From Balanoglossus misakiensis (taxonomy: Eukaryota; Animalia; Hemichordata), in the NCBI GenBank assembly GCA_040954595.2, contig CM082578.2, positions 89,640 to 153,639 of the forward strand: a stretch of 64,000 bases of DNA. Reading direction: 5' to 3'. Under the pieces are notes generated by a model. That model searched no databases and was not told where the DNA came from. It saw only the letters and a list, made by a program, of their open reading frames with translations. Shown here in pieces: positions 1-64,000 of the stretch. How positions within the stretch are numbered: position 1 is the first letter of the stretch; each line of letters opens with the position of its first letter. The translations under genes and the position numbers were made by a program.

Positions 1-459
1 AAATTGTTCATGAAAAAACATTAACAATTTCCATCCTAGCAAATTCAAAACGCCAACATCCATATGTGCCGAAATTACATATCAAATAGAAATTACAAAA
101 CAATATCTATAAATATCTCGAAACGCGAAGTCGAAAGTTTTTCAGGAAACGCGAATACAAGAATCCTTTTCTTCATGAATGTGATGATACATCCTAGACC
201 ATGCCCAGACCTCGTCCGGTCAATCATGCTGCCAAGCATGATATCCAACACATCTGTACTTCAAAGATGAGATCAAACGCTGGACGTAGTGGATAGACTG
301 GCCACTACTTGAGATCGTTGTTATTACAGCTGCTGGTAACTGCAACCATACCAATACCACTAAGTCTGTGCTTCCAGCAATGTGCACAACTTATCATATG
401 GTCTTTCTAAAACACTGGATCTGGTCTTCACCAATACTCGTCTCACCACCCCTTTCCGA

Positions 460-2647
460 TCAGGCATAACTTTGACGATTACACCCAAGGCCACGCATTT
501 GTGGAGGTGTTCTCATCCTTTTCCAATACAAATCTGACAGATACTGCACTTGCTTCCATCTGTGTACAGCATACAAGTCGTTCTTCTCCGTCACACCAGG
601 GGGTGTTGCTGCTCCCTTCATAGTAAGCAACATACTGGGTGTCAATGCTTTTAAGTCTCTAACGTCGTCCGACGATACTGTAATCTCATGCGGTCCATCT
701 GTACGACGACTTTTGTTCTTGGCACATCTCAACAATGTGTCACCCACTTTACGTATCCAGGCCACTGCTTTCTTCAGTTTATACCAACTGGAGTAGTGGT
801 CTATCATTTTCTGAACCGTCTCCTCCGCATTAACGGACATGGATCGATCCGCCCCTTTGTCAGGCGTCTGTCGTTCTCCCGAAACAACAGGTACTGTTCC
901 CAACACAACGGGTACAGTTTCTTCTTCCGACCTCAAGGCTATTCTATGCACTAGTGCAGATTTCTTCACCTCTGGATCTTCTGGATCTAGCTGTGTATTG
1001 TAGCTATCACTTGGCCATTTGTCTTGTGTCTTCCGCAAGAAATCAGGACCACCTATCCATCTTTCGTTCTTCAGAAAAGCATCTATTTTCTGACCTCTAG
1101 AGCACTCATCTGCCGGGTTGTCACTGGTATTAATGTAGCGCCAGTTCGCTGGGTCTGATCCTCCTCGAATCACTGCTAGTCTATTCGCCACGAAGGTATG
1201 AAATATTGTGGTTTTGTTGTTTATGTACCGCAGCACGGTTTTGCTATCCGTCCAAAACACGGATTCATTGATTGGCAAATCCACCTCATTTCTGAGAAGT
1301 TTGTCAAGCCTCACTGCTACAGTAGCTGCAGTTAATTCCATTCGTGGGATCGATATTTGCTTCAATGGAGCCACTCTTGCTTTGGCCATCATCAAAGTGC
1401 TGTGGATGTTTCCGCTTTTGTCGATCAACCTAAGATATGATACAGCGCCATATCCATTTTCGCTGGCATCAGCAAAGTGATGTAGCTGAGCTGTGTCTAC
1501 TTCACCAAAGTGCTCGGGCTTTATACATCTGGGTACTGCGAAACACTCTTCTAATTTCGGTAGATCCCTCAACCAATTCTCCCACACTTTGCGTTGTTTT
1601 CCAGGAATATCATCATCCCAGCCTAGTTTTGCTTTACACAGCTGCTGCAAAAGCATCTTGGGTGGCAGAAGCGCTGGTGCTGCCATGCCCAGTGGGTCGT
1701 ATAATGAACTAACCACTCCCAGAATTCCTCGTCTGGTCGCTGGTTTCTCTTTAGTACGATTTCTGAATCCGAATTCGTCAGATTCCACGTTCCACTGCAT
1801 ACCGAGTGCATGCTCCATTGGCAAGTCATCTCGCTCCAAGTCTAAGTTCTTCACCTCTATCGCCCTTTGTTCTTCAGGTATTGCTTCCAAAACTGGACGC
1901 GTATTGCTGATCCACTTTGTGAGCTTGAACCCTGATTTCTTACAGGTGTCTGTCAGCCCTTCAGCCAAAGACTTTCCTTCCATCACTGTTGATGCTGCCT
2001 TCAACATGTCATCAACGTAGAAGTTTCTAGATATGGTGTTCTTGACACTCAGATCAGAAGTATTGTCTGGAGCTTTCTTCAACGCGAAGTTTGCACAACT
2101 GGGTGACGATGTAGCCCCGAAGATGTGCACTGTCATTCGGTACTCGACAGGAGGTTCCTCTACATTACCATTAGGCCACCACAGAAAACGCTGGAAATCT
2201 CGGTTTTCTTGCGACACGCCAACTTGAGAGAACATAGCCTCTATATCTGACATCAGTGCTATCCGCTCTTCACGAAAATGTATAAGCACTCCTACAAGTG
2301 AACTGGTCAGATCCGGTCCTTGCATTAATTCCTTGTTCAAAGAAGTTCCCTTGTATTCTGCACCACAGTCGAAGACTACCCGGATTTTCTGTTTCTGTGG
2401 ATGGTATACGCCATGATGGGGAAGATACCATTTCTTTCCAGGATTGCCTTCCAATTCTTCCTGTGGCACCCTTTCAGCATAGCCTTTGTCTATAATACTT
2501 TCCATGAAGGTAGTATATTCTTGACGATAGTCATCGTTGTTTCTAAATTTCTTTCCCAACTGAGAAAGCCGATATTCTACTGCCACTTTGTTGTTTGGCA
2601 TCGTAACACCGTCATCACGAAACGGTAATGGCACCTGGTAATGACCA
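460..2647 (-). pseudogene. BEL/Pao pol fragment (RT + RNase H, integrase deleted), inverted copy
   Basis: ORF 460..2745(-) has WYLPHHGV..KIRVVFD, SDIEAMFSQV, FGATSSP, FYVDD, YDPLG, HHFADAS, IPRMELTAA, FWTDS and NPADECSRG. Its first ~33 aa are only the antisense of the spacer. Confidence 0.93.
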
Positions 2648-5448
2648 AGGTCAAATGTAGATCGAGTGGTCTTAGTGTACAAACGTACGCCTTTATTGAC
2701 AACGGCAGTGACACAGTATTCTGTACGGAAACACTTCGCCGACAACTGAACGTCGGTGGTAAGAAAACAAAGATTATGCTGAACACTATCACTGGAAGTA
2801 AATCAGCTGATAGTCGTGTTATCAAGGGTCCAGAAGTTTCAGATCTTGATGAGCATTACATCATCAAACTTCCAGCTACATATACGCAAGAGAAAATTCC
2901 TGCTTCGAAAGATCTCATCGTTACACAAGATGACATTGGCAAGTATCCTTATTTGCGTAAGGTACGCCTGCCTGAGATAGATGCGGAAATAGGCCTACTC
3001 ATCGGTGGTAACGTTCCTGAAGCGTTTGAACCATGGGAAGTGATAAACAGTAATGGAGATGGACCATTTGCCGTACGTACCCGTTTAGGCTGGTTCGTAA
3101 ATGGTTTCCTTACGGGGGCTGGCGTGTCAGAAAATGAAACTGCCGCAACAGTCTGTAGAATACAAGTTGGACCGGCGATTGATCAGCAGTTAATCAACCT
3201 CTTCAATCACGAGTTCAGCGAGCGCATCATAGATGACAAACCCGAAGATTCGGTTGAAGATAGAAAGTTCATGAAGATTGCGTACGAACAAACGCAGTTT
3301 GTTGATGGTCATTACCAGGTGCCATTACCGTTTCGTGATGACGGTGTTACGATGCCAAACAACAAAGTGGCAGTAGAATATCGGCTTTCTCAGTTGGGAA
3401 AGAAATTTAGAAACAACGATGACTATCGTCAAGAATATACTACCTTCATGGAAAGTATTATAGACAAAGGCTATGCTGAAAGGGTGCCACAGGAAGAATT
3501 GGAAGGCAATCCTGGAAAGAAATGGTATCTTCCCCATCATGGAGTATACCATCCACAGAAACAGAAAATCCGGGTAGTCTTCGACTGTGGTGCAGAATAC
3601 AAGGGAACTTCTTTGAACAAGGAATTAATGCAAGGACCGGATCTGACCAGTTCACTTGTAGGAGTGCTTATACGTTTTCGTGAAGAGCGGATAGCACTGA
3701 TGTCAGATATAGAGGCTATGTTCTCTCAAGTTGGCGTGTCGCAAGAAAACCGAGATTTCCAGCGTTTTCTGTGGTGGCCTAATGGTAATGTAGAGGAACC
3801 TCCTGTCGAGTACCGAATGACAGTGCACATCTTCGGGGCTACATCGTCACCCAGTTGTGCAAACTTCGCGTTGAAGAATGCTTCAGACAATACTTCTGAT
3901 CTGAGTGTCAAGAACACCATATCTAGAAACTTCTACGTTGATGACATGTTGAAGGCAGCATCAACAGTGATGGAAGGAAAGTCTTTGGCTGAAGGGCTGA
4001 CAGACACCTGTAAGAAATCAGGGTTCAAGCTCACAAAGTGGATCAGCAATACGCGTCCAGTTTTGGAAGCAATACCTGAAGAACAAAGGGCGATAGAGGT
4101 GAAGAACTTAGACTTGGAGCGAGATGACTTGCCAATGGAGCATGCACTCGGTATGCAGTGGAACGTGGAATCTGACGAATTCGGATTCAGAAATCGTACT
4201 AAAGAGAAACCAGCGACCAGACGAGGAATTCTAGGAGTGGTTAGTTCATTATACGACCCACTGGGCATGGCAGCACCAGCGCTTCTGCCACCCAAGATGC
4301 TTTTGCAGCAGCTGTGTAAAGCAAAACTAGGCTGGGATGATGATATTCCTGGAAAACAACGCAAAGTGTGGGAGAATTGGTTGAGGGATCTACCGAAATT
4401 AGAAGAGTGTTTCGCAGTACCCAGATGTATAAAGCCCGAGCACTTTGGTGAAGTAGACACAGCTCAGCTACATCACTTTGCTGATGCCAGCGAAAATGGA
4501 TATGGCGCTGTATCATATCTTAGGTTGATCGACAAAAGCGGAAACATCCACAGCACTTTGATGATGGCCAAAGCAAGAGTGGCTCCATTGAAGCAAATAT
4601 CGATCCCACGAATGGAATTAACTGCAGCTACTGTAGCAGTGAGGCTTGACAAACTTCTCAGAAAGGAGATGGATTTGCCAATCAATGAATCCGTGTTTTG
4701 GACGGATAGCAAAACCGTGCTGCGGTACATAAACAACGAAACCACAAGATTTCATACCTTCGTGGCGAATAGACTAGCAGTGATTCGAGGAGGATCAGAC
4801 CCAGCGAACTGGCGCTACATTAATACCAGTGACAACCCGGCAGATGCTTTTCTGAAGAACGAAAGATGGATAGGTGGTCCTGATTTCTTGCGGAAGACAC
4901 AAGACAAATGGCCAAGTGATAGCTACAATACACAGCTAGATCCAGAAGATCCAGAGGTGAAGAAATCTGCACTAGTGCATAGAATAGCCTTGAGGTCGGA
5001 AGAAGAAACTGTACCCGTTGTGTTGGGAACAGTACCTGTTGTTTCGGGAGAACGACAGACGCCTGACAAAGGGGCGGATCGATCCATGTCCGTTAATGCG
5101 GAGGAGACGGTTCAGAAAATGATAGACCATTACTCCAGTTGGTATAAACTGAAGAAAGCAGTGGCCTGGATACGTAAAGTGGGTGACACATTGTTGAGAT
5201 GTGCCAAGAACAAAAGTCGTCGTACAGATGGACCGCATGAGATTACAGTATCGTCGGACGACGTTAGAGACTTAAAAGCATTGACACCCAGTATGTTGCT
5301 TACTATGAAGGGAGCAGCAACACCCCCTGGTGTGACGGAGAAGAACGACTTGTATGCTGTACACAGATGGAAGCAAGTGCAGTATCTGTCAGATTTGTAT
5401 TGGAAAAGGATGAGAACACCTCCAGAAATGCGTGGCCTTTGGGTGTAA
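2641..5448 (+). pseudogene. BEL/Pao LTR retrotransposon pol: aspartic protease, reverse transcriptase, RNase H; gag absent, integrase core deleted
   Basis: Protease motif YAFIDNGSD and IGLLIG; RT FYVDD; Pao-type RNase H FADAS/PRMEL/WTDS/NPAD. After LKKAVAWI the protein jumps to SDDVRDLKALTPSMLL (end of the integrase core) with no HHCC or DDE region. The ATG at 2641 is created by the fold-back junction. Confidence 0.93.
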
Positions 5449-5567
5449 TCGTCAAAGTTATGCCTGATCGGAAAGGGGTGGTGAGACGAGTATTGGTGAA
5501 GACCAGATCCAGTGTTTTAGAAAGACCATATGATAAGTTGTGCACATTGCTGGAAGCACAGACTTAG
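5406..5567 (+). pseudogene. Frameshifted C-terminal tail of BEL/Pao integrase (DUF5641-like)
   Basis: KDENTSRNAWPLGVIVKVMPDRKGVVRRVLVKT..RPYDKLCTLLE matches the typical BEL/Pao pol C-terminus (WPLG..V..G.VR..VKT..RP..KL). It lies in another frame immediately after RWKQVQYLSDLYWKR, indicating a second internal deletion. Confidence 0.82.
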
Positions 5568-5926
5568 TGGTATTGGTATGGTTGCAGTTACCAGCAGCTG
5601 TAATAACAACGATCTCAAGTAGTGGCCAGTCTATCCACTACGTCCAGCGTTTGATCTCATCTTTGAAGTACAGATGTGTTGGATATCATGCTTGGCAGCA
5701 TGATTGACCGGACGAGGTCTGGGCATGGTCAAGGATGTATCATCACATTCATGAAGAAAAGGATTCTTGTATTCGCGTTTCCTGAAAAACTTTCGACTTC
5801 GCGTTTCGAGATATTTATAGATATTGTTTTGTAATTTCTATTTGATATGTAATTTCGGCACATATGGATGTTGGCGTTTTGAATTTGCTAGGATGGAAAT
5901 TGTTAATGTTTTTTCATGAACAATTT

Positions 5927-5935
5927 GGGGGCTGG
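5927..5935 (+). promoter_or_regulatory. Polypurine tract (plus-strand primer) of the BEL/Pao element
   Basis: GGGGGCTGG lies immediately 5' of the TGTAA LTR start. Confidence 0.7.
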
Positions 5936-6322
5936 TGTAAGGACGCCCAGTTCTTAGAGAAACTGAAATATTTAGTCTAGCGCCCTCGCGCTGTGAGTAC
6001 ATTAGCGCATGCGCTTTTGTTTAGAAAATATCTGGAAAATTCCATGGCGCACATGTGAGGACTTTTGCACAGTTAGCCTGGGGATTTTTGCCAGTTTTCT
6101 ACGGAAACTTCAACCACCGCGACGCATCATCCAGTGCCGGTGTTGTATGTTCAGTCATTAAATGTTCGTGTAAAGTTCCGAGCAGCGTTTTCTGTGACAT
6201 CTGACAAGGAATGTTCGTCGGCGATGGTGAGCTCCAGTTAGTTAACGGCAAATACTATAGAACCCTGTGGCCTTTGATGTGAATTAGGGCGCCATTTGAG
6301 ACGGCACATCGAGGTTACTACA
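5936..6322 (+). mobile_element. 3' LTR of BEL/Pao element (387 bp)
   Basis: Starts TGTA after the PPT and ends TACA (TG...CA termini). Contains ATTAAA at ~6157. Satellite sequence CTGGTAACGTTGAACAAG begins directly afterwards. No second LTR is in the window to confirm the boundaries. Confidence 0.82.
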
Positions 6323-7509
6323 CTGGTAACGTTGAACAAGTCGATTTTTCTAGGGCCTGGCTCGGCTAAATCTCCGTCACAATATGACAGACACTAGCGT
6401 ACGTTAGCAACGGTGATCAAGTCAGATTTTCTACGGCATGGCTTGGATAAAGCCCCGGCACTCTAGAGCAGAAACACGCGTACAGAGACCAGGTTGATCA
6501 AGTCTGATCTCCTACGGCTTGGCTCGACGGAAACCCCGGCACACTATGACAGACACTAGCGTTCGTTAGCAACGTTGATCAAGTCAGATTTCCTACGGCA
6601 TGGCTTGGCTAAAGCCCTGGCACTGTAGAGCAGAAACATGCGTACAGAGACCACGTTGATCTACTCACATTTCCTTCGGCCTGGCACGGCTGATGCCCCG
6701 GCACTATATATAGGACACAGACTGGCGTAAGTTAACAACGGTAATCACGTCGGGTTTCCTACGGCCTGGCTCAGCTGAAGCCCCGGCACTCTAGAGCAGA
6801 AACAGGCGTACATTGACCACGTTGATCAAGTCAGATTTCCTACGGCGTGACTCGGCTGGTGCACCGGCTCTATATGACACAGACTGGCGTAAGTTATCAA
6901 CGGTGATTACGTCGGATTTCCTACGGCCTGGTTTAGCTGAAGCCCCGGCACTTTAGAGCGGAAACACGCGTACATTGACCACGATGATCAAGTCAGATCT
7001 CCTACGGCCTGGCTCGACTAAAACCCCGGCACACCATGACAGACACTAGCGTTCGTTAGCAACGGTGATCAAGTCGGATTTCCTTCGGCCTGGCTCTGCA
7101 AAAGACCCGACACTCTAGTACAAAGACGTTGGCTAAGTCGGGCAAACCGAAGAGGGAAAGTCACAGCGGGTCAACACTCGACATTTGGTCGGGTAGGACT
7201 GCATTATTGCCTGTCAATTTATAGAGAAAGCCCGAATTTAACCAGGGCGTTCCAAACACCGACGTTAGTTGGGGGCACGGCCTGCAGTACTACCGGGTAA
7301 GCTGACATCGGCGTACCGCATATAATGTAAGGGGGGGGGGGGGGACAGAACGGTTCAATACTACATTTATTAGATATCAGCTAATTTTGGACAATCATCT
7401 AAAATCTAAATCATTTTTTCATATTTGGATATCTGATGATGTATGAAATTTCCATTATATGTAAAAATGGTGCTTATTATAAAACATGCACTCTGAATGA
7501 ACTGATTTA

Positions 7510-8180
7510 ATACAAGATTGCGTTTTATTCGTTTTTGCACCAAAAAGGTCATTTTTAGGCAAAACATTCTTTATATTTTTAATTCGGTGACCTGATCATA
7601 TATAAACAATTGCTTGTATGTTAAAAGTTTTTATGACTTTTAAAAGCAGTGACACTGGCGGCATTCATCACGAAAATAACAATTTTAGCCACAATTTGGT
7701 CAAAATGGTAAATTTTTGAAAATTACAAAAAATACCTGTTTTCTACATTTTCGGAAATCTGATGGAGTATAGAATGCTCTTCGTATGTATATATCGATAC
7801 AAATTCCACAAAAGACCGTCTAATTTGGCTCACTGCAGACAAAATTGCGTTTTACCAAATTTTCCTTGAAAATGTCATTTTTAGAAAAAAAAATAAAAAA
7901 ACCTTTGTTCTTCGAATTTGGTGCCCTGATCATATATGACATGTTGATTGTATGTTAAAACTCTCGACCACTCCAAAAATGCAGAGATATTGACGGAATT
8001 CAAGAAAAATAGCCATTTTGGCCATATTTTGACAAAAATGGTAAATTTTTGAAAAATCATAAAAAATTAACTCTTTTCTTCATTTTCGGAAATATTATGG
8101 AGCATGAAGTGTCGTTCTCTTGCAAAAAGTGCTGCAAATTCCAGAAAAGGCGGTATAATTTGAATCACCCAAGACAAAAT
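7510..8180. repeat. AT-rich diverged ~335-bp dimer inside each unit (representative)
   Basis: CCTGATCATATAT..TTGTATGTTAAAA at ~7591 and ~7925; AAAATGGTAAATTTTTGAAAA..CATTTTCGGAAAT..ATGGAG at ~7702 and ~8035; ATTGCGTTTTA at ~7517 and ~7844. Confidence 0.85.
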
Positions 8181-8307
8181 TACCATTTTCAACTTTTTTT
8201 CGAAAAATTGTCTTTTTTTACAAAATAAATAAGAATAAATTCTTTTCTTAGTTTCAAACGGGTAGAGATACTTTCCACACGGGTTTTCTAACATTGAATT
8301 CCCGTTC

Positions 8308-9200
8308 ATCAACTCAGATTTCCTACAGCATAAGTCGGCTAAAACCCTGACACTCTAGAGCAGAAACAGTTGCACACTGGTAACGTTGAACAAGTCGATT
8401 TTTCTACGACCTGGCTCGGCTAAATCTCCGTCACAATATGACAGACACTAGCGTACGTTACCAACGTTGATCAAGTCAGATTTTCTACGGCATGGCTTGG
8501 ATAAAGCCCCGGCACTCTAGAGCAGAAACACGCGTACAGAGACCACGTTGATCAAGTCTGATCTCCTACGGCTTGGCTCGACTAAAACCCCGGCACACTA
8601 TGACAGACACTAGCGTTCGTTAGCAACTTTGATCAAGTCAGATTTCCTACGGCATGGCTTAACTAAAGCCCTGGCACTCTAGAGCAGAAACACGCGTACA
8701 GAGACCACGTTGATCTTCTCACATTTCCTTCGGCCTGGCACGGCTGATGCCCCGGCACTATATATAGGACACAGACTGGCGTAAGTTAACAACGGTAATC
8801 ACGTCGGGTTTTCTTACGGCCTGGCTCAGCTGAAGCCCCGGCACTCTAGAGCAGAAACAGGCGTACATTGACCACGTTGATCAAGTCAGATTTCCTACGG
8901 CGTGACTCGGCTGGTGCACCGGCTCTATATGACACATACTGGCGTAAGTTATCAACGGTGATTACGTCGGATTTCCTACGGCCTGGTTTAGCTGAAGCCC
9001 CGGCACTTTAGAGCGGAAACACGCGTACATTGACCACGATGATCAAGTCAGATCTCCTACGGCCTGGCTCGACTAAAACCCCGGCACACCATGACAGACA
9101 CTAGCGTTCGTTAGCAACGGTGATCAAGTCGGATTTCCTTCGGCCTGGCTCTGTAAAAGACCCGACACTCTAGTACAAAGACGTTGGCTAAGTCGGGCAA
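8308..9200. repeat. GC/CpG-rich 81-bp subrepeat block (representative; ~11 copies per unit, organised as 162-bp dimers)
   Basis: Core GATCAAGTCAGATTTCCTACGGC recurs every 81 bp (e.g. 6415, 6496, 6577, 6658; one 85-bp copy with extra TATA). Tails alternate between CTCTAGAGCAGAAAC and TATGACA(GACACTAGCG/CAGACTGGCG). Confidence 0.95.
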
Positions 9201-12200
9201 ACCGAACAGGGAAAGTCACAGCGGGTCAACACTCGACATTTGTTCCGGTAGGACTGCATTATTGCCTGTCAATTTATAGAGAAAGCCCGAATTTAACCAG
9301 GGCGTTTCAAACACCGACGTTAGTTGGGGGCACGGCCTGCAGTACTGCCGGGTAAGCTGACATCAGCGTACCGCATATAATGTAGGGGGGGGGGGACAGA
9401 ACGGTTAAATACTACATTTATCAGATATCAGCTAATTTTGGACAATCATCTAAAATGTAAATCATCTTTTCATATTTGGATATCTGATGATGTATGACAT
9501 TTCCATTATATGTAAAAATGGTGCTGATTATAAAAATGCACTCTGAATGAGCTGATTTAATGCAAAATTGCGTTTTATTCGTTTTTGCACCAAAAAGGTC
9601 ATTTTTAGGCAAAACATTCTTTATTTTTTTAATTCGGTGACCTGATCATATATAAACAATTGCTTGTATGTTAAAAGTTTTTATGACTTTTAAAAGCAGT
9701 GACACTGGCGGCATTCAACACGAAAATAACAATTTTAGCCACAATTTGGTCAAAATGGTAAATTTTTGAAAATTACAAAAAATACCTGTTTTCTACATTT
9801 TCGGAAATCTGATGGAGTATAGAATGCTCTTCGTACGTATATATCGATACAAATTCCACAAAAGACCGTCTAATTTGGCTCACTGCAGACAAAATTGCGT
9901 TTTACAAAATTTTCCTTGAAAATGTCATTTTTAGAAAAAAAAAATAAAAAAACCTTTTATCTTCGAATTTGGTGCCCTGATCATATATGACATGTTGATT
10001 GTATGTTAAAACTTTCGACCACTCCAAAAATGCAGAGATATTGACGGAATTCAAGAAAAAATAGCCATTTTGGCCATATTTTGACAAAAATGGTAAATTT
10101 TTAAAAAATCATAAAAAATTAACTCTTTTCTTCATTTTCGGAAATATTATGGAGCATGAAGTGTCGTTCTCTTGTAAAAAGTGCTGCAAATTCCAGAAAA
10201 GGCGGTATAATTTGAATCACCCAAGACAAAATTACCATTTTCGACTTTTTTTCGAAAAATTGTCTTTTTTACAAAATAAATAAGAATTAATTCTTTTCTT
10301 AGTTTCAAACGGGTAGAGATACTTTCCACACGGGTTTTCTAACATTGAATTCCCGTTCATCAACTCAGATTTCCTACAGCATAAGTCGGCTAAAACCCTG
10401 AGACTTTAGAGCAGAAACAGTTGCACACTGGTAACGTTGAACAAGTCGATTTTTCTACGGCCTGGCTCGGCTAAATCTCTGTCACAATATGACAGACACT
10501 ATCGTACGTTAGCAACGGTGATCAAGTCAGATTTTCAACGGCATGGGTTGGATAAAGCCCCGGCACTCTAGAGCAGAAACACGCGTACAGAGACCACGTT
10601 GATCAAGTCTGATCTCCTACGGCTTGGCTCGACTAAAACCCCGGCACACTATGACAGACACTAGCGTTCGTTAGCAACGTTGATCAAGTCAGATTTCCTA
10701 CGGCATGGCTTTGCTAAAGCCCTGACACTCTAGAGCAGAAACACGCGTACAGAGACCACGTTGATCTACTCACATTTCCTTCGGCCTGGCACGGCTGATG
10801 CCCCGGCACTATATATAGGACACAGACTGGCGTAAGTTAACAACGGTAATCACGTCGGGTTTCCTACGGCCTGGCTCAGCTGAAGCCCCGGCACTCTAGA
10901 GCAGAAACAGGCGTACATTGACCACGTTGATCAAGTCAGATTTCCTACGGCGTGACTCGGCTGGTGCACCGGCTCTATATGACACAGACTGGCGTAAGTT
11001 ATCAACGGTGATTACGTCGGATTTCCTACGGCCTGGTTTAGCTGAAGCCCCGGCACTTTAGAGCGGAAACACGCGTACATTGACCACGATGATCAAGTCA
11101 GATCTCCTACGGCCTGGCTCGACTAAAACCCCGGCACACCATGACAGACACTAGCGTTCGTTAGCAACGGTGATCAAGTCGGATTTCCTTCGGCCTGGCT
11201 CTGCAAAAGACCCGACACTCTAGTACAAAGACGTTGGCTAAGTCGGGCAAACCGAACAGGGAAAGTCACAGCGGGTCAACACTCGACATTTGTTCCGGTA
11301 GGACTGCTTTATTGCCTGTCAATTTATAGAGAAAGCCCGAATTTAACCAGGGCGTTTCAAACACCGACGTTAGTTGGGGGCACGGCCTGCAGTACTGCCG
11401 GGTAAGCTGACATCAGCGTACCGCATATAATGTAGGGGGGGGGGGGGAACAGAACGGTTAAATACTATATTTATCAGATATCAGCTAATTTTGGACAATC
11501 ATCTAAAATGTAAATCATCTTTTCATATTTGGATATCTGATGATGTATGAAATTTCCAATATATGTAAAAATGGTGCTGATTATAAAAAATGCACTCTGA
11601 ATGAGCTGATTTAATACAAAATTGCGTTTTATTCGTTTTTGCACCAAAAAGGTCATTTTTAGGCAAAACATTCTTTATTTTTTTAATTCGGTGACCTGAT
11701 CATATATAAGCAATTGCTTGCATGTTAAAAGTTTTTATGACTTTTAAAAGCAGTGACACTGGCGGCATTCAACACGAAAATAACAATTTTAACCACAATT
11801 TGGTCAAAATGGTAAATTTTTGAAAATTACAAAAAATACCTGTTTACTACATTTTCGGAAATCTGATGGAGTATAGAATGCTCTTCGTATATATATATCG
11901 ACACAAATTCCACAAAAGACCGTCTAATTTGGCTCACTGCAGACAAAATTGCGTTTTACCAAATTTTCCTTGAAAATGTCATTTTTAGAAAAATAAAATA
12001 AAAAAACCTTCGTTCTTCGAATTTGGTGCCCTGATCATATATGATATGTTGATTGTATGTTAAAACTTTCGACCACTCCAAAAATGCAGAGATATTGACG
12101 GAATTCAAGAAAAAATAGCCATTTTGGCCATATTTTGACAAAATGGTACATTTTTAAAAAATCATAAAAAATAAACTCTTTTCTTCATTTTCGGAAATAT

Positions 12201-15200
12201 TATGGAGCATGAAGTGTCGTTCTCTTGTAAAAAGTGCTGCAAATTCCAGAAAATGTGGTATAATTTGAATCACCCAAGACAAAATTACCATTTTCGACTT
12301 GTTTTCGAAAAATTGTCTTTTTTACAAAATAAATAAGAATAAATTCTTTTCTTAGTTTCAAACGGGTAGAGATACTTTCCACACGGGTTTTCTAACATTG
12401 AATTCCCGTTTATCAACTCAGATTTCCTACAGCATAAGTCGGCTAAAACCCTGACACTCTAGAGCAGAAACAGTTGCACACTGATAACGTTGAACAAGTC
12501 GATTTTTCTACGGCCTGGCACGGCTAAATCTCGTCACAATATGACAGACACTAGCGTACGTTAGCAACGGTGATCAAGTCAGATTTTCAACGGCATGGGT
12601 TGGATAAAGCCCCGGCACTCTAGAGCAGAAACACGCGTACAGAGACCACGTTGATCAAGTCTGATCTCCTACGGCTTGGCTCGACTAAAACCCCGGCACA
12701 CTATGACAGACACTAGCGTTCGTTAGCAACGTTGATCAAGTCAGATTTCCTACGGCATGGCTCAGCTGAAGCCCCGGCACTCTAGAGCAGAAACAGGCGT
12801 ACATTGACCACGTTGATCAAGTCAGATTTCCTACGGCGTGACTCGGCTGGTGCACCGGCTCTATATGACACAGACTGGCGTAAGTTAACAACGGTAATCA
12901 CGTCGGGTTTCCTACGGCCTGGCTCAGCTGAAGCCCCGGCACTCTAGAGCAGAAACAGGCGTACATTGACCACGTTGATCAAGTCAGATTTCCTACGGCG
13001 TGACTCGGCTGGTGCACCGGCTCTATATGACACAGACTGGCGTAAGTTATCAACGGTGATTACGTCGGATTTCCTACGGCCTGGTTTAGCTGAAGCCCCG
13101 GCACTTTAGAGCGGAAACACGCGTACATTGACCACGATGATCAAGTCAGATCTCCTACGGCCTGGCTCGACTAAAACCCCGGCACACCATGACAGACACT
13201 AGCGTTCGTTAGCAACGGTGATCAAGTCGGATTTCCTTCGGCCTGGCTCTGCAAAAGACCCGACACTCTAGTACAAAGACGTTGGCTAAGTCGGGCAAAC
13301 CGAACAGGGAAAGTCACAGCGGGTCAACACTCGACATTTGTCCCGGTAGGACTGCTTTATTGCCTGTCAATTTATAGAGAAAGCCCGAATTTAACCAGGG
13401 CGTTTCAAACACCGACGTTAGTTGGGGGCACGGCCTGCAGTACTGCCGGGTAAGCTGACATCAGCGTACCGCATATAATGTAGGGGGGGGGGGGAACAGA
13501 ACGGTTAAATACTATATTTATCAGATATCAGCTAATTTTGGACAATCATCTAAAATGTAAATCATCTTTTCATATTTGGATATCTGATGATGTATGAAAT
13601 TTCCAATATATGTAAAAATGGTGCTGATTATAAAAAATGCACTCTGAATGAGCTGATTTAATACAAAATTGCGTTTTATTCGTTTTTGCACCAAAAAGGT
13701 CATTTTTAGGCAAAACATTCTTTATTTTTTTAATTCGGTGACCTGATCATATATAAGCAATTGCTTGCATGTTAAAAGTTTTTATGACTTTTAAAAGCAG
13801 TGACACTGGCGGCATTCAACACGAAAATAACAATTTTAACCACAATTTGGTCAAAATGGTAAATTTTTGAAAATTACAAAAAATACCTGTTTTCTACATT
13901 TTCGGAAATCTGATGGAGTATAGAATGCTCTTCGTACGTATATATCGACACAAATTCCACAAAAGACCGTCTAATTTGGCTCACTGCAGACAAAATTGCG
14001 TTTTACCAAATTTTCCTTGAAAATGTCATTTTTAGAAAAAAAAAATAAAAAAACCTTTTATCTTCGAATTTGGTGCCCTGATCATATATGACATGTTGAT
14101 TGTATGTTAAAACTTTCGACCACTCCAAAAATGCAGAGATATTGACGGAATTCAAGAAAAAATAGCCATTTTGGCCATATTTTGACAAAAATGGTAAATT
14201 TTTAAAAAATCATAAAAAATTAACTCTTTTCTTCATTTTCGGAAATATTATGGAGCATGAAGTGTCGTTCTCTTGTAAAAAGTGCTGCAAATTCCAGAAA
14301 AGGCGGTATAATTTGAATCACCCAAGACAAAATTACCATTTTCGACTTTTTTTCGAAAAATTGTCTTTTTTACAAAATAAATAAGAATTAATTCTTTTCT
14401 TAGTTTCAAACGGGTAGAGATACTTTCCACACGGGTTTTCTAACATTGAATTCCCGTTCATCAACTCAGATTTCCTACAGCATAAGTCGGCTAAAACCCT
14501 GAGACTTTAGAGCAGAAACAGTTGCACACTGGTAACGTTGAACAAGTCGATTTTTCTACGGCCTGGCTCGGCTAAATCTCTGTCACAATATGACAGACAC
14601 TATCGTACGTTAGCAACGGTGATCAAGTCAGATTTTCAACGGCATGGGTTGGATAAAGCCCCGGCACTCTAGAGCAGAAACACGCGTACAGAGACCACGT
14701 TGATCAAGTCTGATCTCCTACGGCTTGGCTCGACTAAAACCCCGGCACACTATGACAGACACTAGCGTTCGTTAGCAACGTTGATCAAGTCAGATTTCCT
14801 ACGGCATGGCTTTGCTAAAGCCCTGACACTCTAGAGCAGAAACACGCGTACAGAGACCACGTTGATCTACTCACATTTCCTTCGGCCTGGCACGGCTGAT
14901 GCCCCGGCACTATATATAGGACACAGACTGGCGTAAGTTAACAACGGTAATCACGTCGGGTTTCCTACGGCCTGGCTCAGCTGAAGCCCCGGCACTCTAG
15001 AGCAGAAACAGGCGTACATTGACCACGTTGATCAAGTCAGATTTCCTACGGCGTGACTCGGCTGGTGCACCGGCTCTATATGACACAGACTGGCGTAAGT
15101 TATCAACGGTGATTACGTCGGATTTCCTACGGCCTGGTTTAGCTGAACCCCCGGCACTTTAGAGCGGAAACACGCGTACATTGACCACGATGATCAAGTC

Positions 15201-18200
15201 AGATCTCCTACGGCCTGGCTCGACTAAAACCCCGGCACACCATGACAGACACTAGCGTTCGTTAGCAACGGTGATCAAGTCGGATTTCCTTCGGCCTGGC
15301 TCTGCAAAAGACCCGACACTCTAGTACAAAGACGTTGGCTAAGTCGGGCAAACCGAACAGGGAAAGTCACAGCGGGTCAACACTCGACATTTGTTCCGGT
15401 AGGACTGCATTATTGCCTGTCAATTTATAGAGAAAGCCCGAATTTAACCAGGGCGTTTAAAACACCGACGTTAGTTGGGGGCACGGCCTGCAGTACTGCC
15501 GGGTAAGCTGACATCAGCGTACCGCATATAATGTAGGGGGGGGGGGGAACAGAACGGTTAAATTCTACATTTCTCAGATATCAGCTAATTTTGGACAATC
15601 ATCTAAAATGTAAATCATCTTTTCATATTTGGATATCTGATGATGTATGAAATTTCCAATATATGTAAAAATGGTGCTGATTATAAAAAATGCACTCTGA
15701 ATGAGCTGATTTAATACAAAATTGCGTTTTATTCGTTTTTGCACCAAAAAGGTCATTTTTAGGCAAAACATTCTTTATTTTTTTAATTCGGTGACCTGAT
15801 CATATATAAGCAATTGCTTGCATGTTAAAGTTTTTATGACTTTTAAAAGCAGTGACACTGGCGGCATTCAACACGAAAATAACAATTTTAACCACAATTT
15901 GGTCAAAATGGTAAATTTTTGAAAATTACAAAAAATACCTGTTTTCTACATTTTCGGAAATCTGATGGAGTATAGAATGCTCTTCGTATATATATATCGA
16001 TACAAATTCCACAAAAGACCGTCTAATTTGGCTCACTGCAGACAAAATTGCGTTTTACCAAATTTTCCTTGAAAATGTCATTTTTAGAAAAATAAAATAA
16101 AAAAACCTTCGTTCTTCGAATTTGGTGCCCTGATCATATATGATATGTTGATTGTATGTTAAAACTTTCGACCACTCCAAAAATGCAGAGATAATGACGG
16201 AATTCAAGAAAAAATAGCCATTTTGGTCATATTTTGACAAAATGGTACATTTTTAAAAAATCATAAAAAATAAACTCTTTTCTTCATTTTCGGAAATATT
16301 ATGGAGCATGAAGTGTCGTTCTCTTGTAAAAAGTGCTGCAAATTCCAGAAAATGTGGTATAATTTGAATCACCCAAGACAAAATTACCATTTTCGACTTG
16401 TTTTCGAAAAATTGTCTTTTTTACAAAATAAATAAGAATAAATTCTTTTCTTAGTTTCAAACGGGTAGAGATACTTTCCACACGGGTTTTCTAACATTGA
16501 ATTCCCGTTTATCAACTCAGATTTCCTACAGCATAAGTCGGCTAAAACCCTGACACTCTAGAGCAGAAACAGTTGCACACTGATAACGTTGAACAAGTCG
16601 ATTTTTCTACGGCCTGGCACGGCTAAATCTCGTCACAATATGACAGACACTAGCGTACGTTAGCAACGGTGATCAAGTCAGATTTTCAACGGCATGGGTT
16701 GGATAAAGCCCCGGCACTCTAGAGCAGAAACACGCGTACAGAGACCACGTTGATCAAGTCTGATCTCCTACGGCTTGGCTCGACTAAAACCCCGGCACAC
16801 TATGACAGACACTAGCGTTCGTTAGCAACGTTGATCAAGTCAGATTTCCTACGGCATGGCTCAGCTGAAGCCCCGGCACTCTAGAGCAGAAACAGGCGTA
16901 CATTGACCACGTTGATCAAGTCAGATTTCCTACGGCGTGACTCGGCTGGTGCACCGGCTCTATATGACACAGACTGGCGTAAGTTATCAACGGTGATTAC
17001 GTCGGATTTCCTACGGCCTGGTTTAGCTGAAGCCCCGGCACTTTAGAGCGGAAACACGCGTACATTGACCACGATGATCAAGTCAGATCTCCTACGGCCT
17101 GGCTCGACTAAAACCCCGGCACACCATGACAGACACTAGCGTTCGTTAGCAACGGTGATCAAGTCGGATTTCCTTCGGCCTGGCTCTGCAAAAGACCCGA
17201 CACTCTAGTACAAAGACGTTGGCTAAGTCGGGCAAACCGAACAGGGAAAGTCACAGCGGGTCAACACTCGACATTTGTTCCGGTAGGACTGCTTTATTGC
17301 CTGTCAATTTATAGAGAAAGCCCGAATTTAACCAGGGCGTTTCAAACACCGACGTTAGTTGGGGGCACGGCCTGCAGTACTGCCGGGTAAGCTGACATCA
17401 GCGTACCGCATATAATGTAGGGGGGGGGGGAACAGAACGGTTAAATACTATATTTATCAGATATCAGCTAATTTTGGACAATCATCTAAAATGTAAATCA
17501 TCTTTTCATATTTGGATATCTGATGATGTATGAAATTTCCAATATATGTAAAAATGGTGCTGATTATAAAAAATGCACTCTGAATGAGCTGATTTAATAC
17601 AAAATTGCGTTTTATTCGTTTTTGCACCAAAAAGGTCATTTTTAGGCAAAACATTCTTTATTTTTTTAATTCGGTGACCTGATCATATATAAGCAATTGC
17701 TTGCATGTTAAAAGTTTTTATGACTTTTAAAAGCAGTGACACTGGCGGCATTCAACACGAAAATAACAATTTTAACCACAATTTGGTCAAAATGGTAAAT
17801 TTTTGAAAATTACAAAAAATACCTGTTTTCTACATTTTCGGAAATCTGATGGAGTATAGAATGCTCTTCGTATATATATATCGACACAAATTCCACAAAA
17901 GACCGTCTAATTTGGCTCACTGCAGACAAAATTGCGTTTTACCAAATTTTCCTTGAAAATGTCATTTTTAGAAAAATAAAATAAAAAAACCTTCGTTCTT
18001 CGAATTTGGTGCCCTGATCATATATGATATGTTGATTGTATGTTAAAACTTTCGACCACTCCAAAAATGCAGAGATATTGACGGAATTCAAGAAAAAATA
18101 GCCATTTTGGCCATATTTTGACAAAATGGTACATTTTTAAAAAATCCTAAAAAATAAACTCTTTTCTTCATTTTCGGAAATATTATGGAGCATGAAGTGT

Positions 18201-21200
18201 CGTTCTCTTGTAAAAAGTGCTGCAAATTCCAGAAAATGTGGTATAATTTGAATCACCCAAGACAAAATTACCATTTTCGACTTGTTTTCGAAAAATTGTC
18301 TTTTTTACAAAATAAATAAGAATAAATTCTTTTCTTAGTTTCAAACGGGTAGAGATACTTTCCACACGGGTTTTCTAACATTGAATTCCCGTTTATCAAC
18401 TCAGATTTCCTACAGCATAAGTCGGCTAAAACCCTGACACTCTAGAGCAGAAACAGTTGCACACTGATAACGTTGAACAAGTCGATTTTTCTACGGCCTG
18501 GCACGGCTAAATCTCGTCACAATATGACAGACACTAGCGTACGTTAGCAACGGTGATCAAGTCAGATTTTCAACGGCATGGGTTGGATAAAGCCCCGGCA
18601 CTCTAGAGCAAAAACACGCGTACAGAGACCACGTTGATCAAGTCTGATCTCCTACGGCTTGGCTCGACTAAAACCCCGGCACACTATGACAGACACTAGC
18701 GTTCGTTAGCAACGTTGATCAAGTCAGATTTCCTACGGCATGGCTCAGCTGAAGCCCCGGCACTCTAGAGCAGAAACAGGCGTACATTGACCACGTTGAT
18801 CAAGTCAGATTTCCTACGGCGTGACTCGGCTGGTGCACCGGCTCTATATAACACAGACTGGCGTAAGTTAACAACGGTAATCACGTCGGGTTTCCTACGG
18901 CCTGGCTCAGCTGAAGCCCCGGCACTCTAGAGCAGAAACAGGCGTACATTGACCACGTTGATCAAGTCAGATTTCCTACGGCGTGACTCGGCTGGTGCAC
19001 CGGCTCTATATGACACAGACTGGCGTAAGTTATCAACGGTGATTACGTCGGATTTCCTACGGCCTGGTTTAGCTGAAGCCCCGGCACTTTAGAGCGGAAA
19101 CACGCGTACATTGACCACGATGATCAAGTCAGATCTCCTACGGCCTGGCTCGACTAAAACCCCGGCACACCATGACAGACACTAGCGTTCGTTAGCAACG
19201 GTGATCAAGTCGGATTTCCTTCGGCCTGGCTCTGCAAAAGACCCGACACTCTAGTACAAAGACGTTGGCTAAGTCGGGCAAACCGAACAGGGAAAGTCAC
19301 AGCGGGTCAACACTCGACATTTGTTCCGGTAGGACTGCTTTATTGCCTGTCAATTTATAGAGAAAGCCCGAATTTAACCAGGGCGTTTCAAACACCGACG
19401 TTAGTTGGGGGCACGGCCTGCAGTACTGCCGGGTAAGCTGACATCAGCGTACCGCATATAATGTAGGGGGGGGGGGGGAACAGAACGGTTAAATACTATA
19501 TTTATCAGATATCAGCTAATTTTGGACAATCATCTAAAATGTAAATCATCTTTTCATATTTGGATATCTGATGATGTATGAAATTTCCAATATATGTAAA
19601 AATGGTGCTGATTATAAAAAATGCACTCTGAATGAGCTGATTTAATACAAAATTGCGTTTTATTCGTTTTTGCACCAAAAAGGTCATTTTTAGGCAAAAC
19701 ATTCTTTATTTTTTTAATTCGGTGACCTGATCATATATAAGCAATTGCTTGCATGTTAAAAGTTTTTATGACTTTTAAAAGCAGTGACACTGGCGGCATT
19801 CAACACGAAAATAACAATTTTAACCACAATTTGGTCAAAATGGTAAATTTTTGAAAATTACAAAAAATACCTGTTTTCTACATTTTCGGAAATCTGATGG
19901 AGTATAGAATGCTCTTCGTATATATATATCGACACAAATTCCACAAAAGACCGTCTAATTTGGCTCACTGCAGACAAAATTGCGTTTTACCAAATTTTCC
20001 TTGAAAATGTCATTTTTAGAAAAATAAAATAAAAAAACCTTCGTTCTTCGAATTTGGTGCCCTGATCATATATGATATGTTGATTGTATGTTAAAACTTT
20101 CGACCACTCCAAAAATGCAGAGATATTGACGGAATTCAAGAAAAAATAGCCATTTTGGCCATATTTTGACAAAATGGTACATTTTTAAAAAATCATAAAA
20201 AATAAACTCTTTTCTTCATTTTCGGAAATATTATGGAGCATGAAGTGTCGTTCTCTTGTAAAAAGTGCTGCAAATTCCAGAAAATGTGGTATAATTTGAA
20301 TCACCCAAGACAAAATTACCATTTTCGACTTGTTTTCGAAAAATTGTCTTTTTTACAAAATAAATAAGAATAAATTCTTTTCTTAGTTTCAAACGGGTAG
20401 AGATACTTTCCACACGGGTTTTCTAACATTGAATTCCCGTTTATCAACTCAGATTTCCTACAGCATAAGTCGGCTAAAACCCTGACACTCTAGAGCAGAA
20501 ACAGTTGCACACTGATAACGTTGAACAAGTCGATTTTTCTACGGCCTGGCACGGCTAAATCTCGTCACAATATGACAGACACTAGCGTACGTTAGCAACG
20601 GTGATCAAGTCAGATTTTCAACGGCATGGGTTGGATAAAGCCCCGGCACTCTAGAGCAGAAACACGCGTACAGAGACCACGTTGATCAAGTCTGATCTCC
20701 TACGGCTTGGCTCGACTAAAACCCCGGCACACTATGACAGACACTAGCGTTCGTTAGCAACGTTGATCAAGTCAGATTTCCTACGGCATGGCTCAGCTGA
20801 AGCCCCGGCACTCTAGAGCAGAAACAGGCGTACATTGACCACGTTGATCAAGTCAGATTTCCTACGGCGTGACTCGGCTGGTGCACCGGCTCTATATGAC
20901 ACAGACTGGCGTAAGTTATCAACGGTGATTACGTCGGATTTCCTACGGCCTGGTTTAGCTGAAGCCCCGGCACTTTAGAGCGGAAACACGCGTACATTGA
21001 CCACGATGATCAAGTCAGATCTCCTACGGCCTGGCTCGACTAAAACCCCGGCACACCATGACAGACACTAGCGTTCGTTAGCAACGGTGATCAAGTCGGA
21101 TTTCCTTCGGCCTGGCTCTGCAAAAGACCCGACACTCTAGTACAAAGACGTTGGCTAAGTCGGGCAAACCGAACAGGGAAAGTCACAGCGGGTCAACACT

Positions 21201-24200
21201 CGACATTTGTTCCGGTAGGACTGCTTTATTGCCTGTCAATTTATAGAGAAAGCCCGAATTTAACCAGGGCGTTTCAAACACCGACGTTAGTTGGGGGCAC
21301 GGCCTGCAGTACTGCCGGGTAAGCTGACATCAGCGTACCGCATATAATGTAGGGGGGGGGGGGGGAACAGAACGGTTAAATACTACATTTATCAGATATC
21401 AGCTAATTTTGGACAATCATCTAAAATGTAAATCATCTTTTCATATTTGGATATCTGATGATGTATGAAATTTCCAATATATGTAAAAATGGTGCTGATT
21501 ATAAAAAATGCACTCTGAATGAGCTGATTTAATACAAAATTGCGTTTTATTCGTTTTTGCACCAAAAAGGTCATTTTTAGGCAAAACATTCTTTATTTTT
21601 TTAATTCGGTGACCTGATCATATATAAGCAATTGCTTGCATGTTAAAAGTTTTTATGACTTTTAAAAGCAGTGACACTGGCGGCATTCAACACGAAAATA
21701 ACAATTTTAACCACAATTTTGTCAAAATGGTAAATTTTTGAAAATTACAAAAAATACCTGTTTTCTACATTTTCGGAAATCTGATGGAGTATAGAATGCT
21801 CTTCGTATATATATATCGATACAAATTCCACAAAAGACCGTCTAATTTGGCTCACTGCAGACAAAATTGCGTTTTACCAAATTTTCCTTGAAAATGTCAT
21901 TTTTAGAAAAATAAAATAAAAAAACCTTCGTTCTTCGAATTTGGTGCCCTGATCATATATGATATGTTGATTGTATGTTAAAACTTTCGACCACTCCAAA
22001 AATGCAGAGATATTGACGGAATTCAAGAAAAAATAGCCATTTTGGCCATATTTTGACAAAATGGTACATTTTTAAAAAATCATAAAAAATAAACTCTTTT
22101 CTTCATTTTCGGAAATATTATGGAGCATGAAGTGTCGTTCTCTTGTAAAAAGTGCTGCAAATTCCAGAAAATGTGGTATAATTTGAATCACCCAAGACAA
22201 AATTACCATTTTCGACTTGTTTTCGAAAAATTGTCTTTTTTACAAAATAAATAAGAATAAATTCTTTTCTTAGTTTCAAACGGGTAGAGATACTTTCCAC
22301 ACGGGTTTTCTAACATTGAATTCCCGTTTATCAACTCAGATTTCCTACAGCATAAGTCGGCTAAAACCCTGACACTCTAGAGCAGAAACAGTTGCACACT
22401 GATAACGTTGAACAAGTCGATTTTTCTACGGCCTGGGACGGCTAAATCTCGTCACAATATGACAGACACTAGCGTACGTTAGCAACGGTGATCAAGTCAG
22501 ATTTTCAACGGCATGGGTTGGATAAAGCCCCGGCACTCTAGAGCAGAAACACGCATACAGAGACCACGTTGATCAAGTCTGATCTCCTACGGCTTGGCTC
22601 GACTAAAACCCCGGCACACTATGACAGACACTAGCGTTCGTTAGCAACGTTGATCAAGTCAGATTTCCTACGGCATGGCTTTGCTAAAGCCCTGACACTC
22701 TAGAGCAGAAACACGCGTACAGAGACCACGTTGATCTACTCACATTTCCTTCGGCCTGGCTCAGCTGAAGCCCCGGCACTCTAGAGCAGAAACAGGCGTA
22801 CATTGACCACGTTGATCAAGTCAGATTTCCTACGGCGTGACTCGGCTGGTGCACCGGCTCTATATGACACAGACTGGCGTAAGTTATCAACGGTGATTAC
22901 GTCGGATTTCCTACGGCATGGTTTAGCTAAAGCCCCGGCACTTTTGAGCAGAAACAGGCGTACATTGACCACGTTGATCAAGTCAGATTTCCTACGGCGT
23001 GACTCGGCTGGTGCACCGGCTCTATATGACACACACTGGCGTGAGTTATCAACGGTGATTACGCCAGATTTCCTACGGCATGGTTTAGCTGAAGCCCCGG
23101 CACTGTGGAGCGGAAACACGCGTACATTGACCACGATGATCAAGTCAGATCTCCTACGGCCTGGCTCGACTAAAACCCCGGCACACCATGACAGACACTA
23201 GCGTTCGTTAGCAACGGTGATCAAGTCGGATTTCCTTCGGCCTGGCTCTGCACAAGACCCGACACATTAGTACAAAGACGTTGGCTAAGTCGGGCAAACC
23301 GAAGAGGGAAAGTCGCAGCGGGTCAACACTCGACATTTGTTCGGGTAGGACTGCATTATTGCCTGTCAATTTATAGAGAAAGCCCGAATTTAACCAGGGC
23401 GTTTCAAACAAGGACGTTATTTGGGGGCACGGCCTGCAGTACTGCCGGGTAAGCTGACATCGGTGTACCGCATATAATGTAGGGGGGGGGACAGAACGGT
23501 TCAATACTACATTTATTAGATATCAGCTAGTTTTGGACAATCATCTAAAATCTAAATCATTTTTTCATATTTGGATATCTGATGATGTATGAAATTTCCA
23601 TTATATGTAAAAATGGTGCTGATTATAAAAAATGCACTCTGAATGAGCTGATTTAATACAAAATTGCGTTTTATTCGTTTTTGCACCAAAAAGGTCATTT
23701 TTAGGCAAAACATTCTTTATTTTTTTAATTCGGTGACCTGATCATATATAAGCAATTGCTTGCATGTTAAAAGTTTTTATGACTTTTAAAAGCAGTGACA
23801 CTGGCGGCATTCAACACGAAAATAACAATTTTAACCACAATTTGGTCAAAATGGTAAATTTTTGAAAATTACAAAAAATACCTGTTTTCTACATTTTCGG
23901 AAATCTGATGGAGTATAGAATGCTCTTCGTATATATATATCGATACCAATTCCACAAAAGACCGTCTAATTTGGCTCACTGCAGACAAAATTGCGTTTTA
24001 CCAAATTTTCCTTGAAAATGTCATTTTAGAAAAATAAAATAAAAAAACCTTCGTTCTTCGAACTTGGTGCCCTGATCATATATGACATGTTGATTGTATG
24101 TTAAAACTTTCGACCACTCCAAAAATGCAGAGATATTGACGGAATTCAAGAAAAAATAGCCATTTTGGCCATATTTTGACAAAATGGTACATTTTTAAAA

Positions 24201-27200
24201 AATCATAAAAAATAAAACTCTTTTCTTCATTTTCGGAAATATTATGGAGCATGAAGTGTCGTTCTCTTGTAAAAAGTGCTGCAAATTCCAGAAAATGTGG
24301 TATAATTTGAATCACCCAAGACAAAATTACCATTTTCGACTTGTTTTCGAAAAATTGTCTTTTTTACAAAATAAATAAGAATAAATTCTTTTCTTAGTTT
24401 CAAACGGGTAGAGATACTTTCCACACGGGTTTTCTAACATTGAATTCCCGTTCATCAACTCAGATTTCCTACAGCATAAGTCGGCTAAAACCCTGACACT
24501 CTAGAGCAGAAACAGTTGCACACTGATAACGTTGAACAAGTCGATTTTTCTACGGCCTGGCTCGGTTAATCTCGTCACAATATGACAGACACTAGCGTAC
24601 GTTAGCAACGGTGATCAAGTCAGATTTTCAACGGCATGGGTTGGATAAAGCCTCGGCACTCTAGAGCAGAAACACGCGTACAGAGACCACGTTGATCAAG
24701 TCTGATCTCCTACGGCTTGGCTCGAATAAAACCCCGGCACACTATGACAGACACTAGCGTTCGTTAGCAACGTTGATCAAGTCAGATTTCCTACGGCATG
24801 GCTTTGCTAAAGCCCTGACACTCTAGAGCAGAAACACGCGTACAGAGACCACGTTGATCTACTCACATTTCCATCGGCCTGGCACGGCTGATGCCCCGGC
24901 ACTATATATAGGACACAGACTGGCGTAAGTTAACAACGGTGATTACGTAGGATTTCCTACGGCCTGGTTTAGCTGAAGCCCCGGCACTTTAGAGCGGAAA
25001 CACGCGTACATTGACCACGTTGATCAAGTCAGATTTCCTTCGGCGTGACTCGGCTGGTGCACCGGCTCTATATGACACAGACTGGCGTAAGTTATCAACG
25101 GTGATTACGTCGGATTTCCTACGGCCTGGTTTAGCTGAAGCCCCGGCACTTTAGAGCGGAAACACGCGTACATTGACCACGATGATCAAGTCAGATCTCC
25201 TACGGCCTGGCTCGACTAAAACCCCGGCACACCATGACAGACACTAGCGTTCGTTAGCAACGGTGATCAAGTCGGATTTCCTTCGGCCTGGCTCTGCAAA
25301 AGACCCGACACTCTAGTACAAAGACGTTGGCTAAGTCGGGCAAACCGAAGAGGGAAAGTCACAGCGGGTCAACACTCGACATTTGTTCGGGTAGGACTGC
25401 ATTATTGCCTGTCAATTTATAGAGAAAGCCCGAATTTAACCAGGGCGTTTCAAACAAGGACGTTATTTGGGGGCACGGCCTGCAGTACTGCCGGGTAAGC
25501 TGACATCGGTGTACCGCATATAATGTAGGGGGGGGGGGACAGAACGGTTCAATACTACATTTATTAGATATCAGCTAGTTTTGGACAATCATCTAAAATC
25601 TAAATCATTTTTTCATATTTGGATATCTGATGATGTATGAAATTTCCATTATATGTAAAAATGGTGCTGATTATAAAAAATGCACTCTGAATGAGCTGAT
25701 TTAATACAAAATTGCGTTTTATTCGTTTTTGCACCAAAAAGGTCATTTTTAGGCAAAACATTCTTTATTTTTTTAATTCGGTGACCTGATCATATATAAG
25801 CAATTGCTTGCATGTTAAAAGTTTTTATGACTTTTAAAAGCAGTGACACTGGCGGCATTCAACACGAAAATAACAATTTTAACCACAATTTGGTCAAAAT
25901 GGTAAATTTTTGAAAATTACAAAAAATACCTGTTTTCTACATTTTCGGAAATCTGATGGAGTATAGAATGCTCTTCGTATATATATATCGATACCAATTC
26001 CACAAAAGACCGTCTAATTTGGCTCACTGCAGACAAAATTGCGTTTTACCAAATTTTCCTTGAAAATGTCATTTTAGAAAAATAAAATAAAAAAACCTTC
26101 GTTCTTCGAACTTGGTGCCCTGATCATATATGACATGTTGATTGTATGTTAAAACTTTCGACCACTCCAAAAATGCAGAGATATTGACGGAATTCAAGAA
26201 AAAATAGCCATTTTGGCCATATTTTGACAAAATGGTACATTTTTAAAAAATCATAAAAAATAAAACTCTTTTCTTCATTTTCGGAAATATTATGGAGCAT
26301 GAAGTGTCGTTCTCTTGTAAAAAGTGCTGCAAATTCCAGAAAATGTGGTATAATTTGAATCACCCAAGACAAAATTACCATTTTCGACTTGTTTTCGAAA
26401 AATTGTCTTTTTTACAAAATAAATAAGAATAAATTCTTTTCTTAGTTTCAAACGGGTAGAGATACTTTCCACACGGGTTTTCTAACATTGAATTCCCGTT
26501 CATCAACTCAGATTTCCTACAGCATAAGTCGGCTAAAACCCTGACACTCTAGAGCAGAAACAGTTGCACACTGATAACGTTGAACAAGTCGATTTTTCTA
26601 CGGCCTGGCTCGGTTAATCTCGTCACAATATGACAGACACTAGCGTACGTTAGCAACGGTGATCAAGTCAGATTTTCAACGGCATGGGTTGGATAAAGCC
26701 TCGGCACTCTAGAGCAGAAACACGCGTACAGAGACCACGTTGATCAAGTCTGATCTCCTACGGCTTGGCTCGAATAAAACCCCGGCACACTATGACAGAC
26801 ACTAGCGTTCGTTAGCAACGTTGATCAAGTCAGATTTCCTACGGCATGGCTTTGCTAAAGCCCTGACACTCTAGAGCAGAAACACGCGTACAGAGACCAC
26901 GTTGATCTACTCACATTTCCATCGGCCTGGCACGGCTGATGCCCCGGCACTATATATAGGACACAGACTGGCGTAAGTTAACAACGGTGATTACGTAGGA
27001 TTTCCTACGGCCTGGTTTAGCTGAAGCCCCGGCACTTTAGAGCGGAAACACGCGTACATTGACCACGTTGATCAAGTCAGATTTCCTTCGGCGTGACTCG
27101 GCTGGTGCACCGGCTCTATATGACACAGACTGGCGTAAGTTATCAACGGTGATTACGTCGGATTTCCTACGGCCTGGTTTAGCTGAAGCCCCGGCACTTT

Positions 27201-30200
27201 AGAGCGGAAACACGCGTACATTGACCACGATGATCAAGTCAGATCTCCTACGGCCTGGCTCGACTAAAACCCCGGCACACCATGACAGACACTAGCGTTC
27301 GTTAGCAACGGTGATCAAGTCGGATTTCCTTCGGCCTGGCTCTGCAAAAGACCCGACACTCTAGTACAAAGACGTTGGCTAAGTCGGGCAAACCGAAGAG
27401 GGAAAGTCACAGCGGGTCAACACTCGACATTTGGTCGGGTAGGACTGCATTATTGCCTGTCAATTTATAGAGAAAGCCCGAATTTAACCAGGGCGTTCCA
27501 AACACCGACGTTAGTTGGGGGCACGGCCTGCAGTACTGCCGGGTAAGCTGACATCGGCGTACCGCATATAATGTAAGGGGGGGGGGGGGGACAGAACGGT
27601 TCAATACTACATTTATTAGATATCAGCTAATTTTGGACAATCATCTAAAATCTAAATCATTTTTTCATATTTGGATATCTGATGATGTATGAAATTTCCA
27701 TTATATGTAAAAATGGTGCTTATTATAAAACATGCACTCTGAATGAACTGATTTAATACAAGATTGCGTTTTATTCGTTTTTGCACCAAAAAGGTCATTT
27801 TTAGGCAAAACATTCTTTATATTTTTAATTCGGTGACCTGATCATATATAAACAATTGCTTGTATGTTAAAAGTTTTTATGACTTTTAAAAGCAGTGACA
27901 CTGGCGGCATTCATCACGAAAATAACAATTTTAGCCACAATTTGGTCAAAATGGTAAATTTTTGAAAATTACAAAAAATACCTGTTTTCTACATTTTCGG
28001 AAATCTGATGGAGTATAGAATGCTCTTCGTATGTATATATCGATACAAATTCCACAAAAGACCGTCTAATTTGGCTCACTGCAGACAAAATTGCGTTTTA
28101 CCAAATTTTCCTTGAAAATGTCATTTTTAGAAAAAAAAATAAAAAAACCTTTGTTCTTCGAATTTGGTGCCCTGATCATATATGACATGTTGATTGTATG
28201 TTAAAACTCTCGACCACTCCAAAAATGCAGAGATATTGACGGAATTCAAGAAAAATAGCCATTTTGGCCATATTTTGACAAAAATGGTAAATTTTTGAAA
28301 AATCATAAAAAATTAACTCTTTTCTTCATTTTCGGAAATATTATGGAGCATGAAGTGTCGTTCTCTTGCAAAAAGTGCTGCAAATTCCAGAAAAGGCAGT
28401 ATAATTTGAATCACCCAAGACAAAATTACCATTTTCAACTTTTTTTCGAAAAATTGTCTTTTTTTACAAAATAAATAAGAATAAATTCTTTTCTTAGTTT
28501 CAAACGGGTAGAGATACTTTCCACACGGGTTTTCTAACATTGAATTCCCGTTCATCAACTCAGATTTCCTACAGCATAAGTCGGCTAAAACCCTGACACT
28601 CTAGAGCAGAAACAGTTGCACACTGGTAACGTTGAACAAGTCGATTTTTCTACGACCTGGCTCGGCTAAATCTCCGTCACAATATGACAGACACTAGCGT
28701 ACGTTAGCAACGGTGATCAAGTCAGATTTTCTACGGCATGGCTTGGATAAAGCCCCGGCACTCTAGAGCAGAAACACGCGTACAGAGACCACGTTGATCA
28801 AGTCTGATCTCCTACGGCTTGACTCGACTAAAACCCTGGCACACTATGACAGACACTAGCGTTCGTTAGCAACGGTGATCAAGTCGGATTTCCTTCGGCC
28901 TGGCTCTGCAAAAGACCCGACACTCTAGTACAAAGACGTTGGCTAAGTCGGGCAAACCGAAGAGGGAAAGTCACAGCGGGTCAACACTCGACATTTGGTC
29001 GGGTAGGACTGCATTATTGCCTGTCAATTTATAGAGAAAGCCCGAATTTAACCAGGGCGTTCCAAACACCGACGTTAGTTGGGGGCACGGCCTGCAGTAC
29101 TGCCGGGTAAGCTGACATCAGCGTACCGCATATAATGTAGGGGGGGGGGGGACAGAACGGTTAAATACTACATTTATCAGATATCAGCTAATTTTGGACA
29201 ATCATCTAAAATGTAAATCATCTTTTCATATTTGGATATCTGATGATGTATGACATTTCCATTATATGTAAAAATGGTGCTGATTATAAAAATGCACTCT
29301 GAATGAGCTGATTTAATGCAAAATTGCGTTTTATTCGTTTTTGCACCAAAAAGGTCATTTTTAGGCAAAACATTCTTTTTTTTTTTAATTCGGTGACCTG
29401 ATCATATATAAACAATTGCTTGTATGTTAAAAGTTTTTATGACTTTTAAAAGCAGTGACACTGGCGGCATTCAACACGAAAATAACAATTTTAGCCACAA
29501 TTTGGTCAAAATGGTAAATTTTTGAAAATTACAAAAAATACCTGTTTTCTACATTTTCGGAAATCTGATGGAGTATAGAATGCTCTTCGTACGTATATAT
29601 CGATACAAATTCCACAAAAGACCGTCTAATTTGGCTCACTGCAGACAAAATTGCGTTTTACAAAATTTTCCTTGAAAATGTCATTTTTAGAAAAAAAAAA
29701 TAAAAAAACCTTTTATCTTCGAATTTGGTGCCCTGATCATATATGACATGTTGATTGTATGTTAAAACTTTCGACCACTCCAAAAATGCAGAGATATTGA
29801 CGGAATTCAAGAAAAAATAGCCATTTTGGCCATATTTTGACAAAAATGGTAAATTTTTAAAAAATCATAAAAAATTAACTCTTTTCTTCATTTTCGGAAA
29901 TATTATGGAGCATGAAGTGTCGTTCTCTTGTAAAAAGTGCTGCAAATTCCAGAAAAGGCGGTATAATTTGAATCACCCAAGACAAAATTACCATTTTCGA
30001 CTTTTTTTCGAAAAATTGTCTTTTTTACAAAATAAATAAGAATTAATTCTTTTCTTAGTTTCAAACGGGTAGAGATACTTTCCACACGGGTTTTCTAACA
30101 TTGAATTCCCGTTCATCAACTCAGATTTCCTACAGCATAAGTCGGCTAAAACCCTGAGACTTTAGAGCAGAAACAGTTGCACACTGGTAACGTTGAAAAA

Positions 30201-33200
30201 GTCGATTTTTCTACGGCCTGGCTCGGCTAAATCTCCGTCACAATATGACAGACACTATCGTACGTTAGCAACGGTGATCAAGTCAGATTTTCAACGGCAT
30301 GGGTTGGATAAAGCCCCGGCACTATAGAGCAGAAACACGCGTACAGAGACCACGTTGATCAAGTCTGATCTCCTACGGCTTGGCTCGACTAAAACCCCGG
30401 CACACTATGACAGACACTAGCGTTCGTTAGCAACGTTGATCAAGTCAGATTTCCTACGGCATGGCTTTGCTAAAGCCCTGACACTCTAGAGCAGAAACAC
30501 GCGTACAGAGACCACGTTGATCTACTCACATTTCCTTCGGCCTGGCACGGCTGATGCCCCGGCACTATATATAGGACACAGACTGGCGTAAGTTAACAAC
30601 GGTAATCACGTCGGGTTTCCTACGGCCTGGCTCAGCTGAAGCCCCGGCACTCTAGAGCAGAAACAGGCGTACATTGACCACGTTGATCAAGTCAGATTTC
30701 CTACGGCGTGACTCGGCTGGTGCACCGGCTCTATATGACACAGACTGGCGTAAGTTATCAACGGTGATTACGTCGGATTTCCTACGGCCTGGTTTAGCTG
30801 AAGCCCCGGCACTTTAGAGCGGAAACACGCGTACATTGACCACGATGATCAAGTCAGATCTCCTACGGCCTGGCTCGACTAAAACCCCGGCACACCATGA
30901 CAGACACTAGCGTTCGTTAGCAACGGTGATCAAGTCGGATTTCCTTCGGCCTGGCTCTGCAAAAGACCCGACACTCTAGTACAAAGACGTTGGCTAAGTC
31001 GGGCAAACCGAACAGGGAAAGTCACAGCGGGTCAACACTCGACATTTGTTCCGGTAGGACTGCATTATTGCCTGTCAATTTATAGAGAAAGCCCGAATTT
31101 AACCAGGGCGTTTCAAACACCGACGTTAGTTGGGGGCACGGCCTGCAGTACTGCCGGGTAAGCTGACATCAGCGTACCGCATATAATGTAGGGGGGGGGA
31201 ACAGAACGGTTAAATACTACATTTATCAGATATCAGCTAATTTTGGACAATCATCTAAAATGTAAATCATCTTTTCATATTTGGATATCTGATGATGTAT
31301 GAAATTTCCAATATATGTAAAAATGGTGCTGATTATAAAAAATGCACTCTGAATGAGCTGATTTAATACAAAATTGCGTTTTATTCGTTTTTGCACCAAA
31401 AAGGTCATTTTTAGGCAAAACATTCTTTATTTTTTTAATTCGGTGACCTGATCATATATAAGCAATTGCTTGCATGTTAAAAGTTTTTATGACTTTTAAA
31501 AGCAGTGACACTGGCGGCATTCAACACGAAAATAACAATTTTAACCACAATTTGGTCAAAATGGTAAATTTTTGAAAATTACAAAAAATACCTGTTTTCT
31601 ACATTTTCGGAAATCTGATGGAGTATAGAATGCTCTTCGTATATATATATCGATACAAATTCCACAAAAGACCGTCTAATTTGGCTCACTGCAGACAAAA
31701 TTGCGTTTTACCAAATTTTCCTTGAAAATGTCATTTTTAGAAAAATAAAATAAAAAAACCTTCGTTCTTCGAATTTGGTGCCCTGATCATATATGATATG
31801 TTGATTGTATGTTAAAACTTTCGACCACTCCAAAAATGCAGAGATATTGACGGAATTCAAGAAAAAATAGCCATTTTGGCCATATTTTGACAAAATGGTA
31901 CATTTTTAAAAAATCATAAAAAATAAACTCTTTTCTTCATTTTCGGAAATATTATGGAGCATGAAGTGTCGTTCTCTTGTAAAAAGTGCTGCAAATTCCA
32001 GAAAATGTGGTATAATTTGAATCACCCAAGACAAAATTACCATTTTCGACTTGTTTTCGAAAAATTGTCTTTTTTACAAAATAAATAAGAATAAATTCTT
32101 TTCTTAGTTTCAAACGGGTAGAGATACTTTCCACACGGGTTTTCTAACATTGAATTCCCGTTTATCAACTCAGATTTCCTACAGCATAAGTCGGCTAAAA
32201 CCCTGACACTCTAGAGCAGAAACAGTTGCACACTGATAACGTTGAACAAGTCGATTTTTCTACGGCCTGGCACGGCTAAATCTCGTCACAATATGACAGA
32301 CACTAGCGTACGTTAGCAACGGTGATCAAGTCAGATTATCAACGGCATGGGTTGGATAAAGCCCCGGCACTCTAGAGCAAAAACACGCGTACAGAGACCA
32401 CGTTGATCAAGTCTGATCTCCTACGGCTTGGCTCGACTAAAACCCCGGCACACTATGACAGACACTAGCGTTCGTTAGCAACGTTGATCAAGTCAGATTT
32501 CCTACGGCATGGCTCAGCTGAAGCCCCGGCACTCTAGAGCAGAAACAGGCGTACATTGACCACGTTGATCAAGTCAGATTTCCTACGGCGTGACTCGGCT
32601 GGTGCACCGGCTCTATATGACACAGACTGGCGTAAGTTATCAACGGTGATTACGTCGGATTTCCTACGGCCTGGTTTAGCTGAAGCCCCGGCACTTTAGA
32701 GCGGAAACACGCGTACATTGACCACGATGATCAAGTCAGATCTCCTACGGCCTGGCTCGACTAAAACCCCGGCACACCATGACAGACACTAGCGTTCGTT
32801 AGCAACGGTGATCAAGTCGGATTTCCTTCGGCCTTGCTCTGCAAAAGACCCGACACTCTAGTACAAAGACGTTGGCTAAGTCGGGCAAACCGAACAGGGA
32901 AAGTCACAGCGGGTCAACACTCGACATTTGTTCCGGTAGGACTGCTTTATTGCCTGTCAATTTATAGAGAAAGCCCGAATTTAACCAGGGCGTTTCAAAC
33001 ACCGACGTTAGTTGGGGCACGGCCTGCAGTACTGCCGGGTAAGCTGACATCAGCGTACCGCATATAATGTAGGGGGGGGGGGGAACAGAACGGTTAAATA
33101 CTACATTTATCAGATATCAGCTAATTTTGGACAATCATCTAAAATGTAAATCATCTTTTCATATTTGGATATCTGATGATGTATGAAATTTCCAATATAT

Positions 33201-36200
33201 GTAAAAATGGTGCTGATTATAAAAAATGCACTCTGAATGAGCTGATTTAATACAAAATTGCGTTTTATTCGTTTTTGCGCCAAAAAGGTCATTTTTAGGC
33301 AAAACATTCTTTATTTTTTTAATTCGGTGACCTGATCATATATAAGCAATTGCTTGCATGTTAAAAGTTTTTATGACTTTTAAAAGCAGTGACACTGGCG
33401 GCATTCAACACGAAAATAACAATTTTAACCACAATTTGGTCAAAATGGTAAATTTTTGAAAATTACAAAAAATACCTGTTTTCTACATTTTCGGAAATCT
33501 GATGGAGTATAGAATGCTCTTCGTATATATATATCGATACAAATTCCACAAAAGACCGTCTAATTTGGCTCACTGCAGACAAAATTGCGTTTTACCAAAT
33601 TTTCCTTGAAAATGTCATTTTTAGAAAAATAAAATAAAAAAAACTTCGTTCTTCGAATTTGGTGCCCTGATCATATATGATATGTTGATTGTATGTTAAA
33701 ACTTTCGACCACTCCAAAAATGCAGAGATATTGACGGAATTCAAGAAAAAATAGCCATTTTGGCCATATTTTGACAAAATGGTACATTTTTAAAAAATCA
33801 TAAAAAATAAACTCTTTTCTTCATTTTCGGAAATATTATGGAGCATGAAGTGTCGTTCTCTTGTAAAAAGTGCTGCAAATTCCAGAAAATGTGGTATAAT
33901 TTGAATCACCCAAGACAAAATTACCATTTTCGACTTGTTTTCGAAAAATTGTCTTTTTTACAAAATAAATAAGAATAAATTCTTTTCTTAGTTTCAAACG
34001 GGTAGAGATACTTTCCACACGGGTTTTCTAACATTGAATTCCCGTTTATCAACTCAGATTTCCTACAGCATAAGTCGGCTAAAACCCTGACACTCTAGAG
34101 CAGAAACAGTTGCACACTGATAACGTTGAACAAGTCGATTTTTCTACGGCCTGGCACGGCTAAATCTCGTCACAATATGACAGACACTAGCGTACGTTAG
34201 CAACGGTGATCAAGTCAGATTTTCAACGGCATGGGTTGGATAAAGCCCCGGCACTCTAGAGCAGAAACACGCATACAGAGACCACGTTGATCAAGTCTGA
34301 TCTCCTACGGCTTGGCTCGACTAAAACCCCGGCACACTATGACAGACACTAGCGTTCGTTAGCAACGTTGATCAAGTCAGATTTCCTACGGCATGGCTTT
34401 GCTAAAGCCCTGACACTCTAGAGCAGAAACACGCGTACAGAGACCACGTTGATCTACTCACATTTCCTTCGGCCTGGCACGGCTGATGCCCCGGCACTAT
34501 ATATAGGACACAGACTGGCGTAAGTTAACAACGGTAATCACGTCGGGTTTCCTACGGCCTGGCTCAGCTGAAGCCCCGGCACTCTAGAGCAGAAACAGGC
34601 GTACATTGACCACGTTGATCAAGTCAGATTTCCTACGGCGTTACTCGGCTGGTGCACCGGCTCTATATGACACAGACTGGCGTAAGTTATCAACGGTGAT
34701 TACGTCGGATTTCCTACGGCCTGGTTTAGCTGAAGCCCCGGCACTTTAGAGCGGAAACACGCTTACATTGACCACGATGATCAAGTCAGATCTCCTACGG
34801 CCTGGCTCGACTAAAACCCCGGCACACCATGACAGACACTAGCGTTCGTTAGCAACGGTGATCAAGTCGGATTTCCTTCGGCCTGGCTCTGCAAAAGACC
34901 CGACACTCTAGTACAAAGACGTTGGCTAAGTCGGGCAAACCGAACAGGGAAAGTCACAGCGGGTCAACACTCGACATTTGTTCCGGTAGGACTGCTTTAT
35001 TGCCTGTCAATTTATAGAGAAAGCCCGAATTTAACCAGGGCGTTTCAAACACCGACGTTAGTTGGGGGCACGGCCTGCAGTACTGCCGGGTAAGCTGACA
35101 TCAGCGTACCGCATATAATGTAGGGGGGGGGGGGAACAGAACGGTTAAATACTACATTTATCAGATATCAGCTAATTTTGGACAATCATCTAAAATGTAA
35201 ATCATCTTTTCATATTTGGATATCTGATGAAGTATGAAATTTCCAATATATGTAAAAATGGTGCTGATTATAAAAAATGCACTCTGAATGAGCTGATTTA
35301 ATACAAAATTGCGTTTTATTCGTTTTTGCACCAAAAAGGTCATTTTTAGGCAAAACATTCTTTATTTTTTTAATTCGGTGACCTGATCATATATAAGCAA
35401 TTTCTTGCATGTTAAAAGTTTTTATGACTTTTAAAAGCAGTGACACTGGCGGCATTCAACACGAAAATAACAATTTTAGCCACAATTTGGTCAAAATGGT
35501 AAATTTTTGAAAATTACAAAAAATACCTGTTTTCTACATTTTCGGAAATCTGATGGAGTATAGAATGCTCTTCGTATATATATATCGATACAAATTCCAC
35601 AAAAGACCGTCTAATTTGGCTCACTGCAGACAAAATTGCGTTTTACCAAATTTTCCTTGAAAATGTCATTTTTAGAAAAATAAAATAAAAAAACCTTCGT
35701 TCTTCGAATTTGGTGCCCTGATCATATATGATATGTTGATTGTATGTTAAAACTTTCGACCACTCCAAAAATGCAGAGATATTGACGGAATTCAAGAAAA
35801 AATAGCCATTTTGGCCATATTTTGACAAAATGGTACATTTTTAAAAAATCATAAAAAATAAACTCTTTTCTTCATTTTCGGAAATATTATGGAGCATGAT
35901 GTGTCGTTCTTTTGTAAAAAGTGCTGCAAATTCCAGAAAATGTGGTATAATTTGAATCACCCAAGACAAAATTACCATTTTCGACTTGTTTTCGAAAAAT
36001 TGTCTTTTTTACAAAATAAATAAGAATAAATTCTTTTCTTAGTTTCAAACGGGTAGAGATACTTTCCACACGGGTTTTCAAACATTGAATTCCCGTTTAT
36101 CAACTCAGATTTCCTACAGCATAAGTCGGCTAAAACCCTGACACTCTAGAGCAGAAACAGTTGCACACTGATAACGTTGAACAAGTCGATTTTTCTACGG

Positions 36201-38077
36201 CCTGGCACGGCTAAATCTCGTCACAATATGACAGACACTAGCGTACGTTAGCAACGGTGATCAAGTCAGATTTTCAACGGCATGGGTTGGATAAAGCCCC
36301 GGCACTCTAGAGCAGAAACACGCGTACAGAGACCACGTTGATCAAGTCTGATCTCCTACGGCTTGGCTCGACTAAAACCCCGGCACACTATGACAGACAC
36401 TAGCGTTCGTTAGCAACGTTGATCAAGTCAGATTTCCTACGGCATGGCTTTGCTAAAGCCCTGACACTCTAGAGCAGAAACACGCGTACAGAGACCACGT
36501 TGATCTACTCACATTTCCTTCGGCCTGGCACGGCTGATGCCCCGGCACTATATATAAGACACAGACTGGCGTAAGTTAACAACGGTAATCACGTCGGGTT
36601 TCCTACGGCCTGGCTCAGCTGAAGCCCCGGCACTCTAGAGCAGAAACAGGCGTACATTGACCACGTTGATCAAGTCAGATTTCCTACGGCGTGACTCGGC
36701 TGGTGCACCGGCTCTATATGACACAGACTGGCGTAAGTTATCAACGGTGATTACGTCGGATTTCCTACGGCCTGGTTTAGCTGAAGCCCCGGCACTTTAG
36801 AGCGGAAACACGCGTACATTGACCACGATGATCAAGTCAGATCTCCTACGGCCTGGCTCGACTAAAACCCCGGCACACCATGACAGACACTAGCGTTCGT
36901 TAGCAACGGTGATCAAGTCGGATTTCCTTCGGCCTGGCTCTGCAAAAGACCCGACACTCTAGTACAAAGACGTTGGCTAAGTCGGGCAAACCGAACAGGG
37001 AAAGTCACAGCGGGTCAACACTCGACATTTGTTCCGGTAGGACTGCTTTATTGCCTGTCAATTTATAGAGAAAGCCCGAATTTAACCAGGGCGTTTGAAA
37101 CACCGACGTTAGTTGGGGGCACGGCCTGCAGTACTGCCGGGTAAGCTGACATCAGCGTACCGCATATAATGTAGGGGGGGGGAACAGAACGGTTAAATAC
37201 TACATTTATCAGATATCAGCTAATTTTGGACAATCATCTAAAATGTAAATCATCTTTTCATATTTGGATATCTGATGATGTATGAAATTTCCAATATATG
37301 TAAAAATGGTGCTGATTATAAAAAATGCACTCTGAATGAGCTGATTTAATACAAAATTGCGTTTTATTCGTTTTTGCACCAAAAAGGTCATTTTTAGGCA
37401 AAACATTTTTTATTTTTTTAATTCGGTGACCTGATCATATATAAGCAATTGCTTGCATGTTAAAAGTTTTGATGACTTTTAAAAGCAGTGACACTGGCGG
37501 CATTCAACACGAAAATAACAATTTTAACCACAATTTGGTCAAAATGGTAAATTTTTGAAAATTACAAAAAATACCTGTTTTCTACATTTTCGGAAATCTG
37601 ATGGAGTATAGAATGCTCTTCGTATATATATATATATCGATACAAATTCCACAAAAGACCGTCTAATTTGTCTCACTGCAGACAAAATTGCGTTTTATCA
37701 AATTTTCCTTGAAAATGTCATTTTTAGAAAAATAAAATAAAAAAAACCTTCGTTCTTCAAATTTGGTGCCCTGATCATATATGATATGTTGATTGTATGT
37801 TAAAACTTTCGACCACTCCAAAAATGCAGAGATATTGACGGAATTCAAGAAAAAATAGCCATTTTGGCCATATTTTGACAAAATGGTACATTTTTAAAAA
37901 ATCATAAAAAATAAACTCTTTTCTTGATTTTCGGAAATATTATGGAGCATGAAGTGTCGTTCTCTTGTAAAAAGTGCTGCAAATTCCAGAAAATGTGGTA
38001 TAATTTGAATCACCCAAGACAAAATTACCATTTTCGACATGTTTTCGAAAAATTGTCTTTTTTACAAAATAAATAAG

Positions 38078-38114
38078 AATTAAAGCTGCAAGCAGCGTTG
38101 GCGGGGCACAAGCG
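38078..38114. other. Helentron terminus: small stem-loop and 12-bp subterminal inverted repeat
   Basis: AATTAAA-GCTGCAAGCAGC-GTTGGC-GGGGCACAAGCG. 38103-38114 is the reverse complement of 58637-58648. Confidence 0.9.
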
Positions 38115-39360
38115 GTTCCCATGGTAACCAGCAAATGCCAAGGCTGTATCTGCTGTGGATGCCAAGATATGGAGAAAGTAGGTCAAAGGTCACCTGAGGT
38201 CACCCCAAATTTGGGGAAAACAGTTTGACACTGTACAGGTCCATGTCCACCAAAAACCCAACCTCTAGCTTGTGGTTAGCTTGGAATGAAATATGTGCAT
38301 AATTAATGAGGTATTGTGTAAGACTCCATTATGTGCTCAAATTCCCCAAATGCCAGGGCTTTATCTGTTCTGGTACCCATGTCCACAATAATCAAACATA
38401 TACCTGCATTTGTTGGTGTAGTATATTAGACATGTGCATATAATTAAAAAAGCGCTGAAACAATGTGAAAATTGGAGTGCAAAGTTTGCTTCTATACCTA
38501 TTCAGGCTATTCAAATACCAAATTAAATTGTGCCTGCATGTGTTCATAAACGTTTAAATATGCTTGACATCCATTAGTGGTATGAACTTTCGCTCGTTCA
38601 CTCGTACAACTATTTTGGTGTTTTTATTATTAGCTCTTTTGTTGATGATGATGACATTAAGTGACAAATGCGTTAAATATGTATTTGTGACAACTTTCTT
38701 TCAAGAATAGTTGTTCACTGTTCTACCCAGGTGAATACGAGACTATTTCAGTCATTTTGCAGAAATTTATACTGCTTCCAGCTGTGGTCTATCTTTACAG
38801 GTACTAACAACAATTTCCGTGCCCAATAACAATTGTTTCAGAAGGCTGAATGTTTATGCCTGTACATATATAAATTCACTACAGTGCATACACTGGAGAA
38901 ATATTTTAAACTCATTTCTGTATTGAAAACCTTTTGGACGGTGCATACATGTATCTGTGTCATGTATATTTTTCTATAACCTTACCTGATTCAAATAAAT
39001 GAAATGAACATCATAAAAGCAGACCTTTTTGGTAGCTTAATCATAAAATAAGGGATGATCATAATAATTGGAATTCAATAAGGTCAGGTTCATCCAAAAT
39101 AAGTTTCAGTGCCAGATACATAGTGCAAAGTCCATGAACTGCCAATTTGCCCACCCACTGTATATATAGGCTCCTATACCGCTCAGCGCCACCAACGGAA
39201 GAATGGAGAGAAGAGATTTTCATTCACGTTGATCTTATCATTAGATGTTTGCACCAAAATATAATAAATGAGCAATGATAACGATGGGGAAATTAATTAT
39301 ATGTTGATTGAAACATAACAGTCATCGCAAGTGTAACAACGAACTCGTTTATTTGAACGT

Positions 39361-39457
39361 CTTGGGCGGAAGTGACGTACAAAAGAAAGGCAGAATACCA
39401 ATGTTTGGGGGCGCTATACCAATTACAGCCACACTCTATACTGAACTACTGGTGAGT
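39361..39457 (+). promoter_or_regulatory. Candidate promoter and first splice donor for the RepHel transcript
   Basis: GGGCGGAAGTGACGT (GC-box/ETS/CRE-half-site composite) at ~39364 in a locally CpG-retaining stretch, followed by donor-like GTGAGT at 39452. Further donor-like sites at 39708 and 39784. Motif-only evidence. Confidence 0.4.
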
Positions 39458-39829
39458 ATTATTTTGTAAAGCCCGTCTTTCGAAAATTAGTTTTAGATAA
39501 GCGATCCCGATGTTTCAAGGCACGAAAGATATATGACACTGTGCGGGAAGATGTTGGGTTATGAGTACTTGATGGCCATCATCGAAGTTTAATTCGATTG
39601 TGTGAAATTATTGACGATTCTTTTCGATCGCTGACACAGCTGCCTAAAAAGTAGGGTTAGGGACTTAGGGTAAAAATAGAATCGCGACCACCACATGCGG
39701 TCTGCAGGTGAGTTTGTTTTGGTTCTTTCTTGAAACGTGCAGCTTTTTGGATGAAATAATACATTACAGAACCCAGCAAAACTGTAAGTATCTGTGCAAA
39801 TGGTTCGCTATGTAATCGAAGGGAAATCC

Positions 39830-39924
39830 TTAGCTGCAATGATTGTAGCGGGTGCTGCTAGGTTGACTGATGCTGCGAACACACCAGTCAACCTAGCAGC
39901 ACCCGCTACAATCATTGCAGCTAA
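39830..39924. repeat. Perfect palindrome, 40-bp stem with 15-nt loop (possible TA-flanked mini-MITE)
   Basis: TTAGCTGCAATGATTGTAGCGGGTGCTGCTAGGTTGACTG (39830-39869) is the exact reverse complement of 39885-39924. Confidence 0.93.
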
Positions 39925-40808
39925 TAAACACATTCTCAGTTTTGTACATTTCATATTAGTGTCATTGAGGAAGAAATTGCAGTTATATTTAACCTTGGGA
40001 ATATGTTCAAGAAGCAACGAATTGTAGTTTTAGCTGTGAATTGAATAATTCATTTCTATAGTCTATTAGAGGTATATGCATAGATTGCAAATAGTATTGC
40101 TGGGTATTCTTATGTTGCATTTAGACTACAATGCTGCACAAGTAGAATGAACCACAACAAAGTCACCAGGGTGAAGTGTTCATGACATACTGTAAAACAG
40201 GTCATTGGCATGACATGAAATTTTTGCTATATCAAAAGAAGCAACTGTTACGTGAGGATTAATTTTTGCTTGGTTTCATGTCTGTTCGTGTGCCAGTTTA
40301 GTTGAGTGTGTGGCACATATGTGAATGTTGGTATATACAGCCTGTGCACAGTGTATATAATTGCACCATGTGATTGCGTGTGTTTGGACCTTTGCACCTC
40401 TTTGATGCCTGTCCGTCTGTGTGCTAGTTCATCAGAGTGTGGATGCGTGTGTGTAGGTATGTCTATGTATCATGTGTTTGCATCTTTTTCTGAATCTTTG
40501 TCTGCATGTCTTTGTTGATTCATGTATGTCTGGAACTCCTGTCTGTGTGCAAGTTTATCAAAGTGGGTGTGTGTGGCTAGGTATTAGTACTACATGTACC
40601 CTTTGTTTATGTTCGGGGTGTGCACTGTCAGCCGTTCTGGATTGGCTGTGTAAATTGTATATGTACATTGAATGATTTTTGTGTCACTATGCATGGTTCT
40701 ATTGTGTATGCAGAAAACAATGTACTTACATGTATTTTGATATGCAGTATTCAGTCTTTGTAAAGGTGTTTGAATGTAAAGTGTGACGATGGGGAATGGG
40801 ATCACTTA

Positions 40809-41529
40809 GGGACCGTTCAGTTTTTACGGCCGGGGCGGGGGGGGGGATCAAAATCTAGGGGGGTGACTTAAGTCCAAGAGGGGGGGGGGGTCATCTGTTT
40901 TTTTAAATGTTTAGGGGGGTCACATACTTTTGCCACCGAACTTTTGCTTTTGAGTACACAAAATTGCAGTTTCACGCCCTTTATTTTACAAAATTTTCTA
41001 ATGTGGGAGGGGGACACCAACCCCCTCCATTCTCCCCCACATTGCATTTATTCGCTGGTTTGTCTAGTGTACAGGGCAGACTTCTTCCCACCCTACCCCG
41101 ATGCTTCTTTTGAGTGGAGTGGCAAAATTAAAATTTGTCCTCCCTAACATTAAGTTAATTTGCTTTTGAGTTCATTAAAATGCAACTTTGAGCACTGTAT
41201 TTTACCAAATTTTCTTATGTGGGAGGGGGACACCCCCGCCACTTTTCTTTTTTTACCAATTCTACCAACTATTGTATTGGATTGTCATTTTAGTTTGTTC
41301 ATTTAATTTAATGTCTAATTGAGGCGAGAGGAGCCTCATTCCATTTATTGCATACAGTGTACATAGGTTCATGTTTTCGGCATGGGGGGGGGGGTCATCA
41401 TATTTTTGGGTCTGTCAAAGGGGGGTCATCATTTTTTGGTCCTTGGTGAAGGGGGGGTCGGCCTGATTTTGAAAATCGATGACACAAACTTGCCCCCCCC
41501 CCCCCTGGCCGTAAAAACTGAACGGTCCC
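40809..41529. mobile_element. PIF/Harbinger (Tourist-like) MITE, 721 bp
   Basis: 23-bp TIR GGGACCGTTCAGTTTTTACGGCC (40809-40831 and 41507-41529), flanked by direct TTA at 40806-40808 and 41530-41532. Internal G/C runs, no coding capacity. Confidence 0.92.
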
Positions 41530-41824
41530 TTATACTGTAAAGATTCTCATGTTATAAGGGTGGTAATTTCAATGACTCCTTTATGATGTTATATCTGGCA
41601 CTGTCTTTTATCTTTTTGTATGTGGTTGTATGTGTTTGCTTTGATTGTATTGGCGCATATACTGTAGTCTGTTATGTTTAGTGAAGATAAAGAGGAAATG
41701 CCTGATGGAAATAGATGAACTGGATTTTATGCAGAAATAATATGCATGTATTCTGTTGGATTCAGTGGCAAACATGTACACCTATAACCAGTAATGATAA
41801 TTTATATTATTTGCTTTCTTGCAG

Positions 41825-41850
41825 TTTTGTATAACCAAAGATATCCCAAG
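41825..41850 (+). other. Putative 26-nt non-coding micro-exon in the RepHel 5' leader
   Basis: TTTGCTTTCTTGCAG| acceptor and AAG|GTAAGT consensus donor are 26 nt apart. A downstream acceptor TTGATTTCAG| abuts the ATG at 42786. Confidence 0.55.
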
Positions 41851-42785
41851 GTAAGTGTGTCTGCCATGTGAAGAGACCTTCAGCATAATGCACTGCAGTA
41901 CAGTTCTGCATGTGATTCATTGCAGGTTACTTGTCATAACTCTGCTCTGACAGAGCTTATCAGATAAGACAATTGTTCATAGGTTGTCTGTCATGTGTCA
42001 ACACAAGTGTTCTGTTAAATAACTAGTGCAAATGTGTTTAAATTTTATATGCATGTTTGGCCTTAGTATAGTTTTTGGAAATTGTGAAATTTGGGTATAT
42101 AATTAAACCCTCTTAGTATCCAAGTGTCCAATTGCCTTGAAATGTACAGTCACTATGTGTAAATACAACAAATGCCATAATTTGAGTGGGAAATTTTTGC
42201 TGAGCTAAATTTCTTTAATCACGTCCTGTGTGAAAAAAATGTCTATAGTTTTGTTTGAGAATGGCACATGCTGTCTTACTACTTTGACTTTATTCTATGT
42301 GCATGAAGTCAACATATGTTGGAATAGTTTCTACAGAAATGTCTACTTGTCTTACCCAGATTGCAAACAAATATTTCAAAAAGGTAAATGAGAAGAAAGT
42401 GTGATCGGCTGAATCTATGAATCTCAAACTTGGCACAATTATGTGGGCCTATGTAATTTCATGCATAACACTCTTGAATTTTTAATTACTCACTGTAATT
42501 GTCAGCTTTGATTGGAATTTTCATATGGACCTTATTTATATTAAAATGTGGAATAAAAAATCTGTTGACAGTCCTTGTACACTACATGTACCGGTATATG
42601 GTCAGGATCCCACATGCCAAATTTCAAGGTTGTGGACCATGTCAACAGGTTTATCCGTGACCTTGACCTACCCATAGGCCTATACCTCTACAGTGAAGCT
42701 ATCACCACATTTTATTCTGGCATTCTGGTCTGTACAATAGTCCCGGACATTAAAATGTTAACAGTTATGTATTTATTGATTTCAG

Positions 42786-45700
42786 ATGCCACGCTCTAGG
42801 AACTGGAGGAAGAAGAGGAGTCAGATGAAAGAGGATGCTGCCCTCTCAAAAAACAGCTTCGATATGACAGAGGATGCTGCCCTCTCAAAAAACAGCTTCG
42901 ATATGACAGAGGATGCTGCCCTCTCAAAAAACAGCTTCGATATGACAGAGGATGCTGCCCTCTCAAAAAACAGCGACGTAATCAAAGAGGATGCTGCCCT
43001 CTATAATCTCAGCGACAATACCCTTCGGGGTGCCAGCCTTCGGTGTTCGAAGGATCAAAACTGTGAAACTTCCCTTCGGGGTTCAAACCTTCGGTGTTCG
43101 AAGGGTGAAAACTTTGAAACTTCCCTTCGGGGAACCAATGATTCTAGGGTACCTGCAAATGGTGACATTGTCACTTGTGTTAATGGAAATTTACAGATTG
43201 AGAAAGCAGTTGATATTGCACACAAGAGAAATGACAATGAATGTATTATTCAGAATGTTACCCCGAATGAATTTGTTTTCTCTCCTGTAACCACCACCAT
43301 ATGCCAAGAGTTATGCTGTAAGCTTCACATAAAATATGGAAATAAAGTTGAAATGCTCGATGAAATTCGTAGTGTTGAAATTGGTGAACCATGCAATATG
43401 AAGTCTATTATCGGTGATGGTAATTGTTTGTTTAGAGCTTTGTCGTATGCCATTAGTGGCAGTGAACGTAACCATGCTGTAATGCGACAGGCCATTGTAA
43501 ACCACATGATTGCAAATGACAGTGCATATTTTGGTTGGCTGGACCAAGACCAAGGATATACATCAGTTGCTGATTATATTGCAAAGTCTAGAATGAATTG
43601 CCTAACAATCTGGGGTTCCGAAAATGAGATCTTGGCCGCTGCCGATCTCTTACAAACTGACATCTATGTGTATAGTTCTGGAATATGGCTAAGACATTAT
43701 TGTAATGCAATTAATAAAAGTAATGTTGATAAAGGTGTAGGTATATACCTGAACCATCGCAACAGAGATCATTTTGAAATTGTCAAGAGTGTAAAGACAC
43801 GTGAGATGGTAACATCTGACTATACACACATTGAATGTGATGAACTTGTCTCAAGTGAAGGTATGACTAATGAATTCCACAATGAGGCAGATAGTGGCAG
43901 TTGTGTTCCACTAAAGAGTCCATTGGACAAGAAAGGAAATTTCCACTTAAGTGATGAAACTGAAAGTGTTACAAAAGGAAGAGGTAAGAGACCAGCAATG
44001 AGTGAACGATTACGAAAGAAAATCAGAAAACAAAAATATGAATGTAATGAGACCACTGCAAAGAGCTGCAGGGCAATATCTGAATCAGAATTGTACCACA
44101 GTAATTCTCAATATAGAGAGACAAAGAAGTTAAAAAGTAGACAGCATTATCATCAGATCCGAGAAAGTAAGAAACAAAAAATGAAAGATTTATATGAACA
44201 AAATGCCGACTATCGGGACGCCAAAAAGACACAGTCCAGGGTTAAATATGAACAAAATCCTGATTTTCGGGAAGCACAGAAGGCACGCATAAGAGTAAAT
44301 TACGAACAAAATCCTGATTTTCGGGAAGCACAGAAGGCACGCGTAAGAGTAAAATATGAACAAAATGCTGACTTTCGGGAAGCACATAAAGCACAAATGT
44401 CCCAACAAGTATCCCAAAAATATCACCAAGACGTAAACTTTCGTGAATCAAAGAAGACACAGAGTATTCAACGATATGAGAATGACCCTCATTACAAAGA
44501 TAATGCATTGAAGAGAAGCAGGTGTCAGATGATACAGAATGACATTGATAAGCAAAATGTTCAACATGTTATTGCTAATTTTAGAAATACTGCCTCAGAA
44601 GGTCCAAATTGTGTATGTTCAGTTTGTCATCGTCGACTTTTCAGGAAACAAGTAATTGTTTGCAACAAGGATAAATATTACAGTAACAGAATTACATCTG
44701 ATATTGCTGTGAAATGTATATCAGAAGAATATGTTCACAAATGTGCCTCGACATGTATGGCTGACTGCCCTCTCAAGAATAATGCAGCCAGTAAATTGTG
44801 GATTTGTTTCACATGCCATAGAAAACTTTTACGTGGAGAGATGCCAGTTCAAGCTGTTGCAAACAACCTTCATGTCACATCAGTCCCTCCTGAATTGAAA
44901 TGCCTCAACTCACTTGAGCAACATTTAATTGCATTAAATATTCCATTCATGAAAATGTTGGCATTACCTAAGGGTGGTCAGAATGGAGTTCATGGACCTG
45001 TAGTGTGTGTCCCTTCTGATATAAAGAAGGCTACAAATATTTTGCCACGGAATGAGTTTGATGATCAGATGATAAGGGTGAAATTGAAGCGAAAACTGAG
45101 TTATAAAGGTTACTATGAATATCAGTTTGTAAACAAACGACACATTCAGAATGCTTTGGAATACCTACAGACAAATAATCAGTATTACAGTGATATAACA
45201 TTCAATATGAATTGGAAAAATACTCTTGAAAAGACTGAAGAAGTTATTTCAGATGCTGAAAGCAAATCAGAAAAGTCTAACACCAAAAGCAATGATGAAA
45301 ACAATGAAAAGACCAAAGGAAATGTTTCAGATACTGAAAGTAATGATGTGTCATCAGACACAGAAGATAACAATGTGTCCAACAAAGATACTAATGGAAT
45401 ATTGATGGACACATGCCTCCAACCAATTGACATAGGTCAGGATATTCTTGATTATCACTTTGAGGATATATCTTGTGTTGCTCCAGCAGAGGGTAATAAA
45501 CCTGTTTGTCTGTTGATGGAAAAGTTGAATGAAGCTAAGTGCTTTCCTGTGCTATTCCCAACTGGGTCACCCACATTTCACGATGACCGAGAGGTTAGGA
45601 TAACAATAGGACGATACCTGCAAGGTCGTGTAATGAATGCAAGTAACAGATTTTCAAAAAGCACAGACTATATCTTTTATGCGCAATATCTGTCTGAAAT

Positions 45701-48700
45701 TAACCAGGTTGTATCCAATGTGTCAATTGCTTTGAGGAAAGGAACTGCTAATGCTTGTGGCAAAAAAGTGACATCGGATGTTTTAAGTGACAGTGAATCT
45801 TTGAAACAGATTTTGAAGTCTGATGAAGGCTATAAGTTTTTAAAACCTATAAGAGGAACTCCTCCTTATTGGCAAGCAACACAAAAAGACCTGTTTGCAA
45901 TGATCAGACAGTTGGGTATACCAACATGGTTTTGCTCATTTTCTGCTGCCGATTTACGGTGGAAAGAAGTTATTGAGACTATACTTCGTGGAGAAGGAGA
46001 TGTACGTAATGCTGAGGATCTTGAATGGTCTGAGAAATGTGCTATCTTGAGACGAAATCCTGTAACAGCAGCCAGAATGTTTGATCACAGATTTCATTGT
46101 TTTCTGAGAGAAGTCATCATGTCACCAGCCAATCCTATTGGAAATATCAAAGATTATTTTTATCGAGTCGAGTTTCAACAACGAGGCTCACCACATACAC
46201 ACTGCCTATTTTGGGTTGAAAATGCACCAAAGGTTGATAGAGATACTGATGAAGATGTAGTTGATTTTGTTGACAGATATGTAACATGTCAAATGCCTTC
46301 TGTTGAGGAGGATGAGGAATTGCAAGAGATTGTGAATAAAGTTCAGAAACACAGCTCAAGGCACTCCAAATCTTGCAAGAAAAAGGGCACTAGATGCAGA
46401 TTCAACTTTCCACGACCACCATCAAAGAAAACGTTCATATGCCGTCCTGATATAGATATAGAAATGACAGGTGAAGGTGAGAAGTCAAACCTTGATGACG
46501 ATAACGCAACACTTGAAGAGAAATGTCAAAGTGACACAACTCAGTTAATTGAGAATGTGATGAGCCAGATGGCTGCTAGGAATATTTTGGAAAAAGTGTG
46601 GACATGCCTGCATGACAAAGAGAAACAGATTGATTCGGTTGATGCACTGTTTAATGAAGTCAGCATTTCTCAGGAGATGTTTGAGAAAGCACATGCAATT
46701 TTAGCAAGAAAGACAAGTGTAGTATTAAAGCGTGAACCAAATGATGTTTGGGTAAACCAATACAATTCTAACCTTCTTCGTTGCTGGGATGCAAACATGG
46801 ACATTCAGTTTGTTGTGGATGCTTATGCCTGTGTTGTGTACATTGTGTCATATATCTCTAAGGCAGAGAGAGAAATGGGTTTACTGCTGGAAAATGCACA
46901 GAGAGAAGCAAACAAAGAGGGAAATGTGGATGCTAAATCTGCACTGAAACAATTAGGCAGTGTTTATCTGCACAACAGAGAAGTAAGTGCTCAAGAGGCT
47001 GTATATAGACTGTGTGGATTGAAACTGAAGCAATCATCTCGAAAAGTCCAGTTCATTCCAACTGGAGAAACCCCTATCAAAATGAGTTTGCCATTGAGTG
47101 TAATACGTAGCAAAATGACAGGAGATGATTTGAATGAGGATGATATCTGGTACAATAGCATTGTAGACAGATACAAGAACAGACCAAATGATGACGAGTT
47201 TGACGACATGTGTCTTGCGACATTTTGTTCAGAATATCGAATAGTGTCAAAATCAGAAGTGACAAATACCACCACTGAGAAACGTGCAAATCCAATAGTG
47301 AAGTTGGAAAATGGTGCAGGTTACATGCAAAAAAGATCTCGAACTGATCCAGCTGTCATTAGATATGCAAGATTTTCTGTGACCAAATTTCCAGAAAAGT
47401 ATTACCGCACTATGTTAGAACTCTTCTTGCCACACTGGGTTGATTCCCAATTGAAACCAAATGGGTTTGAAACATATGAAAATTTCTATTCTGCGGGTGC
47501 AGTGAAGTGTGGATCTGCTTCTATACAAACAGTGAAAGTCATAGTAGATGCAAATAAAGCAATGTTTGAGAAAGAGGCTGATGCCGTTGATTTAGCTGAA
47601 GAGCTCCTTGAAGGAAGTGGTCCTCTGGAGGACGCATGGGCCCAAATCTGTCCAGAAAGTGAAATAGACAGATTAGAATGCATTGATGAACGTCAACAAT
47701 TGCCTGATGATGATGTAAATGAGGAGGATATTCCAGATTTGGTGCACAAACCAAAAGGTGATTGCCACATAGAAATTTCTACCTCTGAAGTAAGGAGGGC
47801 TGATGTTCAAGCAATGTGTAGGTCACTGAACAGGAAACAGGCAGAAGTCTTTTATAATGTCAGACAGTGGTGTCTGGATAAAAGCAATGGCAAGAACCCA
47901 GAATCTTTGTATTTGTTTGTCAGTGGTGGTGCTGGCACAGGGAAAAGCCATTTAATCAAAACCATATATCATGAAGCCAAACGAATTCTATCTCGTGTAA
48001 TGGCTAACCCAGATGAAAAATCAATACAGGTAACAGCCTCAACTGGAGTTGCAGCATTTAATGTAGGAGGTGAAACTCTCCATCATGCATTTTCAATAGC
48101 AGTAGACTCAAAACTACCATATGAGCCACTACGTGAAGAAAAACTCAACACTCTTCGTTCCAAATTGGGAAATCTTCAGATTTTAATAATAGATGAGATT
48201 TCTATGGTAGACAGAAAATTATTTCACTACGTACATGGACGATTACGTCAAATCAAACAAACACCAAGTGGTTCACCATTTGGAAATGTGTGTGTTATTG
48301 CTGTGGGCGACTTTTATCAGCTGCCACCTGTGAAAGCAAGTCCACTGTGTGTGGAAAATGATGCCATCAATATGTGGAATAATTTCAAAATTGTGGAACT
48401 CACTGAAATAATGAGACAAAAGGACTGTGCATTTGCAGAAGCACTAAATAGAGTAAGAATTCACAAGAAAGGGCACACACTGAGTGCAAATGATCTAGAA
48501 ATGTTCAATAACTGTGTGACTGGTGAAGCATCTGAGGCAATTCACATTTTTGCTACAAATGCAGAAGTTAACAATTGCAATATCACAATGCTACATTCCT
48601 TGTGCTCTGATCCTGTATGTATTGAAGCACAAGATTTTAGTAAGAATACTAAGACTGGGAAACTCCAAAGAAAGGAAGGCCATCATGCCAAGGTCTATAG

Positions 48701-49907
48701 GACCACTTTACCAAAGACTCTCACTCTAGCTAAGGGTGCACGAGTGCAACTGACACAAAATATTGATGTCTCTGATGGATTGGTGAATGGTGTATTTGGA
48801 TCAGTATGTCACATTGATGTGAAACCAAATGAAAGCTTTCCAACTGCTGTTTATGTTGTATTTGACAATGTGAAAGTTGGCCAAGGATTGCGAAACAAGA
48901 ACCGTGTAAATATATCTGACCTTCCTGAAAACACCACCCGTATAGAACCTCAGGAAATGTCTGTTGCAAGTAATGGTGGTATTAGGAGACAATTTCCTCT
49001 GAAACTAGCATGGGCATGTACAGTGCATAAGGTACAGGGATTAACAGTTGAAAAAGCTGTTGTCAGTTTAAAGAAGATATTTGCACCAGGACAGGCATAT
49101 GTTGCATTGAGTCGAGTGACATCATTAGATGGGCTAATAATTGATGAATTTAAGACATCTTCTATATATTGCAATGAAAAGGTTCAAGCAGCCTTGGAAA
49201 TGATGCCAAAGTTTGTTGATGGGTGCTTTGAGCAATTACAGCCAAACTATAGATGCTCTTTTATACTTCATAATGTTGAAGGTCTTCTGAACCACATGGA
49301 AGATATTCGTAGTGGCAAGGAATACTTGGAGTCAGACTTTATTTGTTTGACGGAAACATGGCTAACTGAGAACCAGACAAAATGTGATGTGATAGTGAAT
49401 GGATTTGAATTCAGTCACAAGCCTCGGTCAAAATCGTATAACAACTTTGATATGAATACTTCACAGTTGCAGTTGCAACATCATGGTGGTGTTGGCCTCT
49501 ACGTCAAAGGAAGTCAATCTGTTGAAATTTTGGATTTGCCTGTTAGTAACTTGGAATATCTTACATTTTATGTCAAAGACATCAATACGGTGGTAGCAGT
49601 AATTTACAGACCATCATCCTATAAAGCAGTCGCATTCAGGAAAAACCTTCTTCTGTTGGTGAAGGAAATGTCAAAGTATTCAGGTGCTACAGTGATCATG
49701 GGTGATTTCAATGAAAATATTTTAACCTCATCATCTCTTGTGAAACTCATGCAAGACCATGGTTTCAAACAACACGTGAGCAAACCAACCACAGAAGCTG
49801 GTACATTGATTGACCATGTGTATGTGAAAGGAGCAGGAAAGGTGGAAGTTGGCATTGTGCCAAAGTACTTCAGTTTTCATGAAGCCATCAGCATTAAGAT
49901 CTATTGA
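42786..49907 (+). CDS. Helentron RepHel transposase, 2373 aa: OTU cysteine protease, Zn-finger, HUH/Y2 Rep, PIF1-family SF1B helicase, C-terminal AP-like (EEP) endonuclease
   Basis: OTU: GDGNCLFRALS..WG..EI..AA..HFE. Cys cluster: CSVCHR..CFTCHR. Rep: FSAAD, FYRVEFQQRGSPHTH (Helentron-type RGSPH), YIVSYISKAE. Helicase: GGAGTGKS, IIDEISM, GDFYQLPPV, MRQ, QFPLKLAWACTVHKVQGLT, GQAYVALSR. EEP: HNVEGL, LTETWL, YRP, MGDFN, IDHVY, SFH. The frame is uninterrupted. Confidence 0.97.
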   Translation: MPRSRNWRKKRSQMKEDAALSKNSFDMTEDAALSKNSFDMTEDAALSKNSFDMTEDAALSKNSDVIKEDAALYNLSDNTLRGASLRCSKDQNCETSLRGSNLRCSKGENFETSLRGTNDSRVPANGDIVTCVNGNLQIEKAVDIAHKRNDNECIIQNVTPNEFVFSPVTTTICQELCCKLHIKYGNKVEMLDEIRSVEIGEPCNMKSIIGDGNCLFRALSYAISGSERNHAVMRQAIVNHMIANDSAYFGWLDQDQGYTSVADYIAKSRMNCLTIWGSENEILAAADLLQTDIYVYSSGIWLRHYCNAINKSNVDKGVGIYLNHRNRDHFEIVKSVKTREMVTSDYTHIECDELVSSEGMTNEFHNEADSGSCVPLKSPLDKKGNFHLSDETESVTKGRGKRPAMSERLRKKIRKQKYECNETTAKSCRAISESELYHSNSQYRETKKLKSRQHYHQIRESKKQKMKDLYEQNADYRDAKKTQSRVKYEQNPDFREAQKARIRVNYEQNPDFREAQKARVRVKYEQNADFREAHKAQMSQQVSQKYHQDVNFRESKKTQSIQRYENDPHYKDNALKRSRCQMIQNDIDKQNVQHVIANFRNTASEGPNCVCSVCHRRLFRKQVIVCNKDKYYSNRITSDIAVKCISEEYVHKCASTCMADCPLKNNAASKLWICFTCHRKLLRGEMPVQAVANNLHVTSVPPELKCLNSLEQHLIALNIPFMKMLALPKGGQNGVHGPVVCVPSDIKKATNILPRNEFDDQMIRVKLKRKLSYKGYYEYQFVNKRHIQNALEYLQTNNQYYSDITFNMNWKNTLEKTEEVISDAESKSEKSNTKSNDENNEKTKGNVSDTESNDVSSDTEDNNVSNKDTNGILMDTCLQPIDIGQDILDYHFEDISCVAPAEGNKPVCLLMEKLNEAKCFPVLFPTGSPTFHDDREVRITIGRYLQGRVMNASNRFSKSTDYIFYAQYLSEINQVVSNVSIALRKGTANACGKKVTSDVLSDSESLKQILKSDEGYKFLKPIRGTPPYWQATQKDLFAMIRQLGIPTWFCSFSAADLRWKEVIETILRGEGDVRNAEDLEWSEKCAILRRNPVTAARMFDHRFHCFLREVIMSPANPIGNIKDYFYRVEFQQRGSPHTHCLFWVENAPKVDRDTDEDVVDFVDRYVTCQMPSVEEDEELQEIVNKVQKHSSRHSKSCKKKGTRCRFNFPRPPSKKTFICRPDIDIEMTGEGEKSNLDDDNATLEEKCQSDTTQLIENVMSQMAARNILEKVWTCLHDKEKQIDSVDALFNEVSISQEMFEKAHAILARKTSVVLKREPNDVWVNQYNSNLLRCWDANMDIQFVVDAYACVVYIVSYISKAEREMGLLLENAQREANKEGNVDAKSALKQLGSVYLHNREVSAQEAVYRLCGLKLKQSSRKVQFIPTGETPIKMSLPLSVIRSKMTGDDLNEDDIWYNSIVDRYKNRPNDDEFDDMCLATFCSEYRIVSKSEVTNTTTEKRANPIVKLENGAGYMQKRSRTDPAVIRYARFSVTKFPEKYYRTMLELFLPHWVDSQLKPNGFETYENFYSAGAVKCGSASIQTVKVIVDANKAMFEKEADAVDLAEELLEGSGPLEDAWAQICPESEIDRLECIDERQQLPDDDVNEEDIPDLVHKPKGDCHIEISTSEVRRADVQAMCRSLNRKQAEVFYNVRQWCLDKSNGKNPESLYLFVSGGAGTGKSHLIKTIYHEAKRILSRVMANPDEKSIQVTASTGVAAFNVGGETLHHAFSIAVDSKLPYEPLREEKLNTLRSKLGNLQILIIDEISMVDRKLFHYVHGRLRQIKQTPSGSPFGNVCVIAVGDFYQLPPVKASPLCVENDAINMWNNFKIVELTEIMRQKDCAFAEALNRVRIHKKGHTLSANDLEMFNNCVTGEASEAIHIFATNAEVNNCNITMLHSLCSDPVCIEAQDFSKNTKTGKLQRKEGHHAKVYRTTLPKTLTLAKGARVQLTQNIDVSDGLVNGVFGSVCHIDVKPNESFPTAVYVVFDNVKVGQGLRNKNRVNISDLPENTTRIEPQEMSVASNGGIRRQFPLKLAWACTVHKVQGLTVEKAVVSLKKIFAPGQAYVALSRVTSLDGLIIDEFKTSSIYCNEKVQAALEMMPKFVDGCFEQLQPNYRCSFILHNVEGLLNHMEDIRSGKEYLESDFICLTETWLTENQTKCDVIVNGFEFSHKPRSKSYNNFDMNTSQLQLQHHGGVGLYVKGSQSVEILDLPVSNLEYLTFYVKDINTVVAVIYRPSSYKAVAFRKNLLLLVKEMSKYSGATVIMGDFNENILTSSSLVKLMQDHGFKQHVSKPTTEAGTLIDHVYVKGAGKVEVGIVPKYFSFHEAISIKIY
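42831..43135 (+). repeat. Coding minisatellites at the RepHel N-terminus: 39-bp (x~4.5) then 51-bp (x~2.3)
   Basis: GAGGATGCTGCCCTCT at 42831, 42870, 42909, 42948 and 42987 (EDAALSKNSFDMT). CCCTTCGGGG at 43021, 43072 and 43123. Confidence 0.9.
44193..44490 (+). repeat. Coding 54-bp (18-aa) charged repeat YEQNxDFREAxKxxxRVK
   Basis: TA(T/C)GAACAAAAT at 44193, 44247, 44301 and 44355, plus degenerate copies. Confidence 0.88.
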
Positions 49908-49939
49908 AAGACTCATTGTAATATCTACAATGTTCAACC

Positions 49940-50341
49940 AAACATGGTGATCTGAGAAGCAAATTTAATACAAGTGAGGTACCAGTGAATGGATTGAAAT
50001 TCAATCACCAGCCTCTGTGCAAATCATTAATACGGTGGTAGCAGTAATTTAAGACCACCATCATATAAAGCAGAGGTGTTCAGGAAAAACTTACTTCTGT
50101 TGATGAAAGGAAATGTAAATGTATCCAGGTGCTTCAGTGATCATGGGTGACATCAATGAAAATATTTAAATCATCTCTTGTCAATGTAATGCAAGACCTT
50201 GGTTTCAAGCAACATTTGAGCAATCTAACTACAGAAGCTTGTACATTGATTGACCATGTGTATGTGAAAGGAACAGAAAATATTGGAGTTGAAATACTGC
50301 CAAAGTACTTCAGTTTTCATTAAGCCATCAGCATTAACATC
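49940..50341 (+). pseudogene. Decayed tandem duplicate of the endonuclease-coding 3' end of RepHel
   Basis: GTGAATGGATT..AATACGGTGGTAGCAGTAATTTA..GTGATCATGGGTGA..GTACATTGATTGACCATGTGTATGTGAAAGGA..CCAAAGTACTTCAGTTTTCAT parallels ~49354-49901, with a ~145-bp deletion, indels and stops. Confidence 0.92.
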
Positions 50342-50491
50342 ATTAAGGCATTATGCATATAGTAATTAAAACCCGTGTTACATACAACTGGTATTGGGGA
50401 GGGATAATGGGGTTTGAGACTTACGGGTCCCCATTTGGGAATTGTTGGGGTGGGGGTGGGGGGTTGTAAACAAATTAATATGTTACTCTTA

Positions 50492-51773
50492 GGTTACCCT
50501 GGTGCTAATTATCACATTTGATATCAAGCTGTTACTGTTTTTGTGTGATGGGAGACTAGTATTTGATTGTCTATCATTTCAGAGCCAGTTGTTTGACATG
50601 GCTGCAGTGATTTCATTGAAATGACATGTTCACATGCAATCATTTACATGGATCATAATTATAGTGACATGATATTATCATGTTGCAGGTCATTGTGCAC
50701 ACATACCTGCTTATTGATGTATATTAAAGCACACCAATTTATAACGTGCTACAAAAAAGAAGTCAGTGGTGGCCGTTTATGATTTCTGATGCATGACATG
50801 ACTTTTATGTGACTATACCCAAAATATTATGGGTGTGACCATGTTGTTGTGATGTTATCCATTAAATGCACCTGACTGTCAGTTCTTGATGATTTTATTT
50901 ATTTCAGTACTGTCAATTGAGATATGTATTTCATCTGATTTCATCAAAACTCACAGTTTTAGTCCTACATGAATGTATGTCATAATTCCAACCTGACACT
51001 TTGTCACTGTAATTAACAGACAATATATGATATCAAAAGTGTGAGTAATAACAGTCCCAATAGCCTTGTTTGCATTACTGCTTACACAGTGTTCTCCACA
51101 GGATTTTGGGAAAGTTAGTTGGATATAATGGTCCATAACAATTTAATCATTATGTTAGTGATATTGCTTTCTCAAAATTTAAGAATAAGAGTGGTAGCCA
51201 CCATGCTTTAATTGTTCTTTGGAGAACACTGTGCTGGTATATTTCACCCATCATCTGATCCTATATGTATACAGACAACAACATTTGGAATATGTGCAGA
51301 TTCCAATATCCATGTGCATTCTAGAATGAATGTGTACTCGTACAATGCGGGACTGCAGAATAGATGGATGTAGCATCAGTCTGTTAATGATTCAAGTTAG
51401 TCATATTTATTATGCAGCCTTAATCAGAGGTTCACACTATATTTTATGTAAATACCCATCAGTAAGGTTTATTTAAAGAAACCATTGTACGTGTCAAGTT
51501 AATAATGAGAAATTTGCCAAAATTGCCAAAAATATAGTAAGGCTTGAATGAAAGATTTCAATCATGTACCAAAGCATTTTCATTCTGTTGACAATGAAAT
51601 GGAAGTTGGTAAATGATGCATTGGAAATTCAGTAGGAAGAAGGTTAATTTAAGTATGATTACACAACTGAATATTTCTAATTGATGTTTTATTACACTGT
51701 ATGTAAAGTACCATTGGGGTAAATGTGTAAAACATTGATTTATAATTGGGAAAACATTAGCACCAGGGTAGCC
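50492..51773. mobile_element. Candidate non-autonomous TIR element (~1.28 kb), TA-flanked
   Basis: TAGGTTACCCTGGTGCTAAT (50490-50509) vs ATTAGCACCAGGGTAGCCTA (51756-51775): 19/20 inverted match. Confidence 0.55.
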
Positions 51774-53589
51774 TAGGTTTATCAATGTTCAATTCCATTT
51801 TGTAAATGTTTAAAATATATTTTTGTCTATTTTCACTATGTTATGTACAGAATGACTACATATTACCACTGTCTACTTTTGTGTCTCTAAGGCTGTCATG
51901 AATGGCTTAATACACTGAAGTTAAAATCATTATTTAGACATTTGTGAAGCGATTTTAATAACCTGTCTGAAGTATAGTACCGTATGGTGTTTTATAGAAT
52001 AAAACAAAAACCAATGTCCCCATATGACGTTTGCTTTCAGAAAACAATACAAATTGCCCATCCGAGACTTAATTTTTAGGGGTACACGCACCAAGAAAAC
52101 ATCCTATGAATGGCAATCCCAAAATTATCCTTGATATCTGGTATTCAGACTTGTATTCTGTGAATCATCATTGCTATATATGTACTAACAACATGCTATA
52201 ACTGCAGTAGCAATAATTGAACCAGTGTGAATAAATCAAACACTGTACACTGAAATATCTCACTATCGCTTTAATCGCAAACATTTAGTATGAGCTTGGT
52301 TATTGACAGATCCAAAGTAACCCACCAACACTGACACTATAAGTTTTGCATCACGGGCGTGTCATTAATTATTTACTTTTTATGTCATATTTTATTTGTT
52401 AGAGAAATACCAAACGTAGTAGACAAGGACATCAACTTTCATAAAATGTGTTCCTATTAGTACTACAGTATAAATATCTGAATTATTTCAAAAATAGTCA
52501 CAGCATTTATTGGAAGAACTTATGTAACTGTATTCATACCTTGATGTTTAAATTATTGTCATTGGTTTATGTTTTATTCCATATGCTATTATTGTCAATA
52601 GGTGATTTATATGTTCACGTGACCTGCACTGACCCATACATATACTTAGAATACCAAATGTATTGGGAGACAGGTGTGTTCAATAATTATGGCTTTAACA
52701 TTCATGTAACACTATCCCTAGTAAGTATACAGATCTTAGTGGTCTTGTTTGTTAGAGAGGTAACAATGGGCTACGTTAATGATAGCCACACTCGAATCAG
52801 ATAAAGAATTGTTTTCCAGAAGATGTCACCTGTTTTCATCAAACCATGATTTACTTTTCTAGTGCCAGGCGATGATTTGATAAGTTGAACAGTTTCCAGA
52901 AGGACCATTGTAGTGCACTGACATCAGCATAATGATTTCATAAGATTTCATGGAAGTTTGAATGACTGGGTTCTTCCCATTTGCATATTGATATGTTCAC
53001 ACCTGGTATTTACTACTTAGGTGAAGTTGATGATGGTGTCTGATGAACTTAAGTGCAAACAATAGAAATTTTAATACACAGTTCAAGCAGGTCAATCAGT
53101 TCTGGCTACCTTTATGTGGAAATTTTCAGTTGACTTTCGCAACTCACTGGGAGTGCCTACAAGACTGAACTCTACTTGTTTTCTGTGTCACTCCAATCTA
53201 TTCACTACTACACGACCAGTTCAGCAAAACTAGGAACAGTTCACTCTTCAGCAAATCCATTATACAGGGGATGCCACTTCAGCAACATTGCAATCTGTGT
53301 AGACCTACCAACCTGTTGTATTCATCACATTCGCGCATCCAGCTAGTCCTATGCACCTCTGAGAATCTCTATATTAAGAATATATATGCCTGTACATATA
53401 TAGAGTGTCTACTGTGTAGACACTGGAGGAATATTTTATACTACGGTAATTATTGTACTTGTAAGCTTTGTGTGTATTGGTGTCATGTATTTATATATAT
53501 TTTTCTGTGGGCCTGGAGCCTGATTCAAATCAACCCAAACAATACAAAAAGGAAAAATAAATAACTGATTTATTTTTTGAGTCAAAGTG

Positions 53590-55116
53590 TAAGACTTCAT
53601 TAGGTGTTCAATGCCTCCAATTGCCGAAGCTGTATCTGCTGTGGATGCCAAGATATGTGAAAGTAAGTCAAAGGTCAGCAAAGGTCACCCGAAATTTTAC
53701 TGGTCCATATCCAGCAAAAAACGTACCTCTACCTACTATTTAGCCTTTAATTAGATATGTGCGAATTAATGAGGTCAGGTGTAAGACTCCATTAGGTGTT
53801 CAATCCCTCCAAATGCCAAGGCTGTATGTGCTCTGGATGCTGTGATATGAGAAAGAAGGTCAAAAGTCTCCTGAGGTAACCAGCAAATACCAAGGCTGTA
53901 TCTGCTGTGGATACCGAGATATCGGAAAGTAGGTCAAACGTCACATCAGGTGAGCCAAAATTTGGTCTTAAAATTTTTACCACAGAATGGTCTATGTCCA
54001 ACAAAAACTAAACCTCCAACCCGATTGGTTAGCTTGGAATTAGATATGCAGAAAAATGATGTATCGGAAATAGGCCCAACAAAAACCAGACCCCAAGCTC
54101 TATTGGTTCGCCTAGAATTAGGTATGTGCTTAATTAATGAGGTCTTGTGTAAGACTCCATATGTGCTCCATCGGCCCCCCAAAAGCCAGGACTCTAACTG
54201 CTGTGGATGCTGAGATATGGGAAAGTACATCAAAGGTCATCCAAGGTCACCCAAAATTTGAGCCTAAAATTTTGACCCCAGAGTGGGCCATGTCCAACTA
54301 AAACCAGACCTCTAGCCCTATTGGTTAGCCTGGAATTAGATATGCAGAAAAATGATGTTTCAGAAAAAGGTCAAGGGTCATTGCCAAAATTACCAAAATA
54401 TTTGTGTCATGTCCTGGCAGCATTGGTACCCATGTCCACAAAATTCATGACTGTGGTGCTTTGACAAGAGGAGGTATGGGGAATATGCATATATAATTAG
54501 TTGTTTTAAAACTGGGTCAAAGGTCATGTGAAAATTGCCCCAAAAAATTGTGACAACTTCCGGTCATATGATGACTCATATCCAAAAAAAGAATTTCCGT
54601 GCTGTCAACATTTTGGCTACAAAACGGAATTTTCATTTTTCGATTGTTTTCCGAAAATCCAACATGGCCGCCATAATGATCGACCAATCACAATGTGCTT
54701 CGCAAACTTGATAGACATAGGTTAGGTGACCAGATACCCCGAATCCCGTGACTAGGCCATTGCTGGTTCTGGAGAAGAAGATTTTTAAAGTTTTAAGTAG
54801 TTTTTCAGAAAAGAAATTGTAGCAAAAAAACTTTATGTATGACGTCATGATTTTAATGGGGTAAAATGATGGACAGAAGGTAGGCTACCTGCACACCAAA
54901 TTTGAACTTGATCCGCCCAGTAGTTTTTGAGAAGGACTCATTTAACGATTTTCAGGAAATCCAATATGGCCGCCAGGTCACGTGACTAATTAAATATTCA
55001 CAAGCCACTGCACGTCTACTCATTGGCCCCTATCACCCTACCGATTTTCAGCCCCCTAGGTGCTGCGGTTTTCCAGATCTACCTGGCCGATTATTTGCAG
55101 AAGAAGAATAATAATA
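53590..55116. repeat. Helentron subterminal degenerate repeats shared with its left end and with the nested HINEs
   Basis: GCCAAGGCTGTATCTGCTGTGGATGC..AGGTCAAAGGTCA..AATTAATGAGG..GTGTAAGACTCCAT occurs at 38137-38330 and repeatedly in 53590-54300. AATCCAA(T/C)ATGGCCGCC and GTCACGTGAC occur in 54650-54990. Confidence 0.85.
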
Positions 55117-58100
55117 AATTAAAGCTGCAAGCAGCATTGTCCGGGCCCAAGCTTTATTATCTGATCTGATTATTAGATATGCACATAATTAATGAGTAGA
55201 AACATAATGCTGTGTTTTAGCAAATGAAATATCAAGGTTATATCTATGTTTGGTGCTGATATAGTGTTAAGTAGGTCAAAGGTCATCCAGAGGTCACCCA
55301 CAATTTGGGCAGAAAATTTTGACCCATAGTGGTCCATGTCCATCAAAAACCAGACCTCTAGCCCTTTTGGTTAGCCCGGAATTAGGTATGCACATAAATA
55401 ATGCATAAAGCAGGTGTCACAGGTGAGCCAAAACTTTGGCTTTTCATTATGGCCCCATACCTCCAAATGCCCAGACTGTACCTGCTTTGGATGTCGAGAT
55501 ATGCAAAAATAGGTCAAAGGTCATCTGAGGTCACCCAAAATTTGGGCAGAAAATTTTGACCCAAAGTAGTCCATGTCCAACAAAAACCAGACCTCTAGCC
55601 CTTTTGGTTAGCCCGGAATTAGGTATGCACATAAATAATGAGTTAAGCAGGTGTCACAGGTGACCCAAAACTTTGGCTTTTCATTATGGCCCCATACCTC
55701 CAAACGCCAAGGCTGTATCTGCTGTGGATGTCGAGATATGCAAAAGTAGGTCAAAGGTCACCCGAGGTCATCCAACATTTGGGCAAAATATTTTGACCCC
55801 ATACTGATCCATGTCCAGAAAAAAACAAACCTCTAGGTCATTTGGTTCATCTGTAATTAGGTATGCGCATATTTAATGAGGTCAGCAGAGGTCAAAGGGG
55901 TCATGAAAAGTAGCAAAAATTTTTGATCACATACATAACCACATACATCAAAAACCAAACTTATAGCCCTATTGGTTAGCCTGGAATTAGATATGCAGAA
56001 AAATGATGCGTCAAAAGTAGGTCAAAGGTCATTGCCAAAATTACCAAAATATTTATAGCTTATTCTTGTCATATGATGATTCATATCCATTAAACGAATT
56101 TCTGTGCTATCAATTTTTAGGCTAGAAACAGAATTTTTACTTTTTAATCGTTGTTCACAAAATCCAATATGGCCGCCAAAATCTTCGACCAATCACAATG
56201 ATCTTCGCAAACTTGATAGACATCTGTTTAATGACCACACACACCAAATCTTGTGACTCGGTTATCGCCGGTTCTTGAGAAGAAGATTTTTGAAATTTTA
56301 CTAGGGTTTTTCGAAAATCCAATATGGCCGCCATAATCTTCGACCAATCACAATGATCTTCGCAAACTTGATAGACCTCAGTTTGGTGACCACATACCCC
56401 AAACCGCGTGACTCGGTTATCGCCGGTTCTGGAGAAGAAGATTTTTGAAATTTTGACCAGATTTCAGAAAAACAACTGTAGCAAAAAAACTGCAACATTG
56501 ACAGCAAAATATCCAATTACAAAAATGATGGGTAGAAGGTAGACTACCTGCACACCAAGTTTGAAGTCGATCTGACTTGTAGTTTCTGAGATCTGAGATT
56601 TGCATTTTTTCAGAAAATCTAATATGGCCGCCAGGTCACGTGACTAATTAAAAATTCAAGGGTTCAATGCACATCTACTCATTGACCTTGACCACTGTAG
56701 CAAGTTTGAGAAGTGTACCTGCAGTGGTGTCTGAGATCTAGAGCGACAAAGAATTGACACAAGAATAAAGAAAGAAGAAGAAAGAAGAAAGAAGGAAAGA
56801 CAGAATTAAAGCTGCAAGCAGCATTGTCCGGGCCCAAGCTCTATTATCTGATCTGATTATTAGATATGCACATAATTAATGAATAGAAACATAATGCTGT
56901 GTTTTATCCCAAGAAATATCAAGGTTATATCTATGTTTGGTGCTGATATAGTGTTAAGTAGGTCAAAGGTTACCCAGGGGTCACCCACAATTTGAGGAGA
57001 ATATTTTGACCCATAGTGGTCCATGTCCAATAAAAACCAGACCTCTAGCCCTTTTGGTTAGCCTGGAATTAGGTATGTACATAAATAACGAGTTAAGCAG
57101 GTGTCACAGGTGACCCAAAACATTGGCTTTTCATTATGGCCCCATATCTCCAAATGCCAAGGCTGTACCTGCTTTGGATGCCGAGATATGCAAAAGTAGG
57201 TCAAAGGTCATCTGAGGTCACCCAAAATTTGGGCAGAAAATGTTTACCCATAGTGGTCCATGTCCAATAAAAACCAGACCTCTAGCTCTATTGGTTCACC
57301 TGTAATTAGTTATGCACATAATTAATGAGGTCAGCAGAGGTCACAGGTGACCCAAAACTTTGGCTTTTCATTATGGCCCCATATCTGCAAATGCCAAGGC
57401 TGTACCTGCTTTGGATGCCGAGATATGCAAAAGTAGGTCAAAGGTCACCGGAGGTCACCCAACATTTGGGCAAAATATTTTGACCCCATACTGATCCATG
57501 TCCAAAAAACCCCAAACCTTTAGGTCTATTGGTTAATCTGTAAATAGGTATGCGCATATTTAATGAGGTCACCAGAGGTCAAAGGGGTCATGAAAAGTAG
57601 CAAAATTTTTTGATCACATACAAATCCACATACATCAAAAACCAAACTTATAGCCCTATTGGTTAGCCTGGAATTAGATATGCAGAAAAATGATTCGTCA
57701 AAAGTAGGTCAAAGGTCATTGCCAAAATTACCAAAATATTTATAGCTTATTCTTGTCATATGATGATTCATATCCATAAAAAGAATTTCTGTGCTATCAA
57801 TTTTTAGGCTAGAAAAGGAATTTTTACTTTTTAATCGTTTTTCACAAAATCCAATATGGCCGCCATAATCTTCGACCAATCACATTCCCCTTCGCAAACT
57901 TGATAGACATCTGTTTAATGATCACACACACCAAATCTTGTGACTCGGTTATCGCCAGTTCTGGAGAAGAAGATTTTTGAAGTTTTACTATGGTTTTTCG
58001 AAAATCCAATATGGCCGCCATAATCTTCGACCAATCACAATGATCTTCGCAAACTTGATAGACATCTGTTAGGTGACCACATACCCCAAACGGCGTGACT

Positions 58101-58590
58101 CGGTTATCGCCGGTTCTGGAGAAGAAGATTTTTGAAATTTAAGCCAGATTTCAGAAAAAAAATTGTAGCAAAAAAACTGCAACATTGTCAGCATAATTTC
58201 CAATTACAAAAATGATAGGCAGAAGGTAGTCTACCAGCATGCCAAATTTGAAGTTGATCTGACTTGTAGTTTCTGAGATCTGAGATTTGCATTTTTTTAG
58301 AAAATCCAAGATGGCCGCCAGGTCACGTGACTAATTAAAAATTCACAGGTTCAATGCACGACTACTCATTGACCTTGACCACTGTAGCAAGTTTCAGAAG
58401 TGTACCTGCAGCGGTGTCTGAGATCTAGAGCGACAAAGAATTGACACAAGAATAAAGAAAGAAAGAAGAAAGAAGGAAAGACAGAAAAACCCCAACGAAA
58501 CCAATAGGGCCCAAGCGCTGGTATGCGCTTGGGCCCTAAAAACCCCAACGAAACCAATAGGGCCCAAGCGCTGGTATGCGCTTGGGCCCT
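55117..58590. mobile_element. Non-autonomous Helentron (HINE) copy B: 55117-56803 + 58538-58590 = 1740 bp
   Basis: Left end AATTAAAGCTGCAAGCAGCATTGTCCGGGCCCAAGC. Right-end hairpin TAGGGCCCAAGCGC-TGGTAT-GCGCTTGGGCCCTA (58558-58591). Internal 237-bp and ~155-bp tandem repeats and a (GAA/GAAA)n microsatellite. Confidence 0.9.
56804..58537. mobile_element. Non-autonomous Helentron (HINE) copy C, 1734 bp, nested in copy B
   Basis: Same termini as B (hairpin 58505-58538). Excising it restores GACAG|AAAAACCCCAACG, identical to the uninterrupted site in C itself (58480-58497). Confidence 0.9.
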
Positions 58591-58613
58591 AAGAAAAATT
58601 CCAACAATACCAA

Positions 58614-58650
58614 TGGGGGCACAAGCCGCCTGAGGGCGCTTGTGCCCCCA
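58614..58650. other. Helentron terminal hairpin, 13-bp stem
   Basis: TGGGGGCACAAGC-CGCCTGAGGGC-GCTTGTGCCCCCA. Confidence 0.92.
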
Positions 58651-61600
58651 ATAAATTCTTTTCTTAGATTCAAACGGGTAGGGATACTTTCCACACGGGT
58701 TTTCTAACATTGAATTCCCGTTCATCAACTCAGATTTCCTACAGCATAAGTCGGCTAAAACCCTGACACTCTAGAGCAGAAACAGTTGCACACTGGTAAC
58801 GTTGAACAAGTCGATTTTTCTACGACCTGGCTCGGCTAAATCTCCGTCACAATATGACAGACACTAGCGTACGTTAGCAACGGTGATCAAGTCAGATTTT
58901 CTACGGCATGGCTTGGATAAAGCCCCGGCACTCTAGAGCAAAAACACGCGTACAGAGACCACGTTGATCAAGTCTGATCTCCTACGGCTTGGCTCGACTA
59001 AAACCCCGGCACACTATGACAGACACTAGCGTTCGTTAGCAACGTTGATCAAGTCAGATTTCCTACGGCATGGCTTTGCTAAAGCCCTGACACTCTAGAG
59101 CAGAAACACGCGTACAGAGACCACGTTGATCTACTCACATTTCCTTCGGCCTGGCACGGCTGATGCCCCGGCACTATATATAGGACACAGACTGGCGTAA
59201 GTTAACAACGGTAATCACGTCGGGTTTCCTACGGCCTGGCTCAGCTGAAGCCCCGGCACTCTAGAGCAGAAACAGGCGTACATTGACCACGTTGATCAAG
59301 TCAGATTTCCTACGGCGTGACTCGGCTGGTGCACCGGCTCTATATGACACAGACTGGCGTAAGTTATCAACGGTGATTACGTCGGATTTCCTACGGCCTG
59401 GTTTAGCTGAAGCCCCGGCACTTTAGAGCGGAAACACGCGTACATTGACCACGATGATCAAGTCAGATCTCCTACGGCCTGGCTCGACTAAAACCCCGGC
59501 ACACCATGACAGACACTAGCGTTCGTTAGCAACGGTGATCAAGTCGGATTTCCTTCGGCCTGGCTCTGCAAAAGACCCGACACTCTAGTACAAAGACGTT
59601 GGCTAAGTCGGGCAAACCGAACAGGGAAAGTCACAGCGGGTCAACACTCGACATTTGTTCCGGTAGGACTGCTTTATTGCCTGTCAATTTATAGAGAAAG
59701 CCCGAATTTAACCAGGGCGTTTCAAACACCGACGTTAGTTGGGGGCACGGCCTGCAGTACTGCCGGGTAAGCTGACATCGGCGTACCGCATATAATGTAG
59801 GGGGGGGGGGGGACAGAACGGTTCAATACTACATTTATTAGATATCAGCTAGTTTTGGACAATCATCTAAAATCTAAATCATTTTTTCATATTTGGATAT
59901 CTGATGATGTATGAAATTTCCATTATATGTAAAAATGGTGCTGATTATAAAAAATGCACTCTGAATGAGCTGATTTAATACAAAATTGCGTTTTATTCGT
60001 TTTTGCACCAAAAAGGTCATTTTTAGGCAAAACATTCTTTATTTTTTTAATTCGGTGACCTGATCATATATAAGCAATTGCTTGCATGTTAAAAGTTTTT
60101 ATGACTTTTAAAAGCAGTGACACTGGCGGCATTCAACACGAAAATAACAATTTTAACCACAATTTGGTCAAAATGGTAAATTTTTGAAAATTACAAAAAA
60201 TACCTGTTTTCTACATTTTCGGAAATCTGATGGAGTATAGAATGCTCTTCGTATATATATATCGATACCAATTCCACAAAAGACCGTCTAATTTGGCTCA
60301 CTGCAGACAAAATTGCGTTTTACCAAATTTTCCTTGAAAATGTCATTTTTAGAAAAATAAAATAAAAAAACCTTCGTTCTTCGAACTTGGTGCCCTGATC
60401 ATATATGACATGTTGATTGTATGTTAAAACTTTCGACCACTCCAAAAATGCAGAGATATTGACGGAATTCAAGAAAAAATAGCCATTTTGGCCATATTTT
60501 GACAAAATGGTACATTTTTAAAAAATCATAAAAAATATAACTCTTTTCTTCATTTTCGGAAATATTATGGAGCATGAAGTGTCGTTCTCTTGTAAAAAGT
60601 GCTGCAAATTCCAGAAAATGTTGTATAATTTGAATCACCCAAGACAAAATTACCATTTTCGACTTGTTTTCGAAAAATTGTCTTTTTTACAAAATAAATA
60701 AGAATAAATTCTTTTCTTAGTTTCAAACGGGTAGAGATACTTTCCACACGGGTTTTCTAACATTGAATTCCCGTTCATCAACTCAGATTTCCTACAGCAT
60801 AAGTCGGCTAAAACCCTGACACTCTAGAGCAGAAACAGTTGCACACTGATAACGTTGAACAAGTCGATTTTTCTACGGCCTGGCTCGGCTAAATCTCGTC
60901 ACAATATGACAGACACTAGCGTACGTTAGCAACGGTGATCAAGTCAGATTTTCAACGGCATGGGTTGGATAAAGCCCCGGCACTCTAGAGCAGAAACACG
61001 CGTACAGAGACCACGTTGATCAAGTCTGATCTCCTACGGCTTGGCTCGAATAAAACCCCGGCACACTATGACAGACACTAGCGTTCGTTAGCAACGTTGA
61101 TCAAGTCAGATTTCCTACGGCATGGCTTTGCTAAAGCCCTGACACTCTAGAGCAGAAACACGCGTACAGAGACCACGTTGATCTACTCACATTTCCATCG
61201 GCCTGGCACGGCTGATGCCCCGGCACTATATATAGGACACAGACTGGCGTAAGTTAACAACGGTGATTACGTAGGATTTCCTACGGCCTGGTTTAGCTGA
61301 AGCCCCGGCACTTTAGAGCGGAAACACGCGTACATTGACCACGTTGATCAAGTCAGATTTCCTTCGGCGTGACTCGGCTGGTGCACCGGCTCTATATGAC
61401 ACAGACTGGCGTAAGTTATCAACGGTGATTACGTCGGATTTCCTACGGCCTGGTTTAGCTGAAGCCCCGGCACTTTAGAGCGGAAACACGCGTACATTGA
61501 CCACGATGATCAAGTCAGATCTCCTACGGCCTGGCTCGACTAAAACCCCGGCACACCATGACAGACACTAGCGTTCGTTAGCAACGGTGATCAAGTCGGA

Positions 61601-64000
61601 TTTCCTTCGGCCTGGCTCTGCAAAAGACCCGACACTCTAGTACAAAGACGTTGGCTAAGTCGGGCAAACCGAAGAGGGAAAGTCACAGCGGGTCAACACT
61701 CGACATTTGGTCGGGTAGGACTGCATTATTGCCTGTCAATTTATAGAGAAAGCCCGAATTTAACCAGGGCGTTCCAAACACCGACGTTAGTTGGGGGCAC
61801 GGCCTGCAGTACTGCCGGGTAAGCTGACATCGGCGTACCGCATATAATGTAAGGGGGGGGGGGGACAGAACGGTTCAATACTACATTTATTAGATATCAG
61901 CTAATTTTGGACAATCATCTAAAATCTAAATCATTTTTTCATATTTGGATATCTGATGATGTATGAAATTTCCATTATATGTAAAAATGGTGCTTATTAT
62001 AAAACATGCACTCTGAATGAACTGATTTAATACAAGATTGCGTTTTATTCGTTTTTGCACCAAAAAGGTCATTTTTAGGCAAAACATTCTTTATATTTTT
62101 AATTCGGTGACCTGATCATATATAAACAATTGCTTGTATGTTAAAAGTTTTTATGACTTTTAAAAGCAGTGACACTGGCGGCATTCATCACGAAAATAAC
62201 AATTTTAGCCACAATTTGGTCAAAATGGTAAATTTTTGAAAATTACAAAAAATACCTGTTTTCTACATTTTCGGAAATCTGATGGAGTATAGAATGCTCT
62301 TCGTATGTACATATCGATACAAATTCCACAAAAGACCGTCTAATTTGGCTCACTGCAGACAAAATTGCGTTTTTACCAAATTTTCCTTGAAAATGTCATT
62401 TTTAGAAAAAAAAATAAAAAAACCTTTGTTCTTCGAATTTGGTGCCCTGATCATATATGACATGTTGATTGTATGTTAAAACTCTCGACCACTCCAAAAA
62501 TGCAGAGATATTGACGGAATTCAAGAAAAATAGCCATTTTGGCCATATTTTGACAAAAATGGTAAATTTTTGAAAAATCATAAAAAATTAACTCTTTTCT
62601 TCATTTTCGGAAATATTATGGAGCATGAAGTGTCGTTCTCTTGCAAAAAGTGCTGCAAATTCCAGAAAAGGCGGTATAATTTGAATCACCCAAGACAAAA
62701 TTACCATTTTCAACTTTTTTTTCGAAAAATTGTCTTTTTTTACAAAATAAATAAGAATAAATTCTTTTCTTAGTTTCAAACGGGTAGAGATACTTTCCAC
62801 ACGGGTTTTCTAACATTGAATTCCCGTTCATCAACTCAGATTTCCTACAGCATAAGTCGGCTAAAACCCTGACACTCTAGAGCAGAAACAGTTGCACACT
62901 GGTAACGTTGAACAAGTCGATTTTTCTACGACCTGGCTCGGCTAAATCTCCGTCACAATATGACAGACACTAGCGTACGTTAGCAACGGTGATCAAGTCA
63001 GATTTTCTACGGCATGGCTTGGATAAAGCCCCGGCACTCTAGAGCAGAAACACGCGTACAGAGACCACGTTGATCAAGTCTGATCTCCTACGGCTTGGCT
63101 CGACTAAAACCCCGGCACACTATGACAGACACTAGCGTTCGTTAGCAACTTTGATCAAGTCAGATTTCCTACGGCATGGCTTAACTAAAGCCCTGGCACT
63201 CTAGAGCAGAAACACGCGTACAGAGACCACGTTGATCTTCTCACATTTCCTTCGGCCTGGCACGGCTGATGCCCCGGCACTATATATAGGACACAGACTG
63301 GCGTAAGTTAACAACGGTAATCACGTCGGGTTTTCTTACGGCCTGGCTCAGCTGAAGCCCCGGCACTCTAGAGCAGAAACAGGCGTACATTGACCACGTT
63401 GATCAAGTCAGATTTCCTACGGCGTGACTCGGCTGGTGCACCGGCTCTATATGACACATACTGGCGTAAGTTATCAACGGTGATTACGTCGGATTTCCTA
63501 CGGCCTGGTTTAGCTGAAGCCCCGGCACTTTAGAGCGGAAACACGCGTACATTGACCACGATGATCAAGTCAGATCTCCTACGGCCTGGCTCGACTAAAA
63601 CCCCGGCACACCATGACAGACACTAGCGTTCGTTAGCAACGGTGATCAAGTCGGATTTCCTTCGGCCTGGCTCTGTAAAAGACCCGACACTCTAGTACAA
63701 AGACGTTGGCTAAGTCGGGCAAACCGAACAGGGAAAGTCACAGCGGGTCAACACTCGACATTTGTTCCGGTAGGACTGCATTATTGCCTGTCAATTTATA
63801 GAGAAAGCCCGAATTTAACCAGGGCGTTTCAAACACCGACGTTAGTTGGGGGCACGGCCTGCAGTACTGCCGGGTAAGCTGACATCAGCGTACCGCATAT
63901 AATGTAGGGGGGGGGGACAGAACGGTTAAATACTACATTTATCAGATATCAGCTAATTTTGGACAATCATCTAAAATGTAAATCATCTTTTCATATTTGG
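58650..64000. repeat. Continuation of the ~2.05-kb tandem array (~2.6 units, runs off window)
   Basis: Resumes in register at AATAAATTCTTTTCTTAG. Poly-G at ~59800, 61853 and 63907. Confidence 0.98.

What the first reader, a model, noticed from the sequence alone, without database searches (positions are those of the whole stretch)
55100..58650. Russian-doll Helentron nesting: each new element lands 53-59 bp inside the hairpin end of the previous one
Seen: three left ends (38078, 55117, 56804) share AATTAAAGCTGCAAGCAGC, and three hairpin ends are stacked within 150 bp (58505-38, 58558-91, 58614-50). B sits 59 bp from the end of the autonomous element and C sits 53 bp from the end of B. Both lie in the same orientation, in the A-rich microsatellite beside the hairpin, with no TSD. 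Inference: the family carries its own landing pad next to the transposase-bound terminus, giving self-targeted 'safe-harbour' insertion. The satellite target (AAATAAG|AATAAA) is a similar A/G-rich run. B and C differ at many positions, arguing against a simple recent tandem duplication.
Basis: partly seen in the sequence, partly recalled or inferred. Interest (0 to 1): 0.85.

Follow-up and report, generated by a model that had tools for sequence, protein, structure and literature searches.

The report
Jumping genes nested behind own hairpin
Two small non-coding rolling-circle transposons sit one inside the other within the end of a full-length relative, each 53-59 bases from its host's hairpin end, likely because every copy carries there the A/T-rich run that the family prefers as a target; self-insertion of this kind was already proposed for fungal relatives.

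Summary
Helentron A (intact 2,375-aa RepHel-OTU-endonuclease frame) interrupts a 2-kb satellite. Non-coding HINE B lies 59 bp inside A's hairpin end, and HINE C lies 53 bp inside B's. All face one way, each adds two A's, and excising each restores an intact site. B and C are 93.6% identical throughout, and the order (three tails, then three heads) excludes a head-to-tail concatemer.

The 'own landing pad' idea is supported. A target profile from 49 dispersed insertions of related elements in other animals ranks the tract beside the hairpin 1st of 56 tiles in B and 1st-5th of 568 in A, on that strand only. The 'transposase-bound end' idea is not needed: A's satellite site has no family hairpin nearby yet ranks 5th of 4,178, and host (TAA)n repeats are also strongly targeted. 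In four double ends the offset is 20-26 nt from the hairpin's inner foot, but 53-97 from the terminus. 'Safe harbour' is untested.

Self-insertion near the 5' end is already proposed for Fusarium Helitron2 elements. This scan noted like nests in seven other pieces of this genome and three other genomes (unchecked notes).

The parts
6320..38079 (+). Tandem array of a ~2.05-kb satellite unit (81-bp subrepeats), left of the insertion
   Evidence: units 95-99% identical; 17 empty sites listed
38080..58651 (-). Element A, full-length Helentron (HLE2), outer shell of the nest; canonical 5' end (hairpin 'head') on the right
   Evidence: flanks rejoin to an intact satellite site plus two A's
38080..38114 (-). 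A 3' tail: short stem-loop (38085-38096) and subterminal inverted repeat (38103-38114)
   Evidence: 12 of 12 match to the reverse complement of A's terminal hairpin arm
42780..49907 (+). Open frame of 2,375 aa: OTU, DUF6570, Rep (Helitron_like_N), PIF1 helicase, AP endonuclease; antisense to the canonical end orientation
   Evidence: Helentron-type motif 2 (FYR ... GSPHTH)
55099..55118 (+). A's GAA/TAA tract; B is inserted at its hairpin-side edge
   Evidence: uninterrupted form seen as loose ends of 4 contigs in run X1
55119..56805 (-). Element B, non-autonomous HINE: tail, 237-bp and 155-bp internal repeats, microsatellite (56761-56803)
56806..58539 (-). Element C, complete 1.73-kb HINE, innermost; microsatellite 58447-58485, head hairpin 58505-58538
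58540..58592 (-). Displaced head of B (53 bp; hairpin 58558-58591)
   Evidence: rejoins B's body to give the same sequence as intact C
58593..58651 (-). Displaced head of A (59 bp; hairpin 58614-58650)
   Evidence: inverted repeat matches A's tail, not B's or C's
58652..64000 (+). Satellite array resumes in register

Best explanation
A Helentron and two non-coding HINE relatives form a three-deep nest, most likely built by successive single-strand insertions at a TT site whose preferred T-rich context every copy carries just inside its own 5' hairpin. Shown: the nest, the exact empty sites, the enzyme's domains, and that the tract beside the hairpin is the best or near-best match in B and A to the family's dispersed target profile, on one strand only. 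Inferred: a RepHel enzyme (A's or a sister's) cuts the T-rich strand and joins the incoming circle there. This fixes the orientation, places the joint at the hairpin-side edge of the tract (20-26 nt from the hairpin's foot), and brings in a fresh tract with each new copy, so stacks can grow. Whether C entered B here, or a B+C composite moved in as one piece, is not resolved.
For: Order tail-tail-tail / head-head-head, with A's inverted repeat matching only the outer head. B's break point coincides with the boundary of the 53-bp repeat, as nesting predicts. B/C differ by 6.4% throughout. Target profile from 49 dispersed ends: AA directly before the tail in 41 of 49, 61% A in the last 15 nt. The hairpin-side 60-bp tract ranks 1 of 56 in B and 1-5 of 568 in A under six model variants, holds 12-58% (B) and 2-9% (A) of the predicted weight, and about 0 on the other strand. 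A's satellite site ranks 5 of 4,178. Short-read contigs of this organism hold head-to-head joints with other A-run lengths, and B-type heads joined to A-type heads 3 bases further along, in 3-6 contigs per run at summed depths of 2,900-18,500. Related elements in other animals show double heads (L028, L089) and tails inserted beside a resident hairpin (L113, L111). TT/T-rich targeting and a microsatellite beside the 5' inverted repeat are published HINE traits.
Against: The profile alone gives only 2-9% for B hitting that tract in A and 2-7% for C hitting it in A+B, so sequence may not be the whole story. C's exact site scores only 55th of 3,454 in B, B's 155th of 34,172 in A; the model lacks the head-side half of the target. 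The profile comes from other species' families that share only the tail. The target tile was placed after seeing the site, while the other tiles were on a fixed grid. No listed contig met the tool's 31-bases-each-side rule for bridging; the runs are one sample, possibly the source of the window, and depth is not copy number. No genome was held for a genome-wide count.
Confidence: 0.68

Rival explanations
1. Hairpin-guided targeting: RepHel bound at, or unwinding from, a resident copy's 5' hairpin captures the incoming element and inserts it at the first TT about 20-26 nt inside the hairpin's foot.
For: Spacing from the hairpin foot is 20, 23, 26 and 23 nt in the window, L028 and L089 although the hairpins differ in length. 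All 4 element-in-element joints among relatives lie within about 110 bp of a head, none mid-body. L111 is beside the hairpin in the opposite orientation. The sequence profile leaves the joint event at well under 1% (product of the figures).
Against: The spacer between tract and hairpin is itself conserved, so constant spacing is also expected from sequence alone. A's satellite site has no family hairpin nearby, and one contig shows a B/C-type head at that same site (X1 only, side 23). 49 of 60 related ends are dispersed.
Confidence: 0.22
2. Fewer insertions than it seems: B+C came as one composite, or a double-headed C (local duplication of its 53-bp end) lies next to a headless B from tandem rolling-circle copying.
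For: The B and C heads are identical over 53 bp (3% chance at 6.4% divergence). Double heads followed by a tail exist in L028 and L089. Double-headed chimeras transpose in Fusarium.
Against: A headless B would have to break exactly at the boundary of the duplicated unit. B and C differ at 111 sites, unlike rolling-circle copies. The ends are conserved at both sides (2 differences in the first 100 columns). A composite still needs a C-into-B insertion at this site somewhere.
Confidence: 0.08
3. Assembly artefact in a repeat-rich region.
For: The locus lies in a satellite, and no listed contig spans the whole stretch.
Against: B and C are 6.4% divergent, all three junctions restore exact empty sites, and head-to-head joints occur in independently assembled short-read contigs.
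Confidence: 0.02

Closest known systems
Helentrons and HINE/DINE-1 elements (Thomas, Vadnagara and Pritham 2014, PMC4067079; passages; oyster Cg_HINE, PMC7492417; passages)
   Same: RepHel plus C-terminal endonuclease and OTU, motif-2 signature, 12-bp subterminal inverted repeats, 3' stem-loop, microsatellite beside the 5' repeat, central tandem repeats, TT/T-rich targets, variable T number, some frames reversed.
   Different: The passages read mention clustering of related insertions but not insertion into the element's own microsatellite or bracket-matched nests. Supplements were not read.
FoHeli Helitron2 elements of Fusarium oxysporum with multiple 5' termini (PMC5148889; passages and section 10; PMC13342296; passages)
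   Same: Stacked short 5' ends (31-85 nt repeats; up to five termini) attributed to self-insertion near the 5' end; one non-autonomous copy nested in an autonomous one; three Metarhizium copies read as possibly inserted twice into a 5' end.
   Different: Fungal, different target (TNAT context); the nest is mostly inferred from chimeras there. Here both ends of all three copies survive, and the site is tied to an internal tract.
Helitron2 / HLE2 (Bao and Jurka 2013, PMC3627910; passages; HELIANO, PMC11417382; passages)
   Same: 5' hairpin that includes the inverted repeat, 3' repeat plus hairpin, insertion after TTTT or between T and T, DUF6570 marker, reversed frames in some; Xenopus HelenXT233 has two left termini in direct repeat.
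   Different: No mechanism for the doubled terminus is given in the passages read.
Paramecium Helitrons in telomeric repeats (PMC13085455; passages)
   Same: Strand-specific insertion into a simple repeat proposed to explain a fixed orientation.
   Different: Separate clade; the target repeat belongs to the host, not to the element.

Membership tests
Helentron (HLE2), element A | Rep + PIF1 helicase with C-terminal AP endonuclease | tested here: met
   Pfam PF14214, PF05970, PF03372 in one frame
Helentron (HLE2), element A | Motif-2 signature (F/Y-x-R before the motif; S in G-S-P-H-x-H) and DUF6570 | tested here: met
   FYR-VEFQQRGSPHTH (criterion); PF20209 (marker)
Helentron (HLE2), element A | Falls in the HLE2 clade of a RepHel tree | not tested
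   no tree built
Helitron2/HINE ends (A, B, C) | Asymmetric 11-15 bp subterminal inverted repeats, 5' hairpin, short 3' stem-loop | tested here: met
   A 12 of 12; B and C 10 of 12; folds
Helitron2/HINE ends (A, B, C) | Insertion at TT in T-rich DNA without a longer target duplication | tested here: met
   two extra A's only, at all three sites; a 2-bp duplication is not excluded
HINE (B, C) | Non-coding, microsatellite beside the 5' repeat, central tandem repeats | tested here: met
   no open frame above 134 aa there; 237-bp and 155-bp repeats
HINE (B, C) | Ends shared with an autonomous partner | tested here: inconclusive
   19-bp tail shared with A, but the inverted repeat differs and bodies are 69-90% alike: a sister element may be the partner
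Self-inserting Helitron2 (FoHeli type) | Multiple 5' termini, each under 200 bp | tested here: met
   three heads within 150 bp; double heads in L028 and L089
Self-inserting Helitron2 (FoHeli type) | Multi-headed chimeras transpose to new sites; circular intermediates | not testable with these tools
   no genome held; contigs too short
Canonical Helitron (HLE1) | 5'-TC, CTRR-3' ends, insertion between A and T | tested here: not met
   ends and targets

The most novel reading that the evidence does not exclude
The microsatellite that HINE/DINE-1 elements keep beside their 5' hairpin is a self-carried target: hairpin and tract together steer RepHel to insert about 20-26 nt inside resident copies. 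This is a conserved habit of animal Helentrons that builds last-in-first-out stacks, multi-headed chimeras and satellite-like arrays.
Probability: 0.3. Interest if true: 0.7.

Novelty: new member of a known kind. Interest (0 to 1): 0.42.

Why it matters
It shows intact the intermediate that was inferred for Fusarium elements with several 5' ends, and offers a reason for the microsatellite long noted beside the 5' end of DINE-1/HINE elements. No Helentron target-choice mechanism was found in the papers read. An intact frame plus a defined natural target (tract, spacer, hairpin) makes it testable whether sequence or the bound end guides insertion. Such nests also mislead annotation, since they look like satellites or tandem duplications.

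Tried and rejected
No whole genome is held, so no genome-wide count was possible. The tail pattern in viral contigs gave 2 hits, both without the inverted repeat, read as chance. L008 was left out of the profile as unclear. Laying contigs on C could not show the left joints because the microsatellite region was skipped. Run X3 holds only a small share of the stretch and was not used as evidence. Rfam found nothing in 33900-64000. A sequence look-up in earlier findings returned nothing. Paper searches for the tail motif, for self-targeting wording and for nesting near ends gave no description of insertion into the element's own microsatellite; the library lacks most subscription papers and no supplements were read. 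A 3-bp AAT duplication fits A only, not B or C, and was rejected. A head-to-tail concatemer or circle recombination gives alternating heads and tails, which is not seen here, although 8 of 60 related ends are head-to-tail.

Full report
Observation. The shared 19-base end occurs at 38078, 55117 and 56804 only. Three hairpins are stacked at 58505-58538, 58558-58591 and 58614-58650. The outer element A interrupts one unit of a 2.05-kb satellite whose units are 95-99% identical; 17 empty sites are in the window. Removing C from B, B from A, and A from the satellite restores the intact sequence each time, with two A's left over. For A's tract the uninterrupted form also appears as loose ends of 4 contigs in run X1. 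B and C align end to end at 93.6% with 111 scattered substitutions; their last 53 bases are identical.

What the elements are. A holds one frame of 2,375 aa with OTU, DUF6570, Rep, PIF1 and endonuclease domains and the Helentron motif-2 signature (criterion from passages of PMC4067079). By the Helitron2 scheme (passages of PMC3627910) the large hairpin that contains the inverted repeat is the 5' end ('head') and the short stem-loop is the 3' end ('tail'). The elements therefore read on the minus strand and A's frame is reversed, as reported for some families. B and C are non-coding HINEs of a sister subfamily: they share the tail, differ in the inverted repeat, and match A only in patches of 69-90%. 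A's repeat pairs only with the outermost head, so A's brackets match; B's and C's heads cannot be told apart.

Is it nesting? Head-to-tail copying or recombination with a circle would alternate heads and tails; the window has three tails, then three heads. A headless B beside a double-headed C needs B's break to fall exactly on the boundary of the repeated 53 bases, which nesting gives automatically. An assembly duplication does not fit 6.4% divergence. Three public runs of one sample, possibly the window's source, hold this DNA as short contigs. They show a very abundant family, head-to-head joints with an extra A (3 contigs in X1, 5 in X2; summed depth 16,233 of 314,561 and 18,450 of 112,989), and B-type heads joined to A-type heads three bases further along (6 and 5 contigs; 7,451 and 2,947). 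These differ from the window's joints, which suggests recurrence elsewhere in the genome. The depths are not copy numbers, and no listed contig reaches 31 bases on both sides of a joint.

Why that site? A scan of metagenome assemblies for the tail gave 117 loci; 59 (60 ends) are related animal HINEs and 58 were dropped as unrelated. Of the 60 ends, 49 are dispersed, 8 are head-to-tail (some may be one collapsed joint), 1 is unclear, 1 lies in another copy's microsatellite in the same orientation (L113), and 1 lies at the inner foot of another copy's hairpin in the opposite orientation (L111). Two of the head-to-tail loci carry double heads 59 and 97 bp apart (L028, L089). The dispersed ends define a one-sided, strand-specific target: AA directly before the tail in 41 of 49 and 61% A over 15 bases; 4 of 49 follow three or more TAA units, against 4 of 9,610 background AA sites. 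With this outside profile, the 60 bases beside the hairpin rank 1 of 56 tiles in B and 1-5 of 568 in A under six variants, with and without the microsatellite flanks, and carry almost no weight on the other strand. A's site in the satellite ranks 5 of 4,178 with no family end nearby, and one contig in X1 shows a B/C-type head at the same satellite site. So the element does carry its own preferred target, which accounts for the shared orientation, but the same preference works without a hairpin. Against a purely sequence-based account: the tract holds only 2-9% of A's weight and 2-7% of the weight of A+B, the exact sites rank 55 of 3,454 and 155 of 34,172, and the joint lies 20, 23, 26 and 23 bases from the hairpin's inner foot in four double ends. 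The missing head-side half of the target (TTTT before the 5' end) and the conserved spacer may account for this; that is not tested.

Mechanism. Shown: nest, empty sites, enzyme domains, match of the tract to the target profile. Inferred by analogy with Helraiser, where one strand is cut and joined through circles with precise end junctions (passages of PMC5876387): the enzyme cuts the T-rich strand at TT and joins in the circle; the new copy brings a new tract, so the site renews itself. PMC4067079 proposes that the endonuclease makes the target nick; this is untested. If copying starts at the outer head and stops at the first tail, as in the Fusarium model, nesting would yield multi-headed small elements and would hinder A, so 'safe harbour' may hold for the animal's genes but not for the host element.

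What is known. Multiple 5' termini from self-insertion are proposed for Fusarium FoHeli (PMC5148889, passages and section 10; PMC13342296, passages), and a doubled left end is described in a Xenopus HLE2 (PMC11417382, passages). T-rich targets and the microsatellite beside the 5' repeat are standard HINE traits. Seven searches found no statement that the microsatellite is the self-insertion target; supplements and most subscription papers were not seen. Earlier notes of this scan report like nests in seven other pieces of this genome and in three other genomes; these are unchecked and are not counted as evidence.

Verdict. A real, clean, shallow example of self-nesting in an ordinary Helentron family. 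Interest 0.42: the habit is known in outline, but the intact intermediate, the outside test of the landing pad and the intact enzyme make target choice testable.

Noticed in passing
window 1-2647 and 3306-5926: Inverted duplication (98.5%) of a Pao/BEL retrotransposon fragment; both arms have long open frames with A17 peptidase and weak RT hits.
   Followed up: partly
window 6320-38079 and 58652-64000: 2.05-kb satellite with about 10.7 copies of an 81-bp subrepeat (higher order 162) and a degenerate ~330-bp repeat; no Rfam match in the part scanned.
   Followed up: partly
window 50025-50341: Inverted copy (85%) of the last 320 bases of A's frame (49580-49901), just downstream of it.
   Followed up: no
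window 39830-39924 and 40808-41530: A 95-bp near-perfect palindrome and a 720-bp stretch with 38-bp inverted ends (MITE-like) inside A.
   Followed up: no
window 58537 to 58650 (joint in run X1): One contig joins a B/C-type head directly to the satellite flank at A's site: the satellite site may be a recurrent target (depth 331, side 23, not in X2).
   Followed up: no
L003, L022, L028, L079, L089, L094, L095, L115: Precise head-to-tail joints with exactly two A's between head and tail in related elements of other animals: tandem copies, circles or collapsed repeats.
   Followed up: partly
L079:543-662: Closest outside relative of the window's ends, with the same microsatellite-spacer-hairpin layout (83% over 71 bases); the 17-base tail is shared exactly by all 60 related ends.
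   Followed up: partly
L117 and L020: Complete mini-elements of only about 120 and 185 bp with both ends; L117 sits in a host (TAA)n run.
   Followed up: no
window 42825-43132 and 44243-44394: In-frame tandem repeats (39, 51 and 54 bp) within the N-terminal part of the RepHel frame.
   Followed up: no
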